From the NCBI GenBank assembly GCA_050951725.1, contig JBMNJO010000025.1:80394-144393 (forward strand): a DNA stretch of 64,000 nucleotides, given 5' to 3'. The stretch comes from Syntrophomonadales bacterium. Its GTDB lineage: Bacteria; Bacillota; Syntrophomonadia; Syntrophomonadales; DTU052. The position numbers were made by a program, and so were the translations under genes. How positions within the stretch are numbered: position 1 is the first letter of the stretch; each line of letters opens with the position of its first letter. Below the pieces are notes generated by a model. It had not been told where the DNA came from. It saw only the letters and a list, made by a program, of their open reading frames with translations, and made no database searches. This document shows, one piece after another, positions 1-64,000 of this stretch.

Positions 1-266
1 ATTAAGATGGTTTCAAGCTTGCCTTTGCTGTGTTTCTAATGATGCTTAATGATACACAACCCTTTGACTGGTGTGGCGCCAGGAAACATGATTGACGCAT
101 TTTAGCTGCGTCTAGCGAGATCTATTGTGTCGAAATTCTGAGGAAATAAAAAATTCTGAATAAATTGATCAATGCACAACAACCCCTTTATCTGAATACC
201 CGAAGCGAAGCGATGCCCCTCTGTTGCCGAGTCGATTAATGTCAAAACAGGAAGCCGCAACCGATT

Positions 267-282
267 TGGCATACGAATTGCA
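267..282 (+). promoter_or_regulatory. sigma-54 (RpoN) -24/-12 promoter upstream of the acyl-CoA synthetase gene
   Basis: TGGCAT-acgaa-TTGCA matches the consensus TGGCAC-N5-TTGCW, with the GG and GC dinucleotides at canonical spacing. It lies about 130 nt upstream of ATG 411. The direct repeat AAATTCTG at 133-140 and 151-158 is at UAS distance. Confidence 0.65.
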
Positions 283-410
283 GTTATGCCTATTGAAACC
301 AAGGAGCAACAGACATGTGCAATCGGTAACGGAGGTGATGCTTTCGGAGCTTCGCATTCTGTCAGGTGAAATTGGTATCGTAATTGTTTATTCAAAGAGG
401 GGGTTTAAAA

Positions 411-2093
411 ATGATTTTGACTGAAGAGATTCTTGCACGACGGCCGTGGATCAAGCAGTATGACTGGAAGGTGCCCTGGTCCTTCAATTATCCGAAATTT
501 CCTGCCTGGCATCTTATTCGTAATGCTTCGAATGGTGTTCCTCATAGACCTGCTACCTGGTTCTATGGTACGGAAATGACTTATCTGGAACTATACCGGG
601 CTTGCATACGGCTGGCCAATAAATTGATTGAACTGGGGGTAAAGAAGGGAGACCGTATTGGGATTTTACTGCCCAACTCCCCGCAGTTTAACCTGGCTTA
701 CTGGTCTACGCTTATAACCGGAGCAGTGGTGGTAAACCTGAATCCGCTGTACACCTATGAAGAATTGAAGGGTATTGCTGCAAATACTGGCATAACCGGG
801 CTATTCACTTTCGATTTGGTTTTACCTAATGTAAAGGCCTTATGCAAAGCGGTTGATATTCCACTGGTTATTGTAACGAGGCTCAGCGATTTCATTAACG
901 GGGCCGGAATCAGCACTCCCGAAGAACTGGGTCTTGAGGAAGGCTGGCATCATCTCTCCCGGCTGCTCGAGCAGAGTACCAATAACATACCACCCCGTAT
1001 TCCGATTGCCCAGGATGACCCGGCGATAATTCAATTTACTGGAGGCACAACCGGTGTTCCTAAAGGGGCAGTCCTGACCCAGGCTAATGTGGTGGCAGCA
1101 ACGGTTATAGTAAGCAGATGGGGCGGGACGACTATTGATGACGTTCCTCTCGACCGGCGTTGGGTTTTCTGCACCTTGCCATACTTCCATGTATATGGCG
1201 AGGTTTGCTGCATACTGTATTGTGTGTTCACCTGCGCCACCCAGGTTATCCTTCCCCGGTGGGACACCAATGAGGTGGTAGCGACACTCAAGCAGCATAA
1301 GGAGATTGTCTATTGGCCATGCGTACCAACTATGCTGCAGGCGGTGCTTGACCATCCCGAAGCATGGGATCTGGATCTTAACCTTAAAACAGATTTTGTC
1401 GGCACCGGAGCCGCGCCCTGCCCAAAAGAACTGATTGAGAAGGCCCTGGACTTTGACATCTATTACAGTGAAGGCTGGGGTATGAGTGAAACCTTTGCCC
1501 TGGGCATTTCCAATCCGGTACAGGGACCGAAGAAAATCGCGAGCTGCGGGATACCAATGCCGGATTATGATGTCCGCTTGGTAGATCCGGATACCCTGCA
1601 GGATGTGCCATTGGGTGAACGCGGTGAGATCTGGATTAAGGGCCCTACCGTGATGAAAGAGTACTGGAATAATCCGGAGGAGACAAAGAGGTCTTTGATT
1701 GATGGTTGGCTTCGGACCGGTGATGTGGCCTATATGGATGACGAGGGCTATGTCTTTATCGTGGATCGCACCAAGGACATGATCATCGCTGGTGGTTATA
1801 ATATTTATCCCCGTGACATCGATGAGGTTCTGTTCAAGCACCCCAAGGTCAAGGACGCCATTGCAGTCGGTATCCCTGATGAATACCGGGGAGAAACAGT
1901 GAAGGCTTTTGTTCAATTGGTGGAAGGGGCAGAGGTAACCGCGGAAGAACTCACAGCGTTCTGCAAGCAGCACCTGGCAGCCTATAAGGTTCCAAAACTT
2001 TTTGAGTTTCGGGCCCAGCTCCCCAGAACCGATACCGGCAAGGCTTTACGGCGCAAATTACGGGAAGAAGAGATCGCCAAAATGAATAAATAG
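411..2093 (+). CDS. acyl-CoA synthetase (AMP-forming, FadD-like)
   Basis: The ORF is 384..2093. It carries the AMP-binding motifs TGGTTGVPKGAVLT and GWLRTGDVAYMDDEGYVFIVDRTKD. ATG 411 is the preferred start because the SD AGAGGGGG lies at 396-403. Confidence 0.9.
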   Translation: MILTEEILARRPWIKQYDWKVPWSFNYPKFPAWHLIRNASNGVPHRPATWFYGTEMTYLELYRACIRLANKLIELGVKKGDRIGILLPNSPQFNLAYWSTLITGAVVVNLNPLYTYEELKGIAANTGITGLFTFDLVLPNVKALCKAVDIPLVIVTRLSDFINGAGISTPEELGLEEGWHHLSRLLEQSTNNIPPRIPIAQDDPAIIQFTGGTTGVPKGAVLTQANVVAATVIVSRWGGTTIDDVPLDRRWVFCTLPYFHVYGEVCCILYCVFTCATQVILPRWDTNEVVATLKQHKEIVYWPCVPTMLQAVLDHPEAWDLDLNLKTDFVGTGAAPCPKELIEKALDFDIYYSEGWGMSETFALGISNPVQGPKKIASCGIPMPDYDVRLVDPDTLQDVPLGERGEIWIKGPTVMKEYWNNPEETKRSLIDGWLRTGDVAYMDDEGYVFIVDRTKDMIIAGGYNIYPRDIDEVLFKHPKVKDAIAVGIPDEYRGETVKAFVQLVEGAEVTAEELTAFCKQHLAAYKVPKLFEFRAQLPRTDTGKALRRKLREEEIAKMNK

Positions 2094-2191
2094 ATTAGTT
2101 TTACCAAATTATCATTTATTTATTTGTGAAAACAGTTATTATTATATATAGGAACAAGATTACTAAGTGCCTACATTATGGAAACTAGCAT

Positions 2192-2206
2192 TGGGATTCA
2201 GGTTGC
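2192..2206 (+). promoter_or_regulatory. possible sigma-54 promoter upstream of the fadN-like gene
   Basis: TGGGAT-tcagg-TTGC has GG and TTGC at the correct spacing, but -24 positions 4 and 6 are off consensus. It lies about 195 nt upstream of GTG 2400. Confidence 0.4.
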
Positions 2207-2399
2207 CTTTGCGGTTTAGCATGAATAATCACATAACCTGGTGTTTCTATAAAAAGCACGATCTTAATACGCATCTACATTCCCGCTACCAGGTTGCATT
2301 CGAGCGACGAAAGGGGGTGTCAGGGGAAACAATCGTCTGACGACACAGTGTTCGGGCAGCAACTTTTATTAGGACAATACGAAACGGGAGGTAGAACTG

Positions 2400-4775
2400 G
2401 TGAAGAGAAGAATCAAAAAAGTAGCAGTGCTTGGTTCAGGTACCATGGGGAGCGGAATTGCCGCGCAGTGTGCAGCTACGGGTATAAGAAGTTATCTTCT
2501 GGATATCGTGCCACCGAATCTCAGCGATGCAGAAAAGGCCAATCCGGCAGCAAGGAACAAGATTGCCGAGGCCAACAAGGGCAATCTTCTCAAGTCCCGT
2601 CCAGCCCAGCTGTATGACAAAGCCGATGCAGATTACATTACTGTCGGCAACATGGAAGACAACCTTGAATGGCTGAAGGAGTGCGACTGGATAGTAGAAG
2701 CAGTCCCGGAAAACCTGGCGATCAAGAAAGATGTTCTGAAGAAAATTGAGCCGTTCATCAAGCCGGGAGCCATCGTAAGTTCGAATACCTCTACCATTTC
2801 AATCACCCTCATGGCTGAGGATATGCCCTTAGAATTCAGAAAGAACTGGCTGGGGACTCACTTCTTCAACCCGGTCCGCTATATGAAACTTTTGGAAATC
2901 ATTCCGGGCAAGGATACTGATCCCGAAGTATTACAGTTTATGGCGGATTTCGGTGAGCGGGTTCTGGGTAAGAGCATCGTATGGTGTAAAGATACCCCAG
3001 GATTTATCGCCAATCGTTTCGGCAACCAGGGTGGACCGTCCATAGGCCGGTTGATGAAAGAGCTGGACCTGACCTTCTCGGAAATCGATGCGATTTGCGG
3101 TCCGGCAATCGGCAGACCCAAAACCGGTTCCTTTGGCTTGATGGACCTGGTTGGACTCGATATTGCTGTAAACGGTACCCAGTCAATCCAAAGTGTACTG
3201 TCTGATCCCGCCGAGAAAGAACTTTACGAGGTACCCGAGTTATTCCTCAAGATGAAAGAAAAGAACATGCTGGGGAACAAGACCAAAGGCGGTTTCTACA
3301 AGAGAGTCGGCAAAGAAAAACTGATGCTGAATCCTGAAACCTTCGAATATGGACCCCAGAAACCTGCGGAGTTCCCGAGCCTTGACAAGGCCAAAGCTGC
3401 CAGGAGCCTGCCGGAAAAACTGGCTGCATTCTACGAAGGTGACGACAAAGCAGCCCAGCTGGTCTGGAAGATGAACAGCGGCACTCTGCAGTATGCAACC
3501 AAGAAGATACCCGAAATATCCGATGACATAGTCAACATTGACAACGCTATGGAGTGGGGTTACAACCATCAGGCCGGTCCCTTCAAGATGTGGAACGGAC
3601 TGGATCTTCCGAAGTATGTAGCTCGCATCGAGGAAGAGGGCGGTTCGGTAGCTCCCTGGGTCAAAGAAATGTTTGACGCCGGAATCACTGCCTTCTACAA
3701 GTCGGAAGACGGCGTTGATTATTACTATTCCATTCCGGACAAGGCTTACAAGCCTGTGCCAGCCAACCCGAAAGCGGTTAATTTCCTCAAGCTCAAGCAG
3801 GACAACAAGGTTGTATTCTCTATGCCCGCTGGAACCCTTTATGATATCGGCGATGGCGTAGTCTGCCTGCAGTTACATTCAAAGAACAATGCAATCTCAG
3901 AAGATCTGATCGCGGCCATGGAAGCAGCCCAGGCTGAACTGGCCAAGAACTGGGAAGGTATGGTCATTACCGGCGGCGGCAAGAACTTCTGTGTCGGAGC
4001 AGATCTGACCGGTGTAGTCCAGGCTATTCAGACCGGCGCCTGGGATCAGTTGGATGCAGCTCTCAAGCGGAACCAGGATGCCATGATGGCGAACAAATAT
4101 TCACTCAAGCCCGTGGTAGTGGCTCCTTATGGCCAGACTCTGGGAGGCGGCTGTGAGATTGTGCTGCAGTGTGCTGCCGCTCAGGCAGTAGCTGAGACCT
4201 ATATCGGTTTAGTTGAAGTGGGAGTAGGCCTGCTGCCCGCTGCCGGCGGATGTAAGGAAGCAGCGTTGAGAGCGATCGCAGCAGTGCAGGGCATTCAGGG
4301 GCCCGTTCTCGTGGACCATATGATTGCTCCTTTCCAGAACATGGCTACAGCCAAGGTTGCTACCAGCGCCAAGGAAGGTAAGAAACTGGGATACCTGAGA
4401 CCTACCGACGGCATATCCATGAACCCGGTACTCCAGATCGCAGATGCCAAGAAACAGGTACTGAGGCTGATCGAAGACGATTACAATCCACCAGTCAGCA
4501 GACCCGTTCCGGCTCCCGGTAAGAATGACACCGCACTGCTGAAACTGGGCGTAAAACAAGCCGTTCTGGCAGGCATGGCCAGTGAATACGATTGGTTTAT
4601 CGCCTGCAAGATCGCGGATGTTATGGCTGGCGGTGATGTTGTAAAAGGCGCCATGATTACCGAGCAGTACTTCCTGGATCTGGAGAGAGAAGCGTTCTTG
4701 AGTCTGTGCGGTCAGCAGAAGACCCAGGACAGAATCATGTCCCTGCTGAAGACCGGCAAGCCGTTGCGCAACTAG
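2400..4775 (+). CDS. bifunctional 3-hydroxyacyl-CoA dehydrogenase / enoyl-CoA hydratase (FadN/FadB type)
   Basis: 791 aa. The N-terminus has the Rossmann motif VAVLGSGTMGSGIA. The C-terminus has a crotonase-like segment (GGGKNFCVGADL, GQTLGGGCEI). Size and domain order match Bacillus FadN as I recall it. Confidence 0.9.
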   Translation: MKRRIKKVAVLGSGTMGSGIAAQCAATGIRSYLLDIVPPNLSDAEKANPAARNKIAEANKGNLLKSRPAQLYDKADADYITVGNMEDNLEWLKECDWIVEAVPENLAIKKDVLKKIEPFIKPGAIVSSNTSTISITLMAEDMPLEFRKNWLGTHFFNPVRYMKLLEIIPGKDTDPEVLQFMADFGERVLGKSIVWCKDTPGFIANRFGNQGGPSIGRLMKELDLTFSEIDAICGPAIGRPKTGSFGLMDLVGLDIAVNGTQSIQSVLSDPAEKELYEVPELFLKMKEKNMLGNKTKGGFYKRVGKEKLMLNPETFEYGPQKPAEFPSLDKAKAARSLPEKLAAFYEGDDKAAQLVWKMNSGTLQYATKKIPEISDDIVNIDNAMEWGYNHQAGPFKMWNGLDLPKYVARIEEEGGSVAPWVKEMFDAGITAFYKSEDGVDYYYSIPDKAYKPVPANPKAVNFLKLKQDNKVVFSMPAGTLYDIGDGVVCLQLHSKNNAISEDLIAAMEAAQAELAKNWEGMVITGGGKNFCVGADLTGVVQAIQTGAWDQLDAALKRNQDAMMANKYSLKPVVVAPYGQTLGGGCEIVLQCAAAQAVAETYIGLVEVGVGLLPAAGGCKEAALRAIAAVQGIQGPVLVDHMIAPFQNMATAKVATSAKEGKKLGYLRPTDGISMNPVLQIADAKKQVLRLIEDDYNPPVSRPVPAPGKNDTALLKLGVKQAVLAGMASEYDWFIACKIADVMAGGDVVKGAMITEQYFLDLEREAFLSLCGQQKTQDRIMSLLKTGKPLRN

Positions 4776-4814
4776 GGTTTGGTTAGGTATTAAAAAATCG
4801 GGGAGGTAAGACAA

Positions 4815-6003
4815 GTGAGAGAAGCTGTTATCGTATCCGCAGTACGCACTGCCGGTGGTAAGGCTCCCAGGGGGACCTTAAGAGACACCCGGCCCGAGTT
4901 CTTGGGAAAACTTTGTATGGAAGAAGCCATTAGAAGATGCGGACCGAATTTTAAGGCTGAAATGATAGACGATGTAATCTGGGGCGCTGCTACCCCGGAA
5001 CAATCCTGCGGTATGAACACCGCCCGGATAACTGCTCTTTATGCCGGGATTCCGGAACACGTACCTGCAGTAACCGTCAACCGTTTCTGCTCCTCGGGTT
5101 CGCAGGCTATTGCCTTTGCAGCCGAGGGTATCATTGCTAACCGCGCCGACATAGTACTGGCCGGGCGGCATTGAGCACATGAGCATGATCGCCATGGGCG
5201 GTGTAACCAGACCCAACCCGGATCTGGTACTCGATCCCGAGGTATCCAAGGTATACACCAGCATGGGTCAGACCGCTGAGAATGTGGCCAGCCGCTACAA
5301 CATCAGCCGTGAAGATCAGGACCTCTTCGGCTACAACAGCATGAAGAAAGCTTCTGCCGCTGAAAAAGCTGGCAAGTTCAAGGATGAGATCGTACCTGTG
5401 CCGGTCAAGATCACAACCCTGGGCCCGGATGGCAAGCCGGTGACCAAGGAGATCCTTTATGATTATGAAGAAGGTATCCGGCATGATGTATCCCTTGAAG
5501 GGATGGCCAAGCTCCGTCCGGCTTTTGTACCCGGTGGCACCGTAACTGCTGCCAACTCTTCCCAGACCACTGACGGATCAGCAGCTGTCATGGTGATGGA
5601 AAAACAAAAAGCTCTTGAACTGGGTATTAAACCGCGTCTAAGATTTGTTGGCTTCGCGGTAGCCGGTTGCGGACCGGATGAAATGGGTATCGGCCCGGTA
5701 TTTGCGGTGCCCAAGGTATTGAAACGGACCGGCCTGGAACTCAAGGACATCGGCCTGGTTGAGCTTAACGAAGCCTTTGCTTCCCAGTCGCTCTACTGCA
5801 TCCGGACTTTAGGATTAAATCCGGACATCGTCAACGTAAACGGCGGCGCTATCGCCATGGGACATCCCATGGGTGCAACCGGAGCCAAGCTGACCGCTAC
5901 CCTGATGTATGAGATGGAGAGACGGGATGTTAAGTACGGTATGGTAACAATGTGCATCGGCGGCGGCCAGGGTGCAGCTACCATATTTGAACTCATTAAA
6001 TAA
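4815..6003 (+). pseudogene. acetyl-CoA C-acyltransferase (thiolase, FadA type) split by a 1-nt frameshift
   Basis: ORFs 4815..5174 and 5179..6003 together form one thiolase (NRFCSSGSQAI active-site Cys region; C-terminal CIGGGQGAA). The first frame ends LAGRH*. The +1 frame reads GIEHMSMIAMGG, so one extra base sits in GCCGGGCGGC at about 5163-5166. Confidence 0.85.
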
Positions 6004-6124
6004 GAGATTCGGGAAACTCTTTCCCTGAGATTATTGGCCCAGAGGTGGGGGGACCCAGCCAAGCGGGTCTCTCCACTGGTCATTTTATCGGTTTTACCAG
6101 TTCACAAAGAAGGAAGGTTGAGAC

Positions 6125-7957
6125 ATGGCCTACAAATACGCTTATAACACCAGAGATATTAAATTCATTCTTAAGGAATGGCTCCCGGTAGACGAGATAC
6201 TGGCCTATGACCGGTACAAGGACTATTATACCAAGGATGACTTTGATACCATTATCGACCAGGTCCGCAAGGTAGCAGCCGAGGTTATTGCTCCTACCGC
6301 GGAAGAGGGCGATGACATAGGGGTCCGTTATGAGAATGGTCAGGCTTATATACCCCCTTCGTTCCATGCCGTTTACCGCTTTATGCAGGATAATGGCTGG
6401 GGTTCCAGCAATATTGACGATAACGCTGAAGGCGCTCTGCCGCACGTTTTGAATGGCTTTTTGCTAGAGATTGAGGCAGCGGCTAACCCGGCTTTCATGC
6501 CCTATGTGGGAGCAGGAAGCGGGGCGGCAGCAGTTATCCAGCATTTCGGAACCGAAGAACAGAAACAGAGATTCCTGCCCAAGATGTTTGATGGCACCTG
6601 GTCCGGAACCATGTGTCTGACCGAGCCGACTGCCGGTTCAGACGTTGGGGACCTCCTTTCCAAGGCATATCCTACCGATGAGCCGGGGATTTACATGCTC
6701 AAAGGGCAGAAGATATTCATAACTGCTGGTGACCGTGATGATGTCGAAAATATTATCCACCTGTATCTGGCCCGGGTAGAGGGCGCAGCGCCCGGAACCA
6801 AGGGGCTCTCACTCTTCATCGCCCCCAAATACTGGGTGAATGAGGATGGCACCCTGTCGGACAACGATGTTCAGTGCGCCGGGGTAGAACACAAACTGGG
6901 ACTTAAGGGGTCAGCCACTGCAGCTCTGGTAGTGGGCGAGAACAACAACTGCCGGGGCTGGATACTGGGAGATCCGCCGGATGAGAATGGCAAGGGTCAG
7001 GGTATGGCCCAGATGTTCCAGATGATGAACGAGGCCCGGGTTGATACCGGCCGTCTGTCGACTGCTGTGGCTGCCAATGCCTATTGGAATGCAGTTGCCT
7101 ACGGAAGAGAGCGCGTTCAGGGCCGTCTTTTGACTAATCCCAAAGCTGGTCGGGTTACCATCGACAAGCACGAAGATGTCAAGAGAATGTACCTCCTGAA
7201 CAAGGCTACCACTGAGGCCTGCCGGGCGCTTCTGGGCAAGGCTTACTACTATGAAGATGTTCGTATATATGACCCCGATCCTGCTCGCCGCGACTGGGCT
7301 CAGAGGAATCTGGACATGATAACCCCGCTCTGCAAAGCTTACCCCAGTGACGAGGCCTGGATACTGACCGCCGAATCACTGCAATCCTACGGCGGATATG
7401 GCTACTGCGAAGATTACCCGGCAGCCAGCGCCACCCGGGACTGCAAGATCTGGTCCATCTGGGAAGGGACCAACTTCATTCAGTCATTGGACCTGATAGG
7501 TCGTAAATGGCGGCAGAACAAGGGTCAGGACTTCGCAAACACTCTGAAACAAATATCCGATTTCATCGCCGAGAATAAGGGCAAGATCGAAGGTTTCGAC
7601 CGGGAGATCGACCACCTTGAAAAGGCATTAAAGGCATACTGGGAGATCCAGGGAGCAATACTCCAGTTTATGACCTCCGGCAAGGTTGGTCTGATGCCGG
7701 TTTATGCCCGCCGGATTCTAACTGCTACCTCCCAGCTCTACTGCGGTTACCTCCTCCTTGATCAGGCCAAGATCGCCCTGCAGAGGATGGCGGAACTGGG
7801 TAAAGATCACTTTGACTACAACTTCTATCTCGGGAAGGTTTTCTCGGCTCGTTACTACCTCAACAATGTTGTGCCGAATGTATGGCACATCAGTGAAATC
7901 ATCAAGATTGGTGATATGTCAGTAGTTGAAGCTCCGGATGAAATTTTCGATTATTAA
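6125..7957 (+). CDS. acyl-CoA dehydrogenase (large, about 600-aa type)
   Basis: 610 aa. It has the ACAD signature CLTEPTAGSDVGDL...GQKIFITAGD and a SIWEGTNFIQ segment. Confidence 0.9.
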   Translation: MAYKYAYNTRDIKFILKEWLPVDEILAYDRYKDYYTKDDFDTIIDQVRKVAAEVIAPTAEEGDDIGVRYENGQAYIPPSFHAVYRFMQDNGWGSSNIDDNAEGALPHVLNGFLLEIEAAANPAFMPYVGAGSGAAAVIQHFGTEEQKQRFLPKMFDGTWSGTMCLTEPTAGSDVGDLLSKAYPTDEPGIYMLKGQKIFITAGDRDDVENIIHLYLARVEGAAPGTKGLSLFIAPKYWVNEDGTLSDNDVQCAGVEHKLGLKGSATAALVVGENNNCRGWILGDPPDENGKGQGMAQMFQMMNEARVDTGRLSTAVAANAYWNAVAYGRERVQGRLLTNPKAGRVTIDKHEDVKRMYLLNKATTEACRALLGKAYYYEDVRIYDPDPARRDWAQRNLDMITPLCKAYPSDEAWILTAESLQSYGGYGYCEDYPAASATRDCKIWSIWEGTNFIQSLDLIGRKWRQNKGQDFANTLKQISDFIAENKGKIEGFDREIDHLEKALKAYWEIQGAILQFMTSGKVGLMPVYARRILTATSQLYCGYLLLDQAKIALQRMAELGKDHFDYNFYLGKVFSARYYLNNVVPNVWHISEIIKIGDMSVVEAPDEIFDY

Positions 7958-8047
7958 GAATTATTAGAAGGGTGTATCACCACTTACAAAGAAATACTTT
8001 GTTGTGGCATCGTTTTGTCACTGTTGCATGTCACTGACTGGAATAAT

Positions 8048-8075
8048 GATAGCCTTCGCCCCTGCGAAGGCTATC
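8048..8075 (+). other. perfect 12-bp hairpin between the ACAD and abfD-like genes
   Basis: GATAGCCTTCGC-ccct-GCGAAGGCTATC. No T tract follows, so it may be a processing or attenuation element or a weak terminator. Confidence 0.35.
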
Positions 8076-8106
8076 AACATCTTAAAAAGGGAAAGGAGAA
8101 TTGATT

Positions 8107-9603
8107 GTGAGGACCAAACAGGAGTATATTGACGGACTTCGCAAAAAGAACCCCAACCTTTGGTTCAACGGGTCAAAACTGGACCGGCTCGATCCCATGC
8201 AGGAAGGGGCTATCAATGTCATGGGGCTCACCTTCGATGCCGCATTCGATCCGGATTTAAAAGACCTGTGTACTGCAACCTCGCACCTGACTGGAGAAAC
8301 CATCAACCGGTTCAACCATATCCACCAGAGCCCCGATGATCTCCACAAGAAGCAGGATATGACCCGCGCGTTATGCAATCAAGTGGGCACCTGTATTCAA
8401 AGGTGTATGGGAGTCGATGCTGCCAACGCTATCAATGCCGTTTCCTTCGAAGCAGCCAAGAACCCGAACAAGGCTACGGAATACCATCAGAACTTCCTCA
8501 AGTGGCTGGAATACTTCCAGACAAACGATCTGGTAGCGAGCTGTGCCCAGACTGATGTTAAAGGGGAAAGATTAAAAAGGCCCGCCCAACAGACAGACCC
8601 TGACCAGTACCTGCGGGTGGTAGAAAAGAAGAGTGACGGGATCGTGGTTCGGGGCTGTAAGGTCCATATTTCGGAGGCTTCTATATCCGACGAGATCCTG
8701 GTGGTACCCAACCGCGCTCTGATGAAAGACGAAACGGATTATGCCGTATGTTTTGCTGTTCCATCTGACCATCCGGAGATCAAGCAGGTAGTATCCTTCC
8801 ATAACCCAACCAAGAGAGATTATCTGAGAGGTCCGAAGAGAACTGGTTATACTGATTCCTACATTATATTTGATGACACCTTCATTCCCTGGGAGCGGGT
8901 ATTCCTGTGCGGTGAAGTGGATCATGGCGGAATAGCCGCTTTATTATTTGCCCTGTTCCACCGCCACAGCTATTCCGGCTGTAAACCTGCCTGCCTCGAC
9001 TTTATACTCGGCCTGGCGGCGGGTGCGGCTCACATCAACGGCATCGAAAAAACCCCACATGTCAGGGCCATGCTCTCTGAACTCATAATGACAGCCGAAT
9101 TGGGATACGCGGCTGGCTTTACCGCTTCTTCGTTGGGCAAACCTGAGGTTTATATACCTGGATACGGTCCGGTCCCCTATGGTCCCGGCAGCTATATCCC
9201 GAATTCCATTTACGCCAACGTAGGAAGGTGCCTGACGGGAGAAGCTGTTTTCCACGAGCAGGAGATCCTCTGTAATATCGCAGGGGGAATCCCGGCCACC
9301 TTCCCAACTGAGAAAGACCTGCTCAATCCAGAACTCAAACCCTTCCTGGAAAAGTATATCAACCGCAATCCCAAGATACCCGTAGAAGACCAGTGGAGAT
9401 TCTGGCTGCTGTTTGTTGATGCCACCACCTCACATTCCGCCGGTTCCGGAAACTACGGGAACTACCACGGCGGAGGCTCCCCAATTATGGAGCAGATTGC
9501 CATCACCAGCCAGTATGATATCAGGAAGAGAAGAGATACCGTCTACAAGATGGCTGGCATGTCGGTAGTTGCAGATAAAAATATCAAGGTAATGGGTGAG
9601 TAG
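8107..9603 (+). CDS. 4-hydroxybutyryl-CoA dehydratase / vinylacetyl-CoA isomerase family protein (AbfD-like), paralog 1
   Basis: The ORF is 8101..9603. CIQRCMG (C-x3-C) plus HRHSYSGCKP (H-x6-C) fit the AbfD [4Fe-4S] ligand pattern. Start GTG 8107 is chosen by alignment with paralog 2 (MRTKEQYI). Confidence 0.8.
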   Translation: MRTKQEYIDGLRKKNPNLWFNGSKLDRLDPMQEGAINVMGLTFDAAFDPDLKDLCTATSHLTGETINRFNHIHQSPDDLHKKQDMTRALCNQVGTCIQRCMGVDAANAINAVSFEAAKNPNKATEYHQNFLKWLEYFQTNDLVASCAQTDVKGERLKRPAQQTDPDQYLRVVEKKSDGIVVRGCKVHISEASISDEILVVPNRALMKDETDYAVCFAVPSDHPEIKQVVSFHNPTKRDYLRGPKRTGYTDSYIIFDDTFIPWERVFLCGEVDHGGIAALLFALFHRHSYSGCKPACLDFILGLAAGAAHINGIEKTPHVRAMLSELIMTAELGYAAGFTASSLGKPEVYIPGYGPVPYGPGSYIPNSIYANVGRCLTGEAVFHEQEILCNIAGGIPATFPTEKDLLNPELKPFLEKYINRNPKIPVEDQWRFWLLFVDATTSHSAGSGNYGNYHGGGSPIMEQIAITSQYDIRKRRDTVYKMAGMSVVADKNIKVMGE

Positions 9604-9642
9604 GCAAATACGATATACAGTTCTGAAGTAACACAATTATCC

Positions 9643-9671
9643 AAGCCCCTGACTAAAAAGTTCAGGGGCTT
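9643..9671 (+). terminator. hairpin after the abfD-like gene
   Basis: AAGCCCCTGA-ctaaaaagt-TCAGGGGCTT. The downstream T tract is weak. Confidence 0.55.
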
Positions 9672-9676
9672 TACCT

Positions 9677-9806
9677 ATTTCGGGGACACCTTTTATTTCG
9701 CAAGGTGTTCCCGAAATAGTAAAAACATTTAGTAAGGTGTCCCCAAAATAGCTAAACATTTAGTAAGGCTCCCGAAAATAGCAAAATAGAGGGGTCCCCC
9801 AAAAAG
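9677..9806. repeat. cluster of inverted and tandem repeats with a GGGGAC/GTCCCC core
   Basis: ATTTCGGGGACACCTT (9677-9692) pairs with AAGGTGTTCCCGAAAT (9702-9717). A tandem unit AAACATTTAGTAAGG..CCC.AAAATAG occurs at 9723-9751 and 9754-9781. GAGGGGTCCCCCAAAAAG lies at 9789-9806. Confidence 0.7.
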
Positions 9807-10113
9807 CTCGCATAAAATTGGGTTCGTAGAACCACAACTGTCAAAATAGAGAATTTTGCAAAATCCAGGATCTTAGAACCTTTGCTGCCAAACTTGGGCA
9901 ACGCATAATCCTTCTGACCGAAGGCTGCCAGGATTGGAGGCAGCACGCGATGAGGGAAACTCAGCGTTCTTTGTTCAGTTTCGGCGACAAATACCCGATC
10001 AAACCCGGTGTTGTTTACACCGTTTCTGGTTCACAAAGAGTTCATATCTTTGCCATGCTTTTATCATGAATAATGGGTAAATTAATAACAGCTTAGTGGA
10101 AGGGGGTGAAAAA

Positions 10114-10506
10114 GTGAGAAGAGCTTTAGTTTTTGCAGTAGCTCTGATCATGGTGGTTGGTGCAGTATCCTTTGCCTGGGCAGGGGATGCCTCGACCAAG
10201 AATGCTAACCAGGCTAATGTTCCGCAGTTGCAGATCAGCGATGCCCAGAAGGCAAAGCTGACTTCGCTCTGGACACAGATCCTTGAAGTGAAGAAGGAGA
10301 TCCTGAAGGATAATCTGAAAAAAGGGGTTATTACCCAGGATCAGTACAATGCAATGGAAAAACGATTAGACGCCCGGTTGGAGGCAATTAAATCAGGGAA
10401 ATTCACCCCGGGGATGCGCCATAAGATGCACAAGGGCATGAGTCCCGACAAGGACCGATGCCCGCAGGGCTGTGCCCGCTGGCAGCAACCCCAAACACAA
10501 AGCTAA
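10114..10506 (+). CDS. small secreted protein (DUF2680-like by recollection)
   Basis: The signal peptide is RRALVFAVALIMVVGAVSFAWA. GTG 10114 follows the SD GGAAGGGGGTG. A helical Q/K-rich repeat segment follows the signal peptide. Confidence 0.55.
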   Translation: MRRALVFAVALIMVVGAVSFAWAGDASTKNANQANVPQLQISDAQKAKLTSLWTQILEVKKEILKDNLKKGVITQDQYNAMEKRLDARLEAIKSGKFTPGMRHKMHKGMSPDKDRCPQGCARWQQPQTQS

Positions 10507-10553
10507 AGCAGGGAGCAGGTCTTTACCTGCTCCCCACCAAACAACGGGAATTC

Positions 10554-10976
10554 TTAAAGGATCCCCTCAGCGACAGCATTCTCAATCCAACTCCGAATTT
10601 CATCACGGACTCTTTCAAATTCAGCAAGGATGACCTCTTCGTTTCCGCTGACAGCCGCTGGGTCCGGAAAACTGTGATGGATCATGGCCCTGGCATTTGG
10701 TAACCAGGGGCAGCTTTCCCGCGCACTGTCGCAGACAGTTACCGCATAATCAATATCAGTGTCCGTGAATTCCTCGATGCTCTTCGAACGGTGTCCACTC
10801 AGATCCACCCCGATTTCTTTCATGGCTGCGATGGCAAACGGATTGACCCGCAGTGGCTCTGTTCCCGCACTGAAGACCTCATAACGGTCCCCGTACATAG
10901 AGCGCAAAAGCCCTTCGGCCATCTGTGACCGGGCTGAGTTCTGAGTGCAGACGAACAGTACCTTCCTTTTATCCAT
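10554..10976 (-). CDS. arsC: arsenate reductase, LMW-PTPase (thioredoxin-coupled) family
   Basis: 140 aa. It has the CX5R P-loop VLFVCTQNSARSQMAEG and downstream Cys residues (TVCDSARESCPW). Confidence 0.85.
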   Translation of the reverse strand: MDKRKVLFVCTQNSARSQMAEGLLRSMYGDRYEVFSAGTEPLRVNPFAIAAMKEIGVDLSGHRSKSIEEFTDTDIDYAVTVCDSARESCPWLPNARAMIHHSFPDPAAVSGNEEVILAEFERVRDEIRSWIENAVAEGIL

Positions 10977-11274
10977 ACTGTGCTCCTGTCTCGTTAAAGC
11001 CGGTTATATATTAGTAAGTATTATACAGTGATCAAACATCAACCGCCAACAGATGGTTCGTTACTGGTCCGCCCTTTAATAACAGCGGCCTTTTTTTGGA
11101 TGACGAAAAGGGGAGGTGCAAAATGGGATTGGGATGATTGTGACAATTTGGTACGATCATAATATTCCCTCCCGTTGAATTACAATTAATTACATTGATT
11201 GGCATTTGAGGCTACGAGGGATATAATATATGTGTCAAAATGACGAATGATGTCGGCAGAGGGAGGATATCAAA

Positions 11275-13293
11275 GTGAATCGAGGTATCGCGAAGATCCC
11301 CTATCGGGATACTTGGCTGAACACAACGGATAAAAGAGATGTCTCACCTGGTCAAGTAAGACAGGTAGTTGCCGAATCATGGCAAAGATGTCGCAAGTTT
11401 GGGATTCGCCCGTATCAAAACATGACGGTCAGGGTAAAAACCCAAACCGAGATGGACGAGATCATGGATAAGACTAGGAGCTTAAGAGCGGTCGCGTGTC
11501 CACATATGGAGCGGATGTTACAATTCGTCCAGGAATCGGGGTTGGTTGTTGTACTTACCGATGAGGAAAGCTGTGTTGTAGCGATTAATGGTAACCCGGA
11601 GACTTTGAAAGAGGTCAGGGCCATGGGCTTCCAGATCGGCTCAGTTTGGGCCGAAAATGAGGTGGGAACCAATGCCATTGGCACTACTGCCTTGTTAAAA
11701 CAGGCGATCCAAATTTCCGGAACTGAACACTACTCAGCCAAGTTTCATCGCTGGACCTGTTCTGCAGCACCGATCCTACAGGATAACACCTTGAAGGGAA
11801 TCCTCGGCATCTTTGGACCGAGCAGCAGTTTACATAGCCATACGCTGGGGATGGTGGTGGCAGCAGCCCAGGCGATTGAGATACATCTGCAGAAAGAAGA
11901 GCAGTATAGACGTCAGTTCGTTCTTCACAGCCAATTAAATGGTGTTTTTGAAGCCCTGGCTGAAGGGGTAATTGTCCTTGACAAAAACGGATATGTACAG
12001 CAAGCTAACCTCGCTGCCCGACAGATTCTGAATTCCAGCCCGGCAGATATTGTAGGAAGTGACGCCCTGGAACTGATCCACGATCATAGAGAAGAAATAA
12101 AGCGGCTCCTGGAGCAAGGGCAGGAATGTGAATTCGAGTTCATCCCGGATAACAGACAGAGTTCAAGTCACGCCACCGGAATTGGCAAACCGATCATTGA
12201 CCGTGAAAAACAGGTCATCGGGGCTACAATTATTCTGCGTCCCATTGCTCAGGTTCGGCAATTGGTGGCCCGGATGACAGGAGCCAAAGCGCGGTTTACC
12301 TTTGATTCCATAATCGGACAGGAGCCGTCGCTTAAAAACGTTATCAAGCTGGCAAAGATTGCGAGCCGCACCAGTTCCAATGTCCTCATGCAGGGTGAGA
12401 GCGGGACCGGAAAAGAAGTCTTTGCCCAGGCAATTCATAATGGTAGCAGCCGGCGTAATGGACCGTTTGTCGCAGTAAATTGTGCCGCCCTTCCCCGTGA
12501 ACTGGTGGGCAGTGAGCTGTTCGGTTATGACGAAGGGGCTTTTACCGGAGCCAAGCGGGAAGGCAGGCCGGGGAAGTTTGAACTGGCTAATGGCGGCACC
12601 CTTTTACTCGACGAAATTGGGGACATGCCCCTGGAGCAACAGGCCACTCTGCTTCGTGCTATTCAAGAAAAAGCCATTATGAGGGTAGGCGGCGACAAGC
12701 TGATTCGGGTTAACGTCCGGATCATTGCGGCCACCAACCGGGATTTGCTGGGTCTAGTCGCCGAGGGCCGGTTCAGGCAGGATCTATATTACCGGTTGAA
12801 TGTCATGCAGGTTGCGATCCCTCCTTTGCGTGATCGCCGGGGTGATATCCCTGTCCTTTTCCGGTACTTTTTGGACGACATGTGCAAAAAGATGGGGAAA
12901 GATATAAATCATGTTGATGACGAAGTGATAAAATGCCTCTGTGCCTACAACTGGCCGGGTAATGTCCGTGAACTGCAAAATGTTGCGGAAAGGACCAGTC
13001 TGATGGTTGAGGATGGACATGTAACCGTAAGCCACCTGCCCCAGGAAGTTACCTGCCCCAACCGGGAAAGCCGGAGTGATGGCTGGGAATGGGGCCCCCG
13101 TTCAGTAATCTCTGTAGCTCATGAATCATTGGCCCGGGAAAATCGTAAACGAGCCATGGAACAGAGAGAGAAAGAAAGGATTATACACGCACTGGATGAC
13201 AACGGCGGGAATGTCACCAGAACTGCTGCGGTCCTTGGTATCTCTCGCAACACCCTGTACCGTAAATTGAAAAAGTACGGGATACAAAACTAA
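11275..13293 (+). CDS. sigma-54-dependent transcriptional activator (GAF/PAS - AAA+ - Fis-type HTH; AcoR-like)
   Basis: 672 aa. It has Walker A GESGTGKEVFAQAIH, the sigma-54 contact loop GAFTGA and the C-terminal HTH AAVLGISRNTLYRKLKKYGI. Confidence 0.9.
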   Translation: MNRGIAKIPYRDTWLNTTDKRDVSPGQVRQVVAESWQRCRKFGIRPYQNMTVRVKTQTEMDEIMDKTRSLRAVACPHMERMLQFVQESGLVVVLTDEESCVVAINGNPETLKEVRAMGFQIGSVWAENEVGTNAIGTTALLKQAIQISGTEHYSAKFHRWTCSAAPILQDNTLKGILGIFGPSSSLHSHTLGMVVAAAQAIEIHLQKEEQYRRQFVLHSQLNGVFEALAEGVIVLDKNGYVQQANLAARQILNSSPADIVGSDALELIHDHREEIKRLLEQGQECEFEFIPDNRQSSSHATGIGKPIIDREKQVIGATIILRPIAQVRQLVARMTGAKARFTFDSIIGQEPSLKNVIKLAKIASRTSSNVLMQGESGTGKEVFAQAIHNGSSRRNGPFVAVNCAALPRELVGSELFGYDEGAFTGAKREGRPGKFELANGGTLLLDEIGDMPLEQQATLLRAIQEKAIMRVGGDKLIRVNVRIIAATNRDLLGLVAEGRFRQDLYYRLNVMQVAIPPLRDRRGDIPVLFRYFLDDMCKKMGKDINHVDDEVIKCLCAYNWPGNVRELQNVAERTSLMVEDGHVTVSHLPQEVTCPNRESRSDGWEWGPRSVISVAHESLARENRKRAMEQREKERIIHALDDNGGNVTRTAAVLGISRNTLYRKLKKYGIQN

Positions 13294-13298
13294 CATCT

Positions 13299-13566
13299 TG
13301 TAACCAACATGTTAACATTGCAAGATATTTCACAAAACTGTTACATTGCCATTACATGTTCGACGGAAGTGGCGGCAAATTCTGTTACACTATCGCAAAT
13401 GAGGTAATTCCCCCAGGTTAAGATAATATAGCCATTCTTCAAGACATTTCTTTATCATGTACCGCAATGCAGTGCAACCAAACTGTTAACACATGTCACC
13501 CTATGTAACATAATTAGTGTCACCAAACTGTAATCTTTTAGTGCAGTGACAGATGCGGATGTTACA
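13299..13566. promoter_or_regulatory. array of TGTTACA/TGTAACA heptamers (candidate enhancer/UAS sites)
   Basis: Copies start at 13299, 13310, 13339, 13383, 13484, 13504 and 13560, with variants at 13352 and 13529. Three are embedded in a longer CAAA(A)CTGT repeat at 13333, 13478 and 13523. Confidence 0.5.
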
Positions 13567-13687
13567 TCTTCGAGACATTATAATAACCAGGGTTCCCTGG
13601 TGTGGTTATGAATGTCCAGTCGGTGATTCCCTGACAGGGGCTATTTTACCGCATTTTTCGACAAAATTTTTGCCTGACCAGCTAAGT

Positions 13688-13703
13688 TGGCACGCAAATT
13701 GCA
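13688..13703 (+). promoter_or_regulatory. sigma-54 -24/-12 promoter
   Basis: TGGCAC-gcaaa-TTGCA is a near-perfect consensus match. It lies 125 nt upstream of ATG 13828. Confidence 0.7.
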
Positions 13704-13827
13704 AGTACTATGGATGAAAGGCCGGATGTGTTAAGCAAACGATTAGGGATTCCAATGGACAACCTAACGTTCGCTCAGCAGAGTGGAAGTATTGATCACC
13801 GGGATTAGATGTAAAGGAGGACTTTTA

Positions 13828-15114
13828 ATGACAGAGAATATCAGGGAATTCATCCTGGAAGTTATGAGCGATTATAAGAACGAAAAGTCGATGAAATATT
13901 CTCAGAGTCCCCTGGCATGGAAGATCCAAAGCGGTTTCCCGCAAAGACTTCGTGAAACGGTCTTTTCCGGCGGTCTTAGTTATTCAGTGCGCGGCTGGGC
14001 CGGGTGGGGTAACTGGATCGATAACCCGTATATCATGATTAAACATCGGGCCGTAAATGGTAAAGCAAAGAACTCCCTCTCAATCATGTATGTCTTTTCT
14101 GCTGACATGCAGTACTGTTATCTGGCTCTGATGGTGCGCTGGGAACGGCCCAACATTGAAGAGATCGCAAAAGAAGCCAGGATCTGCCGTAACAAGATTC
14201 GCCCTCGTAACTCGGCTCAATACTCCGAGTATATGGATCTCCGCTCAATCGGCGAAATGGCACATCGGATGGAGGAGGCCTGCGTTTTCTGCCGGGTATA
14301 CAGAGGCGACATCATGCCCGAAGAAACAGTTCTCAAGGAAGATTTGATCAGCGTAATCACACTATATGAAAGCTACCTAAGGATGAAGAAGTTTGGAAGA
14401 ACTCCCATCAAGGGAAAAGACGATGCAATTAACCGGGTATACATCAAGTACCGCCTGGGACGCGAGGATGTCCATTGTCACTGTGAGGCCGTTTACGCCG
14501 ACTCTGACAATTATACTGCGGAAATGGTGGAAAACATCTGTAAACGTTCCGGTTGTTCCGGAATAATCAGCACCAGCCCATCGCAGAAATATGATCTCAA
14601 CCGTCACGCGAATCCCAGGAACATGGATGCGATTTGCGAATATCGGGATACGATGCACCGGATCCTTCGGCACATGGAGGTTCTGGGTGCTGATGATAAG
14701 GTAATTGCACCATACCTGCATATAGCTTTTCATGCCATAAGAAATGGCGATACCCATGGTTCAGAGATAAGGGTTTCATACACCGAACCGGCTTCATACA
14801 GCATGATCAACTGGTTCAGCAACAAGCTGAAGGACAAGACCCGGAATATCTCAGTCCATGGCGGTTCCCCGGTGCGGGTCAACGTGCAGTATGTGGACAG
14901 ACAATCGAACCAGTTCCAGCGTTACTGGGAAAGTTGTCAGATCTACAACGGAGAAAACAAGGCTTATCACTTCATCCTCGTGGAAATCAGCGAAGACCTG
15001 CGGTCCATGAGCCACGAAGCCCTGGTAAAAGCATTCACCGAAACCGTTCGTGATTTTTCTTCGGAATTCGGAGAAATCAGGCCTGGAGCCTGGTATGAAC
15101 GGCAGATTGGATAA
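13828..15114 (+). CDS. McrB-N/DUF3578-like N-terminal domain fused to an unassigned His/Cys-rich C-terminal domain
   Basis: The ORF is 13783..15114, with ATG 13828 after the SD AAAGGAGG. The N-terminus shows YSVRGWAGWGNW..NPYI...SIMYVFSADMQYCYLAL, which matches the pattern I recall for DUF3578. The C-terminus carries HCHCE, YDLNRH and HIAFHAIRNGDTHG. Confidence 0.6.
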   Translation: MTENIREFILEVMSDYKNEKSMKYSQSPLAWKIQSGFPQRLRETVFSGGLSYSVRGWAGWGNWIDNPYIMIKHRAVNGKAKNSLSIMYVFSADMQYCYLALMVRWERPNIEEIAKEARICRNKIRPRNSAQYSEYMDLRSIGEMAHRMEEACVFCRVYRGDIMPEETVLKEDLISVITLYESYLRMKKFGRTPIKGKDDAINRVYIKYRLGREDVHCHCEAVYADSDNYTAEMVENICKRSGCSGIISTSPSQKYDLNRHANPRNMDAICEYRDTMHRILRHMEVLGADDKVIAPYLHIAFHAIRNGDTHGSEIRVSYTEPASYSMINWFSNKLKDKTRNISVHGGSPVRVNVQYVDRQSNQFQRYWESCQIYNGENKAYHFILVEISEDLRSMSHEALVKAFTETVRDFSSEFGEIRPGAWYERQIG

Positions 15115-15243
15115 GCCCTGTTTTTAAATTATGAAAGTCCCTTAACCTTGTGGCCAACCTCGCCAGCCCACACCTGGCGGGTTGGCCTCTTTGTCTCTTT
15201 CTGATTATTGCTTCAATAATTCGCCGTAGGAACTCAGAATCCT

Positions 15244-16146
15244 TCATATACTGGGAGATCTGCCGGGAGAATAGGAGGTATTCCCGGATAACTCAGCCCT
15301 CACCAGCTTTTCCAGTTCCCCCTTTTGAAAAACCGTTCCTGACAAGCGCGCCATTCGTTCAACGTAGGCCAGGTAATCAAAGTCATTTTTCAGAGTCCTG
15401 GCATAGGCTGATGCCCATTCCTTGGGGGATGGTTTTTCTGGGAGATTCGGGTTGGCCGCGAGAAACGATTTGCGGAACTGGCTGTCCTGCTGCCTGAGCA
15501 TCTCCTGCTTCACCATGATCCAAAGGTCCCCTCTTACATGCTCTACCCCCTGAACCCTGATATTCCTGGCCTTGAGTACCTCTCCCAAGAGAATGAGGTC
15601 ATCATGGGAGTAACTGAAGTTTCGGCTCCAGGTCTCAGTGTTCTGAAACTCGGGTTTGCGCCTGATGTCATGTTGAATCAGCAGGGATCGAATCCGGTCT
15701 TCCGTTAGATCGTAGTTCAGCATTTCCAGGGTGATGCCATTTTCTTTCAGGGTGGCTTTCAGTTTCTCCAGATCTTTTAAAGGTATATCTACAGGGTGCG
15801 GCCACATCAGATATGGCCGACGGTAACTGTACACAAACTGGGTAATATGGGGCCGGGCAAACTCGATGATCTTATCGTTGATCTCCTCTCGCACGATTTG
15901 AAAGAGGTGGGCCGGGACTTTTATCTGTTGACTTCTGAGAGCATCACCTGCGGAACGGGTTATCTTGTTCATTTCATCCTTGAGGATTTCCTTGCGCTCC
16001 ACTTCCGTGAAATCGCTTAATTCCTCCTGCAAATACATCCAGTTCGCCATCAGGGATTCTACGTGGGCATCAACATATTCCTTAATGAGGGTTATTGCAG
16101 TCTCCTTGTCTTCCTTCTTACCAAATAATCGTTCGAGAAAACCCAG
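15244..16146 (-). CDS. hypothetical protein
   Basis: The ORF with an ATG start is 15244..16050. The frame stays open upstream to a CTG at 16146, which sits 7 nt after the SD GGGGGTG and gives the N-terminus LGFLERLFGKK. A TTGACA-18-TATAGA promoter lies on the minus strand at about 16225-16254. Confidence 0.5.
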   Translation of the reverse strand: MGFLERLFGKKEDKETAITLIKEYVDAHVESLMANWMYLQEELSDFTEVERKEILKDEMNKITRSAGDALRSQQIKVPAHLFQIVREEINDKIIEFARPHITQFVYSYRRPYLMWPHPVDIPLKDLEKLKATLKENGITLEMLNYDLTEDRIRSLLIQHDIRRKPEFQNTETWSRNFSYSHDDLILLGEVLKARNIRVQGVEHVRGDLWIMVKQEMLRQQDSQFRKSFLAANPNLPEKPSPKEWASAYARTLKNDFDYLAYVERMARLSGTVFQKGELEKLVRAELSGNTSYSPGRSPSI

Positions 16147-16551
16147 CTAAAATCACCCCCAATTATTAATTAAGCAAGACATCCTCCGGTTATGAGGGTT
16201 AAAAATGCCTGTATCTATAGAAGGTTCGCCAAGGGGGTGTCAAAACCTTTTAATGATTGAAAAGTGCCGAAAAATTAAAGATGCGGGGAGAGCAGAGGCC
16301 ATTTTTTGATTTCTCCAAGCTCAGGAAGGGCCCCCTGTTTGTCGGAAGCAGCAGGATAAGATGGGTGGGGAAGCGAATGTATCAACCTAATGAGGTTAAT
16401 AGTTCCAATTGCGGCCATTTCCATAGTAAGTGCTGTTTTACAAAGAATTATGGTGCCAAGGAATAACCTTCAAACACAGGTTGTAACGGGGTAAAATCTC
16501 CGGGTGGTTTATGCAGTTGGAACCACAACAACAAAAAAGTGGGGTGCATCT

Positions 16552-17016
16552 ATGGCTGAGGAAATTCAACTGGTGGTGTTCACTTTAAAAGCGGGAGAAA
16601 ATACATGTGAGTACGGGGTACCGATTACTCAGGTTCAGGAGATCATCCGCCTGACTGCTCCGACCAGGCTCCCACAGGTTCCGGCTTTCGTCGAGGGGAT
16701 AATCAATCTGCGGGGGAGCGTTATTCCTATAATTGACCTTAAGAAGCGCTTCAATATGCCTATGGCCGAGTATACCGATGAGACGCGCATCATTGTAGTT
16801 GATATTGAAGGTAAAACCGTAGGCATTATCGTCGATCAGGTGGCGGAGGTCCTGAGATTGCCCCTCACCAGTATCGAACCGCCTCCAGCAGTGATTGGGG
16901 GACTGACCGCGGAGTACCTCACCGGAGTGGGTAAACTGGAGGACCGTCTGCTCATTATGCTCGACGTGACCAAGGTTCTTTCCGATGGAGAGAAGAGGGA
17001 ACTTAAGAAAGTATGA
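16552..17016 (+). CDS. cheW: chemotaxis coupling protein CheW
   Basis: MAEEIQLVVFTL...YGVPITQVQEI...VPAFVEGIINLRGSVIPIIDLKKRF is a typical CheW domain. Confidence 0.9.
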   Translation: MAEEIQLVVFTLKAGENTCEYGVPITQVQEIIRLTAPTRLPQVPAFVEGIINLRGSVIPIIDLKKRFNMPMAEYTDETRIIVVDIEGKTVGIIVDQVAEVLRLPLTSIEPPPAVIGGLTAEYLTGVGKLEDRLLIMLDVTKVLSDGEKRELKKV

Positions 17017-17026
17017 TGAAACCGTT

Positions 17027-17066
17027 AGCCCTGCCCTGTTGACGTAAGCAGCAGGGCTTTTATTTT
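17027..17066 (+). terminator. intrinsic terminator after cheW
   Basis: AGCCCTGC...GCAGGGCT followed by TTTTATTTT. Confidence 0.75.
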
Positions 17067-17119
17067 GCCAGGGTTTGATGAATAATTAAATAAGCAGTAA
17101 TTACTTGAGGTTAACGAAT

Positions 17120-17497
17120 ATGGTTGGTGCAGATCTGGTTGAGGTAGATCGGATAAGGGTGGCGATAAGCAGGACCCCCCGCTTTTGCTCCCGGGTGTTT
17201 ACTGCCGGGGAAATAGAATACTGCGAGTCCAAAGCCAACCCTTTCCCTTCCTACGCAGTCCGCTTCGCAGCCAAGGAGGCTTTTCGCAAGCTTCACCCAT
17301 CCTTTGCCTCTGGAATAAGATTTCATGAGGTGGAGGTCAGCAATGGGCCTGACGGACGTCCCTGTTACCGACTGCAGGGGGAGGCCCTGTCCCGGGCCGA
17401 GGATTTGAACATGGAATACATAGATTTAAGTCTCAGTCATGCCGGCAATTATGCCGTGGCTGTGGCTTTTGCCATTGCAGGGGATAAGGAGGGTTGA
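17120..17497 (+). CDS. acpS: holo-[acyl-carrier-protein] synthase
   Basis: MVGADLVEVDRI...FAAKEAFRK...LSLSHAGNYAVA is a typical AcpS. Confidence 0.85.
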   Translation: MVGADLVEVDRIRVAISRTPRFCSRVFTAGEIEYCESKANPFPSYAVRFAAKEAFRKLHPSFASGIRFHEVEVSNGPDGRPCYRLQGEALSRAEDLNMEYIDLSLSHAGNYAVAVAFAIAGDKEG

Positions 17498-17498
17498 A

Positions 17499-19055
17499 AT
17501 GAAGATTGTAAGTGCTGAAGAGATGCGGGGGATTGACCGCCGGGCTTCCCAGGAGTTTGGAATAGCGAGCCTGATCCTGATGGAGAACGCAGGCATACGG
17601 GTAGTAGAGGTTGCGGAATCATTCCTGGAAAACAAGCCCCTTCGCCGGGTGGTAATTGTTGCTGGGAAAGGCAACAACGGCGGGGACGGTTTGGTTGTCG
17701 CCCGCCACCTGCTTAACTCCGGAGCCCAGGTGGATACATTCCTGTTGGGAGACCCGGAAGAGATGACTCCCGATACCCTGGTTAACTATGAGATCCTGAG
17801 GAAAATGGACGCCCGGCTGTATCCCTTGAAAGATGACGAAGGGATAAACCGGTTGTTAATATCTTCACTATCTGCGGACCTGATTATTGATGCAATTTAC
17901 GGCATCAGTTTCCGGGGAAGACTCCGGGAGTTCGACAGCCAGGTAGTCTCAATCATGAATCAGTCACAGAAGCCGATTGTGGCAGTTGATATACCCTCGG
18001 GTGTGGAGGCCGATACCGGCCGGGTAAAAGGTGAAGCCGTACGGGCTTCCTGGACGGTAACCATGGCCCTGCCCAAGCTGGGTCTTTTGGTGGAACCAGG
18101 ATGCAGTTATGCCGGCCGGGTAACTGTGGCCGATATCTCGATCCCGTCCAGAATACTATCCGAGAAGGCGCTCAAGACCAATTTATTGACCGAGGACCTT
18201 ATCAAAGGGTTCTTTCCCCCACGTTCCCGGGACACCCATAAGGGAACATACGGTCACGCCCTGGTGATCGGCGGGTCCATAGGGATGACCGGGGCGGTGA
18301 TGCTGTCTGCGGCATCGGCCCTGGCGGTAGGAGCGGGCCTGGTAACGGCTGCGGTGCCGGAAAGCCTGCTGCCCATTGTCGAGGGTGGTCTGGCGGAGGT
18401 AATGACCGCACCTCTGGCTGAGACCAGACAGAGGTCGATAGCCCTGGAGGCCCTGCCGGTGATTGAAAACCTGTTGGGCACGGTATCGGTATGCGCCATC
18501 GGCCCCGGTATGTCGCGGTACCCGGAGGCCAAGGCCATAGTACGCTTTGTTTTGGAGAGATCGGGTGTTCCGGTAGTAATCGATGCTGACGGCCTTAACG
18601 CTCTCGGCGAGGATATGAGTGTGCTGGAAAACCGGCAGATCCCGATTGTCCTGACTCCTCATCCCGGGGAAATGAGCCGGCTTCAGGGTACCACAGTGGC
18701 AGAACTGCAGTCACGCCGCATGGAGTCTGCACGGGAGGCTGCGTCCAAATGGGGAGTTACCGTGGTTTTGAAGGGTTCAGGTACGATTGTGGCCGAGCCA
18801 GGTGGGGAAACATATCTGAATGTCACTGGTAATCCGGGTATGGCTACCGCCGGCAGCGGCGATGTCCTGACCGGGGTGATAACCGGACTTATTGCGCAGG
18901 GTATTCGCCCCAACACGGCTGCCGCCATTGGGGCTTACCTGCACGGCAAGGCGGGGGATCTGGTCAAGGAAACCCGGGGAGAGAGAGGCCTGGTGGCCGG
19001 TGACCTGGTGCGGGCACTCCCTGAGGTGATTAAAGGGTTTGAAAACGAGTTTTAG
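17499..19055 (+). CDS. nnr: bifunctional NAD(P)H-hydrate repair enzyme (epimerase / ADP-dependent dehydratase, YjeF)
   Basis: The N-terminal YjeF_N domain has GKGNNGGDGLV. The C-terminal carbohydrate-kinase-like domain has GPGMS...TPHPGE...GSGDVLTG. ATG 17499 abuts the acpS stop codon. Confidence 0.9.
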   Translation: MKIVSAEEMRGIDRRASQEFGIASLILMENAGIRVVEVAESFLENKPLRRVVIVAGKGNNGGDGLVVARHLLNSGAQVDTFLLGDPEEMTPDTLVNYEILRKMDARLYPLKDDEGINRLLISSLSADLIIDAIYGISFRGRLREFDSQVVSIMNQSQKPIVAVDIPSGVEADTGRVKGEAVRASWTVTMALPKLGLLVEPGCSYAGRVTVADISIPSRILSEKALKTNLLTEDLIKGFFPPRSRDTHKGTYGHALVIGGSIGMTGAVMLSAASALAVGAGLVTAAVPESLLPIVEGGLAEVMTAPLAETRQRSIALEALPVIENLLGTVSVCAIGPGMSRYPEAKAIVRFVLERSGVPVVIDADGLNALGEDMSVLENRQIPIVLTPHPGEMSRLQGTTVAELQSRRMESAREAASKWGVTVVLKGSGTIVAEPGGETYLNVTGNPGMATAGSGDVLTGVITGLIAQGIRPNTAAAIGAYLHGKAGDLVKETRGERGLVAGDLVRALPEVIKGFENEF

Positions 19056-19082
19056 AGTTGTGAGTGGAGGAGAGGGTTAGAG

Positions 19083-19265
19083 ATGAGAGTCCGAGACATT
19101 GTGACCGGGACAGTAAACAACAAACAGGCCGAGAGGCCGGGATATGTGGCCAGTGACCGATTAACCATAAAAAACATAAACCGGGTACCGGTGGTAAACA
19201 ATAATAAGCTAGCGGGGATAGTCACTGGTGATGATGTCCGAAAGCGCTGGTTGGATGAGATATGA
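19083..19265 (+). CDS. small single-CBS-domain protein
   Basis: 60 aa with VPVVNNNKLAGIVTGDDV. Its stop overlaps the alr ATG (ATGA), which suggests translational coupling. Confidence 0.4.
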   Translation: MRVRDIVTGTVNNKQAERPGYVASDRLTIKNINRVPVVNNNKLAGIVTGDDVRKRWLDEI

Positions 19266-20392
19266 ATAGCTTGCGCCCGACTTGGGCAGAGATAGATTTA
19301 AACGCAATAGCACATAACATAAAGCAGCTCCGGAGGCTGACCAAAGCTTCCACCAAGTTTATGGCCATCCTGAAAGCCAATGCCTACGGACATGGCATCC
19401 TGGAGGTGGCACAGGTCTGCGTCGACCAGGGAGTTGAATTCCTGGGAGTGGCTTTGCTCGACGAAGCCCTTCACCTGCATGAAAGCGGCATTAAAACCCC
19501 GGTGCTGATTCTGGGTTACACCCCGCCCTCAGGTCTGGATGCGGTGGTGCAATATGCTTTCCGGCAGACGATTTTCGATCTGGCAAGCGCCGAACTGCTC
19601 TCGGAAGCGGCCGTTAAAAGAGGCAAGAAAGCCTTTGTCCATATAAAAGTAGATACCGGGATGTCACGGACCGGGTTTTTTACCGACCAGGAGGCGGTCC
19701 AAACCGTCACCCGTATCTGTGGTCTTCCAGGGTTGACAGTGGAAGGGATATTTACTCACCTGGCTACCGCCGACAGCCCTGAACAAACCTTCGCCAAGCT
19801 CCAATTGCAGCGGTTTTCAGAATTCCTGCAGGCCCTGAAGTCATCAGGTATTGAGATACCCATCCGGCATGCAGCCAATAGCGCAGGGATAGCCTACTAT
19901 CCCGAGGCTCACTATGATCTGGTGCGGGCGGGCATTAATCTCTATGGCCTGAAATCTTCCCTCGAGCGGGAGAGCGACCTCCTTTTGATTCCGGCCATGA
20001 GGCTGAAAAGCCGGGTGGTGATGGTGAAAGAGGTTCCTGAGTCAACCATGGTCAGTTATGGCTGCACCTACGTAACTTCCAGGCCCACCAGAATAGCTAC
20101 CGTACCCATTGGTTATGGGGATGGCTACATTCGGGCCTACTCCAATCGTGCCTGGGCCATGGTCCGGGGGAAAAGGGTTCCCCTGATCGGACGGGTATGT
20201 ATGGATTACTGTATGTTCGATGTCACCGCAGTTGATGACATCCAGGTCGGCGATGAGGTGATCCTTTTTGGGCGACCGGAAGATCAGGTTACAGCTGATG
20301 AGCTGGCAGAGATAATCGGGACCATCAACTATGAAGTAGTCTGTCTGCTCAACTCCCGCGTGCCCCGTGTGTACGTCAACGACAAGCCATGA
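19262..20392 (+). CDS. alr: alanine racemase
   Basis: It has RPTWAEIDL and the PLP-lysine motif AILKANAYGHG. 376 aa. Confidence 0.9.
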   Translation: MNSLRPTWAEIDLNAIAHNIKQLRRLTKASTKFMAILKANAYGHGILEVAQVCVDQGVEFLGVALLDEALHLHESGIKTPVLILGYTPPSGLDAVVQYAFRQTIFDLASAELLSEAAVKRGKKAFVHIKVDTGMSRTGFFTDQEAVQTVTRICGLPGLTVEGIFTHLATADSPEQTFAKLQLQRFSEFLQALKSSGIEIPIRHAANSAGIAYYPEAHYDLVRAGINLYGLKSSLERESDLLLIPAMRLKSRVVMVKEVPESTMVSYGCTYVTSRPTRIATVPIGYGDGYIRAYSNRAWAMVRGKRVPLIGRVCMDYCMFDVTAVDDIQVGDEVILFGRPEDQVTADELAEIIGTINYEVVCLLNSRVPRVYVNDKP

Positions 20393-20465
20393 AATTATTG
20401 GATTTGCCGGTCAAAACGTTGAAAGGCTATAATTAATTTGTCGTTCTGTACATACGGGATGGGAG

Positions 20466-20744
20466 GTGCTCCGTTTGCCGGCGTCCAAAAAAATCATAGT
20501 AAGTGTGCCTGATTCACTGCTGGCGGAGATGGATTTGTTGAGTGTTGAGGAGAGGAAGAACCGGAGCGAAATCGTCCGTGAGGCGATAAGGTTATATATC
20601 AATGAACGCAAAAAAATGGTATTACGTGAACAACTACGCAAGGGTTATACCGAAATGGGGGATATTAATAAGGCAATAGCTGAAGAGACTTTTAATACGG
20701 ATCATGAAGCGTTAAACAGAGGTCTACAAAAACTTGCGGAGTGA
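20466..20744 (+). CDS. mazE: MazE/EndoAI-type RHH antitoxin
   Basis: It has an RHH-like [11 protein letters not shown]...[13 protein letters not shown] and conserved alr-ndoAI-ndoA synteny. The start may be TTG 20475. Confidence 0.8.
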
Positions 20745-21103
20745 TTTTATTGCTGATTAAACGAGGCGAAATATACTTTGCTCAACTAAACCCGGTTATT
20801 GGCTCTGAGCAGGGTGGAATCAGGCCGGTGCTGGTGGTTCAAAATGATATTGGCAACCAGTACAGCCCGACAACGATTGTCCTGGCTATTACTTCACAGA
20901 TTAATAAGGCGAAGCTGCCTACTCATGTTGAACTTAAAGCCGCAAAGTTTGGTTTAGACAAAGACTCCGTGATCCTGGGGGAACAGATCCGGACCATAGA
21001 CAAGGCGCGTCTCAAACAGCGGATAGCCTTCCTGGACGAAGAGCTGATGGCCAAGGTCAACCAGGCTCTGGAGATCAGCATTGGTATCCAGGATCTGAAT
21101 TAA
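20741..21103 (+). CDS. mazF: MazF/EndoA (PemK family) mRNA interferase toxin
   Basis: [33 protein letters not shown]...KLPTHVEL is close to B. subtilis EndoA as I recall it. Confidence 0.9.
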
Positions 21104-21121
21104 ACTGAATAAGAAACAAAG

Positions 21122-21145
21122 ACAGGCTCAAAAAGCCTGTTTTTT
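21122..21145 (+). terminator. intrinsic terminator after mazF
   Basis: ACAGGCT-caaaa-AGCCTGT followed by TTTTT. Confidence 0.85.
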
Positions 21146-21212
21146 GAGTGAATCAAGGGGACAGTCCCCATGATGCATTATGCATCATGGGGACTGTCCC
21201 CTTGATTCACTC
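21146..21212. repeat. 67-nt perfect palindrome (32-bp arms, 3-nt centre)
   Basis: GAGTGAATCAAGGGGACAGTCCCCATGATGCA-tta-TGCATCATGGGGACTGTCCCCTTGATTCACTC. Each arm contains the nested mini-palindrome GGGGACWGTCCCC. Confidence 0.9.
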
Positions 21213-21278
21213 CGGGTATGCAGGCCGGGTGTGTAGCGTAAAATGGATTAGAAACCTTTCCGGGGAGAGTGGAGAGTA

Positions 21279-21986
21279 GTGAGGGTATTGATTGGCATAA
21301 CCTGCGGTTTCGATGAAGGCGGCTACAGGTATTACCTGCGGCCGGGGTACTGGGAATCGGTGGAGAGTGCGGGAGGAACCCCGGTGATCCTGCCGCCGGC
21401 TGATTCACCTGAGGTGATGGATCATTACCTTAAGGTCTGCGATGGTTACATACTGAGCGGGGGCGACGATATCGACCCGGCGTTCTGGGGAGAGGAGCCT
21501 CAGCCAGGACTGGGTGAGATTGATCCCCGGCGGGACCGCTTCGAGGTAGAACTGATAAGGGGTATTATAAAGAGGGATAAACCAGCCCTGTTTATCTGCC
21601 GGGGGATTCAGGTTTTAAACGTGGTCTTGGGAGGGACCCTGATTCAGGATCTGCATTCCGAAATAGCCCACCGTCAACGTGCTCCCAGAAATCATCCCTT
21701 TCATGATATATTGTTGGAGAAGGCCAGTACTCTGTACCAGCTGTTTCAGCGGGAAACCGTCAGGGTGAACAGCTTTCATCACCAGGCCCTCGGCAGCCTG
21801 GCGCCGGGAATCAGCGTAACCGCCCGGGCACGGGATGGGGTGGTGGAAGCCGTGGAATTCCCGGAAAGAAGCTGGATCCTGGGAGTACAGTGGCATCCCG
21901 AGGCTATGCGGGATGAGCTGTCAGCCCGCTTGTTTCAAGGGCTGGTGGAGGCGGCCGGGAAAAAGAGGCAGCTCGACTCAAGGTAA
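21279..21986 (+). CDS. class-I glutamine amidotransferase / gamma-glutamyl hydrolase (peptidase C26, PuuD-like)
   Basis: It has FICRGIQVLNVVLGG (nucleophile Cys) and GVQWHPE. Confidence 0.85.
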   Translation: MRVLIGITCGFDEGGYRYYLRPGYWESVESAGGTPVILPPADSPEVMDHYLKVCDGYILSGGDDIDPAFWGEEPQPGLGEIDPRRDRFEVELIRGIIKRDKPALFICRGIQVLNVVLGGTLIQDLHSEIAHRQRAPRNHPFHDILLEKASTLYQLFQRETVRVNSFHHQALGSLAPGISVTARARDGVVEAVEFPERSWILGVQWHPEAMRDELSARLFQGLVEAAGKKRQLDSR

Positions 21987-22103
21987 GGCTTGCGATAACT
22001 GCTGGCAGATGTACGAAATGCGTATGCCTTCCGGAGTTTTATTAAAGCAGAAGATGAGTAATCATTAAAAAGAAATGCTGAATCAGGCAGAGAGGAGATC
22101 ATC

Positions 22104-23285
22104 GTGACCTCGCAAGTAGCAGTAGTTCGATGTGAATCATATGAGGAAGCCCAGGTGGCAGCCGCGTTGGACAAGGTGTTTGAGAATATTGACCTGGCCG
22201 GGATTGTAAAGCCGGGAAACCTGGTGCTGCTTAAACCTAACCTGCTCGCGCCCCGGAAACCGGAGGCGGCGGTAACAACTCATCCGGCACTGGTAAGGGA
22301 AGTGGCCCGGAGGGTGCTGGCCCTGGGTGCCAGGGTGATGGTCGGCGACAGCTCAGGAGGACTGGTGGGGGGACACTATCCTACCGAGCGCTCGCTCCGT
22401 GTTTCCGGTATGACCAAAGTCTGCGAAGAACTCGGCATCACCGCCGTTAATTTTGACACCGCCGGGAGCAAGCGCGTTCCGGTTACGGGTCGCTTCCTTA
22501 CGGAGTTGGAGGTGGCCCGTCCGGTGGTGGAGGCCGACGTAATCATAAATCTCCCCAAACTCAAGACCCACAGTGCCACCCTGTATACCGGGGCGGTCAA
22601 GAATATGTACGGTTCGGTTCCCGGCTCGCGCAAGGCGGATTATCACAGCCAGGCTCCATCGGCCCGGGATTTCAGCCGCCTCCTGGTGGATATTATCCAA
22701 AATTTTACCCCCCAGCTCAACATTGTTGACGGCGTGGTGGGGATGGAAGGGAATGGCCCTGGAGTAGGCAGTCCGGTTAACATCGGATTGATAGTGGCTG
22801 GGGTCAATCCGGTCCTGGTGGATGCGGTCTGCTGCCGGGCCATCGGCCTGGACCCCAGTCGGGTACGCTATCTCGAGGAAGCGGAAAATAGAGGATTGTG
22901 TTCCAGCCTGTCCGGGTATTCACTGGTGGGGGACAGGCTCAACTTGCCGGTGACGAAAAAATTCAAGTTCCCTACCAACCTGTGGTTTGAGCTGAATCCT
23001 CCTGGAATTACCCGGTTTGTCATGCAGAGACTTAAACACCTGCCTTATTGCGATGCCCGCAAATGCACAGGCTGCAACATCTGCCGGGATTCCTGCCCGG
23101 TACAGGCTATCACTCCTGAGGCGGGCGGAAAAGGGGTTGTGGTTGACGGAAATAAATGCATTCAGTGCCTCTGCTGCCAGGAGTTGTGTCCGCAGGGAGC
23201 CTTTGAAATAAAGGCTAGTAGCTGGTTAGGAACTTTAGCCATGAAAATAATGGAGGGCCTAAACGCGAACCGGCCCTTGGATTGA
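22104..23285 (+). CDS. DUF362 domain protein with a C-terminal 2x[4Fe-4S] ferredoxin domain
   Basis: 393 aa. The C-terminus has CTGCNICRDSCP and CIQCLCCQELCP. Confidence 0.75.
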   Translation: MTSQVAVVRCESYEEAQVAAALDKVFENIDLAGIVKPGNLVLLKPNLLAPRKPEAAVTTHPALVREVARRVLALGARVMVGDSSGGLVGGHYPTERSLRVSGMTKVCEELGITAVNFDTAGSKRVPVTGRFLTELEVARPVVEADVIINLPKLKTHSATLYTGAVKNMYGSVPGSRKADYHSQAPSARDFSRLLVDIIQNFTPQLNIVDGVVGMEGNGPGVGSPVNIGLIVAGVNPVLVDAVCCRAIGLDPSRVRYLEEAENRGLCSSLSGYSLVGDRLNLPVTKKFKFPTNLWFELNPPGITRFVMQRLKHLPYCDARKCTGCNICRDSCPVQAITPEAGGKGVVVDGNKCIQCLCCQELCPQGAFEIKASSWLGTLAMKIMEGLNANRPLD

Positions 23286-23318
23286 GTCATACAATACAAA
23301 AGGGGAGGAGAACAGCTA

Positions 23319-24455
23319 TTGATAGCGATCAAAGGCGGTACTATCGTCACAGTCAAGAACGGAACAATTAAAGATGGCGTTATTCTGATTCAAGGATCCA
23401 CCATCAAGGAAGTCGGACAGGATACAGCCATCCCTCCTTCCGCCACCGTAATAGATGCTGCGGGGTGTTACGTAACTCCGGGCTTTATCGACGCTCACTG
23501 TCATGTTGGCATTGGTGAAGAGGTATTTTCCATCGAAGGCGATGACATAAACGAGACGACTGACCCCGTTACACCATACCTGCAGGCCCTGGATGGGGTT
23601 AACCTCAGAGATCTGGCATTTGATGACGCTGTAAGGAGCGGAGTAACCCGTTTAATGGTACACCCGGGAAGCGCCAATGTGCTCGGGGGTCAATCGGTAC
23701 TGCTCAAGTCGTGGTCTCCTACTCTTTCGGATATGGTTTACTGTAACCCCTGGGGTTTGAAGGCCGCTCTCGGGGAGAACCCCAAGAAGGCCTACGGCAG
23801 CCAGAACAAGACGCCCAAAACCAGGATGGGTAATGCCGCCCTCCTGCGCGAAGCCCTGTACACTGCGCTCAAACACAGTGAAAAGAAGCAGCGACTCCAA
23901 CCCAAAGAGGAGTTTCGGCTGGAGGCTCTGATCAGGGTGGTGCGCCGGGAGATGCCGCTCTGGCTGCATGTCCACCGGGCTGATGACATCCTGACCGCCT
24001 TGCGTATCAAGGATGAATTCAACATCGATCTGGTCCTGCAGCATGGCACCGAAGCCCATCTGGTGGCTGAGGAGATCGCCCGCCGCAAAGTGGCGGTATG
24101 CCTGGGACCGCTCCTGGTCAACCGGGCCAAGGTTGAAATGAGGGAGGTTTCCTTCCGCAACATCCAGGTCCTGCAAAAGGCAGGGATAGAGTTCTGTCTG
24201 ATAACCGATCATCCCGTGGTTCCAATTCAATACCTGGGAGTTTGTGCGGCCCTGGCGGTAAGAGAGGGATTGGACGAAGAGACCGCCATCAGAGCACTAA
24301 CATGGAATCCCGCTCATATACTGGGCGTGGATCAAGAATTAGGATCCATCGAGCCAGGCAAAAAAGCCGATATCGTGATCTTTGATGGTCACCCGCTTGA
24401 GGTGAGATCACGGGTTAAGCAAGCCCTGGTGGATGGTATCATATGGGGGGGATAA
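23319..24455 (+). CDS. metal-dependent amidohydrolase
   Basis: It has the PGFIDAHCHVGI (HxH) motif. 378 aa. Confidence 0.85.
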   Translation: MIAIKGGTIVTVKNGTIKDGVILIQGSTIKEVGQDTAIPPSATVIDAAGCYVTPGFIDAHCHVGIGEEVFSIEGDDINETTDPVTPYLQALDGVNLRDLAFDDAVRSGVTRLMVHPGSANVLGGQSVLLKSWSPTLSDMVYCNPWGLKAALGENPKKAYGSQNKTPKTRMGNAALLREALYTALKHSEKKQRLQPKEEFRLEALIRVVRREMPLWLHVHRADDILTALRIKDEFNIDLVLQHGTEAHLVAEEIARRKVAVCLGPLLVNRAKVEMREVSFRNIQVLQKAGIEFCLITDHPVVPIQYLGVCAALAVREGLDEETAIRALTWNPAHILGVDQELGSIEPGKKADIVIFDGHPLEVRSRVKQALVDGIIWGG

Positions 24456-24456
24456 C

Positions 24457-24645
24457 GTGAACAGGGGAGATTTATTCAGTGTCTACCTCAATGGGGTAAT
24501 GATGACCATCTGTGTCATTGGTTCCTACAAAGAGGAGTATTCCGGTGAAGAGGTTGTTGTTTTGGCCCTCGTCAATCCAGAGAATATGCTGCACATACCC
24601 CTTTCCGACATGACCATGTTCTTCCCCAAGAAGGTAATGAACTAA
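24457..24645 (+). CDS. small hypothetical protein
   Basis: GTG 24457 follows a GGGGGGA SD-like run. There are no recognisable motifs. Confidence 0.3.
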   Translation: MNRGDLFSVYLNGVMMTICVIGSYKEEYSGEEVVVLALVNPENMLHIPLSDMTMFFPKKVMN

Positions 24646-24647
24646 CA

Positions 24648-24670
24648 ATGGGACAGGGTCCCTGTCCCAT
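24648..24670. repeat. palindrome ATGGGACAGGG-T-CCCTGTCCCAT
   Basis: It has perfect 11-nt arms directly after the stop at 24643-24645. Its GGGAC/GTCCC core relates it to the other palindromes. Confidence 0.7.
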
Positions 24671-25030
24671 GGCTGAACTTTTTTACCTGCGAAGCGTAGC
24701 GACGAATATTTATGCATTCAAACATCCCAATTATGACTTTTTGCAGGGGAATCAAACTTAAAAGAAAGTTAACCGGTTAAGAAAGCCCGGGCCCTGGCTC
24801 CCGGGCTTTCTTATGGAAACATGGCAAGCTGCGGCCCTTAGGTGTGCCCTGCCCCCTTTTTCGGGAGCATAAATGCGGTCTTATTAATCGGCAAAACAAG
24901 CAGGGCGCATCCTGGATATCACACCAATATTTGACGACAGGCAACGCAGCGGATTCAAAGTATAATGGGACACGGAGACAGCGTTCCTGTCCCATTTTTG
25001 TGAGGACAGGCTTAAAAGGGGGCGCCAGAA

Positions 25031-25925
25031 ATGGCATTAGAGGTATCATCCGTGGTAAAAAGATTCGGCGACAATACGGCCGTTGATCATATTTCTTTTC
25101 AAATTGACCGCCCCAGTGTCTTTGGTTTACTGGGAACAAATGGGGCAGGCAAAACCACCACTATTAGACTGATCCTGGGAATCCTGAAAAAGGACGAGGG
25201 CCTGATTCAATGGAATGGCCGCCCGGTTACCAGGGAAACCGTAAGTTTTGGCTATCTGGCCGAGGAAAGGGGCTTATATCCCAAGGCCAAAATCGTCGAC
25301 CAGCTTTCCTATTTCGGAAAACTGCGGGGCATGGACGGCAAAGCGGTAAAAAAAGCTATCGGCTATTGGTTTGACCGGCTCAAAGTATCAGAATATGCCA
25401 ATTCCACAGCAGAGCAGTTGTCCAAAGGTAATCAGCAAAAAATTCAATTCATAACCGCGCTGCTGCACGACCCGGAATTAATTGTTCTCGATGAGCCCTT
25501 AAGCGGTCTGGACCCGGTTAATGCTGATCTGTTCAAAGGGGTAATTTATGAGCTGGTTGGTAAGGGTAAGTTCATTATTATGTCCAGTCATCAGATGCAC
25601 TCCATTGAGGACTATTGTGAAGATATTATTATCCTCAAAGCTGGGAGCCACAGTCCTTAAAGGCAATCTGAAACAGATTAAGGCCGGCTATGGCAGGACC
25701 AATCTCAACGTCAGTGGCGGCGAGGGAATAGACAGGCTCATCGACGATCTGGGAATGAAGCTGATAGCCAGGACTGCGGCGGGTTACGAGCTGGCCATCA
25801 AATCTGATGCCGAGGCCTACCGCCTGCTGAATAAAATCATGTCCTCCCGGATAAGGCTGGATAAGTTTGAAATCCGGGAACCTTCTCTGCATGAGATATT
25901 CATTGACAAAGTTGGTGAACAATAA
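25031..25925 (+). pseudogene. ABC transporter ATP-binding protein split by a 1-nt frameshift
   Basis: It has Walker A GTNGAGKTT, the signature LSKGNQQK and Walker B LIVLDEP. The first frame ends ILKAGSHSP*. The other frame continues ATVLKGNLKQIKAGYG, so an extra base lies in GCTGGGAGCC at about 25643-25646. Confidence 0.85.
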
Positions 25926-27178
25926 TGAAAGAATTCTTGACCGTTTTACGCTACACTTTCTGGGAAAACACACGTAAAAAGTCGTTTATCGTCTCAACCG
26001 TAATCACCCTGCTCTTGACGGTGGTAGTGATCAGCTTGCCGGCAATAATCACCTACTTTGACAATAAAGACAAAACCGAGCAGGGGGCCCAGGTTGACCA
26101 AGAGTCCGGGGGAATTGTTTATGTGGTTGACTCCGGGGATATCTTGAAAGGGGATCTGAAACAGCTCGGCCTGGCTTTCCCGAATACTGAGTTCGAACCG
26201 GCAGCTGCTAATGACGTTGATGCACTAAAGGACAAGGTTAAAGCAGATGAGCAATGTGCGCTGCTGGTGCTGGCGGCGAACAATGGGGCGCCGGCATTCG
26301 ATTACTATGTGAAACAAGCCGGTGATGGCGCTGATCCCGCTGTCCTTAGCCGGGTTATTAAGAGCATTTTTGTGACTGACTTATTGACGACTGCCGGGGT
26401 GCCGGCTGAAACATCGGCCCTGGTACAATCGGAGGTCTCATTCAATGTTAACGAATTAGGGCAGGGGAAGATGAACCGCCAGATTTCCAGCATTGTTATG
26501 AGCCTGCTGCTGTTCTTTGCCATCTATTTTTATGGCTATGGAGTGGCCATGTCGGTGGCCTCGGAAAAGACCTCCCGGGTAATGGAACTGCTGGTGACAG
26601 CAACCAAACCATCAAAGATAATTCTGGGCAAGAGTGCCGCGATGGGAATCCTGGGCCTGATACAGCTATCATTGGTGGTATTGGTCGGGGTGCTGACCTA
26701 CAAACTGACCTTCCCGGAGAACTTTGCCATAGCGGGTCAAACCCTGGATCTTTCCAGCTTCACACCCTTTAGCGTGGCCATGATTGTGGTGTATTTCATT
26801 CTGGGTTACTCACTTTACGCGATGATGAATGCGGTATCCGGGGCAACGGTCAGCAAGGCCGAAGATGTTAACTCGTCGATAATGCCAATTTCCATGATAG
26901 CTCTGGCGGCGTTCTATATGGGGTACTTTTCCCTGTTAGCACCCGAGGGCCAGGTATCAGTTCTGGCATCCATCATCCCGTTTTCTGCACCTTTTTCCAT
27001 GCCCAGCAGGATATTGGCGGCTGATGTTCCGGCCTGGCAGATTGGAGCATCCCTGGTTGCTTTGGCAATCACGATTGTTTTCATCGCCTGGCTTTCGATA
27101 AGAATTTACTCTGCGGCGGTGCTTCATTACGGCACCCGCCTGAAGCTGAAGGACTTATTGAAGATGTCAGGCTCATGA
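25925..27178 (+). CDS. ABC-2 type transporter permease (NatB/YhaP-like)
   Basis: 417 aa. It has an N-terminal TM helix, a large loop and a C-terminal multi-TM block. Its ATG overlaps the upstream stop (TAATG). Confidence 0.8.
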   Translation: MKEFLTVLRYTFWENTRKKSFIVSTVITLLLTVVVISLPAIITYFDNKDKTEQGAQVDQESGGIVYVVDSGDILKGDLKQLGLAFPNTEFEPAAANDVDALKDKVKADEQCALLVLAANNGAPAFDYYVKQAGDGADPAVLSRVIKSIFVTDLLTTAGVPAETSALVQSEVSFNVNELGQGKMNRQISSIVMSLLLFFAIYFYGYGVAMSVASEKTSRVMELLVTATKPSKIILGKSAAMGILGLIQLSLVVLVGVLTYKLTFPENFAIAGQTLDLSSFTPFSVAMIVVYFILGYSLYAMMNAVSGATVSKAEDVNSSIMPISMIALAAFYMGYFSLLAPEGQVSVLASIIPFSAPFSMPSRILAADVPAWQIGASLVALAITIVFIAWLSIRIYSAAVLHYGTRLKLKDLLKMSGS

Positions 27179-27220
27179 AGGAAGGGTAGTAAATAAGCCG
27201 GCAGAAGGGACTGTTTATCA

Positions 27221-27260
27221 CATCAGGCGCATGGGCTTGGCTTTGTGCGCCTGATGTTTT
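27221..27260. terminator. hairpin between convergent genes
   Basis: CATCAGGCGCA...TGCGCCTGATG followed by TTTT. Confidence 0.65.
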
Positions 27261-27288
27261 CGTTGTTGTTAATCATACAGGATGCCGG

Positions 27289-27663
27289 TTATAAACCTAA
27301 ATCATTGCGGGTATCAGTCCAATGGTCCGGAAAATCTCTCAGGTGTCGACCTGTAATGTTTGCTGCTCCTACCGGTGTAACCAGACCATCATGGAGACGC
27401 TTATTACAGGTGATGCAAAAGACGTAGAAATGTCGCTGATGCCCACCAGTCGCAGCCGCCAGCTCACCGTCCGAGAGCTTAATCGTATTGCTTTCTGTCG
27501 CTGCAAGTTGTTCACGCAGCTCCGCCTCGGTAAACTCCAAACCGCTCTCTCTGGCCAGAGCTTCAATATCACCCGAGTCCAGCGCCTGAGCCAGTCTAAC
27601 ACCCAAATCCTTATTCTCCCGCATTAAATCCAAAAACTTTGTTACGTCCTCTTTAGACATCAC
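27289..27663 (-). CDS. Nif11-type leader peptide / putative RiPP or bacteriocin precursor
   Basis: The N-terminal 73 aa (MMSKEDVTKFLDLMRENKDLGVRLAQAL...ARESGLEFTEAEL...LSDGELAAATGG) follow the Nif11/N11P leader pattern and end in a double-glycine motif. A 51-aa tail containing C-x-x-C follows. The SD is AAGGGGAGAAAGTG. Confidence 0.65.
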   Translation of the reverse strand: MMSKEDVTKFLDLMRENKDLGVRLAQALDSGDIEALARESGLEFTEAELREQLAATESNTIKLSDGELAAATGGHQRHFYVFCITCNKRLHDGLVTPVGAANITGRHLRDFPDHWTDTRNDLGL

Positions 27664-27819
27664 TTTCTCCCCTTTCCCATTTTCCGGTTAACGCCAACTG
27701 GCACGAACCGGCCCAATAATAGATGGATTAACCAATACTCGCTCAATTCCTGCATCCGCCGACAAATTAGTCGAACAAGATCCTTGTATTTAACAGGCTG
27801 AACTTTATCATACTTATAT

Positions 27820-27992
27820 ACGTGGTGAAACCTGGGAGTAGCTCACCATAGACCCCATCTGAGATGCCTTTTTTGGATCGGCTTCCGATAACGGATAGAA
27901 CTACCAGTTGGGCTGCAGTAAGCCAGGTGGTGTAAGGCCGACAGTTGCTGGTATTTAGTTTTTAAACCCTCCCCAACTTGGGAGGGTTTTTT
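27820..27992 (+). ncRNA. candidate structured leader or small RNA ending in an intrinsic terminator
   Basis: A possible promoter is TTGTAT-16-TATCAT (27784-27811). Stems include GGTGA...TCACC, ATCGG-ctt-CCGAT and ACCAG/GGCT...AGCC/CTGGT. The terminator AACCCTCCC-caactt-GGGAGGGTT plus a T run lies at 27965-27992. The class is not identified. Confidence 0.35.
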
Positions 27993-28033
27993 GTTGTCAT
28001 CGTGGTATTAATAAACTGTATAGTCAAATAAGG

Positions 28034-28585
28034 ATGAAGGCTGGGATTCATATGCTGTTCCCGGACTTGAATTTTACTTCAATTAAGGCGTTGCAATCGG
28101 TCGAGGAAGTGATTTCCGAGGTCGATGCGGCTGAGCGCAATCCGAACTGGACGTTTGCTGACAGTAGGATCGTCAATGTACTGCGTGCAGCAATGCAGGT
28201 TAGTCCTGAGGAATACGTTACTTTTCGAGCCGTCTACGCCTTTGGCACCGGCAGGTCCCGGAAACTGGGAAAACTGCGCCAGCCTGAAGATATGGGCCGT
28301 TCTCTGGTGGCGAACGACCTGTGGGTTGTGTTCGATCTATTCGAGGGCCTACTTGCGGTCGCAGGATACCTATTCTACATAACCCTGCGGAAGAAGAAGG
28401 TCCAGCCCCAAACTCAGGAAATGTACCAGCGGGCCTTAATCAAACGGGAGGAGCTTAAGAAACAGGTGGAGTCGGAAGCGAATGGCTCGCCGGAACGAAT
28501 TGACTATCTTAGAAGCCTGGACACGGTTTTGTCATACGCCGTTCGTGACCTCAAGCAGGACATAAACATGTCATCCAGCCACTGA
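28034..28585 (+). CDS. hypothetical protein with one predicted TM helix
   Basis: 183 aa with the hydrophobic segment LWVVFDLFEGLLAVAGYLFYITL. No motif is recognised. Confidence 0.45.
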   Translation: MKAGIHMLFPDLNFTSIKALQSVEEVISEVDAAERNPNWTFADSRIVNVLRAAMQVSPEEYVTFRAVYAFGTGRSRKLGKLRQPEDMGRSLVANDLWVVFDLFEGLLAVAGYLFYITLRKKKVQPQTQEMYQRALIKREELKKQVESEANGSPERIDYLRSLDTVLSYAVRDLKQDINMSSSH

Positions 28586-28695
28586 ATTAGCGGAACAGAA
28601 TTCTTGGAGATTCCAGCGCGATAGTCTCAATATCTACATGTCCTTTGGTGATTGTTTGAGTTGTAACAATTCGTAATAGAGGGGAGTTAATCATT

Positions 28696-31047
28696 TTGTC
28701 ATTGACGATGAGAAAAAACAGTCGTATTAGCTGCATTATTGTAATCCTGGTTATCCTGGCCTTATTTGCTGGAACCAACAGCACCTGGGCGGTCGACACT
28801 GCTAAGGCCGTGGAAGCCCCGCAAATCCAGGTATACATAAACGGAGAGAACTGTACGGAAAAACTCTCCGCAGAAGGGGTACAGCCCCACCTTATTAGTG
28901 GCCGGACCTATCTGCCTCTACGTGCCATAGCTGAGCAGATGGGCATGTCGGTGCTTTGGGTCCCGGAAAGCAACAGCGTTTACATCGGTGATCTGAGCCA
29001 GAGCCCCAATCCGCTGCTGAGGTACCTTAGCACAGACGCTCTGACTCCACCGTTGGAAGAGATTAAACCGGAGCACTTTATCCCGGCCCTGGAATACTCA
29101 ATGGCCGTGGAACGGCAGGTGATTGAGGATATTATACATAACCCGGAGGCTCCGAGTTTCGCCAACACTGTAGAACCCTTGGAAAGACTTAACATGAGTG
29201 AAGAGATTGGCAATATAATAGTTGTCCTTTATAACGCTGCGAACACTGATGAGCTGCAAAAAGTAGTTGAGGAAGCGTTGGTGCTCCTCTCCAACCATAA
29301 GAACGATATCTTCTTCAATAAAGCTCTCTTTGACCGGGTGTCCCAGGCCCGCCGGCAGGCCAGCACCCGGGATCTGACTCCAGAGCAGTTGACGCTTTTA
29401 GAGAAGTACCACCAGTTGTTTATTAATAATGGGGTCAACTTGACTGCAGAACAGCAGGATCGGGTGCGCCAGATTAACAGCCGCCTGGAAAGTCTCTCCA
29501 ACCGATACTATTCCAACGTGCTGGAAGACACCAGTGCCGGATATTTGCTTATTACTGATCCCAAAGACCTGCAGGGCTTGCCTGATAGTTTGGTGCAAGA
29601 AGCTTATAAGGAGGCCAAATCCCGAGGAATGGATGGATGGTGCTTCACCATGGATTATCCTACCGTATCTTTATTTCTCAGCCGTGCCGATAACCGGGAA
29701 AAACGCCGGGAAATGGACCAGATTTTCAGATCTATTGGAATGATGACTCCGGAAACGGATAACCGGGAGATCGTGAAGGAAATTGTTAACCTGAGACTGG
29801 AAAAGGCTAAACTTCTAGGTGTCCCCAGTTATGCGGACTGCGTTTTGCAGAGCAGGATGGTCGAAAACAAGGAGGCGGTAATGAGTTTTCTGAACGAACT
29901 GGTGGACGTGGCTTTACCGGCCGCTCGGGAAGAAATCAAAATGATTGAGGAGTATGCTTGGAACAAGGGTTTTGAAGGCCCAGTGGCCAGCTATGATTTT
30001 TCCTATTTCGCTTCTCAATTGCTACAGGAGAAATACAGTTTTGATAGAGAGGCTTTGCGCCCTTATTTTGAATTAAATCAGGTTAAAGCGGGAGTATTTG
30101 AGCTGGCGAAAAGACTGTATGGCCTGCGCTTCGTTCAAAATGAACAGATTCAGGTTTACCATCCCGAAGTAAAGGCCTACGAAGTGTATGACGAGAATGA
30201 CCGTTTACGGGGAATTCTTTATCTCGATTATTTTGTCCGTGAAGGGAAGGGTGAAGGGGCCTGGGCCACCGCTTTCAGGTCTCAGGAAAAGAATGATGGG
30301 AAGGATGTACTTCCTCTGATCAACCTGGTTTATAATTTCCCCGTCCCGGGGGAAGATGGTTCATCCCTGCTGTCCTTCTACGATGTCACCACCTTTTTCC
30401 ATGAATTCGGCCATGGAATGCATTTTATGCTGTCGGACGTCAACTATGCAAGCCTTTCCGCCCTGGGAGTTGCCATGGATTTCGCGGAACTCCCTTCAAC
30501 CCTTATGGAAAACTGGGCTTATGAGAAAGAATTTCTCCACCTTTTTGCCCGTGATTACAAAACCGGGAAGCCACTCTCTGATGAAACCATCGATCGTTTA
30601 AGTGAAATGCGTACTGTACTAAATGCTGGTGGATTTATGGCCCAGCTGCAGTACTCGCTGCTGGACATGGGCTGGCATACCATAACTGAGCCGGTTAACA
30701 TTTCGGTAGAAGACTTTGAGAATCAAATCCTGGAGGATATTCGTTACGTATCTCCCCAGCCCGTAGAAATCGAGAGTACAAACTTTACTCATTTGTTTGA
30801 TAGTGACGATTATGCTGCCAGCTATTACAGTTACATTTGGTCAGACGCGTTGCAAGCCGATGTCTACGACGTGTTTAAGCAAAGCGGCATAATGGACCGA
30901 AAGACCGGCGAAGCGTTTCGGAATAAAGTCTTATCCAAGGGAGCCTCAGTTGATCCTATGATTCTGTTTAAGAATTTTGTCGGGCGGGAACCCTCAACCG
31001 AGGCCTTATTGAAGCGAGAGGGATTGTTGAAAGACGCTCTGCAATAA
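28696..31047 (+). CDS. secreted M3-family peptidyl-dipeptidase / oligopeptidase with an N-terminal copper-amine-oxidase-like stalk domain
   Basis: It has a signal peptide, then VYINGENC...GRTYLPLRAIAEQMGMSVLW and the zinc motif HEFGHGMH. Confidence 0.9.
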   Translation: MSLTMRKNSRISCIIVILVILALFAGTNSTWAVDTAKAVEAPQIQVYINGENCTEKLSAEGVQPHLISGRTYLPLRAIAEQMGMSVLWVPESNSVYIGDLSQSPNPLLRYLSTDALTPPLEEIKPEHFIPALEYSMAVERQVIEDIIHNPEAPSFANTVEPLERLNMSEEIGNIIVVLYNAANTDELQKVVEEALVLLSNHKNDIFFNKALFDRVSQARRQASTRDLTPEQLTLLEKYHQLFINNGVNLTAEQQDRVRQINSRLESLSNRYYSNVLEDTSAGYLLITDPKDLQGLPDSLVQEAYKEAKSRGMDGWCFTMDYPTVSLFLSRADNREKRREMDQIFRSIGMMTPETDNREIVKEIVNLRLEKAKLLGVPSYADCVLQSRMVENKEAVMSFLNELVDVALPAAREEIKMIEEYAWNKGFEGPVASYDFSYFASQLLQEKYSFDREALRPYFELNQVKAGVFELAKRLYGLRFVQNEQIQVYHPEVKAYEVYDENDRLRGILYLDYFVREGKGEGAWATAFRSQEKNDGKDVLPLINLVYNFPVPGEDGSSLLSFYDVTTFFHEFGHGMHFMLSDVNYASLSALGVAMDFAELPSTLMENWAYEKEFLHLFARDYKTGKPLSDETIDRLSEMRTVLNAGGFMAQLQYSLLDMGWHTITEPVNISVEDFENQILEDIRYVSPQPVEIESTNFTHLFDSDDYAASYYSYIWSDALQADVYDVFKQSGIMDRKTGEAFRNKVLSKGASVDPMILFKNFVGREPSTEALLKREGLLKDALQ

Positions 31048-31144
31048 ATACATAAGTATGAGATCTGCCGGGGACTGGTCAATTGAAGTACCAGTCCCTG
31101 ACGGCCCAACGGGTCTGGTATAAATAAGAGGGGAGGGTGATAAG

Positions 31145-31600
31145 TTGAAAAGATTTCTAATAGTGGCTCTATTGCTCCTGATGGCTCTGTTTTTAAATGC
31201 CTGCTCCAACCCGAACGCAAAACGAGTTGTTAATTCAGATCAGGCACCCGCGGCCATTGGATCGTATTCCCAGGCTATCCAGGCAGGAGATATGATCTAC
31301 ACCTCGGGACAGATTGCATTGGATCCGGCAACCGGGGAGATGGTTTCATCGGATATCAAAGCTCAAACCGAGCAGGCCATGGAGAATCTCAAGAAGGTAA
31401 TTGAGGCTGGAGGCAGTGATTTGAGCCAGGTGGTCAAAGTCACCCTTTATATCAAAGATATGGATGACTTTAGCGCGATTAATGAGATTTATGGCAGCTA
31501 TTTTACGGACAATTACCCGGCCAGGTCCTGTGTGGAGGTCTCTGAGCTGCCCAAAGGCGCTCTAATTGAAATAGAGGCAATTGCTGCAGTAAGCAAATAG
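31145..31600 (+). CDS. RidA/YjgF family deaminase with a lipoprotein signal peptide
   Basis: It has the lipobox LFLNAC and the RidA core APAAIGSYSQAI...SGQIALDP...ARSCVEV..LPKGALIEIEA. Confidence 0.85.
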   Translation: MKRFLIVALLLLMALFLNACSNPNAKRVVNSDQAPAAIGSYSQAIQAGDMIYTSGQIALDPATGEMVSSDIKAQTEQAMENLKKVIEAGGSDLSQVVKVTLYIKDMDDFSAINEIYGSYFTDNYPARSCVEVSELPKGALIEIEAIAAVSK

Positions 31601-31723
31601 GCATTGCAATACATCACTGTGATCAATGGTGACACGCGGCAGATGAGACAAAAGTCTCTATTAACATTGTTTGGTCGGCGAATTCAAGGCAAAGACAAAA
31701 TCCTCAGGTTTCTGATTGCGTAT

Positions 31724-31750
31724 GATGCACGGGGACTGTCCCCGTGCATC
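31724..31750. repeat. palindrome GATGCACGGGGAC-T-GTCCCCGTGCATC
   Basis: It has perfect 13-nt arms between convergent genes. It contains the same GGGGACTGTCCCC 13-mer as 21188-21200. Confidence 0.8.
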
Positions 31751-31757
31751 ACCGAGT

Positions 31758-33299
31758 TTACATCAACGGTGCAAACAACCGTAGTATAGTCATGAGCAGG
31801 GCTTTTGACCAGTGAACCCTCCTGATATCATCCAGCGTGATCTCCTGGCAGACCGTCAGGGTTTCTTCAAAATCCCTTTTTATGTCCCCTATACAACGAC
31901 AGCGGTAGAGCCAGATGCCGCACTCAAAATGCAGGTAAAGACTGCGGAAGTCCAGATTGATGGTTCCTACCACCCCGTAATCGTCATCAACCACGAAGGT
32001 CTTGGAATGGATAAACCCCGGCAGGTACTCATAGATCTTGACCCCGCTCTCCACCAGGGTACGATAATAGGACCGGGAGACCGTATGCACGTACCACTTG
32101 TCAGGGTGGTGGGGGGTAATAATACGCACGTCAACCCCGCTTTTCGCCGCCAGACTGAGGGCAGTCACCATCTCATGGCCAATGATCAAGTAGGGGGTGG
32201 TGATGTAGACATAACGCTTGGCCCGGTTGATAAGATTCAGGTATACTAGTTCACTGACCGGTTCATCGTCCAGGGGGCTGTCCCCGAATGGCTGCACATA
32301 ACCATCACTGGCGAAGGCAATGCTCATATCCTGTTCGGGTTGATAAGGCCATGGGTTCTCTTTAACCCCTTTGACATAATCCCACATGGATAGGAACATG
32401 ACCGTCAGGCTCCACACGGCATCTCCCTTGATCATGATGGAGGCATCCTTCCAGTGGCCGTACTTCTCAAATCTATTGATGTATTCATCCGCCAGGTTTA
32501 TACCTCCGGTAAAACCGGTGTGGCCGTCGATTACTGCAATTTTGCGGTGATCCCGGTTGTTGTGTCTCCTCAACAGCAGTGGGATCAAGGGATGGAAAAC
32601 GCCGCATTTGATGCCCGTGCTTTCCAGAATTTTATCGTATTGGTACGGAAGGGTGGCCAGGCACCCGGCATCATCATAGATGACCCGAACATCGACTCCT
32701 TGGGCGGCTTTCTCCCTAAGTACCTTAAGGATGCTTTTCCACATATAACCTTCATCAATGATGAAGTACTCCAAAAAGATGAAGCGCTTTGCCTTCTGCA
32801 GTTCCTCCATCAACCGGGCAAACTTGACTTCGCCGCTGGGCAGGTACTCGGCCTCGGTATTGCGGTACGGTGGATAGTAAGAGTACTGCTGGATGTACCG
32901 CGACTGGTTTCCCGCATCAGCATCCTCACCTTCAATCAACTCCAGACAGCCGGTGTCCGGGCCCAGTGCTTCTTTTGTATGCCGCAGGATCGGCCACATT
33001 CGCTCTCTCGCCCGCCGGCCGGTTCTATTGCCGCCGAAGAAGAAATAGAAAAGCGCGCCGAAGATGGGAAACAGCAGGATGGGTACTATCCAGGCGATCT
33101 TGTAGGCCGGATTGCTTTTGTTGTTGAGAACCCAGATGAATGCCAGGGCCCCGATAAAAATATTGACCCCGTAGAATACCTCAAAGTACTGATTAAAGCG
33201 CAGGATAACCTCAACCATCACCACCAACTGAATGATGGCTGCAGTTACCAGAAGGACGATTCTGTTGTATATCAGGAATCTTTTCATAGTGCTTTTCAT
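31758..33299 (-). CDS. cls: cardiolipin synthase
   Basis: It has N-terminal TM helices and two HKD motifs (HRKIAVIDGHTGFTGGINL; HSKTFVVDDDYGVVGTINL). The start is uncertain (33299, 33287 or GTG 33362). Confidence 0.85.
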   Translation of the reverse strand: MKSTMKRFLIYNRIVLLVTAAIIQLVVMVEVILRFNQYFEVFYGVNIFIGALAFIWVLNNKSNPAYKIAWIVPILLFPIFGALFYFFFGGNRTGRRARERMWPILRHTKEALGPDTGCLELIEGEDADAGNQSRYIQQYSYYPPYRNTEAEYLPSGEVKFARLMEELQKAKRFIFLEYFIIDEGYMWKSILKVLREKAAQGVDVRVIYDDAGCLATLPYQYDKILESTGIKCGVFHPLIPLLLRRHNNRDHRKIAVIDGHTGFTGGINLADEYINRFEKYGHWKDASIMIKGDAVWSLTVMFLSMWDYVKGVKENPWPYQPEQDMSIAFASDGYVQPFGDSPLDDEPVSELVYLNLINRAKRYVYITTPYLIIGHEMVTALSLAAKSGVDVRIITPHHPDKWYVHTVSRSYYRTLVESGVKIYEYLPGFIHSKTFVVDDDYGVVGTINLDFRSLYLHFECGIWLYRCRCIGDIKRDFEETLTVCQEITLDDIRRVHWSKALLMTILRLFAPLM

Positions 33300-33461
33300 C
33301 CAAGTTGAATTACTGGCATGTATGTATGTCACTATGCAGCTTTGTTGACAGCTGTATCCCACTTCCTCTTAATTATAATAGATTGCGCACCACCCAAGGC
33401 ACAGTGTCAATCTTTTCCCTTGTTATTGAACGCCGGCAAAATCTTTTGATATTTGGTCATT

Positions 33462-35327
33462 CTATTCCTCGTACAGCTTATCAATCAAAGGCTTATACTT
33501 CTGGTCAATAAACTTCCGCTTCAGTTTAAGGGTCGGGGTCAGCTCACCGGCCTCCTGAGTCAGCTCCTGGGGCAGCAGGACGAACTTCTTGATCTTCTCG
33601 ACCTGGCCCAGGGTTTTGGTCTTCTCTTCGATAAGACCTTCATAGAACTTGTAAACCGCCGGATTCTTTATAATCTCTTCCGGTGAAGTATACTCAATAT
33701 TATTCTTCTTGCAGTAATCTTCCAGCATGACGAAGTTGGGCACCACCAGAGCCGAGAGGAACTTTCTACCTTCGCCGATGCAGACAAACTGGGAGATAAA
33801 CACCTCATTGCCAACGAGGGATTCAATCTGCTGCGGTGAGATATTCTTCCCACCGGCGGTGATGATGAGTTCCTTTATCCGGTCGGTTATCTTGATGTAT
33901 GTCAATCGCTCGCCGTTTTTCTCTTTATGGTACAACTCGCCTATGTCCCCGGTCTTGAACCATCCGTCCTCGGTCAAAACCGCCTGGCTCGCTTCCGGGT
34001 TCTTGTAGTATCCGGTCATGGACATGCCACCCTTAAGCTGGACCTCTCCCTCGTCGGAGATTCTGACCTGGGCCATGGAGAGCAGGCACCCGCAGTACCC
34101 GGGGATGGCGTTATCCCGGTAACCGACGCAAACCGGGAAAAACTCGGTCAAGCCGTAGCCCATGGCGATATTTATGCCAATCGCCTGGAAGAACTCATTG
34201 ACATCAGGGGCAAAGGCCGACCCGCCCACATGATAGATATTGCAGTTTTCGGCTCCCAGCATCGTTCGTATCTTGCTGAATACCAGTTTATCCGCGATCT
34301 TGTACTTGAGGCCGTACCTGTCATTCCGATAAGCCTGAATACCTACTCCCTTGGCCCATTCAAACATTCTGTATTTCAAACCGCCCGCATTTTTCATCCC
34401 GGCATGAATGGTACCATATACTTTATCCCATACCCGCGGAACACTGGTCATAAAATGAGGCCGGAAGTGAACCATGTATTCCAGGAAATCCGTCGGGTTA
34501 GGACAGTAACCGATCTGCACCCCGATGCTCATGCAGCCGTAGGACCACAGCCTTTCAAATATATGCGACAAGGGCAGGATTGAAAGGGAAACGTAATGGG
34601 GGCCGGCCTCAGGGTAACGCAGCGAAGGAAAAATCCCGGCCAGAAAGCTCCGGTGAGTATGTACGGCCCCTTTGGGATTGCCGGTGGTTCCTGAGGTATA
34701 TATTATGGTGACTATATCATCGGGATCGACGTTATTGAGCCTTTCCTCAAACTCCTTACCGTTATTGAGAAGTCTCCCCTTTTCAATGAGCTTGCTCAGG
34801 TAAACGCTGTTATCTCCGGAGATTTCGATGTTGTCCTGCATGGCGACAATGTACTTCAGATACCTGTTGTCGGCAATAATTTGCCGGGCTTTGTTGTACT
34901 GTTCCTGATTCCCGACGAATACAACCTTAACCTCCGCGTCGTTGATAATGTACTCTGCTTCCTCCTTGGAGTTGGTTGCGTAGATGGGCACTGAGACGGC
35001 CCGGGTGGCCAGAATCCCCAAATCGGAAACCGCCCATTCTGAACAATTGACTGAGAATATGGAGCACATATCACCGGCTTCGATCCCCATGTCAATAAGG
35101 GATTTGGCCAAAGCCGTAATCTGCTCCCCAAACTCCGTCCAGGTGAGCGACTCCCACTCTCCATTAACGTTCTTTTGGGTAAGTGCTGTGGTGTCTTTAA
35201 AGATTGGTGCGTTCTTCAGGATCATGAAAGCCAGGGTCTTGTTCTCCGCCAGGTATTGCTTGAATCCTCCATCCCAATCATGATCACTGTCACGCCACAC
35301 CGGCATGTTTCGGGTTGCGTTATGCAT
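33462..35327 (-). CDS. long-chain acyl-CoA synthetase (AMP-forming)
   Basis: 621 aa with YTSGTTGNPKGAVHTH and GWFKTGDIG. Confidence 0.9.
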   Translation of the reverse strand: MHNATRNMPVWRDSDHDWDGGFKQYLAENKTLAFMILKNAPIFKDTTALTQKNVNGEWESLTWTEFGEQITALAKSLIDMGIEAGDMCSIFSVNCSEWAVSDLGILATRAVSVPIYATNSKEEAEYIINDAEVKVVFVGNQEQYNKARQIIADNRYLKYIVAMQDNIEISGDNSVYLSKLIEKGRLLNNGKEFEERLNNVDPDDIVTIIYTSGTTGNPKGAVHTHRSFLAGIFPSLRYPEAGPHYVSLSILPLSHIFERLWSYGCMSIGVQIGYCPNPTDFLEYMVHFRPHFMTSVPRVWDKVYGTIHAGMKNAGGLKYRMFEWAKGVGIQAYRNDRYGLKYKIADKLVFSKIRTMLGAENCNIYHVGGSAFAPDVNEFFQAIGINIAMGYGLTEFFPVCVGYRDNAIPGYCGCLLSMAQVRISDEGEVQLKGGMSMTGYYKNPEASQAVLTEDGWFKTGDIGELYHKEKNGERLTYIKITDRIKELIITAGGKNISPQQIESLVGNEVFISQFVCIGEGRKFLSALVVPNFVMLEDYCKKNNIEYTSPEEIIKNPAVYKFYEGLIEEKTKTLGQVEKIKKFVLLPQELTQEAGELTPTLKLKRKFIDQKYKPLIDKLYEE

Positions 35328-35712
35328 GTATCTTCCCCCCTCCGTTGGTATGTATTGACATCGCTGGCCTTATTATCATTTGAAGCGACAATATAGTCAA
35401 TATATTCGGAAGGTTAAGCCGCATCGAAAGGGCGTGACAGGGGACGTTTAAGCCCGCCGCTTAGGTCTGTTTGGGCAGCCAAACCCAACGTTTATAACCC
35501 TGTGAGTGCAAGATAGTAAGATACGTTGGACTTGCAGCAGAATTAATCATAATCTTTAACAAAATCTAATATCTCTGACTATTGTCAATAAGTGGCTTTC
35601 CATCCACCATTTTTATTGATATATTATAAAAAATGGTTGAAATAACCAAAGGCTCATATCAAAGGTTAATTGAAAGCTGGTGACCCAGGCATGGGGATGT
35701 TCTATATTCTTT

Positions 35713-35727
35713 TGGCAGAGCCAGTGC
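35713..35727 (+). promoter_or_regulatory. weak candidate sigma-54 promoter
   Basis: TGGCAG-agcca-GTGC has GG and GC at the correct spacing, but the -12 element is GTGC rather than TTGC. It lies about 290 nt upstream of ATG 36006. Confidence 0.3.
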
Positions 35728-36005
35728 GGCCAAACTTCTTTACCTGAGGTTAAGAAGTACACCTGATTTATGTCAACAGGCACTTCTCAAGCAGATTCCG
35801 GGTTTGTCCAACACCCTATTACCGAGACCTTTCACAACAATTTCCTATGCTCTTACCGGCTTCAAAGGACCTGACTTGAAGGAGGTGGGTTGTTTTATCT
35901 TGCCTGGTTTCAAGGCTGTTACCCAGTGGTGATGCGGTACGCTACTCCGTATGGTCTGGACAAGATTCCGCTCAACGATTCCATTCATAGTTAGGAGGAT
36001 TGCCG

Positions 36006-37478
36006 ATGAGAACCAAAGAGCAATATATTGAAGACCTGAAGAAAAAGAACCCGAACCTCTATTATAACGGGAAAAAGATTGATCGCCTTGACCCCATGCA
36101 GCTTCCGGCGATCAATGTAATGGGGACGACCTTCGAGGCCGCTATGGATCCGGAATATAAGGACCTGTGTACAGCCACCTCCCATTTGACCGGAGAAACC
36201 ATCAACCGGTTCACTCATATCCACCAGAATATTGATGATCTGCATAAGAAACAGGATATGACGAGAAAACTGGGCAATCTGGTGGGGGGATGTATCCAAA
36301 GATGTATGGGAACTGACGCCGCCAATGCTATCAACTGTGTATCCTTTGAAGCCAGTAAAAACCCGGATCGGAAAACCGACTATCATGCCAACTTCCTCAA
36401 GTGGCTGGAATACTTCCAGAAGAACGACCTGGTCGGCAGTTGTGCTCAAACCGACCAAAAAGGTGAGAGGCTAAAAAGGCCCTCCCAGCAGACCGACCCG
36501 GATATGTATCTCCATGTCGTATCGGAGAATGCTGATGGCATAGTGGTGCGGGGCTGCAAGGTCCACATCTCCGAGGCTTCGATTTCAGATGAAATCTTAG
36601 TAGTGCCTAACCGCGCACTACTGCCGGAGGAAAAGCAATACGCAGTCTGCTTTGCCATACCCTCCGACCATCCTCAGATTAAACAGGTTGTGAGCTTCCA
36701 TAACTACTTCCAACGAGAGGTGTATCATAAAGGCTTTATCGGCGGTTATACGGATTCCTACATCATCTTCGAAGACACCTTTGTTCCCTGGGAGAGGGTC
36801 TTCCTGTGCGGGGAAACCCAGCATGGTGGTATAGCAGCCCTGTTATTCGCTCTTTTCCATCGTCACAGCTATTCCGGGTGTAAACCGGCTACCCTCGACT
36901 ACATTATTGGGATGGCCAGCCTGGCTGCCGAAATCAATGGGATTGAGAAAACCCCGCATTTTAGAGCCAAGCTGTCCGAACTTATCCTGACTGGTGAACT
37001 GGGCTATGCTGCTGGTTTTACCTCTTCACACCTGGGTTCACCTCAGGTTTATATGCCCGGGAAGGGATTGGTTCCGTATGGACCCGGCAGTTATATCCCC
37101 CATTCCATTTATGCCAATGTAGGGAGATGCCTGACCGGAGAAGCAGTATTCCGTGAACAGGAAATACTGTGCAACATCGCTGGTGGATTGCCAGCCACCT
37201 TCCCGTATGAAAGAGACTTTACCAACCCGGAAACCAAGGACCTCCTGGAGAAGTACCTCAAACGCAATCCCCGGATGCCGATTGACGATCAGATCAAGTT
37301 CTGGTACCAATTCATCGATTTTACCTGTTCTCATTCGGCCGGGTCCAAGGGCTATGGACAATACCATGGCGGAGGGTCGCCGATTATGGAACAGATCGCG
37401 ATAACCTCACAATATGACGTCAAGTCAAGGAAAGAAAACGTCAGAAGACTGGCTGGCATGAGGCCTTCGGAAGGATAA
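36006..37478 (+). CDS. 4-hydroxybutyryl-CoA dehydratase family protein (AbfD-like), paralog 2
   Basis: It is collinear with 8107..9603 and highly similar by eye along the full length. It has the same CIQRCMG and HRHSYSGCKP motifs. The SD is AGGAGG at 35992-35997. Confidence 0.8.
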   Translation: MRTKEQYIEDLKKKNPNLYYNGKKIDRLDPMQLPAINVMGTTFEAAMDPEYKDLCTATSHLTGETINRFTHIHQNIDDLHKKQDMTRKLGNLVGGCIQRCMGTDAANAINCVSFEASKNPDRKTDYHANFLKWLEYFQKNDLVGSCAQTDQKGERLKRPSQQTDPDMYLHVVSENADGIVVRGCKVHISEASISDEILVVPNRALLPEEKQYAVCFAIPSDHPQIKQVVSFHNYFQREVYHKGFIGGYTDSYIIFEDTFVPWERVFLCGETQHGGIAALLFALFHRHSYSGCKPATLDYIIGMASLAAEINGIEKTPHFRAKLSELILTGELGYAAGFTSSHLGSPQVYMPGKGLVPYGPGSYIPHSIYANVGRCLTGEAVFREQEILCNIAGGLPATFPYERDFTNPETKDLLEKYLKRNPRMPIDDQIKFWYQFIDFTCSHSAGSKGYGQYHGGGSPIMEQIAITSQYDVKSRKENVRRLAGMRPSEG

Positions 37479-37672
37479 GGAAAAGAAGAAAACAGTAAAA
37501 CGTTAGCCATACCTGGTTAGACGCAGAGTGTGGAGTTCCTGACCGATTCCCAATGAAGCAACCAATCAAGTATATTCCCCAATAGAGCATAAAGGGTGCG
37601 TCTCCACATATAGGCGCACCCTTTAGAGTTTATCTGACTGCAATAGTTAATGCCAGTTTTTCTAAGTAGGAA

Positions 37673-38554
37673 CTACTCCAAATCAAAGGTATCCACGATT
37701 AAGTTGTCACACTCGTTCTTTGCCTTCTGGTAGGTTGCTTGGCTGTCAACCGTCCAGCCTAAAACCGGGACCCCCAGTTTCTTTAATCCCTTAAACGCCT
37801 TATAGCCGTCATTTTTGATCTCATAGGCAATAAAGTTGGGCCGGCTTTCGAAATTCATCAACATATTGGACAGTACAAACTTCTTGTACCATGGCAGGCG
37901 GGTAGTTCCCGCGTTCTCGACATCATAATCGCTGACAATAAAACTCCCCGCGAGCTGACCGCGTAACACATCAGGAGCATTGGTCCGGAACCACTTGACC
38001 GAATAAGGGTTGAATGACTGGATCGCATACTGGCCGTTATAGTCTTTTAACTCCTCATAGGTCAAACGTTCCAGTTCACCCACTGCACCCTCATTTTTGA
38101 TTTCTATAAGCAGCGGGACCTGGCCATCTACCACCTTAAGAACTTCGCTGAACAGAGGTATTCTCTCAGTTGAGCCGGGAAACTCTAACTTGGCCAACTC
38201 ATCATAAGTCATATCAAGCACATCTCCATCAACACCGAATAACCGCTTCAGCTTCTTATCATGGAATACCACCACCTGTTCATCCTTGGTCAGCGTGACA
38301 TCCAGTTCAATCGGGCAGCCTTTCTCAATGGCCCCGTAAAAGGCAGCTATCGTGTTTTCCGGCGTCTTATCGTCGTGCAGACCTCTATGTGCTATCCACG
38401 ACTCAGTTAACCAATCACCCCGATTATCACTGACGGGTTCAGCTTTTCGGGCGAAATTAACCAGCAGCAGAATGCCGACCAATAATATCGTAAGAATAAG
38501 TCCGGTTACAACCCATCTATTGGCAACCATAAAGGAGATACCTCTCTTTCCCAT
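37673..38554 (-). CDS. membrane-anchored glycerophosphodiester phosphodiesterase
   Basis: It has AHRGLHD...PENT...ELDV...VVFHD (GDPD motifs) and an N-terminal TM helix. The start may be ATG 38530. Confidence 0.85.
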   Translation of the reverse strand: MGKRGISFMVANRWVVTGLILTILLVGILLLVNFARKAEPVSDNRGDWLTESWIAHRGLHDDKTPENTIAAFYGAIEKGCPIELDVTLTKDEQVVVFHDKKLKRLFGVDGDVLDMTYDELAKLEFPGSTERIPLFSEVLKVVDGQVPLLIEIKNEGAVGELERLTYEELKDYNGQYAIQSFNPYSVKWFRTNAPDVLRGQLAGSFIVSDYDVENAGTTRLPWYKKFVLSNMLMNFESRPNFIAYEIKNDGYKAFKGLKKLGVPVLGWTVDSQATYQKAKNECDNLIVDTFDLE

Positions 38555-38798
38555 ATATTAATAGTTAAATTATATAATAACCAGCCATTATAGAGAACGG
38601 TTTTACGCTTATCCACCGGCAGGTTATCCTGAATTGCGGCACTGATTCGGGCTAATCGATACTTTCTGTATTACAACCGCCTAAGTGGCACAAAATAATG
38701 CAAGTCAATTGGGATTTTGTGGGCGTCTATCTGGATAGTTGGTAATTGCCAGATGGCAAGAAAGAGCCAAATCTCTTAAAGAAAAGGAGGCGCAGGTT

Positions 38799-39389
38799 AT
38801 GAAATTAAATGGCACCAAGACTGCGGAGAATCTAATGAAAGCCTTTGCCGGTGAGTCACAAGCCCGTAACCGTTACACATTTTACGCTTCGGTAGCGGAT
38901 AAAGAGGGCTATAAGCAGATCAAAAATATATTTATTGAAACGGCTGACAATGAGAAGGAACATGCCAAACGCCTTTACAAGTTTCTGCTCGCCGGTTTTG
39001 AAGGCGATCTGCCGGCTGTTATTGAGATTGAGGGTGGTTTCCCGGTTTCCCAGGGGACAACTTTGCAAAATTTGAAGGCTGCCGCCAACGGCGAATATGA
39101 AGAGTGGAACACTGATTATCCGGAATTTGCGAAGATTGCCCAGGAAGAAGGCTTCCCCGAGATAGCTGAAGCTTTTCGGGCGATTGCGCGAGCGGAAGCC
39201 AGGCATGAAACCAGGTTTAAGAAGCTGGCTGACAATGTTGAGAAGGGTCGGGTTTTCAAGAAAGAGGCCAAGACCCTATGGAAATGCGGGAACTGCGGAT
39301 ATGTTCACGAGGGAGAAGAAGCACCGGAGCACTGCCCGGCCTGTGTTCATCCCCAGGCTTATTTCGAGGTGTTTGCTGAGACCTATTAA
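38799..39389 (+). CDS. rbr: rubrerythrin
   Basis: It has TAENLMKAFAGESQARNRY, diiron E-x-x-H motifs and a C-terminal rubredoxin-like CGNCGY...CPAC. The SD is AAAGGAGG. Confidence 0.9.
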   Translation: MKLNGTKTAENLMKAFAGESQARNRYTFYASVADKEGYKQIKNIFIETADNEKEHAKRLYKFLLAGFEGDLPAVIEIEGGFPVSQGTTLQNLKAAANGEYEEWNTDYPEFAKIAQEEGFPEIAEAFRAIARAEARHETRFKKLADNVEKGRVFKKEAKTLWKCGNCGYVHEGEEAPEHCPACVHPQAYFEVFAETY

Positions 39390-39427
39390 TAAGGAGAACA
39401 GCGGGGTTTAAAACCATATCATTCACC

Positions 39428-39466
39428 AAATCAAGCCAAGTCGGGGTTTACGACTTGGCTTGATTT
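39428..39466. terminator. 16-bp hairpin terminator after rbr
   Basis: AAATCAAGCCAAGTCG-gggttta-CGACTTGGCTTGATTT. Confidence 0.8.
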
Positions 39467-39493
39467 AATAGTGCAGAATACCAGCCTGGATTA

Positions 39494-39717
39494 CTAGATA
39501 GTTGGTGAAAAAGTCCGTTTGCTTCCCGGGTCCTCATTGGCAACACCAACTGCTTATCTCGGACTCCAAGCAGCACCCCGTCAAATCGGCATCCATGCCT
39601 CAGAGACTTATCTCGCGACCTCCTGTCGCTCGGCTGCTTTCCGCCCTCGATTTCGCAGGGTGTTGCTCAATTCGGACCCAACGGTCGCCGCACTGGACTT
39701 TTTCACAACATATCTAG
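39494..39717. mobile_element. MITE-like 224-bp element with about 23-bp terminal inverted repeats
   Basis: The left end is CTAGATAGTTGGTGAAAAAGTCC. The reverse complement of the right end is CTAGATATGTTGTGAAAAAGTCC. The interior is an imperfect long palindrome centred near GGCATCCATGCC, and there is no credible ORF. Confidence 0.55.
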
Positions 39718-39719
39718 GT

Positions 39720-40391
39720 CTATTCGCGACCCGGAATATGACTGCCATCACAGAAAGGTGGATTTTTGGTTTTTCCGCAGCGACAGAGTACAAAACGATC
39801 GGCTTCCCCGATAAGATTGCCACCTGCATCAAAGATTTGGTTGGGACCTTCGACCAGCAGAGGGCCATCCCTGATCACTCGAATCCTGCCAGCGGCGGCG
39901 GGGTCAATCTTGTAATCCCTGGAACCTGGCCCTTTGGCCAGATTGGGATCTACCGAGGAACCCTCCGGCAAACTGTACTGCAAAGCACGACTGGGACACT
40001 TGTCAATGGTACGAATAATCGTTTCGGCATCGCTGCCGGATAAATTAACCCACGGCCTTTTCTTGGTGTCGAATACTTCGGGTAATGTTCCCCAGCACTT
40101 ACCGGCGTGGGAACAGGCCTGTGGATACCAGTAAACGATGAGGTCCTGACTCTTATACTCCTTTACTGGGTTTGGGGAACTGCTAACGGGTTGTGCAGAT
40201 GAAGCCCCTGATTTGTTAAACAAATCCTTGCCCGCTCCGCAGACCGGGCATACCCAGTCAGGCGGAAGCTCAGCAAAAGGCGTACCGACTGGAATGCCAT
40301 GTTCGGGATCTCCGACCGTAGGATTATAAAGGTAACCACAAACTGAGCATTCGTAAACCTGTTGCCGATCTGCAGAATTCTCATTTTCCAT
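39720..40391 (-). CDS. rubredoxin - divergent 4Fe-4S mono-cluster - CDGSH iron-sulfur fusion protein
   Basis: The N-terminus is YECSVCGY...WVCPVCG (rubredoxin). The middle is [13 protein letters not shown]...IDKCPSRAL. The C-terminus is [19 protein letters not shown] 40391 has the better SD spacing. Confidence 0.75.
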
Positions 40392-40511
40392 TAACGCATC
40401 CCTCATCTCCTAAATATTAAACCTATAATATATGGTAACAAATTATCTATTGATCAACCAAATAAGAAATGCATTCGAACTCCGTGGAAGCACAACCTAG
40501 TTAAATAACCG

Positions 40512-41048
40512 CTACCGTCTTAGCGCAGCAAAGACAGAAAGATACTCCTTCTCAACGCTGGCATAATCCCGCTGGGCGAAGTCATATTCTGCAGTTCTCT
40601 TCGGCGGGGAATCGAATATCTGATAACCCATTAAGGCCTCAAACTCATAATAGAGCAGGACATCATCTATCTCGTCCATCTCCCTTACTTCCTCAGCTGA
40701 TAAATCACCCAGCCCAAAACGGTCATAAATCGTGTTCTGAAGATTTTCCTCGATCGCCACATATTCAGGTAAATGAAGTTTAACCGGTCGCGTTATATCG
40801 GATATGTAGCTTTCGCTGGCATCGTGGAGTAGACACCCCAACTGGATTCTCTTTGAACAGTCGCGGCCTACAGCCTCCCGGTAACAGTTGAGGGAGTGCT
40901 GGGCGACGGAGTAAAAGCAGCGGAAGTGCCCGTTGGCTCGGGTCATGAGTGACAGGGCATGGGCGATATCCTCAATGTATATATCCTCTTTCACCGGTTT
41001 TACCGGATAAAACCTGACGTGCGAGTAGGTTATGATGTAGTCTGACAT
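40512..41048 (-). CDS. HD-domain phosphohydrolase
   Basis: It has SVAQHS...LLHDASESYISDI (the H...HD...D pattern). ATG 41048 follows the SD GGAAGGGAAGGAA. Confidence 0.7.
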   Translation of the reverse strand: MSDYIITYSHVRFYPVKPVKEDIYIEDIAHALSLMTRANGHFRCFYSVAQHSLNCYREAVGRDCSKRIQLGCLLHDASESYISDITRPVKLHLPEYVAIEENLQNTIYDRFGLGDLSAEEVREMDEIDDVLLYYEFEALMGYQIFDSPPKRTAEYDFAQRDYASVEKEYLSVFAALRR

Positions 41049-41159
41049 TTCCTTCCCTTCCGATCCAGCATAATTTTGGCAACACCCTATAGCGAATAGT
41101 CTAAGACATTTTGGGCTTGGGTGCAAAAGGGACCGTATAAATGCAAAGGATAGTGAGGC

Positions 41160-42429
41160 TTATACATAGACCATTCCCTCTAATTTGTAAATTGGATCAA
41201 CGTCCACTGAAGTCAGTTTACTTAAATTTCGCCACACTGCATAGGCGGCAACAATGCTGTCTATTCCGTCTCCATCTTTGTCTCCTATCAGCATCGGGCC
41301 CAATTCTATTGGAATATGCACTGCTCTTTCCCGTAATCCCTCCAATAGCCTTTTTCGATTATCTTTATGTACTTGTTTGTTGCCCTTATATTCATTGTAT
41401 AGGTTTAGATCCTTTAGAGTTGAAGCGGGACATATTTCAATAACTATGGATTTTTTAGGAGCCGGCATCTGCATGGGTAAAACCCTTGCCAAGTCGTCCC
41501 GTATAAGCGGAAACAGTACTTTAGAAATGCCATTGTAGGTTTGCTTGTACAATTTAAGGTTCCATGGACACCACGGGGTTTTTGTTATCTTATCGGTTTG
41601 ACGTTTAACCTCAGGATGGCCAAACAGTTTCATCGAAAATTCACTATATGTATTTCTAAACGAATCTGCATCGCCAAATTTAGCAGCATAATTTGCAACA
41701 TATTTTTCCCAGGTGTTTTCTTTTATAACACTTTTGGGGTTGGAAAATGGAAAATCTATTCCGACCAAAGCATTCGATTGTTTCGCAATTAAACTAACTA
41801 AGAATGCCATGCTGGGATCAAGTTCCTGGGTACCACCTGGCATGTCACAAAGGCGTTCGCAACTATTGATTGTTAGTACTCCGTTGCCGGGCGATGCAAT
41901 CGTGATACAAATATGTTTTCCCGCTTCTTTTGACCCACTAAAATCGATTCCAATTATTGTGGGTATTATTTTTGCGTTTTCCAGGTTTGGTTTGTATACG
42001 GGAGTATCGATGCCGGGAGGTGGGAGGGGAAGTGCGAATGGCTTTCTTTTAAAACCAGCCATGATATATTGCTTATATGCCCATGTAGCGATGTCGTAAG
42101 CCGATTCCAACTGGGCTGCCGCACTAATCCATGTCCCGGATTTTTCATGAACGGCTGCATTACCCGCATCCCTGATTGAATGAAAACTCCTTTTTATTTT
42201 TCTTGGTAGTTTAGAGTGCTTATCCAAAAGCGAGAGCATTTCATACAGGTTTGGCGTTTCCGGTTCGGAGAGATCTTCCTCATTTAAGATGAACTTTGCG
42301 AGTTGTTCTGCAAACATTCTCAGATATACTAAATGCTGAGACCGGATTTGTGTATAATGTTTTCTCTGCTTCTTTTCCTAAGGAGGCCAAATATGGACAA
42401 TCGTCGTTAAGAAACGAAAAATTACTCAT
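41160..42429 (-). pseudogene. DUF4145-like N-terminal domain fused to an RNase-H-fold DUF429-like domain, with a 1-nt frameshift
   Basis: ORFs 42280..42555 (MSNFSFLNDDCPYLASLGKEAEKTLYTNPVSA) and 41160..42317 join as SA-LVYLRMFAEQLAKFIL if one T of the TTT run (plus-strand AAA at 42331-42333) is removed. The C-terminal part has IIGIDFSGSKEAG, LVGIDFPF and DGIDSIVAAYAV. Confidence 0.55.
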
Positions 42430-42850
42430 CGACACCCACCTTTCCTTAAGACTCCATGTATCTAATATCGTGACGCGACTCCTGTGTTTATAATTTTCTA
42501 CAACCATGTTACATATTGTAAATAGTTTATTTATTATTGCTTTCCTTGCCAACATAATTTGGGTATAAATATTTTTCTGCGTCTTGACATGGTGATGTCA
42601 CTTAGTCATGAAACAATCAGCGTAAAATGCAGAACTAACGTTTAAAGTGCTATTAATTTTCCACTATGGACTTTAGAGGAGTGACTGGCACAAATGTACA
42701 ATTAAGGAAAGGAGGCTAGTTTTACAAAGTTCTCAAAGCTGTTTTTTCAATACTACTTACATCCACGAAGTGACAGGTGTGATTTATGGAAGCAGTCAGA
42801 ATTCAATAAAAAATACACTTTTAGCTTTCACAGAAGGGTGATTAGTCATT

Positions 42851-44086
42851 ATGCCGCAACCGGTTCAGATTGGCTGGATCGATTTGGGAAGCCGTGATAA
42901 GAATAGGATACTGTCAGTGCTCAGCCTGCTCTATGCCGCTGAAGCGGTAGATGAGTTGGGAATCGGTGTAATTCGTGACGGTTTTGCCGACGTATTATTT
43001 CCGGGGACTTCAACCGTACAGACGAGAGCCAAATATTTTCTCATCGTGCCCTACACATTGATGGAACTGGAACGCGAGAGGAACCTCACTCCCAGGGCTC
43101 TGCTTGATCGTCTCGCCAAGGAAGAAATAGCTCTGATAAGCCAGTTGAAGAAAGGAAACGCCGAAGGTGTAATCGGTGGACGCTCCGGAGAACGGCTTCA
43201 GAAAAAACCCTCCAGTATCTACTGGAATGGTCTTTATACTTACGGTATCTTCCGCAGCCCAGTCAGGTTATCACTGGATGAGTATGCACACGCAGTCTGC
43301 GCATTGAATCGAACCAAAGCCAGGATAACGTCAGCGGGACACGCAGACCGCGGAGAAGGCACTGATGACACAGGCATTAGTTCCGGTAGTATCGGCACCT
43401 TCTGGCGGGCTCCGATACCTCCACCCGACTGGCGCGAAAGGGTGACAGTTGATCTTACCAAGGATGAAGCGCAATTCCTGCGCGACAAGATCATTAGTTC
43501 CGAGCACTCCAAAAACACACTGCTGGCCTTCGTACTCCGCAGCAATAGCTACGAAGTGAAGGACTATGACGATATATCAATGATAAAAGGGATCGTAAAC
43601 CTTCCTGAGGATATCAGGAGCGATTACGAAATGGCCGTACGTTTCTCGGAATTCATATATGGCGCAAATATCCGCTACAACATTATTCTGTCCAACGGCG
43701 AAAATGAGGATGCCAACGAAGCCTGGGATGAATGGTATGAACGAGTGACTGCCGGCTTTATTCAGAACTACAATGTATCTGAGCCGTTTGTCCGTTTATC
43801 AGTCAGCGGGCGCAACCGGGTACGGATATATCCTTTTGTAAAACAGTGGAAGCAGGCAGTTTTAGATGGTGACGTTTCTGCAATGGACGACCTTATAATA
43901 AAGCGCGAAATCCAACTCAAGGGCAAGGAACGGGCCAAATTGAAGAATCCCGGGGTCTATCGATGGAGAGAAGGTGTATGGCTGGGGGGAGGAAAACTTC
44001 AGTATCGGTTCCGCAACGCCCGCCGACTGATCGCTGATATTGTCAACGGGTTGGAGGGTGGTGATAGCGATGTTCAGGCTAACTGA
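42851..44086 (+). CDS. unknown-function protein, first gene of the three-gene operon (DUF6361-like by recollection)
   Basis: 411 aa with the N-terminal GWIDLGSRDKNRIL...DELGIGVIRDGFADVLFPGTSTVQTRAKYFLIVPY. It has no catalytic motif. It overlaps the next gene by 17 nt. Confidence 0.75.
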   Translation: MPQPVQIGWIDLGSRDKNRILSVLSLLYAAEAVDELGIGVIRDGFADVLFPGTSTVQTRAKYFLIVPYTLMELERERNLTPRALLDRLAKEEIALISQLKKGNAEGVIGGRSGERLQKKPSSIYWNGLYTYGIFRSPVRLSLDEYAHAVCALNRTKARITSAGHADRGEGTDDTGISSGSIGTFWRAPIPPPDWRERVTVDLTKDEAQFLRDKIISSEHSKNTLLAFVLRSNSYEVKDYDDISMIKGIVNLPEDIRSDYEMAVRFSEFIYGANIRYNIILSNGENEDANEAWDEWYERVTAGFIQNYNVSEPFVRLSVSGRNRVRIYPFVKQWKQAVLDGDVSAMDDLIIKREIQLKGKERAKLKNPGVYRWREGVWLGGGKLQYRFRNARRLIADIVNGLEGGDSDVQAN

Positions 44087-45857
44087 GGACAGACTGGACT
44101 ATGGAAAGGCTTTGGCTCCACCTCCGGGATTCAGGTGCGAATTTGCCGTAGGAACGACCTATTCACTCGATCTGGAAACCCTCTTGGGCGTGCCGATTGC
44201 CCTTTTCCTCTCTGAACAAATGGATAGCACCCTCCTGGAAAACCCTTTACTTATTCTTGAAGGTGTTCGCAAAAGTGCGGAAAACTTTGCATTGTTTTGC
44301 GAGGGTGGACAGATCAAGGTTCCGAGCAAAGGGAATCCCATTTTTGCCCTGTTGGAAAGCAGTGTGTTTCAGGTTGCACTGAAGAATGGCAAGTCGTTTC
44401 ACCCGAAGGTCTGGATCATAAAATATATTAACGAAAAGGGTCTGCCACTCTATCGATTTGTGATACTCAGCCGCAACCTCACCTTTGATCGCAGTTGGGA
44501 CGTTGCCGTCGTCTTGGAAGGCGAATCCGCTGCAAGATCAACAGGTAAAACCAAGCCCCTGATTGATTTTCTCCAATACCTGCGTCAACTGATTACCGAT
44601 GCCAAAAAGAAACGGCGGATTGCTGCGCTGATAAACGAACTACCCTACGTTAATTTTCAGACCGGTGACCGGCATTTTGTAGATTTTGATTTCTTACCGC
44701 TGGGTATTGGTAACGGCTACGATAAGGAGTCGGCGGGTCTGTTTACCACGTATCATGACTTGCTTGTGATTTCACCGTTTTTGAGCCAGAGTACTGTTCT
44801 TGAAATGAATGGCCTCTCGCTCTCCAATTCCCAAAAAACACTCATTACCCGTCGAACGGAAATCTCCAAGCTGACTAATGACCTGTTGCAAAGCTTTCCG
44901 TGCTATTGCCTGAAGGAGATGGTGATTGACGGGGAAGAGGCTCTCAGCGAACCGGATACTATCGCTGATCTCCAGAAACAGGACATACATGCCAAGCTTT
45001 ATTTTAGGAGTAAAAATACCGAGCACGTATTGTATGTTGGTTCAGCCAACTGTTCAAGCAGCGCCTGGAACGGCAATGTTGAGTTTATTCTGCGCTTGAA
45101 GTATGAAAAATGGGGATTTCGTGTTTCCCAAATCATTGACGAGCTATTCAATCGAAACGGCCAGGAAGATGATCGGCACAATCCGTTCGAGCGAATTGAG
45201 GCCGTACCGCCGATAGAGGTTACAGAAGACGATGTACAGCAGAAGCTTGAAAAAGCTATTAAGCGGCTCTGTCAATCTCGCTCAAAAGCGTCGGTTACTG
45301 CCAGTACCGGCGGGTACGATGTGGCAATTGAGTTCGATAAAGCCTTTATGGCGCAAGACATTGAGCTGAAAATTGCTTCTCTCGGGGGCGGTACTCCTGC
45401 CCCAATTGAGCCGATCACGGTTCTTACCGGTTTATCACTGTTGCAGCTGGGTGAGTTTTACGTGGTAACAGCAAGACTGGGTGAAGACTATTTGGAGCGC
45501 ATTATTAAGATTCATACTGAAGGGATTCCGCCTGAAAGGGATAACGCAGTCTATAAACATCTGATAAAGGATCGTAATACATTCCTGCGCTATATTGCCT
45601 TTATACTGGCTGACGATTATTTGCTGACGTCTTTGGAGCAATTTGAATATAAGGACATAGGAGTAAAAAGCCTGAACCTTCAGAGTTACACAATGCCGGT
45701 TATCTACGAAAACATGCTGCGGGCAGCCGCCCAATCTCCCGAAAGACTGCAGGAAATCGATTTGCTTATCAAGCGATTGGATAGCAACGAGATCGTCCCT
45801 CCGGAGTTCCAGGTACTTTTTTCAACATTTCTCAGGGCGAGCAGGAGGATTAATTAA
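44070..45857 (+). CDS. phospholipase-D-superfamily protein with a single HKD motif (Nuc/BfiI-like putative nuclease)
   Basis: ATG 44070 follows the SD GGAGGGTGG. The motif HAKLYFRSKNTEHVLYVGSANCSSSAW (HxK...GSxN) lies at about 44988-45070. The N-terminus has GTTYSLDL. Confidence 0.8.
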   Translation: MFRLTEDRLDYGKALAPPPGFRCEFAVGTTYSLDLETLLGVPIALFLSEQMDSTLLENPLLILEGVRKSAENFALFCEGGQIKVPSKGNPIFALLESSVFQVALKNGKSFHPKVWIIKYINEKGLPLYRFVILSRNLTFDRSWDVAVVLEGESAARSTGKTKPLIDFLQYLRQLITDAKKKRRIAALINELPYVNFQTGDRHFVDFDFLPLGIGNGYDKESAGLFTTYHDLLVISPFLSQSTVLEMNGLSLSNSQKTLITRRTEISKLTNDLLQSFPCYCLKEMVIDGEEALSEPDTIADLQKQDIHAKLYFRSKNTEHVLYVGSANCSSSAWNGNVEFILRLKYEKWGFRVSQIIDELFNRNGQEDDRHNPFERIEAVPPIEVTEDDVQQKLEKAIKRLCQSRSKASVTASTGGYDVAIEFDKAFMAQDIELKIASLGGGTPAPIEPITVLTGLSLLQLGEFYVVTARLGEDYLERIIKIHTEGIPPERDNAVYKHLIKDRNTFLRYIAFILADDYLLTSLEQFEYKDIGVKSLNLQSYTMPVIYENMLRAAAQSPERLQEIDLLIKRLDSNEIVPPEFQVLFSTFLRASRRIN

Positions 45858-48800
45858 TGAGCGATTTAGCTGTCAGGGAAAGACAGATCCTCTCCGGATT
45901 GAAAGATTTTCAGAGGGCGACCGTGGAACGGATTTTTACACTGCTAACCAGTGGCCGTAACCGCGTACTGGTCGCCGATGAGGTTGGACTTGGCAAGACT
46001 CTGATTGCCAGAGGGGTAATTGCAAAAACCGCCTTGTACCACCAGCAGTCTCTCCGTGATAACCTGTTCAAGGTAGTCTATGTCTGTTCCAACCAGAGCA
46101 TAGCTGGACAGAATCTTGCTCGGCTCAGGATACAGAACACTGATAGAATCGAAAGTCTTACCGATACCAGGTTGTCCATGCAGCATCTGAAGATATTCGA
46201 GGACGAAATAACTGCTGTGGAACGTAATAGCTATTTGCAACTCATTCCTTTGACTCCCGGCACATCATTCAACATTACCGGCAGCAGCGGGAGCGTGCAG
46301 GAACGCGCCTTGATTTTCGCCATTTTGAGCCGGCATAAAGAACTGGCCGGTTACCGTCAGGCCTTGGAATTACTGATGATGGGTAACGCTGAAAAAAGTT
46401 GGAGGACATGGGTGAGGGACTTGTATGAAAAACGGGTTCGCGATTGTGAGCGAGCCAGTGATGGCAGGTACCTGCAAACAGTTTTGACAAACATTGACCG
46501 TTACTTTGAGACCGATGACGACCTGCTTCCTGATTTGCTTGATCTCTGCAAACGAATAACCTCTCTTAGGAAAAAGCAGGATGATTCCAATCAGATGATA
46601 TACCGTCTGCGCCGGATGATGGCCGAGATAAGTGTTGGTTTGATTGACGCTGATTTGGTGATAATGGATGAGTTCCAACGCTTCCCCGAGTTAATCAGAA
46701 CAGATACGGATGATGAAGCCGCCATGCTGGCCCGGCGATTTTTCAACGCCGACAAGCGTGACAATCAGAAGGTTAAAGTCCTGCTACTCTCCGCCACTCC
46801 TTACAAGCTATACTCAACGTTGGAAGAGATCAATGAAAGTGGCATTGACGAACACTACCGTGAATTTATGCAGGTTATTGATTTTCTTTTCGAAAGTAAC
46901 CCCACTCTGAAACAACAATTTCGCCAGGTGTGGAGCAATTATTCGGTTTCCCTGAGAGAACTGGAAACTCAGGAAATTACAATCCTGTCCGCGAGGAAGA
47001 ATCAGGCGGAAAATGCCTTATACCAGGGAATCTGCAGGACGGAGCGTTTGTCGGTTCCAGGAGCGGAGAAGCTGGTTGATATAGAAACCGCCAAATGCGC
47101 TTTGGAGATTTCGGAAAAGGATGTTTTGTCCTATATGGAAGCTTATCAACTGCTCCAGGAGCTAGGTCTTAACGAATATGTGCCGGTTGAGTACGTCAAA
47201 TCGGCTCCGTATATATTCTCGTTTATGGAACACTACAAGCTTAAAACCAAGGTGTTCGATTATTTTAAGAAGAATCCCAACCGAATATCGGCCGCCCGCA
47301 AGCCTGAATTATGGATAAATGAAAATCTGATAGCCCGGTATGAAAAGCTGCCTGATACCAACGCCCGTCTAAAGAGTCTGAAGGAAGAGGCTTTGCCTCC
47401 TGGAGCGGAGCACCTGATTTGGATTCCTCCATCGAAAACGTACTATGAACCGGGGGGACCATATTCAAAGATAAAGGACTTTTCCAAGATTCTTGTGTTT
47501 TCATCATGGGAAATGGTTCCGCGCGCCATCGCAGCTGTACTATCGTATGAAGCTGAGCGGTTAACCGTGGGAAAACTGGTTAGAAAAACTGACAATCCCA
47601 AAGGGGAAAACCGCAGCTATTTTCCGCCGCGGAAAAAGGTGCGATTTCCGGCACCGCGCCTTAAATTCACCGTACGTGATGGTCAGCCGGTCAATATGAA
47701 TCTGATGGGGTTACTCTATCCCTGTGTGACCCTGGCTAGGCTGTACAATCCGATTGATTGCCTGAATGCCAAGTTTACACGAAGAGAGATCGAAGCACAA
47801 CTACGCAGCAGAATTGAAAAGATGTTGGAAGCCATAACGTTTAAACCGAAACACGACGAGATAGGCCATGATGAAAGATGGTATTCGGTTGCCCCGGTTC
47901 TTTTTGACCGGAATGAGGCAACGATAAGAGAATGGTTAAACGGCGGGGAGTACATTTGGAACCCCAAAACTGATGAATCCGAGGGGAACGAGCCCGAGGA
48001 CGATAACAACGCTCTGGATCAGCATTTTGCCGCCCTGAATTGCATACTCGATGATGCGGATAATCTCGTCCTGGGGCGAAAACCTCGCGATCTAGTGGAT
48101 GTTTTGGTCGCAATGGCCATGGCTTCACCTGCGGTGTGTGCAATGCGGCTGTTCGGAACGGAGCAGGAGAATTCGCCGCGGTTATCTGTACGCTTGGCCA
48201 AAACCCTCATCAACCGTTTTAATTCACAGGAAGCAACGTCCATTGTTGAGCTGTGCTACGGAGACAAAGACCCTCATTGGAAGAGCGTACTTCGTTACTG
48301 TGTCGATGGTAATCTGCAGGCGGTGCTCGATGAATATGCCCACATGCTTGTTGATGACAATGGACTTTGGCATGTCGACCGAAATAAAAGATCAGAAGTG
48401 CTGTGTGAGCGAATGAATACAGCTTTTACAACCCATACCGCCAGCTACAACGTTGACACCTATCGTAAATTTCGGGAGCGCATGAAGAAAGCGAAGACCC
48501 ATGGCAGCGGGCGCCAACAGGATGAGCCCAGATTTATTAAGATGCGGTCCGGTTATGCCGCCGGCTTTTACGACATGAAGGGAGCGGACAAGGGCCTTCA
48601 ACGCAAGGAAAGTCTGAGGCTGGCATTTAATTCGCCATTTCGTCCGTTTGTTCTGGCAACCACCTCTATTGGTCAAGAAGGGCTGGATTTTCATTTCTAC
48701 TGTCGCAAGATCGTGCATTGGAATCTGCCCTCCAATCCCATAGACTTGGAACAGCGGGAGGGACGCATCAATCGGTACAAATGTCTGGCTATCCGGCAGA

Positions 48801-49159
48801 ACATAGCCAAAAAATACGGAAATATGCGTTTTAAGGAGGATATCTGGCGTGAGATGTTTGAGCAAGCCAACCGGGATGAGAAAAATAACGATTGTCCCGA
48901 ACTGGTACCCTTCTGGTGCTTGCCCGGCGATACATCGGTTAAGATTGAACGGATAGTACCCATGTATCCTCTGAGCAAAGATCAAGTAAAATATGACCGG
49001 TTGATCAAGATACTCTCCCTCTACCGCCTGAGCCTGGGACAGGCCCGGCAGGAGGAACTGCTTGAATATGTATTGAGCATTGATATGGACAAGGAGCAGA
49101 TCCGAAAACTGTTTATCAATCTAAGTCCGTGGGTTAGGGAACGGAACGGATCCAGCTAA
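45857..49159 (+). CDS. SF2 helicase, SNF2/RapA-like, 1100 aa with a large insertion and a C-terminal extension
   Basis: It has motif I ADEVGLGKTLIA, motif II MDEFQRF, motif III LLLSATPYK and motifs V/VI TTSIGQEGLDFH...QREGRINRY. Its start overlaps the upstream stop (TAATG). Confidence 0.9.
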   Translation: MSDLAVRERQILSGLKDFQRATVERIFTLLTSGRNRVLVADEVGLGKTLIARGVIAKTALYHQQSLRDNLFKVVYVCSNQSIAGQNLARLRIQNTDRIESLTDTRLSMQHLKIFEDEITAVERNSYLQLIPLTPGTSFNITGSSGSVQERALIFAILSRHKELAGYRQALELLMMGNAEKSWRTWVRDLYEKRVRDCERASDGRYLQTVLTNIDRYFETDDDLLPDLLDLCKRITSLRKKQDDSNQMIYRLRRMMAEISVGLIDADLVIMDEFQRFPELIRTDTDDEAAMLARRFFNADKRDNQKVKVLLLSATPYKLYSTLEEINESGIDEHYREFMQVIDFLFESNPTLKQQFRQVWSNYSVSLRELETQEITILSARKNQAENALYQGICRTERLSVPGAEKLVDIETAKCALEISEKDVLSYMEAYQLLQELGLNEYVPVEYVKSAPYIFSFMEHYKLKTKVFDYFKKNPNRISAARKPELWINENLIARYEKLPDTNARLKSLKEEALPPGAEHLIWIPPSKTYYEPGGPYSKIKDFSKILVFSSWEMVPRAIAAVLSYEAERLTVGKLVRKTDNPKGENRSYFPPRKKVRFPAPRLKFTVRDGQPVNMNLMGLLYPCVTLARLYNPIDCLNAKFTRREIEAQLRSRIEKMLEAITFKPKHDEIGHDERWYSVAPVLFDRNEATIREWLNGGEYIWNPKTDESEGNEPEDDNNALDQHFAALNCILDDADNLVLGRKPRDLVDVLVAMAMASPAVCAMRLFGTEQENSPRLSVRLAKTLINRFNSQEATSIVELCYGDKDPHWKSVLRYCVDGNLQAVLDEYAHMLVDDNGLWHVDRNKRSEVLCERMNTAFTTHTASYNVDTYRKFRERMKKAKTHGSGRQQDEPRFIKMRSGYAAGFYDMKGADKGLQRKESLRLAFNSPFRPFVLATTSIGQEGLDFHFYCRKIVHWNLPSNPIDLEQREGRINRYKCLAIRQNIAKKYGNMRFKEDIWREMFEQANRDEKNNDCPELVPFWCLPGDTSVKIERIVPMYPLSKDQVKYDRLIKILSLYRLSLGQARQEELLEYVLSIDMDKEQIRKLFINLSPWVRERNGSS

Positions 49160-49404
49160 GTTTATGTGTAAGGTTGCTCTGGTTATTTGGATGCCTTCAA
49201 TAAGGATTCGTTTAACCCACAATTTGGAGAATTACGAAGAAAATATCCTTGGGGTAATTTGCTATTGTTTATTAAAACGGGTCTGTCAGGGCTAACGATG
49301 ATGTAATCGGTTGGCCCAAAAACGCAAAAAAGATGAGGACTGAGAAAAGCAGCGGCCTACTAGCCGCTAGTTCATGCTATTATCAACCGAAGGGAGGGTT
49401 CACC

Positions 49405-49914
49405 ATGCCGTTAAAAATAGTCCGCAATGACATTACCAAGATGGAGGTTGACTCCATCGTCAACGCGGCGAACACTGCGCTGAGAATGGGTGGAGGGGTA
49501 TGCGGTGCGATCTTTTCAGCCGCCGGGGCTGATGAACTGCAGGCGGAATGCAACCGCATTGGAGGGTGCAATGTTGGTGAAGCCGTTATAACCGGCGGCT
49601 ATCGCCTGCTAGCCAAGTACGTTATACATACGGTTGGTCCCATATGGCGGGGCGGCAGTTCGGGCGAAGCCAAGCTGTTACATAATGCCTATACCAACTC
49701 CTTGCAACTGGCTTTGCAGTATAAATGTGAATCGATTGCTTTTCCGCTGATCTCATCGGGGATTTATGGGTACCCCAAAGACGAGGCACTGCAGATTGCC
49801 ATTGCAGCCATCGGTGAGTTCCTGCTAAGTCACGATATGCTGGTTTATCTGGTCGTCTATGATGAAGAGACTTATATCTTGAGCAAAAGACTGCTTTCTG
49901 ACATTGAACGATAA
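49405..49914 (+). CDS. macro-domain protein (ADP-ribose binding / O-acetyl-ADP-ribose deacetylase type)
   Basis: It reads IVRNDITKMEVDSIVNAAN...GGGVCGAIF...AFPLISSGIYGYP. The SD is GAAGGGAGGG. Confidence 0.85.
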   Translation: MPLKIVRNDITKMEVDSIVNAANTALRMGGGVCGAIFSAAGADELQAECNRIGGCNVGEAVITGGYRLLAKYVIHTVGPIWRGGSSGEAKLLHNAYTNSLQLALQYKCESIAFPLISSGIYGYPKDEALQIAIAAIGEFLLSHDMLVYLVVYDEETYILSKRLLSDIER

Positions 49915-50007
49915 TTGATTGACTACTTCATTACAGAGGGCAATTACAGTATCTTTGAAATAAACGAAGCCTTGTTTGCGTTTGACCAGGTTCTGCTGGG
50001 GGCTTGA
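49915..50007 (+). pseudogene. orphan in-frame C-terminal remnant of a longer macro-domain protein
   Basis: After the TAA at 49912-49914 the same frame continues LIDYFITEGNYSIFEINEALFAFDQVLLGA*. This resembles the C-terminal tail I recall in longer Firmicutes macro-domain proteins. Confidence 0.45.
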
Positions 50008-50013
50008 TTTGTC

Positions 50014-50040
50014 GCCCGGCAGGCGACTATCCTGCCGGGC
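50014..50040 (+). terminator. 10-bp GC hairpin
   Basis: GCCCGGCAGG-cgactat-CCTGCCGGGC. The T tract is poor. Confidence 0.45.
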
Positions 50041-50283
50041 TGAATTGTTATCCCCTCAAACAGCACCGCAGGTCCCAGTCAACCTGTGGATGCTGTCGAT
50101 TTCCTTCTTTTCGGCGCCGACTGCCGCGTATTGTATCATTGGCAGGCCATTAGTGGTAAACTTTTTCGTTGACATTCAGACGTATATTACGAGTCTGAAA
50201 GTTTTGTGCATGGTATAATTACTTTATAGAATTCCCACTAATAAGATAATTGGCACGTCTTAATAATGGAGAGGGGGATGGGT

Positions 50284-51999
50284 ATGAGCTTGTTATTGAA
50301 TCCCAAGAAGTACCGTGACCGGAACTACCCTGATGAGCGATCCAAAGAAATCATGCTGAAGATGATCGACTGGTTTGAAGCCAAAGGACTGGCCAGGCAG
50401 AAAGAGCAGTATCATGCGCGTGAGTTCTGTGAAGATTTCCAGAAGTTCGTGACCGAGGAGGGGTTCTTCGAGACGCTTTTCCTTCCCAAGGGATATGGTT
50501 CTGATCCCAACCAGTATTACAGCACCTACCGGATGTATGAGTTTTCGGAGATATGCGGGTTTTACGGCGCCGCCTACTGGTACACCTTCCATGTGTCAAC
50601 CCTGGGTCTGGACCCGGTTTTCCTGGGGGATAACGAGGAGGCCAAACACAAGGCTGCTGCCAGGTTAAAGGATAATGCCCTCTGCGCCTTTGGCCTATCG
50701 GAAAAGGAACATGGTGCGGACATCTATTCCTCAGAGATGAAACTCTACCCGCAGGCTGACGGGACCTACCTTGCTAACGGCACCAAATACTACATAGGAA
50801 ACGGCAATGTTGCCAGCACTATAACGGTATTCGGCAAGATTGACGGCACTGATGAGTATGTGTTCTTTGTGGTTGACTCGGCTCATCCGAATTATGAGTG
50901 TGTTAAGAACATAATAGACAGCAACCAGCAGTATGTGGCGGAGTTTGCGCTGCATGACTATCCAATCACCGAGGCTGATATCCTCTCCCGGGGGCAGAAA
51001 GCCTGGGACGATATGCTGAACACCATCAATATCTGCAAGTTCAACATTGGTTCCGGTGCCACCGGCATTGTTACCCACTCATTTTATGAGGCCTTGAACC
51101 ATGCTTATCACCGGAAGCTTTACGGCAAGAGAGTCACCGATTTCGCCCACGTAAAGCGGCTCTTTACTGATGCCTGGTTGCGGATCATGGGGATGAAGCT
51201 GTTCGGCCTCCGGGCTACCGACTACATGCGGGTGGCGAGTGAGAATGACAAGCGGTATCTCCTCTATAACCCGATCATGAAGATGAAGGTGGCTATGCAG
51301 GGAGAGAAGGTCCATGAGCACCTCTTCGATATTATTGCCGCCAAGGGTTTTGAAAAGGACACCTATTTCGAGCAGGCGGTGGTGGAACTGGTTGGCTTCC
51401 CGAAGCTTGAAGGAACCCGCCATGTGAATATGGCCCTGATTATCAAGCTGATTCCGAGCTATATGTTTATGCCGGCTGAGTTCGAGGAGGTTGGCAGGAT
51501 CACGGATAATCGGAACGAAGACTTCCTGTTCCGCCAGGGCCGGACCCGGGGTTATGCCAAGACCAAGTTCCATGACTATAATATTGCTTATAACACGGTG
51601 GCTCACCTGCCGAATGTTAAGGTGTTCCTGGAGCAGATTGCGGCCTACAAGGAGTATCTAATGGTATCGGGACCGGGGCTTGCCAATCAGCTCAAGGATT
51701 TCGATTACCTCCTGGCGGTAGGAGAGCTGTTTACCATGGTGGCGTATGGCCAGCTGATCATTGAGAGCGCCCGGATTGAGGAGGTTAGCGATGAGATCCT
51801 GAACCAGATGTTTGACCTGTTCATCCGGGACTTCTCTGCTTATGCGGTGGAGCTATACGGGAAACCGATCAACACCGATACGCAGCTTGCCAAGATCATG
51901 CAGATGATCAAGCGGCCGGTTCCCAACCAGGCGGAATTTAAAAAGGTACTGAATGAAGAGGTCTACAGCCTGGTTGATGTTTATATTCAGAATCCCTAA
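50284..51999 (+). CDS. acyl-CoA dehydrogenase family protein (long form)
   Basis: It has GLSEKEHGADIYSSEMKL...DGTYLANGTKYYIGNGN (ACAD middle-domain pattern). The SD is GGAGAGGGGG, and a TGgTATAAT extended -10 lies at about 50205-50219. Confidence 0.75.
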   Translation: MSLLLNPKKYRDRNYPDERSKEIMLKMIDWFEAKGLARQKEQYHAREFCEDFQKFVTEEGFFETLFLPKGYGSDPNQYYSTYRMYEFSEICGFYGAAYWYTFHVSTLGLDPVFLGDNEEAKHKAAARLKDNALCAFGLSEKEHGADIYSSEMKLYPQADGTYLANGTKYYIGNGNVASTITVFGKIDGTDEYVFFVVDSAHPNYECVKNIIDSNQQYVAEFALHDYPITEADILSRGQKAWDDMLNTINICKFNIGSGATGIVTHSFYEALNHAYHRKLYGKRVTDFAHVKRLFTDAWLRIMGMKLFGLRATDYMRVASENDKRYLLYNPIMKMKVAMQGEKVHEHLFDIIAAKGFEKDTYFEQAVVELVGFPKLEGTRHVNMALIIKLIPSYMFMPAEFEEVGRITDNRNEDFLFRQGRTRGYAKTKFHDYNIAYNTVAHLPNVKVFLEQIAAYKEYLMVSGPGLANQLKDFDYLLAVGELFTMVAYGQLIIESARIEEVSDEILNQMFDLFIRDFSAYAVELYGKPINTDTQLAKIMQMIKRPVPNQAEFKKVLNEEVYSLVDVYIQNP

Positions 52000-52073
52000 A
52001 GGGGACGGACAATATTTTCCGTATGACATTCCTGCAGATAAGGCTTAGAGTAAAGATGTAGGAGGTGGATACG

Positions 52074-52499
52074 GTGAAGAAGAAATTGCCTATTTTGGTT
52101 GTTCTGGTCTTCCTGATCGGAATCATGGCTACTACAGTTTTTGCTTATCCAACGAACGATGGGTCACAAGCAAATTACAATAACGATCAGTGGTCCTGTA
52201 CTTCGCTGGCAGTTGCACCACCGGCGACCCCGGTTGAGGCTGTGGTCGACCAACCGGCAGACCCAGTGACTCAGACCACTGTCACTGATGAGGCCAACGC
52301 TCCCCAGGGTGCAGTAAATCAGGCAATCGGGAGTTATTGCTGGTGTGAAGGGAATCCGGCGTCATGTGTCTGCGATAACACCAGGCAGATGAACTGTGAT
52401 CAGTGCCCACAGTATATGAAGCACAGAAATTATGACAACAACTGTGACCGGATGCAGGCATCCAACCATAACCGGCATCGCAACGGTCACCACCGCTAA
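52074..52499 (+). CDS. secreted Cys/His-rich small protein
   Basis: The signal peptide is KKKLPILVVLVFLIGIMATTVFA. The C-terminal half is Cys-rich and ends in the His-rich tail HNRHRNGHHR. GTG 52074 follows GGAGG. Confidence 0.5.
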   Translation: MKKKLPILVVLVFLIGIMATTVFAYPTNDGSQANYNNDQWSCTSLAVAPPATPVEAVVDQPADPVTQTTVTDEANAPQGAVNQAIGSYCWCEGNPASCVCDNTRQMNCDQCPQYMKHRNYDNNCDRMQASNHNRHRNGHHR

Positions 52500-52522
52500 G
52501 GGAAGCAGTAAGCTGTATATAT

Positions 52523-52556
52523 AAAGGCAGTCGGCAAAATGGCTGCCTTTTTATTT
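52523..52556 (+). terminator. intrinsic terminator
   Basis: AAAGGCAG...CTGCCTTT followed by TTATTT. Confidence 0.75.
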
Positions 52557-53016
52557 GCCTGCCCAAAAACTTACCCGCCATATGTTCTTATCTATATTGA
52601 ACTCTGATTCCCCTGCGAAAACCTCAAACTTACGAGTTATTACTTTTCACAGGGAAATCAACTTTGCAAACAAGGAACTAACATCATGCAAATGGAATCC
52701 TAACAAACGAAACCTTAAAAACACACCAAACCCCCGTTAGACCTGGGTTTTCCACAATCTTACATTCCCGAAATTTGCATACAAATCAAACACACCGCAA
52801 ACGTTTCCCAAACAATGCCCATGTTATGCTCGGGGTGCGACCCGCTGAACCGACAAAGGTGGTGGTCCCTGATGGTATTAGGTGCGGCGTTTCTTGCCCC
52901 AGGGTTACGACCGGCAGGTGCCAAATGAAGAGGGGCATCTGTTTGAAGGACCCGCTTGCAGGGGAAGAGACGTCGGGATAGTGGAGGCGGATGCCGGCAT
53001 AAAGGAGGGAACGAAG

Positions 53017-53982
53017 CTGCTTAACTATTTTAACGAGATGACTGCCTTTTACGAGCAAGACTGGCCCAACAGGCTCAACAGTTCATCAAGCATGCTGTAT
53101 ATGCTCCTGCTCCATATGGGCAACAAGCTGTTTTGGGAAGAGGGGTTCGAGGTCTCCAGCAAGGTGCTGCGCGCGAAGGCCGGGATCAGTGACCGTAAGA
53201 CCCTGGACCGGGCGCGGGCTTTGTTGGTGGAAAAGGGACTCATACTGTATACCCCGACTCAACCGGCCAAAGGGCTGGGCAAATATACCATTGTGGGATT
53301 GGCATCCCCAAAGGGCGGACCCCGCCGCCGGATGCCTAACTCGGGAAAGGATGATCACTGCCGATCAAGTCATGAATCCTGTGATGAGGCTGCACCGGAT
53401 CTGGAAAACACAGACACCTCAGCAGTAGGGCCGAACCCGGGGGACAAATCCCCGTATAGTTACCCGGGGGCGGAGGCGGGAGATGTGCTGTGGAATAAAT
53501 CCCCGGTGGTGAGTCTTTATCCCGGGAATAATTCCCCGCACGGTGACCGGACTAATGCCCCAAAACCCCGATTTGGCGTGGGTTCCAGGCCGTCCATAAA
53601 AAAACAAAACTATAAACATACTAAACACTCGTCTGCTAACGCAAACGAGACCAGTGACGATTCTGTAAGCAGCCGGGAGTTGATCAGGGAACTGGTACAG
53701 AACTTCCGGAGCATTGAAGGGATTACGTCCGCGAAAGGGGATTACCCGTTTATTGGCTGCCTGTACAATGAGTTTGGTTTCGAGGGGGTCCTTTCAGCCA
53801 TCCATGAGTTGGCAATGGCTGCCGCAACAGCCAAGATTGAGAAACCCTTGATCTACCTCAAGTCAATTCTCGTGAAACGAAGATCCGGATTTTATGGGAC
53901 AGGTTTTATTTCCTATGCTGCACAGTTGAGAGAGGAGGTTGATCCGGTTGAACGTTACCGATATGACAGATATGAAGGTTGA
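53017..53982 (+). CDS. DnaD-domain / phage replisome-organizer-like replication protein
   Basis: The ORF is open from 52882. It has an N-terminal winged-helix-like LYMLLLHMGNKLF...AGISDRKTLDRARALLVEKGLILY and a C-terminal DnaD-like FIGCLYNEFGFEGVLSAIHE. The start is uncertain: CTG 53017 lies 7 nt after the SD AAAGGAGGG, or ATG 53038. Confidence 0.6.
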   Translation: MLNYFNEMTAFYEQDWPNRLNSSSSMLYMLLLHMGNKLFWEEGFEVSSKVLRAKAGISDRKTLDRARALLVEKGLILYTPTQPAKGLGKYTIVGLASPKGGPRRRMPNSGKDDHCRSSHESCDEAAPDLENTDTSAVGPNPGDKSPYSYPGAEAGDVLWNKSPVVSLYPGNNSPHGDRTNAPKPRFGVGSRPSIKKQNYKHTKHSSANANETSDDSVSSRELIRELVQNFRSIEGITSAKGDYPFIGCLYNEFGFEGVLSAIHELAMAAATAKIEKPLIYLKSILVKRRSGFYGTGFISYAAQLREEVDPVERYRYDRYEG

Positions 53983-54829
53983 AAACGGCCTGATTGACAC
54001 CTGGAATTTTGATGATAAAGGACAGGTACATGATTCGGGACCCGAGGCACTGCCTGAGCTTCCTCCCGATTATGAGTTGGTTCGTCAGTACATAAGATGC
54101 TGCCCGGATTGCGGCCGGGAGATTCGTGAGCGTACCTCCATCAGTCCGGAAAGGATTTTGATCATGGAAAGGTCGCGCTGCCGGTGTGCTCCAGAGCCTG
54201 TGGAGGATGAGCTGGAACGGGTGGCCAGGAAGCAGAAGGAACTGGACCGGTTTTTCGGCGATTTGAACCTGGCGAAATCACCAGGGCCGGATCTTGCTGA
54301 GTTAGCGCCCCGCCACGGGCAGGAGGAGGCTCAAAAGATGGCGCAAGTATTTCTGGAGTCGAGTGTCACGGGTAAGAGCCTGCTGCTGAACGGACCTCCC
54401 GGACGCGGCAAGACAGAGGTGGCCCTGGCCATGGCCCGTTCTGCCAGCGCCGACCGGACAGTAGTCTGTATCAAGTCCATCGACCTGCTGGACCGTATCC
54501 GGCGCTCACTCTGGCAGGAGGATAAAAAGATTGAGCTGCTAGGAATCCTGCGCACTGTAAACCTGCTGATTATCGACGATATCGGGGTGGAGAAGGCCAC
54601 TGAATGGGTACTGGCTACCCTCTATGCCATCATCGACCATCGTTATGGCCACCGGGATACGGTGTTCACCACCAATCTGACAGGGAAGGAGATGAGTTCC
54701 CGCCTCGGTCCGGCCTTAACCTCCCGTATCTACGGTTCGCGGGTGGTAACCTTGGCCGGTCCGGACTGGCGAATCAGAAGCCGCCAGCGGATCTCGGCGG
54801 AATGGACCCGGGACGAGGACAAGTGGTGA
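53939..54829 (+). CDS. DnaC/IstB-like AAA+ helicase loader
   Basis: It has Walker A NGPPGRGKTEVA and Walker B LLIIDDIG, plus an N-terminal CCPDCG...CRC zinc-ribbon-like motif. The start is uncertain. Confidence 0.8.
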   Translation: MIRLNVTDMTDMKVENGLIDTWNFDDKGQVHDSGPEALPELPPDYELVRQYIRCCPDCGREIRERTSISPERILIMERSRCRCAPEPVEDELERVARKQKELDRFFGDLNLAKSPGPDLAELAPRHGQEEAQKMAQVFLESSVTGKSLLLNGPPGRGKTEVALAMARSASADRTVVCIKSIDLLDRIRRSLWQEDKKIELLGILRTVNLLIIDDIGVEKATEWVLATLYAIIDHRYGHRDTVFTTNLTGKEMSSRLGPALTSRIYGSRVVTLAGPDWRIRSRQRISAEWTRDEDKW

Positions 54830-55410
54830 TTGTGACCTCTGAGATTCTGAATCCAGGAAATATCATTGGCCTCCGGAACGGCGATGTGTATTGCCGATCT
54901 GGGGGCATAATTTTCGGCTTTTATTGTCGGAGGCATCATTGTTCAAAACTAAACTCGTGCCTGTTAACAACCAGGGCCCAGTAAGGCAGTCTAAGCAGCA
55001 TGTATTGCAGTAATAGTAATTAAAAGGTTAAATAGGATTGTACACAGGTAAGAAATACGAGGGTAACCAAACCCTGCGGGGGGTAATTCCGTATGCCGAA
55101 GAAGAAAAAGCCACGCACAGCGAAGGTACGGGATATAAGTATATTCTATATGCGGACCCGGAAGGCGGGACCGCAGACGAGAAAGAAAAAGGAGACCAAA
55201 AAATTCAAACTTGACGATGAGATGTCAAAGTATTGATAAAGGTTCCAAGCTGTAACCAATGACATAAGAAAACGCCGGACGCAGTAAAATATAGCCCCGG
55301 ACTGCCTCCGCTTGCAAATTCAGAATAACAGAGTGATTATGAGTTTACATGCGGGAAGGTCGATAGGCAGAGTTTCATGAATTGCTGCTGGAGCTATGAA
55401 TGAGATTCGG

Positions 55411-56006
55411 TTATATCCGGCCATTTAGTTTATTAGATTTGAGTTGCACCTTAATGATTTCCAGGAAATGCTCTACCAGGTCGGGATCAAACCGCGTCCC
55501 GGCATTGGACCTCAGTTCTTCAATAGCTTCAAGAATGCTGCGCGCTTTCTTGTAGGGAAGGTGAGAAATCATGGCGTCATAACTGTCTACCACCCTGATA
55601 ATCCTGGCCAGCAACGGAATGTCGTCTCCTGCCAGGCCATCAGGATACCCCGTTCCATCATAGTTCTCATGGTGGTGCCTGATTATTGGCACTATTGATT
55701 GCAGCTGACTGACGGCCTTTACTATATCACTCCCCCATTGGGGGTTCTGCATAAGCTCTCCCCATTCCTCCTGGCTCAAAGAGTCCGCTTTATTAAGCAC
55801 CTCCCGGTCGATCTCAATCTTGCCTATATCATGTAGGAAAGCTGCATAGCTCAAAAGATTGATTTGGTCCTGAGGAACCTCAAGCCTGGAAATACCTGCT
55901 TTATAATCACACTACGAGCCGAAATCCTTAGAACATGGATACCTTTTGTATCTCTCTGACCAGGGGCGTTCTTCTTTCTGATGATGGTCGCAAAAATCGT
56001 TTTCAT
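55411..56006 (-). pseudogene. stand-alone HD-GYP domain protein with a 1-nt frameshift
   Basis: The downstream ORF has LHDIGK...HHENYDGTGYPDG. The upstream frame reads MKTIFATIIRKKNAPGQRDTKGIHVLRISARSVIIK. The two join if one A is added to the AAA run (plus-strand TTT at 55900-55902). Confidence 0.55.
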
Positions 56007-56095
56007 TGCCACGTTGGATTATCATGCATATAATGAGGGCAACATTATTAGAAATAATAACAGTGTCCGTTGGACCAGAATGAGAGTTTTTATTT

Positions 56096-56548
56096 ATGAA
56101 AAAGACTCCGTCTCAAATAACCCCCTGGATTCCGGTTATCCTGTGGATGATGCTGATTTTCTTTCTTTCCGCGCAGTCAGCCACAGAATCGGCAGGGCTC
56201 AGTACGAAGATCACCCAGGTATTTCTGGGGTTTATCAATCAGTTGGTTCCGGTTTTCGGATCCGGTGCGATGGATAATTCGTACCTGGACCATGTAGTGC
56301 GCAAGCTCGCTCATTTTTCGCTGTATATGGTCCTGGGATTTCTGTCAGCGCGGGCCCTGCAAAAAAACGGGATGACCGGATGGAGACCGTTGATTGTGGC
56401 AGTGCTGATTTGCGTGTTGTATGCGGTAACTGATGAGCTGCACCAGGTCTTCGTACCCGGCAGGAGTGGTCAAATCAGTGATGTGTTTATTGACAGCATG
56501 GGAGGATTTACAGGAGTTTTCTTGTTTGCTCCCGCAATGCGAAAATAG
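56096..56548 (+). CDS. VanZ-like membrane protein
   Basis: It has four TM segments and VRKLAHFSLY...TDELHQVFVPGRSGQISDVFIDSMG. Confidence 0.8.
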   Translation: MKKTPSQITPWIPVILWMMLIFFLSAQSATESAGLSTKITQVFLGFINQLVPVFGSGAMDNSYLDHVVRKLAHFSLYMVLGFLSARALQKNGMTGWRPLIVAVLICVLYAVTDELHQVFVPGRSGQISDVFIDSMGGFTGVFLFAPAMRK

Positions 56549-56678
56549 GCTGCTCTATGCTTGACAAGTGCCGGGGATGAAAAAGGAGTGTTTTCCCAGT
56601 GCAGAACACTCCTTTTCTCTCCCCGTTGTCCGGGAGAGTCACGTTGCCCCCGTCCAGCCGACCGGACGGGGCACATCC

Positions 56679-58366
56679 TTAAGCCTGCTTCATCTTTGCC
56701 AGTTCTTCATCCCGCAGTACCCGGCGCAGGGCTTTGCCCACGGCTGAGCGGGGGAGTTCGTTCCGGAACTCAACTGCCCGAGGTACCTTGTAAGGTGCCA
56801 GTATCTCCTTACAATAATCTATGATCTCTTCAGCAGTAGCAGTGACCCCTTCTTCCAGCATGACAAAGACCTTGGGGATCTCACCCCGGTACTCGTCAGG
56901 AATCCCGATGGTGATGACATCCTTAACCTTGGGATGCTGCAGCACGGCCTCATCTATTTCGCGGGGATAGATGTTGTAGCCCCCTGATATGATGAGGTCC
57001 TTGGTCCGGTCCACGATAAAGATATAGCCATCCTCGTCCTGGTAGGCCACATCGCCGGTATTGAGGTATCCATCCTTATCAATCATCTTCGCTGTTTCCT
57101 CGGGTTCGTTCCAGTAGCCTTTCATGATGAGGTTCGATTTAATGTGGATCTCGCCCGTTTGGCCCTGCGGAACTTCCTGAGGCCGGTGGCCGGGTCTACG
57201 ATCTTTACGTCGGTGTCGACCAGGGGCAGGCCGATGCTTAAGGGCTTCTTGACCCCCATATAGGGATTGTTTATTCCCAAGGAGGTGACCTCACTCATCC
57301 CCCAGCCCTCAACGATAAATATATTCAGGTCATTGGCCTTTTTGATCAGGGCGGCCGGCAGCGGAGCCCCGCCGCTGTTCATGATCCCTACGATTTGTCC
57401 CAGTTCCTTGGCCCGCGGGTGGTTGACCAGGGCCGTGATCATGGTGGGAACCGCTGGGAAGTAGGGGATATCGCCGATCCGGGCTACGGTGTCCATCACC
57501 TCGTCCACATTGAAGCTGCTCAGTATTATCTGGGTGGCGCGGCAGACTACCGAAAAGCAGTTGGCACAGATCTCCCCGTAAACATGGAAGTAAGGAAGTA
57601 CCCCCATGAAGTTGCGCCGGGGAACCGGGTACATATCGATAATGGGCTTCAGCCACTCGTTATAGGTGTAGGTGGAACAGACCATGTTGCGATGGGTGAG
57701 AACCGCACCCTTAGGAGTGCCGGTGGTTCCGCCGGTAAACTGGATCACCGCCGGGTCGTCCTGTTTGATGGGCAGAGCGGGGGCTGCTTCATTGTCACAG
57801 GCGGCAATAAACTCGGAGAAATGATGCCAGCCGGGTTCCAGGCCCAGACTCTGGGAGGTGCTCAACTCAGTATCCTTCATGTAATCGGAGAGTTTGGTGA
57901 CCAGTATGAAACTGATGTCGGTTTCCTGGGATAAGGCCTTGACGGTCGGTATAACCACGTCATAAGTAATCAGACCGGATATTCCTAACTTGTCTACAAT
58001 AACTTTAAGCTCGTCCTTGGTGTACATGGGGTTCAGGTTGACGGCAATGGCTCCGGTGTGCAGCAAGGCCCAAAAAGCAATTACAAACTGGGGGGAGTTC
58101 GCCAGGAGGAGACCGATCCGGTCGCCTTTTTTGACTCCCGCTTCAATCATGGCATTGGCCAGGCGATGAACCTGAAGTTGCAGGTTCCAGTAACTGATTC
58201 TGTTTCCATAGTAATCGATGGCTGCCTTGTGCGGCTCTATGTTGGCCGAAATCCTTAGAATCTCATAGGCGGGGAAACGGGGCCAAGTCAGGGTAGGCCT
58301 AACATCGTGATCATAATTCTTAATCCACCAGCGGCGCTCCAGATCAGGGAATTGTGAATTGGCCAT
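56679..58366 (-). pseudogene. acyl-CoA synthetase (paralog of 411..2093) split by a 1-nt frameshift
   Basis: ORFs 57122..58384 and 56679..57125. The first frame gives DPATGLRKFRRAKRA. The other frame gives QEVPQGQTGEIHIKSNLIMKGYWNEPEE, collinear with paralog 1 (LQDVPLGERGEIWIKG). One base is missing near plus-strand 57179-57182. Confidence 0.85.
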
Positions 58367-58786
58367 CAATATACCTCCATCCATACTGTTTATAATATTC
58401 TAAATTGAGTATATATTTTTAACCGGGTAGGTTCAACCACTGATTGTTGGGTGTAAGCATTGCAGTACGTTAAAAGACTGTATCAATCAAAGAGCGAACA
58501 GGGAGGTTTTGTTATGTCAATAAATCCTTTAATATCAATTCCCGCAAACGATATAATATCGTAAACAAGGCTGCTGGCTGTTGATTGCCTAAAGGGTCAG
58601 CATAAGATGAGGAGATAGGGTAGCAGACGGAGTGATCGCCGGTTATTAAGAATAAACCGACCGGTGTAACATCTGACAATAATCGGTGTCTGAATTGGGA
58701 GAGGAAATGGACCAGCCCTTTCTTAGTAATGTGCCGTGTTGTGAACATCGTTAACAGCTCTGCCTGACTGAAAGGAGTTATCCAAG

Positions 58787-59572
58787 ATGATTGGTACGAT
58801 TTGCGGTGATTTCATCGGTTCGGTTTTTGAATGGCATAATCACAAATCCAAAGAGTTTGAGCTATTTTCTCATAGATCCCGCTTTACTGATGATTCGGTG
58901 ATGACCATCGCCACCATGGATGCGCTGCTCAATGATCTGGACTTTGGCTTCTGCTACCGCAAGTGGTACCGGAGGTACCCGAATGCCGGCTATGGCGGCA
59001 GTTTCCGGGAGTGGGCCGCGGATGATATCAGCCTGCCTTATAATAGCTGGGGCAATGGGTCAGCAATGCGGATAAGTCCGGTGGGGTGCTTTTATGACTC
59101 GCTGGATATGGTATTGACCAAGGCCCGGGAAAGTGCGGAGGTATCCCATAACCACCCGGAGGGGATAAAGGGGGCCCAGGCAACCGCGGCCTGTGTTTTC
59201 TGGGCCCTGCAGGGTGAGAGCCAGGCTTCGATAAAGGCGCTGGTAGAAGGGAAGTTCGGATATGACCTGAACTTTTCCCTGGACAAAATCCGGGATGGGT
59301 ATGAATTCGATGTTTCCTGCCAGGGGAGCGTTCCCCAGGCGATCGTTGCATTTCTGGAGTCAACCGATTACGAGGATGCAATCCGCAACGCCATTTCTAT
59401 TGGTGGTGACAGCGATACCATCGCGGCTATTGCCGGGGGCATTGCGGAGGCCTTCTATAGGGAGATCCCTTCCTATATCAAGGACCGGGTGGTGAGTTCA
59501 CTTCCGTCCGAGTTCCGGGAAGTGATCGCCGCCTTCTATGCCTGCTGTGGATGGGAGGATATGCTCCCGTAG
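58787..59572 (+). CDS. ADP-ribosylglycohydrolase family protein
   Basis: It has FTDDSVMTIA, WGNGSAMRISPVG and IGGDSDTIAAIAGGIAEAFY. Confidence 0.85.
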   Translation: MIGTICGDFIGSVFEWHNHKSKEFELFSHRSRFTDDSVMTIATMDALLNDLDFGFCYRKWYRRYPNAGYGGSFREWAADDISLPYNSWGNGSAMRISPVGCFYDSLDMVLTKARESAEVSHNHPEGIKGAQATAACVFWALQGESQASIKALVEGKFGYDLNFSLDKIRDGYEFDVSCQGSVPQAIVAFLESTDYEDAIRNAISIGGDSDTIAAIAGGIAEAFYREIPSYIKDRVVSSLPSEFREVIAAFYACCGWEDMLP

Positions 59573-59580
59573 GACATAAA

Positions 59581-59619
59581 ACAAGGCCCAGGGCAAAAAA
59601 CAGCGCCTCTGGGCCTTGT
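59581..59619. terminator. bidirectional hairpin between convergent genes
   Basis: ACAAGGCCCAG...CTGGGCCTTGT. Confidence 0.7.
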
Positions 59620-59661
59620 TTATATTGCAGGTGTCCACATCCAGTTTACAATGTCGGGAAC

Positions 59662-61296
59662 CTATTGCAGCAGTTCCAGGGCCCCCTGCGGTACATAAGT
59701 GGTGCCGACGCCGTCAAATACCACTACTCCTTCCAGTTCGGCGGCTGCTCCATTGACATAGGCGATATTGGTATGAACGGGCATTTTGATAATGGTCTCA
59801 CCCCTGGTTACTGTCAAGACCGGGTTTTTCTTATCTGTGGTGTCGAACTCAACCTTGGCACCCTGGGCCTCAAATGCTTTGCGGGCCGGGACAAACAGCT
59901 TCTTCGTGGTATCATCAAGGCTTAGGCCCATTAATATTTCCATGTAGCGGGCAATATCTGTGTTTTCGACGGTGCCGGTTAATTGATCAACGCCTCGCGG
60001 TGCGTATACATAGAGGGTGACGTCCTCACCGGTATGTCTTCCGGTGGTGAAACCGATGCCACAGTGCTGTGCCAGCATCGGACCTACGGTATATCCCAGA
60101 TAACCATAATAGGTGTTTTCTTTAACAGCCTCAATTTCATCACTGGTCAGGTTGGAGAGCCCGTAATACTTGGCCAGCACCTCAACGGCGTTATTGCGGT
60201 CGGGAGCCATCACCTTTTCCAGACCTTCCCCGGTCAGGGTGGCTTTTTTCAGAGGAGCTATGATGTCATTAAGCGGTATCTCATCATAGGTTGATGAAGT
60301 GGCCGAGTTACCGATAGAGATGCCACCGGTTCCATGATCAGTCGCGGCGATAACCACCGTTTCACCGTTCTGTTTGGCGAAGTCCAGGGCCACCCCTACC
60401 GCTTTATCAAAGGCCAGGCAGTCAGAGACAAGAGCAACCGGGTCATTGCTGTGGGCTGCCCAGTCGATCTTGCTTCCCTCGACCATCAGGAAAAAACCGT
60501 CCTCATCCTGGGAGAGCAGTTCGATGGCTTTTTTGGTCATTTCGGCCAGGGAGGGCTCTTGGGAGGCATCACGGTCAAGATCATAGGCCATAATTGAGGG
60601 TGCGAACATGCCCCACACCTTCCCGGAGGTTACCCGGTTCATCTCCGCCGAGGTATGTACTACCTGGTAGTCCTGTTTGATGACTGAATAGAGGTCATTG
60701 CCATCCGAACGCCCGGCGGGCTTAAAGTAATCTGTGCCTCCACCCAATACTACATCCACTCCCGAATAGGCTTGTTGTTTGGAGAGGATATCATAGGCCT
60801 TGCGGTCGGGATAATGAGCGGTAAATGTGGCCGGGGTGGCCTGCATGATTTCACAGGTGGCTACTACTCCCGTAGCTCGTCCGCTGAGTTTGGCGGCCTC
60901 CAGAATATTGGCTACCGGTCTGCGCCGCTTTGCGGGGTCCAGTTTCTCCAGTCCCGGCATGCTGTTAACATCAGGCAGAACCCCGATAAAGCCAGTATGG
61001 GTCTTGTAGCCGGTGGCCATGGCGCTGGACGCCGGAGCCGAATCGGCAATAGGTGCGTCAGAGGAATAGGTTCTGACCAAACCTGAAGCCATACTGTCGA
61101 GATTAAGATCTCCTCCATTGTACCAGCGGGCTAGTATAACCGCCGCAGTGCTCATACCATCCGGGATCATCAGGATCACATTTTTCACGGGCTTTTCCAC
61201 CCTGACCTCATCAATACCTACAGCAAATGAGGGTGCGGTCAAAGTAACCGTCAAGATGCAGGCCATAAGATAACATAACAGATGACTACGCTTCAT
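59662..61296 (-). CDS. secreted alkaline phosphatase with a C-terminal copper-amine-oxidase-like stalk domain
   Basis: It has a signal peptide, MIPDGMS, the active-site region DSAPASSAMATGYKT and a C-terminal VTRGETIIKMPVHTNIAYVNG. ATG 61296 lies 8 nt after AAAGGAG. Confidence 0.85.
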   Translation of the reverse strand: MKRSHLLCYLMACILTVTLTAPSFAVGIDEVRVEKPVKNVILMIPDGMSTAAVILARWYNGGDLNLDSMASGLVRTYSSDAPIADSAPASSAMATGYKTHTGFIGVLPDVNSMPGLEKLDPAKRRRPVANILEAAKLSGRATGVVATCEIMQATPATFTAHYPDRKAYDILSKQQAYSGVDVVLGGGTDYFKPAGRSDGNDLYSVIKQDYQVVHTSAEMNRVTSGKVWGMFAPSIMAYDLDRDASQEPSLAEMTKKAIELLSQDEDGFFLMVEGSKIDWAAHSNDPVALVSDCLAFDKAVGVALDFAKQNGETVVIAATDHGTGGISIGNSATSSTYDEIPLNDIIAPLKKATLTGEGLEKVMAPDRNNAVEVLAKYYGLSNLTSDEIEAVKENTYYGYLGYTVGPMLAQHCGIGFTTGRHTGEDVTLYVYAPRGVDQLTGTVENTDIARYMEILMGLSLDDTTKKLFVPARKAFEAQGAKVEFDTTDKKNPVLTVTRGETIIKMPVHTNIAYVNGAAAELEGVVVFDGVGTTYVPQGALELLQ

Positions 61297-61653
61297 ATAG
61301 ACCACTCCTTTCGGTTTCCTTCATATTGCGGGCGACAGCTTCCGTGGAAACCAGTATTTCATTATATTTCCTATAATTATACTCCAATTTAGCACAGAGA
61401 GATCAACCTGTTATATGTACCAAATTCACAACTTATCTGGAATATATTAATAGGTATCAGGGGTATCCACTCACTTTAACAACCTGTGATATTAGGATCT
61501 AACTATGGAAAAAGGCTGTCTCGCGGAAAAGCCCAGAGCATTTTGCAGGCTAAGGGATCAGCCGGTTGTATATCCACAACGCGTCTTATCGGCTCTGTTA
61601 AGGTTTTATGAAGTCCTTTGTACCGGCAGGCATTTTCCACTTGACCGGCATGG

Positions 61654-61692
61654 ATTACATCTGTAATATTAAAATAAGATTACATTTGTAGT
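61654..61692 (+). promoter_or_regulatory. two BlaI/MecI-type operator dyads
   Basis: ATTACATCTGTAAT (61654-61667) and ATTACATTTGTAGT (61679-61692) have TACA/TGTA half-sites. They lie directly upstream of the repressor gene. Confidence 0.7.
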
Positions 61693-61708
61693 CCACGGGG
61701 AGGTTCAC

Positions 61709-62083
61709 ATGGGCAAGGTACCACAGATATCGGAATCTGAATTAGAGGTGATGAAGGTCCTCTGGGAACTGGGGTCGGCCACCAGTTCACAGGTAGTGGA
61801 GAGGCTCCTTCCCCGCTCGGACTGGAAACCCAAGACCATTCAAACCCTGATCACCCGCCTGGTGGCTAAAGGGGCCATCAAGGCGGACCCGACCGAAGGC
61901 AAGGCCTTCCTCTATTCTCCCCTGGTCAGCGCCGAGGAGTACCGGGCCTATGCCAACAGTTCATTCCTAAAAAAGATGTATAACGGATCGGTGAACCTGA
62001 TGCTGGCCAGCTTTGTCAGGGAACAAAGGATATCCCGCGAACAGCTGGAGAAGCTGAAAAAACTGCTGGATGAGGAGGTGTAG
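61709..62083 (+). CDS. BlaI/MecI/CopY family transcriptional repressor
   Basis: ISESELEVMKVLWELGSATSSQVVERL...WKPKTIQTLITRLVAKGAI. Confidence 0.9.
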   Translation: MGKVPQISESELEVMKVLWELGSATSSQVVERLLPRSDWKPKTIQTLITRLVAKGAIKADPTEGKAFLYSPLVSAEEYRAYANSSFLKKMYNGSVNLMLASFVREQRISREQLEKLKKLLDEEV

Positions 62084-62085
62084 CG

Positions 62086-64000
62086 GTGGCTGATGTGTTG
62101 CACACCGTTTTGATGACCTCACTCTATGCCACGGTAGCAGGGCTGATCATTATACTACTGAAGGCGGTGTTGAAGAATCGGCTGAATCCTCAGTGGCATT
62201 ACCTCATCTGGATGGTGCTCATTCTGAAGTTGATTATGCCTTTTGGCCCGGCCAGTGCATTAAGCCTCTTTAACTTCGTGCCGGACGTTATCCCAGCGGA
62301 CAGCATGACGAATAATACATATCATGAGCAAGGGCCGGCAATAACCCCTCCAGTTACTGTCGGGTCATTAACTGAAGTACAGCCTATGCCGGTGTTCATC
62401 CCACCGAACCAGACAACACCCAATGCCCGGGATTTTCTGCCCTGGATCTGGATTGCGGGCATGGGCTTTATGGCCTTCTGGCTGGCTGTAACCTGCTATG
62501 CGCTTAACCGCAGGCTGTCCCGGGGCTGCCGGGAACCGGATGCCCGGTTGGCACATATTTTTGAATCCTGTAAGGCACAGATGGGAACCGGCGACCGCCT
62601 GACCCTGGTGGTGCAGGAAGCGGTGGAGACCCCTTCCCTTTTTGGCATCCTGCATCCCCGGATCCTCTTAACTCCAGCCACGGAAAGACTCTCTGACGAT
62701 GCTATCCGGTATATACTGCTGCATGAGATGGCCCACTACCGGCGCAAGGATGTGCTGGTGAACTATTTGCTGATCCTGCTGCAGATCGTACACTGGTTTA
62801 ACCCGGTAATCTGGTACTGTTTCAAGCGTATCCGGGAAGACATGGAGATGGCGACTGACCATTACGTGCTGTCGGTGCTGGATAACGCTGAGCACCGGAG
62901 TTACGGTCAGGCTCTCCTGACAGTCCTGGAGGGCTTCCCGTCAGCCAACCTCGCGCCCCGGCTGCTGGGTATGGTTGATGACCATAATAACATGGCGAGG
63001 AGGCTGAAGATGATTAAGATGGCGGAAATATTTAAAGGCCAGAGGAAGGCTATAGCCTTACTGGGGGTATTATGCGTAGCGATGCTGGGAGGCCTGCTGT
63101 TGACCAGCAGCCTTGACAAGGATCCGGCATCGGGGTCGATATCCTCCTACGATGCCGAAAAACTGCTGGAACACCGGACCCCGTATGTGGGAAACAACAG
63201 CAAGGTAGTGAATATTATCAGCCTGCTCCCCCTTTCCAGCTGGCGCCAGGAGGTCTCCCTGAAGACCGACGCTGCTCCTTACGGGGTAACCGTAAACTAT
63301 GATTTCCGCCAGACCGAACTGATCAGGGACCAGGTGCTGGGGACTCTTCGCAGTAATGCGGTAGTGATGTTCGCGTTGATTGAGAATGTAGAGTTGATCA
63401 CGTTTACCTGCCAGTTTTCCGGTGGGGCACCGGATCTAGTTGTGGTTACCAAGAGAGATGTTGAGAAGGAGTTCCCCCTCAAGCTGTGGGAGTACTCCAG
63501 GGATATCAGTACCTTCAAGGATTTCCTGAACAAACTCGACTTCCGGCTGTATGTTTTCCCCCAGCGATACACGCCGACGATGTCCAGTACCCCGGGTATC
63601 CGAATTCTTGCGGAGCGTATGGGGGAGGGCCACACTGTCAGTTATTCGGCCCAGAACGGGGTTCTGTTCACCGAGGGTGATACCGGCTTCACCAAAGGTG
63701 TGCGCAGCCTGAGAGTGCCATATGGTACTACCGTTTACTGGTCACCAATTGGCCAGGATGGTCAAGCGGCAACGGAACGCAACACAGCGGTGTACGTGGC
63801 TATATTGGATGAAAAGGGGAAGGAACTGAACACCAAAGAGGTGTTAATCACCCATAAGGGAGCGGGGTTTTATGAGGTGGCCGATTCCCTGGGTCTCGTG
63901 TTCGGAATCAGATCCAATCCTTTTCACCTGACTGATAACCTCGATGAAGCGGTAGCCAACGCGATCAAGTCCCGGAGCAATTCCTACAAGGACGGAGAAT
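62086..64000 (+). CDS. BlaR1/MecR1-like M56 peptidase sensor with a DUF4825-like C-terminal region (3' partial, runs off the window)
   Basis: This ORF is not in the ORF track because no stop occurs before the window end. GTG 62086 lies 7 nt after GAGGAGG. My manual translation gives an N-terminal TM region, HEMAH at 62722-62736, and later TPYVGNNSKVVNIISLLP. The stretches I translated (N-terminus, the HEMAH region, and 63121 to 64000) are stop-free; the intervening sequence is assumed open because the ORF track lists no plus-strand stop-bounded ORF in this frame. Confidence 0.8.
   Translation, partial: MADVLHTVLMTSLYATVAGLIIILLKAVLKNRLNPQWHYLIWMVLILKLIMPFGPASALSLFNFVPDVIPADSMTNNTYHEQGPAITPPVTVGSLTEVQPMPVFIPPNQTTPNARDFLPWIWIAGMGFMAFWLAVTCYALNRRLSRGCREPDARLAHIFESCKAQMGTGDRLTLVVQEAVETPSLFGILHPRILLTPATERLSDDAIRYILLHEMAHYRRKDVLVNYLLILLQIVHWFNPVIWYCFKRIREDMEMATDHYVLSVLDNAEHRSYGQALLTVLEGFPSANLAPRLLGMVDDHNNMARRLKMIKMAEIFKGQRKAIALLGVLCVAMLGGLLLTSSLDKDPASGSISSYDAEKLLEHRTPYVGNNSKVVNIISLLPLSSWRQEVSLKTDAAPYGVTVNYDFRQTELIRDQVLGTLRSNAVVMFALIENVELITFTCQFSGGAPDLVVVTKRDVEKEFPLKLWEYSRDISTFKDFLNKLDFRLYVFPQRYTPTMSSTPGIRILAERMGEGHTVSYSAQNGVLFTEGDTGFTKGVRSLRVPYGTTVYWSPIGQDGQAATERNTAVYVAILDEKGKELNTKEVLITHKGAGFYEVADSLGLVFGIRSNPFHLTDNLDEAVANAIKSRSNSYKDGE

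What the first reader, a model, noticed from the sequence alone, without database searches (positions are those of the whole stretch)
13299..15114. Sigma-54 promoter plus TGTTACA heptamer array drive a McrB-N/DUF3578-like gene directly downstream of the enhancer-binding protein
The 490-nt spacer after the EBP gene contains at least seven TGTTACA/TGTAACA heptamers. Some form dyads (TGTTAACA-n12-TGTAACA at 13484-13510) and three are embedded in CAAA(A)CTGT repeats. A near-consensus TGGCAC-N5-TTGCA follows at 13688-13703. The first gene served by this promoter is not a catabolic enzyme. Its N-terminus resembles the modified-DNA-reading domain of McrB-type restriction proteins (YSVRGWAGWGNW...MYVFSADMQYCYLAL). 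It is fused to an unassigned His/Cys-rich domain (HCHCE, YDLNRH, HIAFHAIRNGDTHG), possibly a metal hydrolase fold. Signal-dependent sigma-54 control of a restriction-like protein would be unusual. Alternatively, the gene was inserted between the promoter and its original target.
Basis: partly seen in the sequence, partly recalled or inferred. Interest (0 to 1): 0.65.

Follow-up and report, generated by a model that had tools for sequence, protein, structure and literature searches.

The report
Sigma-54-controlled DNA-reader/amidohydrolase fusion gene
In a family of syntrophic fatty-acid-degrading bacteria, a conserved activator-dependent (sigma-54) promoter drives one gene that joins a McrB-type modified-DNA-reading domain to an amidase-fold domain instead of a nuclease, so it is real and unusual but is neither a restriction enzyme nor an insertion.

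Summary
An exact TGGCAC-N5-TTGCA sits at 13688-13703. TGTNAC(A/C) heptamers are about 100-fold enriched in the spacer, with 4 exact TGTTACA/TGTAACA and 7 with the degenerate form (P ~1e-8).

Nine orthologous lineages, all Syntrophomonadaceae-type contigs, keep the promoter 126-155 nt before the ATG. They also keep two paired-heptamer enhancer sites at fixed positions, about -170 and -128 from the -24 GG. UAS-II reads TGT-N12-ACA, the NifA/FhlA class. This holds in four lineages without the adjacent EBP and in one where the gene has moved. Promoter, enhancers and gene therefore form one module, and the "inserted gene" alternative is refuted. The EBP gene is the variable part.

The 428-aa protein has two domains:
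- The N-terminal domain is PF12102 MrcB_N/DUF3578 (79 bits).
- The C-terminal domain is a divergent N-formylglutamate-amidohydrolase/PghP-fold domain. Support comes from a profile chain to PF05013, an AlphaFold model (pLDDT 86), and Foldseek top hits 2ODF and 3A9L.

It has no nuclease, NTPase, McrC or PADLOC hit, and no phage or plasmid copies. The canonical first metal-ligand His is Tyr here and varies among orthologs.

Best reading: a signal-induced, DNA-tethered amidohydrolase of unknown substrate. The regulation is well supported. The enzymology is inferred.

The parts
11275..13293 (+). Enhancer-binding protein gene (672 aa): MimR_N-like/GAF/PAS sensor, sigma-54 AAA+ domain with GAFTGA, HTH_8
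   Evidence: Pfam hits are Sigma54_activat 232.7 bits, AAA_lid_14, HTH_8, PAS and GAF. The nearest NCBIfam models, DhaR and PrdR, score below their cut-offs. Orthologs at 70-77% identity lie next to the target gene in L005, L013 and L008. L109 also has an adjacent EBP gene (687 aa, same Pfam domains).
13299..13389 (.). Distal heptamer cluster. Paired sites are TGTAACCAACATGTTAA (13299) and TTTCACAAAACTGTTACA (13328), with an overlapping site at 13340 and a single TGTTACA at 13383.
   Evidence: These sites are among the top PWM hits of the window (16.1, 13.4 and 13.3 bits). Comparable extra sites occur only in the EBP-adjacent close relatives L109 and L005.
13484..13510 (.). It is an accessory site, -204 to -178 from the -24 GG.
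   Evidence: It is shared with L109 only.
13518..13535 (+). UAS-I: TGTCACCAAACTGTAATC, two heptamers 11 bp apart, -170 from the -24 GG
   Evidence: It lies at -172 to -169 in the seven lineages measured. It is also readable in L109 and L110 in the -180..-100 stretch printed. PWM score is 16.1 bits.
13560..13577 (+). UAS-II: TGTTACATCTTCGAGACA (TGT-N12-ACA), -128 from the -24 GG
   Evidence: It lies at -130 to -127 in six of the seven lineages. In the seventh (L009) only a degenerate form is visible at that place in the printed sequence. Clean copies are present in L109 and L110. It falls in the same motif class as NifA/FhlA and 15 Clostridiales EBP groups, and within their usual 100-250 bp UAS-to-promoter distance (PMC6615313).
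13688..13703 (+). Sigma-54 promoter TGGCAC-GCAAA-TTGCA (-24/-12)
   Evidence: Exact consensus, unique in the window. It is conserved with at most 1 mismatch 126-155 nt before the ATG in nine lineages.
13704..13827 (+). Leader of about 115 nt with RBS AAAGGAGG (13813-13820). It holds a possible short uORF: ATG at 13763, 17 codons.
   Evidence: There is no Rfam match and no conserved RNA structure.
13861..14376 (+). N-terminal domain (aa 12-183): MrcB_N/DUF3578 ('ADAM') DNA-reader fold
   Evidence: PF12102 at 79.4 bits covers 2-181 of 183 profile positions. pLDDT is about 80-95 in both models. It is homologous to the N-termini of a plasmid McrB-AAA5 protein next to McrC and of a DUF3578-HNH protein.
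14395..15072 (+). C-terminal domain (aa 190-415): divergent FGase/PghP-fold amidohydrolase-like domain
   Evidence: A profile search found 93 relatives, and 49 of 60 scanned hit PF05013. Examples are P0018 (E 5e-32 to our profile; FGase 37.9 bits, above the 28.9 cut-off) and P0033 (42 bits). Model 2 has pLDDT 86 and pTM 0.82. Foldseek top hits are 2ODF, 3A9L, 2QVP and 2BCO.
13828..15114 (+). Whole coding sequence, 428 aa
   Evidence: Thirteen homologs of the family were found besides an identical copy, ten of them near full length (389-451 aa). The two named by their source are Syntrophomonadaceae MAGs.
15152..15200 (+). Intrinsic-terminator-like hairpin GGCCAACCTCGCCAG...CTGGCGGGTTGGCC followed by TCTTTGTCTCTTT. 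It lies 38 nt after the stop, between the convergent genes.
   Evidence: Minimum free energy is -27.3 kcal/mol, z = -4.75, with 0 of 200 shuffles as stable.

Best explanation
The region is a dedicated, monocistronic sigma-54 transcription unit.

Regulation. RNA polymerase-sigma-54 binds TGGCAC-N5-TTGCA at 13688-13703. It is activated through DNA looping by an enhancer-binding protein bound to two enhancer sites 110-170 bp upstream. Each site is a pair of TGTNAC(A/C) heptamers one helical turn apart (TGT-N12-ACA type). The activator is most probably the GAF/PAS-AAA+-HTH_8 protein encoded immediately upstream, which would respond to a small-molecule or redox signal. The extra heptamers nearer the EBP gene are accessory sites. 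Transcription ends at the hairpin at 15152-15200.

Product. The product is a vertically inherited, family-specific two-domain protein. A McrB-N/DUF3578 reader domain (in McrB it binds DNA and flips out a modified cytosine) is fused to an N-formylglutamate-amidohydrolase/poly-gamma-glutamate-hydrolase-fold domain. It copies the 'reader + effector' layout of type IV restriction enzymes but replaces the nuclease with an amidase-type domain.

Inferred action. The C-domain would then hydrolyse, or at least bind, an amide or peptide-type group there.

Shown: promoter, enhancers, synteny, domain identities, fold.
Inferred: which EBP binds, the inducing signal, DNA binding, catalysis and substrate.
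For: Promoter and enhancers:
- The exact -24/-12 element is unique in the window.
- It is conserved 126-155 nt upstream of the ATG in nine lineages. These include four without an adjacent EBP (L001, L011, L009, L110) and one relocated copy (L110).
- UAS-I and UAS-II sit at fixed offsets of about -170 and -128.
- A leave-window-out PWM puts its top four hits of both strands of the window in the spacer.
- Heptamer enrichment has P ~1e-8.

Activator:
- The EBP has the sigma-54 AAA+ domain, GAFTGA and HTH_8.
- Its orthologs track the target gene in divergence: 77/73/70% for the EBP against 80/72/60% for the target.
- Its HTH recognition helix is invariant.
- The TGT-N10-12-ACA class, multiple UAS and the 100-250 bp distance are typical of Clostridiales EBPs (PMC6615313).

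Transcription unit: a strong hairpin follows the stop codon.

Protein:
- PF12102 scores 79 bits.
- The C-domain profile reaches FGase-positive relatives at E down to 2e-36.
- The model has pLDDT 86 and pTM 0.82.
- Foldseek top hits are 2ODF and 3A9L, and PghP/FGase/amidase in BFVD.
- The C-domain is more conserved than the N-domain in all 11 orthologs.
- D256-N258-R259, H298, H302, E313, R365, E386 and R392 are invariant.
- A relative of the C-domain is independently fused to other DNA-binding modules (Mrr_N plus wHTH in P0023) with an intact catalytic motif set; P0089 and P0096 carry a CDC48_N-type barrel that I read as AbrB-like.
Against: - There is no transcript, footprint or biochemical data.
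- rpoN is not in the held sequence.
- Four lineages keep the promoter and enhancers but lack the adjacent EBP, and I could not find a relocated ortholog. The cognate activator is therefore not proven.
- The C-domain itself gives no direct Pfam or PDB sequence hit.
- The position of the relatives' invariant His in D-A-x-H-A is Tyr223 here. It varies Y/N/S/H among orthologs. The conserved Arg of 'SR' is Ser252 and the conserved Gln is Leu/Val. The canonical metal site may be altered or dead.
- The N-domain is a divergent DUF3578 member: 79 bits against 160-199 bits for plasmid McrB-like proteins.
- Stand-alone relatives of the C-domain sit in small-molecule or peptide-ligase neighbourhoods rather than DNA contexts.
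Confidence: 0.7

Rival explanations
1. It is a signal-inducible type IV (modification-dependent) restriction or defence effector. The DUF3578 domain detects modified phage DNA and the C-domain is the toxic or defensive effector, induced through sigma-54.
For: DUF3578 is the reader module of McrBC and of DUF3578-HNH single-chain enzymes (PMC11090510; PMC3874153). A tandem duplication occurs in one lineage. The same window carries a ZacABC defence locus.
Against: There is no nuclease, NTPase or McrC, and no PADLOC hit (E 0.023 only). The gene sits at a fixed, vertically inherited chromosomal position between housekeeping genes across 57-86% identity. No phage, IMG/VR or full-length plasmid copies were found. 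An amidase fold has no obvious way of destroying DNA.
Confidence: 0.1
2. The C-domain is a pseudo-enzyme or ligand sensor, and the protein is a DNA-binding regulator or nucleoid factor (one-component logic). The FGase-like pocket binds a metabolite, and the DUF3578 domain binds DNA.
For: The canonical His is replaced and variable, and Arg and Gln of the relatives' signature are lost. Relatives are fused to classical transcription-factor modules: RHH-like N-terminus, Mrr_N, MarR/IclR wHTH, and barrels I read as AbrB-like.
Against: Most other catalytic-type residues are invariant: second His (H302), E313, E386, D256-N258-R259, R392. A family-specific invariant H218-C219-E220 could supply a replacement ligand. 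Three orthologs keep the His. DUF3578 is not known as a sequence-specific operator-binding domain.
Confidence: 0.2
3. The heptamer sites are bound by a regulator other than the adjacent EBP. This could be an EBP encoded elsewhere, or a repressor acting on a sigma-70 promoter inside the array. On this view the adjacent EBP serves another target, such as the beta-oxidation operon with the sigma-54-like site at 267.
For: Four lineages retain the sites and promoter without the adjacent EBP. A sigma-70-like TTAACA-17-CATAAT lies at 13486-13514 within the array. A second sigma-54-like element lies at 267-282 before the acyl-CoA ligase gene.
Against: The PWM finds no comparable site elsewhere in the window, including the 266 nt held upstream of position 267. 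Five lineages keep the EBP directly upstream with co-varying divergence. EBP genes usually neighbour their targets, although 38 of 263 in Clostridiales do not (PMC6615313).
Confidence: 0.15
4. The gene, or the 13.8-16.1 kb gene pair, was inserted between a sigma-54 promoter and its original catabolic target.
For: Only the unusual nature of the first gene supports this. A convergent gene and terminator follow, so no downstream catabolic gene is served.
Against: Promoter, enhancers and this gene are contiguous in nine lineages and travel together when relocated (L110). Seven of the nine lineages (all but L009, whose upstream neighbour differs, and the relocated L110) share the flanking synteny DUF2680 ... 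gene ... 300-aa gene ... cheW-acpS-yjeF-alr-mazEF. No mobile-element genes flank it.
Confidence: 0.02

Closest known systems
McrB N-terminal domain (Pfam PF12102 MrcB_N / DUF3578, 'ADAM') of type IV restriction enzymes (EcoKMcrBC, DUF3578-HNH single-chain enzymes)
   Same: The N-terminal 180 aa match the family profile end to end at 79 bits. This is better than E. coli McrB itself, which scores 28.8 bits.
   Different: The effector is an amidohydrolase-fold domain, not a GTPase/McrC nuclease or HNH. The gene is a syntenic chromosomal gene under sigma-54 control, not a mobile defence-island gene. Binding of modified DNA is untested.
N-formylglutamate amidohydrolase family (PF05013; Atu2144, PDB 2ODF) and phage poly-gamma-glutamate hydrolase PghP (PDB 3A9L), within the Zn-dependent carboxypeptidase-like amidohydrolase fold
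   Same: The fold matches (Foldseek E 3.6e-7 and 2.9e-5, prob 1.0). The motif order is shared: beta1-acidic/His, xDLNR, LHxxxH, E, QxE..LR. The link runs through relatives that pass the PF05013 gathering score.
   Different: The domain gives no direct Pfam hit. The first His is Tyr or variable, Arg is Ser, and Gln is Leu/Val. A new invariant H-C-E appears. The domain is fused to a DNA reader. Substrate and activity are unknown.
Clostridial sigma-54/EBP modules with TGT-N10-12-ACA enhancers (NifA/FhlA class; AdhR, PrdR and other groups in PMC6615313)
   Same: It has a GAF/PAS-AAA+-HTH_8 activator next to its target, multiple UAS 100-250 bp upstream of TTGGCA-N5-TTGC, and TGT...ACA inverted repeats.
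   Different: The target is not a catabolic or Stickland operon. It is a single gene for a DNA-reader/amidase fusion. The activator gene is missing from the locus in four of nine lineages while the cis elements persist.
Other fusions of this FGase-like clade found here: Mrr_N + FGase-like + wHTH (P0023), CDC48_N/AbrB-like barrels (P0089, P0096), GGACT (P0018), PTP-SAK (P0039)
   Same: The same C-domain clade (E 1e-26 to 5e-32 for P0018, P0023; E 6e-22 for P0039; weaker, 2e-6 and 1e-5, for P0089 and P0096) is joined to nucleic-acid-binding or gamma-glutamyl-chemistry modules.
   Different: Those relatives keep the canonical D-A-x-H-A / SR / HGM / QxE signature. None carries DUF3578. Their genomic regulation is unknown.

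Membership tests
Sigma-54-dependent promoter with EBP/UAS | -24 GG and -12 GC elements (TGGCAC-N5-TTGCW) correctly spaced and oriented toward the gene | tested here: met
   An exact match lies at 13688-13703 (+). It is conserved in nine lineages.
Sigma-54-dependent promoter with EBP/UAS | Cognate bEBP with sigma-54-interaction AAA+ domain, GAFTGA loop and DNA-binding HTH | tested here: met
   PF00158 scores 232.7 bits and HTH_8 61.6 bits. GAFTGA is present in the sequence 'YDEGAFTGAK'.
Sigma-54-dependent promoter with EBP/UAS | Upstream activator sequences about 100-250 bp upstream, conserved among orthologous loci | tested here: met
   UAS-I lies at about -170 and UAS-II at about -128 in nine lineages. 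A PWM from the other lineages singles out this spacer.
Sigma-54-dependent promoter with EBP/UAS | rpoN present; transcript starts downstream of the -12 element; EBP binds the UAS | not testable with these tools
   Only 64 kb of the genome is held, and there are no expression or binding data.
McrB-N / DUF3578 (ADAM) domain | Profile match to PF12102 above the gathering score over most of the domain | tested here: met
   The score is 79.4 bits (cut-off 25), aligning residues 12-183 to profile positions 2-181 of 183.
McrB-N / DUF3578 (ADAM) domain | Binds DNA and flips out 5mC/4mC/5hmC | not testable with these tools
   Only a weak hhalign register is available: the G-x-G-N-W..P-Y loop aligns to E. 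coli GYGNF..PW.
Type IV restriction system (McrBC or single-chain reader-nuclease) | Endonuclease domain or partner (McrC PD-(D/E)xK, HNH, PLD), with or without an AAA+ GTPase motor | tested here: not met
   Pfam, NCBIfam and PADLOC show no nuclease or NTPase in the protein. The adjacent genes are an EBP and a family-specific 300-aa protein with no Pfam or PADLOC hit.
FGase / PghP Zn-amidohydrolase superfamily | Three-layer alpha/beta fold of the FGase/PghP/carboxypeptidase type | tested here: met
   Model 2 has C-domain pLDDT mostly 85-96. Foldseek top hits are 2ODF, 3A9L, 2QVP and 2BCO with prob 1.0.
FGase / PghP Zn-amidohydrolase superfamily | Sequence membership in PF05013 | tested here: inconclusive
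   The window domain and its orthologs give no direct hit at E <= 10. Their profile finds relatives at E 2e-36 to 1e-3, and 49 of 60 of these hit PF05013, several above the 28.9-bit cut-off.
FGase / PghP Zn-amidohydrolase superfamily | Complete metal-ligand/catalytic set (His and acidic residue after beta1, second His, catalytic Glu) | tested here: inconclusive
   H302, E313, E386 and D/E at 220 and 227 are conserved. The first His is Y223 here, and Y/N/S in 8 of the 11 orthologs and H in 3. The assignment of ligands rests on my knowledge of PghP/FGase and was not checked on coordinates.

The most novel reading that the evidence does not exclude
This would be the first non-nucleolytic 'type IV-like' enzyme. 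A McrB-N-type flipped-base reader would deliver an FGase/PghP-type amidohydrolase to DNA. There it would remove or trim an amide or peptide-linked group, such as an amino-acid-type base hypermodification, an amide-bearing 7-deazaguanine, or the peptide stub of a DNA-protein crosslink. Expression would be switched on by a metabolite-sensing sigma-54 activator of the DhaR/AcoR/MimR type, which senses carbonyl or alcohol compounds. The independent Mrr_N-FGase-like fusions would then mark a wider, unrecognised class of DNA-directed amidases.
Probability: 0.15. Interest if true: 0.8.

Novelty: new variant of a known kind. Interest (0 to 1): 0.45.

Why it matters
Sigma-54 regulons in Firmicutes-type anaerobes are known almost only for catabolic and Stickland operons. 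Here the whole cis-regulatory apparatus is dedicated to one gene whose product combines a restriction-enzyme DNA reader with an amidase fold. If the protein acts on DNA, it would extend the 'reader + effector' logic of modification-dependent enzymes to a hydrolytic, non-nuclease chemistry. It would also link that chemistry to metabolite sensing in syntrophic fatty-acid degraders.

The finding also gives a clean, testable enhancer/promoter pair: two TGT-N12-ACA-type sites at fixed phasing. It offers a natural experiment too, with lineages that have and lack the adjacent activator gene. If the protein proves to be an ordinary metabolic amidase with a borrowed domain, what remains is a well-defined new EBP regulon in Syntrophomonadaceae.

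Tried and rejected
- Direct Pfam, NCBIfam and PADLOC scans of the C-terminal half gave nothing usable. The NF049942 'DF seleno' hit (18 bits against a cut-off of 70) and PDC-S26 (E 0.023) were treated as noise.
- PDB sequence searches with the ortholog profile, the relatives' profile and the N-domain found only chance hits.
- The first AlphaFold run, with 12 close orthologs, left the C-domain unfolded (pLDDT 30-50). It was superseded by the deeper alignment.
- The search for a relocated EBP ortholog failed. The genome-contig scan found none. The metagenome scan found only the known locus, one 52%-identical fragment on a 2.3-kb contig, and paralogs at 36% identity or less. tblastn found no EBP remnant in the EBP-less loci.
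- The profile word-index search for contexts of C-domain relatives returned almost only the orthologs.
- No riboswitch or leader structure was found: no Rfam hit and no consensus structure.
- No phage or IMG/VR copies were found.
- hhalign to E. coli McrB-N gave only a 40-column, non-significant register.
Full report
**1. What is in the sequence**

The EBP gene ends at 13293, and the next gene starts at ATG 13828 and stops at 15114, giving 428 aa.

- Promoter. The 534-nt spacer contains TGGCACGCAAATTGCA at 13688-13703. This is the only exact TGGCAC-N5-TTGCW match in the 64-kb window.
- Exact heptamers. TGTTACA/TGTAACA occurs four times between 13339 and 13566, out of nine in the whole window.
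- Degenerate heptamers. The form TGTNAC(A/C) gives seven sites in 13294-13687.
- Enrichment. Against the rest of the window the enrichment is about 100-fold, with Poisson P 4e-8 for the exact form and 1e-8 for the degenerate form.
- Other details.

The count of 'seven' needs the degenerate form, and the spacer is 534 nt rather than 490 nt.

**2. Comparative evidence for the regulatory module**

The 428-aa protein has only about a dozen full-length homologs among 5.8 billion clustered proteins. The two that carry a source name are from Syntrophomonadaceae MAGs.

I retrieved nine distinct orthologous lineages at 57-86% protein identity.

- Promoter conservation. In every lineage a sigma-54 element with at most one mismatch lies 126-155 nt before the ATG.
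- Enhancer conservation. Two enhancer sites lie at fixed offsets from the -24 GG. UAS-I is at about -170, consensus TGTCACC-N4-TGTAACC. UAS-II is at about -128, consensus TGTTACAC-N4-TGTGACA, which reads TGT-N12-ACA.
- Window coordinates. These sites are 13518-13535 and 13560-13577.
- Independent test. A weight matrix built only from the other lineages places its four best hits of both strands of the window in this spacer. It finds nothing comparable elsewhere.
- Match to known systems. Motif class, multiplicity and distance match what has been reconstructed for 15 EBP groups in Clostridiales and for NifA/FhlA (PMC6615313).
- Transcription end. A -27 kcal/mol hairpin with a U-rich tail follows the stop codon, and the next gene is convergent. 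The unit is therefore monocistronic.

**3. Which part is variable**

In seven of the nine lineages the gene and the convergent 300-aa gene sit between DUF2680 (preceded by the beta-oxidation/HpaB-like cluster where the held sequence reaches that far) and cheW-acpS-yjeF-alr-mazEF. In L009 the downstream genes are the same but a thiolase gene lies upstream.

- With the EBP. The EBP gene is adjacent in five lineages: window, L109, L005, L013 and L008. Identities for L005, L013 and L008 are 77, 73 and 70%, tracking those of the target. L109 carries an adjacent 687-aa EBP gene with the same domains.
- Without the EBP. It is absent, with no remnant, in L001, L011 and L009.
- Relocated copy. In L110 the gene lies between an ACP gene and a membrane-protein gene. 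It still carries the promoter and both enhancers.

The promoter, enhancers and gene are thus one evolutionary unit. The hypothesis that the gene was inserted between a promoter and another target is refuted. The adjacent EBP is the probable activator, but this is not proven. In EBP-less lineages an activator with the same specificity must be encoded elsewhere, and I could not find it.

**4. The protein**

*N-terminal domain.* Residues 12-183 match PF12102 (MrcB_N/DUF3578) at 79 bits over the whole profile. E. coli McrB itself scores only 28.8 bits. The literature assigns this domain to methylcytosine recognition by base flipping in McrB (PMC11090510; PMC3874153; PMC7641849). Plasmid homologs of the domain are a DUF3578-AAA5 protein next to McrC and a DUF3578-HNH protein.

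*C-terminal domain.* Residues 190-428 have no direct Pfam, NCBIfam or PDB sequence hit.

- Relatives. An ortholog profile finds 93 cluster representatives among 1.84 billion proteins, mostly 215-230-aa stand-alone proteins.
- Link to FGase. Of 60 relatives scanned, 49 hit PF05013 (FGase), several above the gathering score.
- Structure. With these relatives in the alignment, AlphaFold2 gives pLDDT 86 and pTM 0.82.
- Fold matches. Foldseek's best PDB matches are the FGase-family protein Atu2144 (2ODF), phage poly-gamma-glutamate hydrolase (3A9L), putative metallopeptidases, and succinylglutamate desuccinylases. BFVD gives PghP, FGase and amidase-type lysins.
They map to the family signature as follows: HCHCE to beta1 plus D-A-x-H-A, YDLNR to ADLNR, and HIAFHAI to LHLxxHGM.

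**5. Is the C-domain an enzyme?**

Evidence for function:
- The C-domain is more conserved than the N-domain in all 11 orthologs.
- D256, N258, R259, H298, H302, E313, R365, E386 and R392 are invariant.

Evidence against a canonical active site:
- The relatives' invariant His is Tyr223 in the window. Among the 11 orthologs it is Y, N or S in eight and H in three.
- The relatives' Arg (SR motif) is an invariant Ser.
- Their Gln (QxE) is Leu/Val.
- A family-specific H218-C219-E220 is invariant.

The identification of that His as a metal ligand rests on my knowledge of PghP/FGase. It could not be checked on coordinates. I therefore treat catalysis as plausible but unproven.

**6. Clues to chemistry and targeting**

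- Gamma-glutamyl chemistry. Relatives of the C-domain are fused to gamma-glutamyl cyclotransferase (GGACT).
- DNA-binding fusions. A relative is fused to Mrr_N plus wHTH, and others to CDC48_N-type barrels that I read as AbrB-like.
- Phosphatase fusion. One is fused to a PTP-SAK phosphatase.
- Neighbourhoods. In Bacillus-type genomes the stand-alone form neighbours a COOH-NH2 ligase/ATP-grasp fusion, a Mur ligase, PEP mutase and spermidine synthase.

This points to amide or gamma-glutamyl-type substrates. It also points to repeated recruitment of the domain to DNA-binding modules, with catalytic motifs intact in those fusions.

**7. What it is not**

- The protein has no nuclease, NTPase or McrC.
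- It has no PADLOC family hit.
- No phage, IMG/VR or full-length plasmid copies were found.
- Its chromosomal position is fixed in seven of the nine lineages.

It does not pass the membership test for a type IV restriction system, although it copies that architecture.

**8. Verdict**

The regulatory reading of the first-stage reader is supported by phylogenetic footprinting. About 0.85 that the promoter and enhancers are functional and dedicated to this gene, and about 0.65 that the adjacent EBP is the activator.

The protein is a new domain combination, DUF3578 plus an FGase-like domain, confined to a narrow clade. My preferred mechanism is a signal-induced, DNA-tethered amidohydrolase, at about 0.35. 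The rivals are a sensor or pseudo-enzyme DNA-binding protein (about 0.2) and a defence effector (about 0.1). Interest is moderate: an unusual sigma-54 target and an unusual reader-effector fusion, but the function is unresolved and the taxonomic range is narrow.

Noticed in passing
window 42851-49159 (+): Three consecutive genes (411, 605 and 1100 aa) match PADLOC ZacA (334 bits), ZacB (509 bits) and ZacC (1070 bits). This is a complete ZacABC candidate anti-phage locus about 28 kb from the finding. Pfam sees only DUF6361 in the first gene.
   Followed up: partly
window 267-282 (+): A second sigma-54-like element, TGGCATACGAATTGCA, lies about 100 nt upstream of the acyl-CoA ligase ORF (384-2093) that heads the beta-oxidation cluster. 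No TGTNAC-type enhancer is seen in the 266 nt held upstream, so it probably has a different activator.
   Followed up: partly
window 4815-6003 (+): The thiolase gene is split into two ORFs in different frames (4815-5174 and 5179-6003). Orthologs are intact at 395 aa (L001). This is either a frameshift pseudogene or an assembly error.
   Followed up: no
window 15244-16146 (-): The convergent, family-specific gene has no domain hit and is more conserved than the target gene. Its orthologs are 300 aa and start with GTG or ATG. The window has CTG at that codon behind a GGGGGTGA Shine-Dalgarno, so it uses either a rare CTG start or the internal ATG at 16050 (268 aa).
   Followed up: partly
window 13752-13816; L109, L110, L013, L008 leaders: An SD-like GGGA/GGAGG followed by ATGGA(C/T) is conserved in the 5' leader of five lineages. 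It opens short uORFs of 3 to at least 17 codons with non-conserved peptides, and is absent from L005, L001, L011 and L009. No conserved RNA structure or Rfam family was found.
   Followed up: partly
L013 6676-9411: The DUF3578-FGase-like gene is tandemly duplicated (the two copies, P0007 and P0009, are 72% and 64% identical to the window protein). The second copy retains the end of the leader and the RBS but has no sigma-54 promoter of its own. A terminator-like hairpin lies between the copies.
   Followed up: partly
L110 1-4001: In the P0005 lineage the gene has moved to a different neighbourhood, with ACP upstream and a 708-aa membrane protein downstream. It still carries its promoter and both enhancer sites.
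   Followed up: yes
window 10554-10976 (-) and 10096-10506 (+): A low-molecular-weight phosphatase/ArsC-type gene (LMWPc) accompanies the EBP gene in three lineages (window, L005, L013) and is absent with it in the EBP-less loci. L008 has the EBP without it, and L109 has an unannotated 89-aa minus-strand ORF in that position. A DUF2680 protein gene precedes it. Weak PWM hits at 11139 and 11222 lie upstream of the EBP start.
   Followed up: no
L023-L026, L030, L032, L034 (Bacillus-type genomes), around 2000-9900: Stand-alone FGase-like relatives sit divergently next to a COOH-NH2 ligase/YheCD ATP-grasp fusion, a Mur-ligase-like gene and a PEP mutase. A spermidine synthase gene follows in several of the loci. 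This may be an uncharacterised amide-bond metabolite or polymer cluster.
   Followed up: partly
window 36000-37478 (+): A second HpaB/4-hydroxybutyryl-CoA-dehydratase-like paralog (492 aa) is present besides the one at 8101-9603. Further acyl-CoA ligase and dehydrogenase genes are scattered through the window.
   Followed up: no

What the first reader, a model, noticed from the sequence alone, without database searches (positions are those of the whole stretch)
40512..42429. DUF4145-like / RNase-H-fold (DUF429-like) fusion gene followed by an HD hydrolase, divergent from the PLD-helicase operon
The N-terminus (MSNFSFLNDDCPYLASLGKEAEKTLYTNPVSA-LVYLRMFAEQLAKFIL...IRDAGNAAVHE) matches the DUF4145 pattern. 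I know that pattern from the N-termini of type I restriction HsdR and abortive-infection-type proteins. The C-terminal 270 aa has the Asp-containing strands of DUF429 RNase-H-like proteins (IGIDFSG, VGIDFPF, DGIDSIVAAYA). I do not know this fusion as a characterised protein. An HD phosphohydrolase gene follows 111 nt downstream on the same strand. The pair may be a second, independent defence or nucleic-acid-targeting module in the same island. The gene carries a homopolymer frameshift at 42331-42333.
Basis: partly seen in the sequence, partly recalled or inferred. Interest (0 to 1): 0.6.

Follow-up and report, generated by a model that had tools for sequence, protein, structure and literature searches.

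The report
HEPN-capped RNase-H-like nuclease gene, frameshifted
A one-of-a-kind gene fuses a restriction-enzyme-type DUF4145/HEPN head to a DUF429 RNase-H-like nuclease and sits as a single-gene cassette between a resident HD hydrolase gene and an Azaca anti-phage operon. It is most likely a defence nuclease, and this genome carries a naturally circulating broken allele of it.

Summary
On the minus strand, 42429-41160 encodes a 422-aa protein. Its N-terminal part is a DUF4145/HEPN module (32.1 bits against a cut-off of 23.1; R86/H94 conserved). A proline-rich linker follows. Its C-terminal part is a divergent DUF429 RNase-H-like domain: it is about 40% identical to ~270-aa proteins that pass PF04250, the model pLDDT is above 95, and D162/D225/E331/D390 are invariant.

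The frameshift is real, but it is one extra base at 42334, not a homopolymer length change. The same insertion occurs in 12 other assemblies, and 7 assemblies are intact.

The divergent operon is a complete Azaca system (ZacABC). The fusion architecture is unique: the only full-length match among the 150 best-scoring hits listed from 1.84 billion representatives was the protein itself.

Synteny shows the fusion gene is a ~1.44-kb single-gene cassette. One relative has Azaca directly next to HD without it. Another has HD with neither.

So HD is resident and is not co-mobilised. However, 22-23 of 80 loci of this same HD family are HD-DUF429 fusions. These fusions have WYL regulators upstream and defence-rich neighbours.

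Standalone homologs of the C-terminal domain sit mostly in housekeeping contexts. The defence reading is therefore plausible but unproven.

The parts
41160..42429 (-). DUF4145-DUF429 fusion gene. It is 422 aa when intact; here a +1 insertion disrupts it.
   Evidence: P0001 is 100% identical after removal of one base; the intact gene is called in 6 assemblies in the same context.
42334..42334 (-). Inserted base (T on the + strand) that shifts the frame after codon 32. The shifted frame stops after 49 aa. The remaining ORF restarts at M38 (42317) and gives 385 aa.
   Evidence: The same insertion is in L182-L193, and P0390/P0394 exist as called ORFs. It is absent from L001-L006 and L014.
42054..42429 (-). 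N-terminal DUF4145/HEPN-type module (residues 1-125). R86 is at 42171-42173 and H94 at 42147-42149.
   Evidence: Pfam gives 32.1 bits against a cut-off of 23.1. NCBIfam HsdR N-terminus and the PADLOC models PDC-M16A and REase_I N-termini also match. R86, G89, N90 and H94 are invariant in an alignment with the N-termini of HsdR, DptF and an AAA-ATPase.
41964..42053 (-). Proline-rich linker (residues 126-155).
   Evidence: Model pLDDT is 33-51 and no secondary structure is predicted.
41163..41963 (-). C-terminal DUF429-family RNase-H-like domain (residues 156-422). Conserved acidic residues: D162 (41943-41945), D225 (41754-41756), E331 (41436-41438), D390 (41259-41261).
   Evidence: Homologs pass PF04250. 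Invariant columns are listed. AF2 pLDDT is above 95 with strand/helix order b1-b2-b3-a-b4...b5-a. The best Foldseek matches are RuvC and terminase nucleases, but they are weak.
41049..41159 (-). 111-nt spacer between the fusion gene and HD. It holds no terminator-like or promoter-like site and ends in the HD ribosome-binding site GGAAGGGAAGGAA.
40512..41048 (-). YfbR/Atu1052-like HD phosphohydrolase (178 aa), a resident backbone gene.
   Evidence: Synteny with GDPD holds in L018-L020. H51, H75, D76, E79 and D128/D129 are invariant.
42430..42850 (.). Divergent intergenic region between the fusion gene and zacA. It contains the palindrome TGACAT-N4-ATGTCA at 42585-42600. Homology with the fusion-less relative L021 ends at 42585.
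42851..49159 (+). Azaca defence operon: zacA 42851-44086 (DUF6361), zacB 44040/44070-45857 (PLD), zacC 45857-49159 (helicase).
   Evidence: PADLOC ZacA, ZacB and ZacC at E 4e-100, 4e-153 and 0. Pfam domains. Biochemistry in bioRxiv 10.1101/2025.07.10.664194.
49333..49914 (+). Macro-domain gene at the far edge of the variable segment.
   Evidence: Pfam Macro at 145 bits. It is absent from L020. Homologs directly follow HD-DUF429 fusions in L092 and L096.

Best explanation
The intact allele encodes a lineage-specific two-domain predicted nuclease that most likely acts as a stand-alone single-gene defence (restriction or abortive-infection type) effector. It sits in a defence hotspot next to Azaca.

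Shown:
- The N-terminal ~125 aa are the same DUF4145/HEPN module that caps HsdR, DptF and plasmid AAA-ATPase defence proteins. The R-x7-H residues R86/H94 are intact.
- The C-terminal ~265 aa are a divergent DUF429 RNase-H-like domain of the RuvC/terminase clade. It keeps every family-invariant residue, including D162, D225, E331 and D390.
- The gene is a ~1.44-kb single-gene indel between Azaca and a resident HD gene.

Inferred:
- The HEPN module dimerises. It either cuts RNA, as in RAZR, or gates the enzyme.
- The DUF429 domain cuts RNA in RNA-DNA hybrids or branched/replicating invader DNA in a metal-dependent way. This is by analogy with the RNase HII-type activity reported for the DUF429 domain of M. 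smegmatis RelZ.
- The downstream HD hydrolase, probably co-transcribed, may work with it in trans by removing or converting nucleotide products. HD and DUF429 are fused in many relatives.

In the window's genome the gene carries a natural +1 insertion and is probably inactive.
For: - Domain calls.
- N-terminal module: it is found at residue 1 of HsdR, DptF, HsdR-like helicases and an AAA ATPase, on 117 plasmids. R86, G89, N90 and H94 are invariant.
- DUF4145 function in the literature: it is a HEPN RNase with catalytic R146/H154 at the same spacing in RAZR (PMC13017515). It also occurs in the single-gene defence proteins BxaP and Ishtar.
- DUF429 function in the literature: RNase-H-like superfamily clade D (PMC3985635) and RNase HII activity in RelZ.
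- Island context: the neighbour is Azaca. The segment is absent from syntenic L020. The cassette is absent from L021.
- HD link: 22-23 of 80 HD-family loci are HD-DUF429 fusions. Among their 77 near neighbours, Pfam or PADLOC domain hits include WYL/WCX regulators (5), helix-turn-helix proteins (8), ThsB-TIR (2), DndB, Mrr and a type I R subunit. Neighbours of standalone HD genes show few such hits.
- Further HD link: HD_4-DUF429 fusions P0005 and P0039.
- Operon structure: no terminator-like site between the two genes, and one after HD.
Against: - No experiment exists on this protein or on any close relative.
- The protein itself does not reach any Pfam DUF429 score.
- Profile-profile comparison with canonical DUF429 is weak.
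- Structure matches are all above E 0.003.
- The N-terminal part of the model is low-confidence, with pLDDT 50-70.
- Standalone homologs of the C-terminal domain have scattered, mostly housekeeping neighbours. None of the 33 pattern-matched candidates in the viral-contig scan was a relative, and only one plasmid carries one.
- HD is present without the fusion gene in relatives L018-L021, so the adjacency could be chance.
- The architecture occurs in one lineage only, so no co-occurrence statistics are possible.
- The role of DUF4145 at HsdR and DptF N-termini is unknown.
Confidence: 0.5

Rival explanations
1. Housekeeping enzyme pair. The DUF429 domain removes RNA-DNA hybrids or processes a nucleotide-linked substrate, and HD dephosphorylates the products. 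DUF4145 is only a helical adaptor. The position next to Azaca is incidental.
For: - Standalone subfamily homologs have no conserved partner and mostly metabolic neighbours.
- Majorek et al. noted that DUF429 context is conserved within taxa and that the genes are unlikely to be mobile.
- DUF429 is fused to nucleotide-metabolism domains: Nudix, RelA/SpoT, HD_4, CinA and SIS.
- RelZ acts in R-loop stress.
- HD is a core-like gene with more than 2800 homologs.
Against: - The closest relatives of this DUF4145 module are N-termini of restriction and defence enzymes.
- The gene is a variable cassette in a defence hotspot.
- HD-DUF429 fusions sit in defence-rich, WYL-regulated contexts.
- A loss-of-function allele circulates widely. 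That is unusual for a needed housekeeping gene.
Confidence: 0.2
2. The gene is an accessory fourth component of this lineage's Azaca system, for example a sensor or a second nuclease recruited to ZacABC.
For: - It shares a 421-bp divergent promoter region with zacA.
- The block 41271-49048 is identical between the window and L014 apart from the 42334 insertion, while the flank differs. The fusion gene and Azaca are therefore inherited together in these strains.
Against: - Azaca is a three-gene system, and ZacABC alone cleaves DNA in vitro.
- The fusion protein matches no Zac model.
- L021 carries ZacAB at 94% identity without the cassette.
- The frameshifted allele persists in many samples beside an unbroken Azaca operon.
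Confidence: 0.1
3. In this genome the locus is simply a decaying pseudogene with no present function. Any activity belonged to the ancestor.
For: - The +1 insertion truncates the frame at 49 aa and removes helix 1 and part of helix 2 from the restart product.
- No good ribosome-binding site precedes M38.
- The allele is common, at 12 of 19 assemblies.
- The L014 allele changes the nearly invariant residues D387 and S391.
Against: - Apart from the single insertion, the frameshifted copies encode exactly the same residues (P0390 is identical on 7 contigs). Inactivation is therefore recent.
- Intact alleles co-circulate.
- A +1 ribosomal shift at UUU-A cannot be excluded.
Confidence: 0.15

Closest known systems
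RAZR (PD-T7-4), a zinc-finger + DUF4145/HEPN RNase single-gene defence protein (PMC13017515)
   Same: It has a DUF4145 domain with a conserved Arg and His eight positions apart (R146/H154 against R86/H94). It is a single polypeptide in a defence context.
   Different: RAZR has the HEPN domain at the C-terminus behind a zinc ribbon and has no second nuclease domain. The window protein has no PADLOC PD-T7-4 hit. Its RNase activity is untested.
N-terminal DUF4145 module of type I HsdR (PRK11448 type), DptF and plasmid AAA-ATPase proteins (PADLOC PDC-M16A)
   Same: Residues 1-136 align end to end at 30-41% identity. R37, E41, R86, G89, N90, H94 and W116 are invariant.
   Different: Those proteins continue into helicase/ATPase-nuclease motors of 770-1170 aa. 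Here the module is followed by a 265-aa DUF429 domain. The HsdR model scores 89 bits against a cut-off of 729.
DUF429 (PF04250) RNase-H-like family; RelZ/MS_RHII-RSD of M. smegmatis
   Same: Predicted RNase-H-like fold with acidic residues on strand 1 and after strand 4. The family tends to be joined to nucleotide-metabolising domains.
   Different: The window domain belongs to a divergent subfamily (GIDFSG, GxDFPF, EICPAST, GDxxDS motifs). It does not itself reach the Pfam model. It aligns with canonical DUF429 only at the C-terminal motif. RelZ carries a (p)ppGpp synthetase, not a HEPN module.
HD-DUF429 fusion proteins of Clostridia (about 420 aa; uncharacterised; not in PADLOC v2)
   Same: They use the same HD family as the window's HD gene (57-69% identity), joined to a DUF429 nuclease domain. 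Their neighbourhoods are defence-rich.
   Different: The domains are fused in the order HD then DUF429. The DUF429 is canonical (150-170 bits). There is no DUF4145. WYL regulators lie upstream.
Ishtar anti-plasmid proteins (N-terminal HEPN DUF4145/DUF3644 + small alpha/beta C-terminal domain; bioRxiv 10.64898/2026.07.06.735840)
   Same: An N-terminal HEPN domain followed by an uncharacterised alpha/beta C-terminal domain, in a single-gene immune protein.
   Different: Ishtar proteins are 165-260 aa and carry an RNxxEH motif. phmmer found no similarity to five listed members.

Membership tests
Pfam DUF4145 (PF13643) / HEPN superfamily | Score at or above the Pfam gathering cut-off | tested here: met
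   32.1 bits against 23.1, residues 19-96.
Pfam DUF4145 (PF13643) / HEPN superfamily | Conserved Arg...His catalytic-type motif | tested here: met
   R86 and H94 (R-x7-H) are invariant with G89 and N90 in alignment A9. The spacing equals that of RAZR R146/H154.
Pfam DUF4145 (PF13643) / HEPN superfamily | All-alpha HEPN fold | tested here: inconclusive
   Five helices are predicted, but pLDDT is 50-70. Foldseek matches to HEPN structures 1o3u and 7ae6 have probability 0.47-0.60 and E about 0.8.
Pfam DUF4145 (PF13643) / HEPN superfamily | RNase activity | not testable with these tools
   Needs biochemistry.
Pfam DUF429 (PF04250) / RNase-H-like superfamily clade D | The protein itself scores at or above the gathering cut-off | tested here: not met
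   No DUF429 hit at E <= 1.
Pfam DUF429 (PF04250) / RNase-H-like superfamily clade D | Clear homology to proteins that pass the cut-off | tested here: met
   E 1e-45 to 1e-59 and 36-43% identity. P0349, P0385, P0022, P0005 and P0002 score 41.8, 33.8, 30.4, 28.5 and 25.5 bits against a cut-off of 23. PGAP names a 34%-identical relative 'DUF429 domain-containing protein'.
Pfam DUF429 (PF04250) / RNase-H-like superfamily clade D | RNase-H-like strand/helix order with acidic residues on strand 1, after strand 4 and on the C-terminal helix | tested here: met
   Strands E158-162, E174-181 and E184-192, helix H203-216, strand E221-224, then strand E327-332 and helix H387-400, all at pLDDT above 95. 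D162, D225, E331 and D390 are invariant. The best PDB match is phage RuvC 4ktw (probability 0.96, E 0.03, TM 0.51).
Pfam DUF429 (PF04250) / RNase-H-like superfamily clade D | Profile-profile match to canonical DUF429 | tested here: inconclusive
   hhalign of A4 against A6 gives probability 6.7% and E 0.005, covering only the GDALDS/DDxIDAL motif region.
Azaca (ZacABC) system component | Matches ZacA, ZacB or ZacC, or always accompanies them | tested here: not met
   The fusion protein has no Zac hit. L021 has Azaca without the cassette. ZacABC suffices in vitro.
Type I restriction HsdR | Full-length match including the helicase and nuclease motor | tested here: not met
   Only residues 1-136 match. 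The score is 89 bits against a cut-off of 729.
Ishtar | Sequence similarity to listed family members | tested here: not met
   phmmer at E <= 10 against five Table S3 sequences found no hit.
Two-gene module (fusion gene + HD) | The two genes travel together in relatives | tested here: not met
   HD occurs without the fusion gene in L018-L021. However, the recombination tract in L014 spans HD plus the last 110 bp of the fusion gene, so a diverged donor also had them adjacent.
Two-gene module (fusion gene + HD) | Independent fusions of the two domain types elsewhere | tested here: met
   22-23 of 80 HD-family loci are HD-DUF429 fusions. HD_4-DUF429 fusions P0005 and P0039 also exist.
HD phosphohydrolase, YfbR/HD_3-like (the downstream gene) | Pfam cut-off and the H...HD...D metal ligands | tested here: inconclusive
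   HD_3 scores 18.0 bits against a cut-off of 22.5. H51, H75, D76, E79 and D128/D129 are invariant. The family profile matches 2GZ4 at E 4e-14 and YfbR 2PAQ at E 2e-3.

The most novel reading that the evidence does not exclude
DUF429 RNase-H-like nucleases working with HD phosphohydrolases form an unrecognised family of anti-phage or anti-plasmid modules. In about 420-aa Clostridial proteins the two domains are fused and sit behind WYL regulators. In the window they are adjacent. The window gene would be a HEPN-capped variant that uses the resident HD gene in trans.
Probability: 0.25. Interest if true: 0.65.

Novelty: new variant of a known kind. Interest (0 to 1): 0.45.

Why it matters
If the reading is right, it would add an RNase-H-like (DUF429) effector to the set of domains placed behind the DUF4145/HEPN head shared by HsdR, DptF and RAZR-type proteins. 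It would also give a first functional handle on two large uncharacterised groups. These are DUF429 itself and the HD-DUF429 fusions of Clostridia, whose neighbourhoods look like defence islands but which are absent from PADLOC v2. The co-circulating intact and frameshifted alleles offer a natural on/off pair for testing cost and benefit in the source community.

Tried and rejected
- Sequence and profile searches of PDB found nothing for either domain of the fusion.
- A homolog search with the N-terminal 136 aa alone returned nothing. It was replaced by tblastn on plasmids.
- Neighbours of standalone DUF429 homologs (a 191-aa ORF in L009 and DUF6125 in L008) are unrelated to the window's HD.
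- None of the 33 pattern-matched candidates in the viral contigs encoded a relative of the C-terminal domain. In phage records only the N-terminal module matched, inside hsdR/helicase genes.
- Promoter and terminator scans were not above chance. The inverted-repeat scan gave nothing notable inside the genes.
- Most 'DUF429' literature hits were actually DUF4297.
- The homopolymer-slip reading was rejected, because the extra base is not part of the run.
- A sequencing error was rejected, because the insertion recurs in 12 assemblies.
- Membership in Ishtar, RAZR, HsdR or Azaca was rejected (see the membership table).
- Programmed +1 frameshifting at UUU-A was considered but has no supporting feature.
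Full report
**What is in the sequence**

The minus strand carries two ORFs that join into one gene, 42429-41160, once a single base is removed. The repaired product is 422 aa. It is 100% identical over its full length to database protein P0001. P0001 is called intact on six independent contigs with the same neighbours.

The lesion is an extra T at +42334, which is A on the coding strand. The window reads CAGCATTTAG where intact copies read CAGCTTTAG. The extra base lies beside the AAA run at 42331-42333 and is not an expansion of it.

It is a real allele. The 385-aa and 91-aa ORFs it creates are in the protein collection as P0390 and P0394. P0390 is also held under an NCBI Syntrophomonadales MAG. 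The identical insertion is present in 12 further assemblies from JGI, ENA and Logan. Seven assemblies are intact. Outside this base, L002 and L003 are identical to the window over about 9 kb.

**Domains of the fusion protein**

- *N-terminal module.* Residues 19-96 match Pfam DUF4145 at 32.1 bits against a cut-off of 23.1. Residues 1-136 match the N-terminus of the HsdR model PRK11448 at 89 bits, and the N-termini of the PADLOC models PDC-M16A and REase_I. tblastn finds the same ~135-aa module at residue 1 of proteins on 117 plasmids; the annotated examples are HsdR, DptF, an HsdR-like helicase behind a WYL regulator, and a 979-aa AAA ATPase. R37, E41, R86, G89, N90, H94 and W116 are invariant.
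- *What is known about DUF4145.* It belongs to the HEPN superfamily (PMC3710099). In RAZR, an Arg and a His with the same spacing (R146/H154) are needed for defence, and the protein cleaves ssRNA (PMC13017515).
- *Linker.* Residues 126-155 are proline-rich and disordered in the model.
- *C-terminal domain.* Residues 156-422 give no Pfam hit themselves. They are 36-43% identical (E 1e-45 to 1e-59) to ~270-aa proteins, several of which pass the DUF429 cut-off. D162, D225, E331 and D390 are invariant across 120 sequences, along with G160, F163, G165, G223, R276, Q296, C333, P334 and G386.
- *Structure model.* The AF2 model has pLDDT above 95 for this domain. Its strand/helix order is RNase-H-like, and the acidic residues lie at the end of strand 1, just after strand 4, on strand 5 and on the C-terminal helix.
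- *Fold matches.* Foldseek's best matches are phage RuvC (probability 0.96, E 0.03), terminase nuclease domains and RuvC-like resolvases. All are weak.
- *What is known about DUF429.* It was placed in RNase-H-like superfamily clade D with RuvC and terminases (PMC3985635). The DUF429 domain of M. smegmatis RelZ has reported RNase HII activity on hybrids and R-loops.

**How unusual the fusion is**

Among the 150 best-scoring hits listed from 1.84 billion representative proteins, only P0001 covers both halves. All the others are single-domain proteins or carry different N-terminal or C-terminal extensions. Other fusions in this DUF429 subfamily are to HD_4 (P0005, P0039), SIS (P0100), CinA (P0385) and a ParA-like ATPase (P0352). 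The nearest relatives of the C-terminal domain are only about 40% identical.

**Surroundings**

- The divergent operon at 42851-49159 matches ZacA, ZacB and ZacC (E 4e-100, 4e-153 and 0). This is the Azaca system, in which ZacABC together cleave phage DNA in vitro.
- A Macro-domain gene follows at 49333-49914.
- The gene 111 nt downstream of the fusion gene (40512-41048) is a YfbR/Atu1052-like HD hydrolase. It has more than 2800 homologs, mostly in Clostridia and Peptococcaceae.
- The 111-nt spacer has no terminator-like site, and one follows HD. The scan is not above chance.

**Synteny defines the units**

- L020 (HD 79% identical) keeps the HD-GDPD backbone and the acyl-CoA-dehydrogenase-like gene found at 50266 in the window. 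It has no fusion gene, no Azaca and no Macro gene.
- L021 (UBA3932) has ZacA and ZacB at 94% identity directly beside HD. Its homology to the window runs from zacA to 42585 and resumes at about 41141. A 160-nt N-run there has roughly the length expected for the HD 5' region. The ~1.44-kb stretch holding the fusion gene and its promoter is therefore missing.
- Between the window and L014, 82 of 103 differences fall within 40000-41270, which covers HD plus the last 110 bp of the fusion gene. The stretch 41271-49048 is identical except for base 42334. This is a recombination tract. Its donor also had the fusion gene next to HD.

HD is therefore resident, the fusion gene is a single-gene cassette, and Azaca is a separate unit.

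**Is HD a partner?**

In 80 genome loci of this HD family, 22-23 encode HD-DUF429 fusion proteins of about 420 aa. Their DUF429 domains score 152-172 bits. The remaining loci show no DUF429 within 6 kb.

Among 77 near neighbours of these fusions, Pfam or PADLOC domain hits include:
- WYL/WCX regulators, in some loci directly upstream (5);
- helix-turn-helix proteins (8);
- DpdF-, PbeA- and BrxH-like helicases;
- ThsB-TIR (2);
- DndB, Mrr and a type I R subunit;
- Macro (2).

An equal sample of neighbours of standalone HD genes gives few PADLOC hits. The fusions themselves are not in PADLOC v2. In the held library, no paper links DUF429 with defence beyond one passing co-mention in a 2013 metagenome study.

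Homologs of the window's Macro gene directly follow HD-DUF429 in L092 and L096. These fusions argue that HD and DUF429 work together and that the combination is defence-associated. The DUF429 in those fusions is only distantly related to the window's subfamily.

**Evidence against a defence role**

Seventy-six metagenome loci of the window's DUF429 subfamily are all standalone. They have no HD or DUF4145 neighbour and no conserved partner. Their immediate neighbours are mostly metabolic genes, with only a few defence hits (AbiEi, DrmD-like, type IIG). Individual long contigs show the same pattern. In the viral-contig scan, none of the 33 pattern-matched candidates proved to be a relative, and only one plasmid carries one.

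**Verdict**

The fusion gene is an independent cassette in a defence hotspot, built from a restriction-type HEPN head and an RNase-H-like nuclease. The HD gene is a resident neighbour. Its link to DUF429 rests on fusions elsewhere, not on co-mobility.

The mechanism is inferred, not shown: HEPN-mediated dimerisation or RNase activity, metal-dependent cleavage by the DUF429 domain, and possible help from HD. In this genome the gene carries a naturally circulating loss-of-function allele.

Noticed in passing
L040:4993-7263, L050:382-2670, L056:4939-7254 and 19-20 further loci among L022-L096: About 420-aa HD-DUF429 fusion proteins occur in Clostridia, using the same HD family as the window's HD gene. 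In some loci a WYL-WCX regulator lies directly upstream and a small helix-turn-helix gene downstream. Neighbours include TIR, Dnd, Mrr, type I RM and helicase genes. The fusions are not in PADLOC v2 and may be an undescribed candidate defence gene.
   Followed up: partly
window 49333-49914; L092:2132-3259; L096:7308-7631; L011:3904-4392: A Macro-domain gene lies just after zacC. Its homologs (56-62% identity) sit 15-30 nt downstream of HD-DUF429 fusions in two genomes. Another Macro gene lies two genes from a standalone subfamily DUF429. The DUF429 subfamily also has CinA fusions, which hints at a link to ADP-ribose/NAD chemistry.
   Followed up: partly
window 40000-41270 compared with L014: A ~1.3-kb patch spans HD, the spacer and the last 110 bp of the fusion gene. 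It holds 82 of the 103 differences between two otherwise near-identical strains, so it is a homologous recombination tract. The L014 allele changes the conserved GDxxDS motif to GNRIDN (D387N, G388R, S391N).
   Followed up: partly
window 42585-42600: The palindrome TGACAT-N4-ATGTCA lies in the zacA/fusion divergent region. It is conserved (TGACAT-GATC-ATGTCA) upstream of zacA in L021 and marks the point where homology with the fusion-less locus ends. It may be an operator.
   Followed up: no
L021:3080-3239: A 160-nt run of N covers the HD 5' end in the UBA3932 contig. Its length fits the expected sequence, but the original scaffold was not checked.
   Followed up: partly
window 52882-54829: An IstB-like ATPase ORF (53939-54829) overlaps the end of a 366-aa ORF with no Pfam hit (52882-53982). 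Together they may be an IS21-type element about 3 kb beyond the island.
   Followed up: no
window 58787-59572: An ADP-ribosylglycohydrolase gene lies about 9 kb from the Macro gene. It is a second ADP-ribose-processing enzyme in the window.
   Followed up: no
window 44040-44086: The zacB start is ambiguous. A TTG at 44040 gives 605 aa, and an ATG at 44070 gives the 595 aa called in other assemblies. Either start overlaps the end of zacA.
   Followed up: no

What the first reader, a model, noticed from the sequence alone, without database searches (positions are those of the whole stretch)
42851..49159. Three-gene operon (unknown protein, single-HKD PLD nuclease, 1100-aa SNF2-like helicase): candidate undescribed anti-phage defence system
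Three plus-strand genes are translationally coupled. Gene A's stop (44084-44086) lies 17 nt inside gene B, which starts at ATG 44070. The stop of B and the start of C share TAATG at 45855-45859. A (411 aa) has no catalytic motif but has a distinctive N-terminus (DELGIGVIRDGFADVLFPGTSTVQTRAKYFLIVPY), which I recall, without certainty, as the DUF6361 signature. B has one HxK...GSxN PLD motif, the arrangement used by dimeric PLD nucleases such as Nuc and BfiI. C has all the SF2/SNF2-type motifs (GLGKT, DEFQ, SAT, QREGRINRY), an unassigned insertion of about 500 aa and a C-terminal extension. Nuclease plus helicase plus an unknown specificity protein is the typical logic of defence systems. No methyltransferase, DrmA/DrmB, BREX or Dnd genes are present. 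It therefore does not fit DISARM (SNF2 + PLD + DrmAB + methylase), Mokosh (SF1 RNA helicase + PLD) or the Dpd DpdJ/K pair as I remember them. The neighbourhood is accessory in character: a MITE, a DUF4145 gene, an HD hydrolase, a decayed macro-domain gene, and visibly more AT-rich sequence around 41.1-42.9 kb.
Basis: partly seen in the sequence, partly recalled or inferred. Interest (0 to 1): 0.9.

Follow-up and report, generated by a model that had tools for sequence, protein, structure and literature searches.

The report
Azaca (ZacABC) anti-phage defence operon
The three-gene operon is real and intact, but it is an ordinary copy of Azaca, a bacterial anti-phage system named in 2022 whose three proteins together cut phage DNA, so it is not an undescribed system.

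Summary
Three tightly coupled plus-strand genes lie at 42851-49159 (411, 595 and 1100 aa), with the stated overlaps and motifs. PADLOC assigns the trio, full length, to ZacA (3.7e-100), ZacB (4.1e-153) and ZacC (E=0, 1070 bits), which is the Azaca system attributed to Millman et al. 2022.

The same A-B-C order occurs in 72 of the 73 genome loci that extend past ZacB. These include Bacillus massilioanorexius, which I take to be the source of the studied BmAzaca (48/48/54% identity). A 2025 preprint shows BmAzaca and KpAzaca block phage T4. It also shows purified ZacABC preferentially degrades T4 DNA, and needs all three proteins, the PLD active site and the ZacC Walker A motif.

The window copy, from a Syntrophomonadales MAG, keeps every catalytic residue and is under purifying selection.

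- ZacB has two invariant HxK...N motifs and a Tdp1-like two-lobed fold, so it is not a single-HKD Nuc/BfiI-type dimer.
- The macro-domain gene is intact.
- The frameshifted gene is the DUF4145 neighbour.

ZacA's role and fold remain unexplained. Low interest; already known.

The parts
42851..44086 (+). zacA: 411-aa DUF6361 protein, the accessory subunit of Azaca. All-alpha predicted fold. The invariant N-terminal block is D34-E35-x-G37...R42-D43...F50-P-G-T-S-T55...T58-R-A-K-Y-F63.
   Evidence: PADLOC ZacA 3.7e-100, residues 6-402 on profile 4-395 of 396. Pfam DUF6361 6.4e-33. At least 1252 homologues. AF2 pLDDT 82.7, pTM 0.81. No structural match in PDB or BFVD.
44070..45857 (+). zacB: 595-aa PLD-superfamily nuclease. 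The two-lobed catalytic core spans about residues 20-370 and carries two HxK...N motifs (H111/K113/N136 and H307/K309/N327). An extra C-terminal domain spans about 375-595.
   Evidence: PADLOC ZacB 4.1e-153, residues 1-592 on profile 1-582 of 586. Both motifs are invariant in 73- and 89-sequence alignments. AF2 pLDDT 86.2. Foldseek top hits are Tdp1, PLD3 and PssA, E 6e-9 over about 420-430 columns.
45857..49159 (+). zacC: 1100-aa SF2 helicase/translocase, SNF2/DrmD-like in its second RecA lobe. Motifs: Walker A G44-L-G-K47-T48, motif II D271-E-F-Q274, motif III S312-A-T314, motif V Q940-E-G-L-D944, motif VI Q966-R-E-G-R-I-N-R973.
   Evidence: PADLOC ZacC E=0, 1069.9 bits, residues 7-1092 on profile 5-1017 of 1019. 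Only local RecA2 matches to DrmD, DpdE, BrxH and RapA. Motifs are invariant in the family.
42556..42850 (+). AT-rich upstream region that presumably holds the operon promoter. An RBS-like AGAAGGGTGA precedes ATG 42851.
   Evidence: Sequence read. Only weak sigma-70-like matches, no more than in shuffles, so no promoter was shown. GC 0.38.

Best explanation
This is a canonical, intact Azaca (ZacABC) anti-phage system in a Syntrophomonadales (Pelotomaculum-like) metagenome-assembled genome. By homology with the studied Bacillus (BmAzaca) and KpAzaca operons, the three co-translated proteins form one complex. In that complex ZacC, an SF2 ATPase, uses ATP to engage or translocate on double-stranded DNA and licenses ZacB, a two-lobed PLD/Tdp1-like phosphodiesterase, to cut invading phage DNA at many degenerate sites. 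ZacA (DUF6361) is an obligatory third subunit of unknown role. In the studied homologues the preferred target is T4-type hypermodified (glucosyl-hydroxymethylcytosine) DNA, so the system behaves like an ATP-dependent, modification-dependent (type IV-like) restriction complex with no methyltransferase. Shown here: family membership, operon architecture, conservation of the catalytic residues, the two-lobed ZacB fold, and purifying selection. Shown by others for homologues: defence against T4, T4-DNA cleavage, and the requirement for all three subunits, the PLD site and the Walker A motif. Inferred: that this copy does the same, that ZacC translocates, that modification is the cue, and which phages of this anaerobe are targeted.
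For: Full-length PADLOC matches to ZacA, ZacB and ZacC, and Pfam DUF6361. In the genome scan, 214 stretches in a collection with one genome per species encoded a ZacA relative and 80 loci were kept. ZacB follows ZacA in 79 of 80, and ZacC follows in 72 of the 73 loci that extend past ZacB, always on the same strand and in the same order. The B. massilioanorexius locus L009 is colinear at 48/48/54% identity. Cronobacter plasmid pESA3 carries the same trio, annotated DUF6361 / phospholipase D family / helicase-related. The literature describes Azaca as helicase + PLD + DUF6361. It reports more than 1e6-fold protection against T4, preferential T4 dsDNA cleavage by purified ZacABC, a requirement for all three subunits, dead PLD and Walker A mutants, and a degenerate 5' A|NT cut site. 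The window copy has no deviation at any catalytic position, and dN/dS against the nearest lineage is 0.11-0.22. ZacB is two-lobed by motif conservation and by fold match to Tdp1 and PLD3. Relatives sit in defence islands: a type III R-M system next to Azaca in L002 and a type IV PLD-helicase enzyme in L009.
Against: No experiment exists for this copy or for any member of its clade (48-54% identity to BmAzaca), so its target range could differ. In this genome the operon sits among metabolic genes rather than in an obvious defence island. The modification cue is only suggested by the preprint, not demonstrated. Mutating conserved ZacA residues had no effect in vitro, so the role of ZacA is unexplained. 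No promoter or terminator was identified.
Confidence: 0.93

Rival explanations
1. One reading: an undescribed defence system that only resembles known PLD-helicase systems.
For: NCBI annotates the exact proteins only as DUF6361 family or hypothetical. NCBIfam has no full-length model for them, and Pfam sees only weak PLD and helicase fragments.
Against: Dedicated ZacA, ZacB and ZacC models match end to end at 1e-100 to 0. The operon is colinear with the B. massilioanorexius Azaca locus. The literature describes exactly this composition.
Confidence: 0.01
2. The family is right but the specificity differs. This Desulfotomaculia-type clade recognises a cue other than T4-like glucosyl-hmC DNA, for example another base modification, a replication intermediate, or plasmid DNA.
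For: Identity to the tested system is only 48-54%. The host is a strict anaerobe whose phages are unknown. The ZacB C-terminal domain and much of ZacA and the ZacC insertions are variable. Azaca occurs across many phyla and on plasmids. The cue is not established even for BmAzaca.
Against: Both tested operons (Bm and Kp) share the T4 / T-even phenotype, which suggests a conserved specificity. All catalytic and most structural invariants are kept.
Confidence: 0.25
3. A housekeeping DNA-repair or remodelling module: a Tdp1-like phosphodiesterase plus an SNF2-like ATPase that removes DNA adducts, not an immune system.
For: The ZacB fold is closest to Tdp1. The second RecA lobe of ZacC resembles RapA/SNF2. 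The neighbours in this genome are metabolic.
Against: Homologous operons give more than 1e6-fold phage protection and degrade phage DNA. The distribution is patchy across phyla and includes plasmids next to a recombinase. The flanks differ in every genome. Relatives lie beside R-M systems.
Confidence: 0.02
4. A decaying, non-functional remnant of Azaca.
For: The adjacent DUF4145 gene is frameshifted in this window. One relative, L080, has a truncated ZacB and no ZacC.
Against: All three ORFs are full length, every family-invariant catalytic residue is kept, only four mostly conservative substitutions occur at near-invariant sites, and dN/dS is 0.11-0.22. Six independent contigs are 99.5-99.99% identical with intact genes.
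Confidence: 0.04

Closest known systems
Azaca (ZacABC), attributed to Millman et al. 2022; BmAzaca and KpAzaca studied in bioRxiv 10.1101/2025.07.10.664194
   Same: Same three families, same order, same tight coupling, same catalytic residues, and full-length profile matches. 48/48/54% identity to the B. massilioanorexius operon.
   Different: Different host lineage (anaerobic Syntrophomonadales MAG) and no experimental data. In this genome it is not embedded in an obvious defence island.
DISARM (DrmA, DrmB, DrmC PLD, DrmD/DrmE, methyltransferase)
   Same: Combines a PLD-family protein with an SNF2-like helicase. The second RecA lobe of ZacC matches DrmD locally.
   Different: Matches are local only: residues 915-975, 62.8 bits against a 610-bit cutoff. 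There is no DrmA, DrmB or methyltransferase in the 17 kb scanned around the operon. ZacA has no DISARM counterpart.
Mokosh (SF1 RNA helicase + PLD nuclease)
   Same: PLD nuclease plus helicase logic.
   Different: ZacC is SF2, not a Upf1-like SF1 helicase. No Mko models matched. Mokosh II cleaved only ssDNA in vitro, whereas Azaca cleaves T4 dsDNA.
Single-chain PLD-helicase type IV restriction enzymes (PADLOC mREase_IV; NCBIfam NF042964)
   Same: Methyltransferase-free PLD plus SF2 helicase acting on modified DNA. One sits 2 kb from Azaca in B. massilioanorexius.
   Different: Only short local similarity: 34.7 bits against a 1100-bit cutoff. Azaca is split into three genes and needs ZacA.
Tyrosyl-DNA phosphodiesterase 1 (Tdp1) and PLD3/PLD4 exonucleases
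   Same: A two-lobed PLD fold in one chain with two HxK...N motifs. This is the best structural match for ZacB.
   Different: 11-14% identity. ZacB has an extra domain of about 220 aa at the C-terminus and works only with ZacA and ZacC. This is a fold relationship, not orthology.

Membership tests
Azaca | ZacA: DUF6361 protein of about 400 aa | tested here: met
   PADLOC ZacA 3.7e-100, covering 392 of 396 profile positions. Pfam PF19888 114.7 bits against a 25-bit cutoff.
Azaca | ZacB: PLD-family nuclease of about 590 aa with conserved HxK active-site residues | tested here: met
   PADLOC ZacB 4.1e-153, profile 1-582 of 586. H111/K113/N136 and H307/K309/N327 are invariant. PLD fold confirmed.
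Azaca | ZacC: SF2 helicase of about 1000-1100 aa with Walker A and B motifs | tested here: met
   PADLOC ZacC E=0, 1069.9 bits, profile 5-1017 of 1019. GLGKT and DEFQ are invariant.
Azaca | The three genes are adjacent, co-oriented, and in the order A-B-C | tested here: met
   Overlaps of 17 nt and 1 nt. The same order holds in 72 of the 73 loci that extend past ZacB and on plasmid pESA3.
Azaca | Confers phage resistance; the complex cleaves phage DNA | not testable with these tools
   Shown only for BmAzaca and KpAzaca. Inferred here by homology.
DISARM | DrmA + DrmB (DUF1998) core plus a methyltransferase, with DrmC/DrmD accessory genes | tested here: not met
   There are only local RecA2 hits to DrmD and DrmA models, and an E=0.0093 DrmC hit. 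None of the nine large ORFs checked between 37.6 and 54.8 kb gives a full-length match to a DISARM or methyltransferase model; the only Drm hit is a weak local DrmD match at E 4.5e-05 on the IstB-like ATPase.
Mokosh | Upf1-like SF1 RNA helicase (COG1112) with a PLD nuclease | tested here: not met
   No Mko model appears among the PADLOC hits at E<=0.01. The ZacC motifs are of SF2/SNF2 type.
Single-HKD dimeric PLD nucleases (Nuc, NucT, BfiI) | One HKD motif per chain, with the active site formed across a homodimer | tested here: not met
   ZacB has two invariant HxK...N motifs. Its model aligns over both lobes of Tdp1 and PLD3. NucT and BfiI match only the C-terminal lobe, and weakly.

The most novel reading that the evidence does not exclude
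The system itself is known, but two things remain open. First, ZacA has a confidently predicted all-alpha fold with no detectable relative among solved or viral structures, and it is essential for cleavage although its conserved residues are dispensable in vitro. It, or the ZacB C-terminal domain, could be a new kind of sensor for hypermodified DNA. Second, this divergent anaerobe clade could recognise a different cue from the T4-type modification.
Probability: 0.25. Interest if true: 0.4.

Novelty: already known. Interest (0 to 1): 0.1.

Why it matters
It matters little as a discovery. Standard defence-system annotation (PADLOC) would label this operon Azaca, and the exact proteins are already in public databases. 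It does show that first-stage flags of the form 'nuclease + helicase + unknown' need a PADLOC or DefenseFinder pass before being called novel. Three by-products are useful. ZacB is a two-lobed, Tdp1-like PLD enzyme, so both H111 and H307 should be mutated in functional tests, and homodimerisation need not be invoked. ZacA has no recognisable fold relative. Azaca moves as a self-contained three-gene cassette into unrelated contexts across at least six phylum-level lineages named in the record titles, and onto plasmids.

Tried and rejected

(2) A solved Azaca structure. None is in the PDB by sequence for any subunit.

(3) The original Millman preprint text does not contain the word Azaca, and its figures and tables are not held. 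Attribution therefore rests on later papers. That 'Bm' stands for B. massilioanorexius is my recollection, consistent with the ZacABC operon found in L009.

(4) DUF4145 as a fourth Azaca gene: rejected. It is absent next to Azaca in the other genome loci and in the closest lineage, L001.

(5) The island-boundary test using an exact lookup of the macro protein failed because the called start differs from the longest ORF.

(6) MITE. No long inverted repeat lies next to the operon. The only candidate is a 224-bp element with 23-nt terminal inverted repeats 3 kb upstream. It is single-copy in the window and was not verified.

(7) Promoter and terminator scans gave nothing above the shuffled expectation.

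Full report
**Observation.** The window has three long plus-strand ORFs at 42851-44086 (411 aa), 44040/44070-45857 (595 aa from ATG 44070) and 45857-49159 (1100 aa). The stop of the first gene lies 17 nt inside the second. The second stop and the third start share TAATG at 45855-45859. GGAGG-type ribosome-binding sites sit about 8-10 nt before the B and C starts.

**Identity.** Against PADLOC-DB the three proteins match ZacA (3.7e-100, 6-402 on profile 4-395 of 396), ZacB (4.1e-153, 1-592 on profile 1-582 of 586) and ZacC (E=0, 1069.9 bits, 7-1092 on profile 5-1017 of 1019).
- All other PADLOC hits (DrmD, DrmA, DpdE, BrxH, PDC-M27C) are local matches to the second RecA lobe at residues 915-980.
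- Pfam confirms DUF6361 for A (6.4e-33) and sees only sub-threshold PLD and helicase fragments in B and C.
- NCBIfam has no full-length model. This explains why the exact proteins are annotated only as 'DUF6361 family protein' and 'hypothetical protein' in a Syntrophomonadales MAG (MGI6551468-70).
- The literature describes Azaca as 'helicase, PLD nuclease, and DUF6361' and attributes it to Millman et al. 2022.

**Conservation of the trio.**
- ZacA has at least 1252 homologues in the protein collection.
- In a collection with one genome per species, 214 stretches encoded a ZacA relative, and 80 loci were kept.
- A tblastn of ZacB and ZacC against these loci found ZacB directly after ZacA in 79 of 80. 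The exception is a contig that ends inside ZacA.
- ZacC directly follows ZacB in 72 of the 73 loci that extend past ZacB, always on the same strand. The single exception, L080, has a truncated ZacB followed by a 406-aa ORF on the opposite strand.
- Hosts span Bacillota (Desulfotomaculia, Bacilli, Clostridia), Cloacimonadota, Bacteroidales, Sumerlaeota, Desulfatiglans and Riflebacteria.
- Locus L009 is Bacillus massilioanorexius, which I recall as the source of the validated 'BmAzaca'. It is colinear with the window at 48, 48 and 54% identity.
- ZacA relatives also occur on 48 plasmids. Cronobacter pESA3 carries DUF6361 / phospholipase D family / helicase-related genes in the same order next to a tyrosine recombinase.
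- Apart from a partial match in the closest lineage (L001) and two macro-domain hits, none of the window's flanking genes accompanies Azaca in the other genome loci. The three genes therefore travel as a self-contained cassette.

**Integrity of this copy.** In family alignments of 79, 73 and 61 sequences the window keeps all catalytic residues. It differs from near-invariant positions only at R118K (ZacA) and at K89R, G143S and P528T (ZacC). dN/dS against the nearest lineage (L001, 94-95% identity) is 0.11 for zacA and 0.22 for zacB. Six independent metagenomic contigs carry the operon at 99.5-99.99% identity with intact genes.

**Mechanism.** What is known comes from bioRxiv 10.1101/2025.07.10.664194:
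- BmAzaca and KpAzaca defend E. coli against T4, by more than 1e6-fold, and against related T-even phages.
- Purified BmAzaca preferentially degrades T4 dsDNA from 10 nM, cutting throughout the genome at a degenerate 5' A|NT motif.
- All three subunits are required.
- PLD active-site mutants and the ZacC Walker A mutant are inactive.
- Mutating conserved ZacA residues affects neither complex formation nor cleavage.
- The authors suggest that glucosyl-hydroxymethylcytosine is the cue.

By homology, I infer that the window operon encodes an ATP-dependent, methyltransferase-free complex that destroys phage DNA and is probably modification-dependent. ZacC would be the motor and licensing subunit, and ZacB the nuclease.

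My own analysis adds two points.
- ZacB is not a single-HKD protein. Two HxK...N motifs (F110-H-P-K113...R135-N136 and H307-A-K309...G324-S-x-N327) are invariant. A confident AF2 model (pLDDT 86.2, pTM 0.88) aligns over about 420-430 columns with the two-lobed enzymes Tdp1, PLD3 and phosphatidylserine synthase (E down to 6e-9). Sequence profiles, by contrast, touch only the C-lobe of NucT and BfiI. One chain should therefore form one complete active site, followed by an extra C-terminal domain (about 375-595) of unknown role.
- ZacA models confidently (pLDDT 82.7, pTM 0.81) as an all-alpha protein with a disordered but motif-bearing N-terminus (invariant G8-W9-x-D11). It has no detectable structural relative in the PDB or BFVD.

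No Azaca component has a solved structure in the PDB by sequence.

**Context.**
- Upstream lie genes for a GDPD, a rubrerythrin, a rubredoxin/Fe-S protein, a small weak-HD protein and a DUF4145 protein.
- Downstream lie an intact macro-domain gene, an acyl-CoA dehydrogenase, two unknowns and an IstB-like ATPase.
- PADLOC sees nothing there except an N-terminal similarity of the DUF4145 protein to PDC-M16A and type I REase models.
- The AT-rich stretch (GC 0.38-0.43) covers that DUF4145 gene and the ZacA upstream region. Azaca itself has background GC.
- The 'accessory neighbourhood' argument is therefore weak for this genome.
- Relatives do sit in defence islands. In Pelotomaculum propionicicum (L002), Azaca follows a type III R-M system, a PD-(D/E)XK nuclease and a NucS-like candidate. 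In B. massilioanorexius (L009), a PLD-helicase type IV enzyme lies 2 kb downstream.

**Comparison and verdict.** All testable defining features of Azaca are met. The defining features of DISARM, Mokosh and single-HKD nucleases were tested and not met. The finding is a correct observation of a real defence operon, but the system is already named, is included in standard annotation tools, and is partly characterised biochemically. Novelty: already known. Interest: low (0.1). What remains open applies to the whole family rather than to this locus: what ZacA does, and what cue is sensed.

Noticed in passing
window 41160-42555 (- strand); indel at 42334: The DUF4145 gene next to Azaca is frameshifted here, leaving fragments at 42280-42555 and 41160-42317. 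An extra T at 42334 is absent from near-identical contigs L081 and L086, where the gene is 464 and 422 aa. The gene is AT-rich and appears absent from the closest lineage, L001, where no match to it was found and only about 450 bp separate the HD-like gene from zacA. The full-length N-terminus resembles PADLOC PDC-M16A (2.8e-22) and type I REase N-termini. It may be a separate, decaying defence-related gene, or the indel may be an assembly error.
   Followed up: partly
It gives a full-length Macro match (8.9e-43, profile 1-118 of 118), has an RBS AAGGGAGGG before ATG 49405, and is called as 169 aa in the five near-identical contigs that cover it fully. Macro genes also lie within a few kb of Azaca in L079 (48% identity) and L072, which is possibly chance.
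   Followed up: partly
window 39494-39717: A 224-bp element bounded by 23-nt inverted repeats (87% complementary) lies between the rubrerythrin and rubredoxin genes. A perfect 16-nt hairpin sits just upstream at 39428-39466. It is single-copy in the window, and its copy number elsewhere was not checked.
   Followed up: no
window 8094-9017 and 35993-36916: Two stretches 27.9 kb apart are 72-78% identical over about 900 nt. The second lies in an HpaB/HpaB_N-family gene (Pfam hits via L081). They are probably paralogous metabolic genes and unrelated to the finding.
   Followed up: no
window 52882-54829 (+): An overlapping gene pair: a 362-366-aa protein with no Pfam or PADLOC hit, followed by an IstB-like AAA+ ATPase (293-296 aa). 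It could be a replication-loader pair or an IS21-type remnant. This was not resolved.
   Followed up: no
L080 11196-14144: A degraded Azaca in a Clostridiales MAG. ZacB is truncated (the match ends at query residue 499), a 406-aa ORF lies on the opposite strand where ZacC should start, and no ZacC is found before the contig ends. This is the only exception to A-B-C synteny.
   Followed up: partly
L002 1470-9864 and 17196-18227; L009 18199-20640: In Pelotomaculum propionicicum, Azaca lies directly downstream of a type III R-M system (Mod 1.2e-219, Res 5.7e-285), a PD-(D/E)XK nuclease and a NucS-like/PDC-S11 protein, and upstream of an IIGP/LeoA-like GTPase. In B. massilioanorexius, a PLD+helicase type IV restriction enzyme lies 2 kb downstream.
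   Followed up: yes
window 42851-42946 (ZacA residues 1-32): The ZacA N-terminus is predicted disordered (pLDDT 27-38) yet carries the invariant residues G8, W9 and D11 (GWID motif). It could be a docking peptide for ZacB or ZacC. This was not tested.
   Followed up: no
window 41106-41270: Twenty-five substitutions and two 1-bp indels relative to contig L081 are clustered at the boundary between the 3' end of the DUF4145 gene and the HD-like gene, while the rest of the 20 kb is about 99.5% identical. This suggests a local recombination tract between strains.
   Followed up: no
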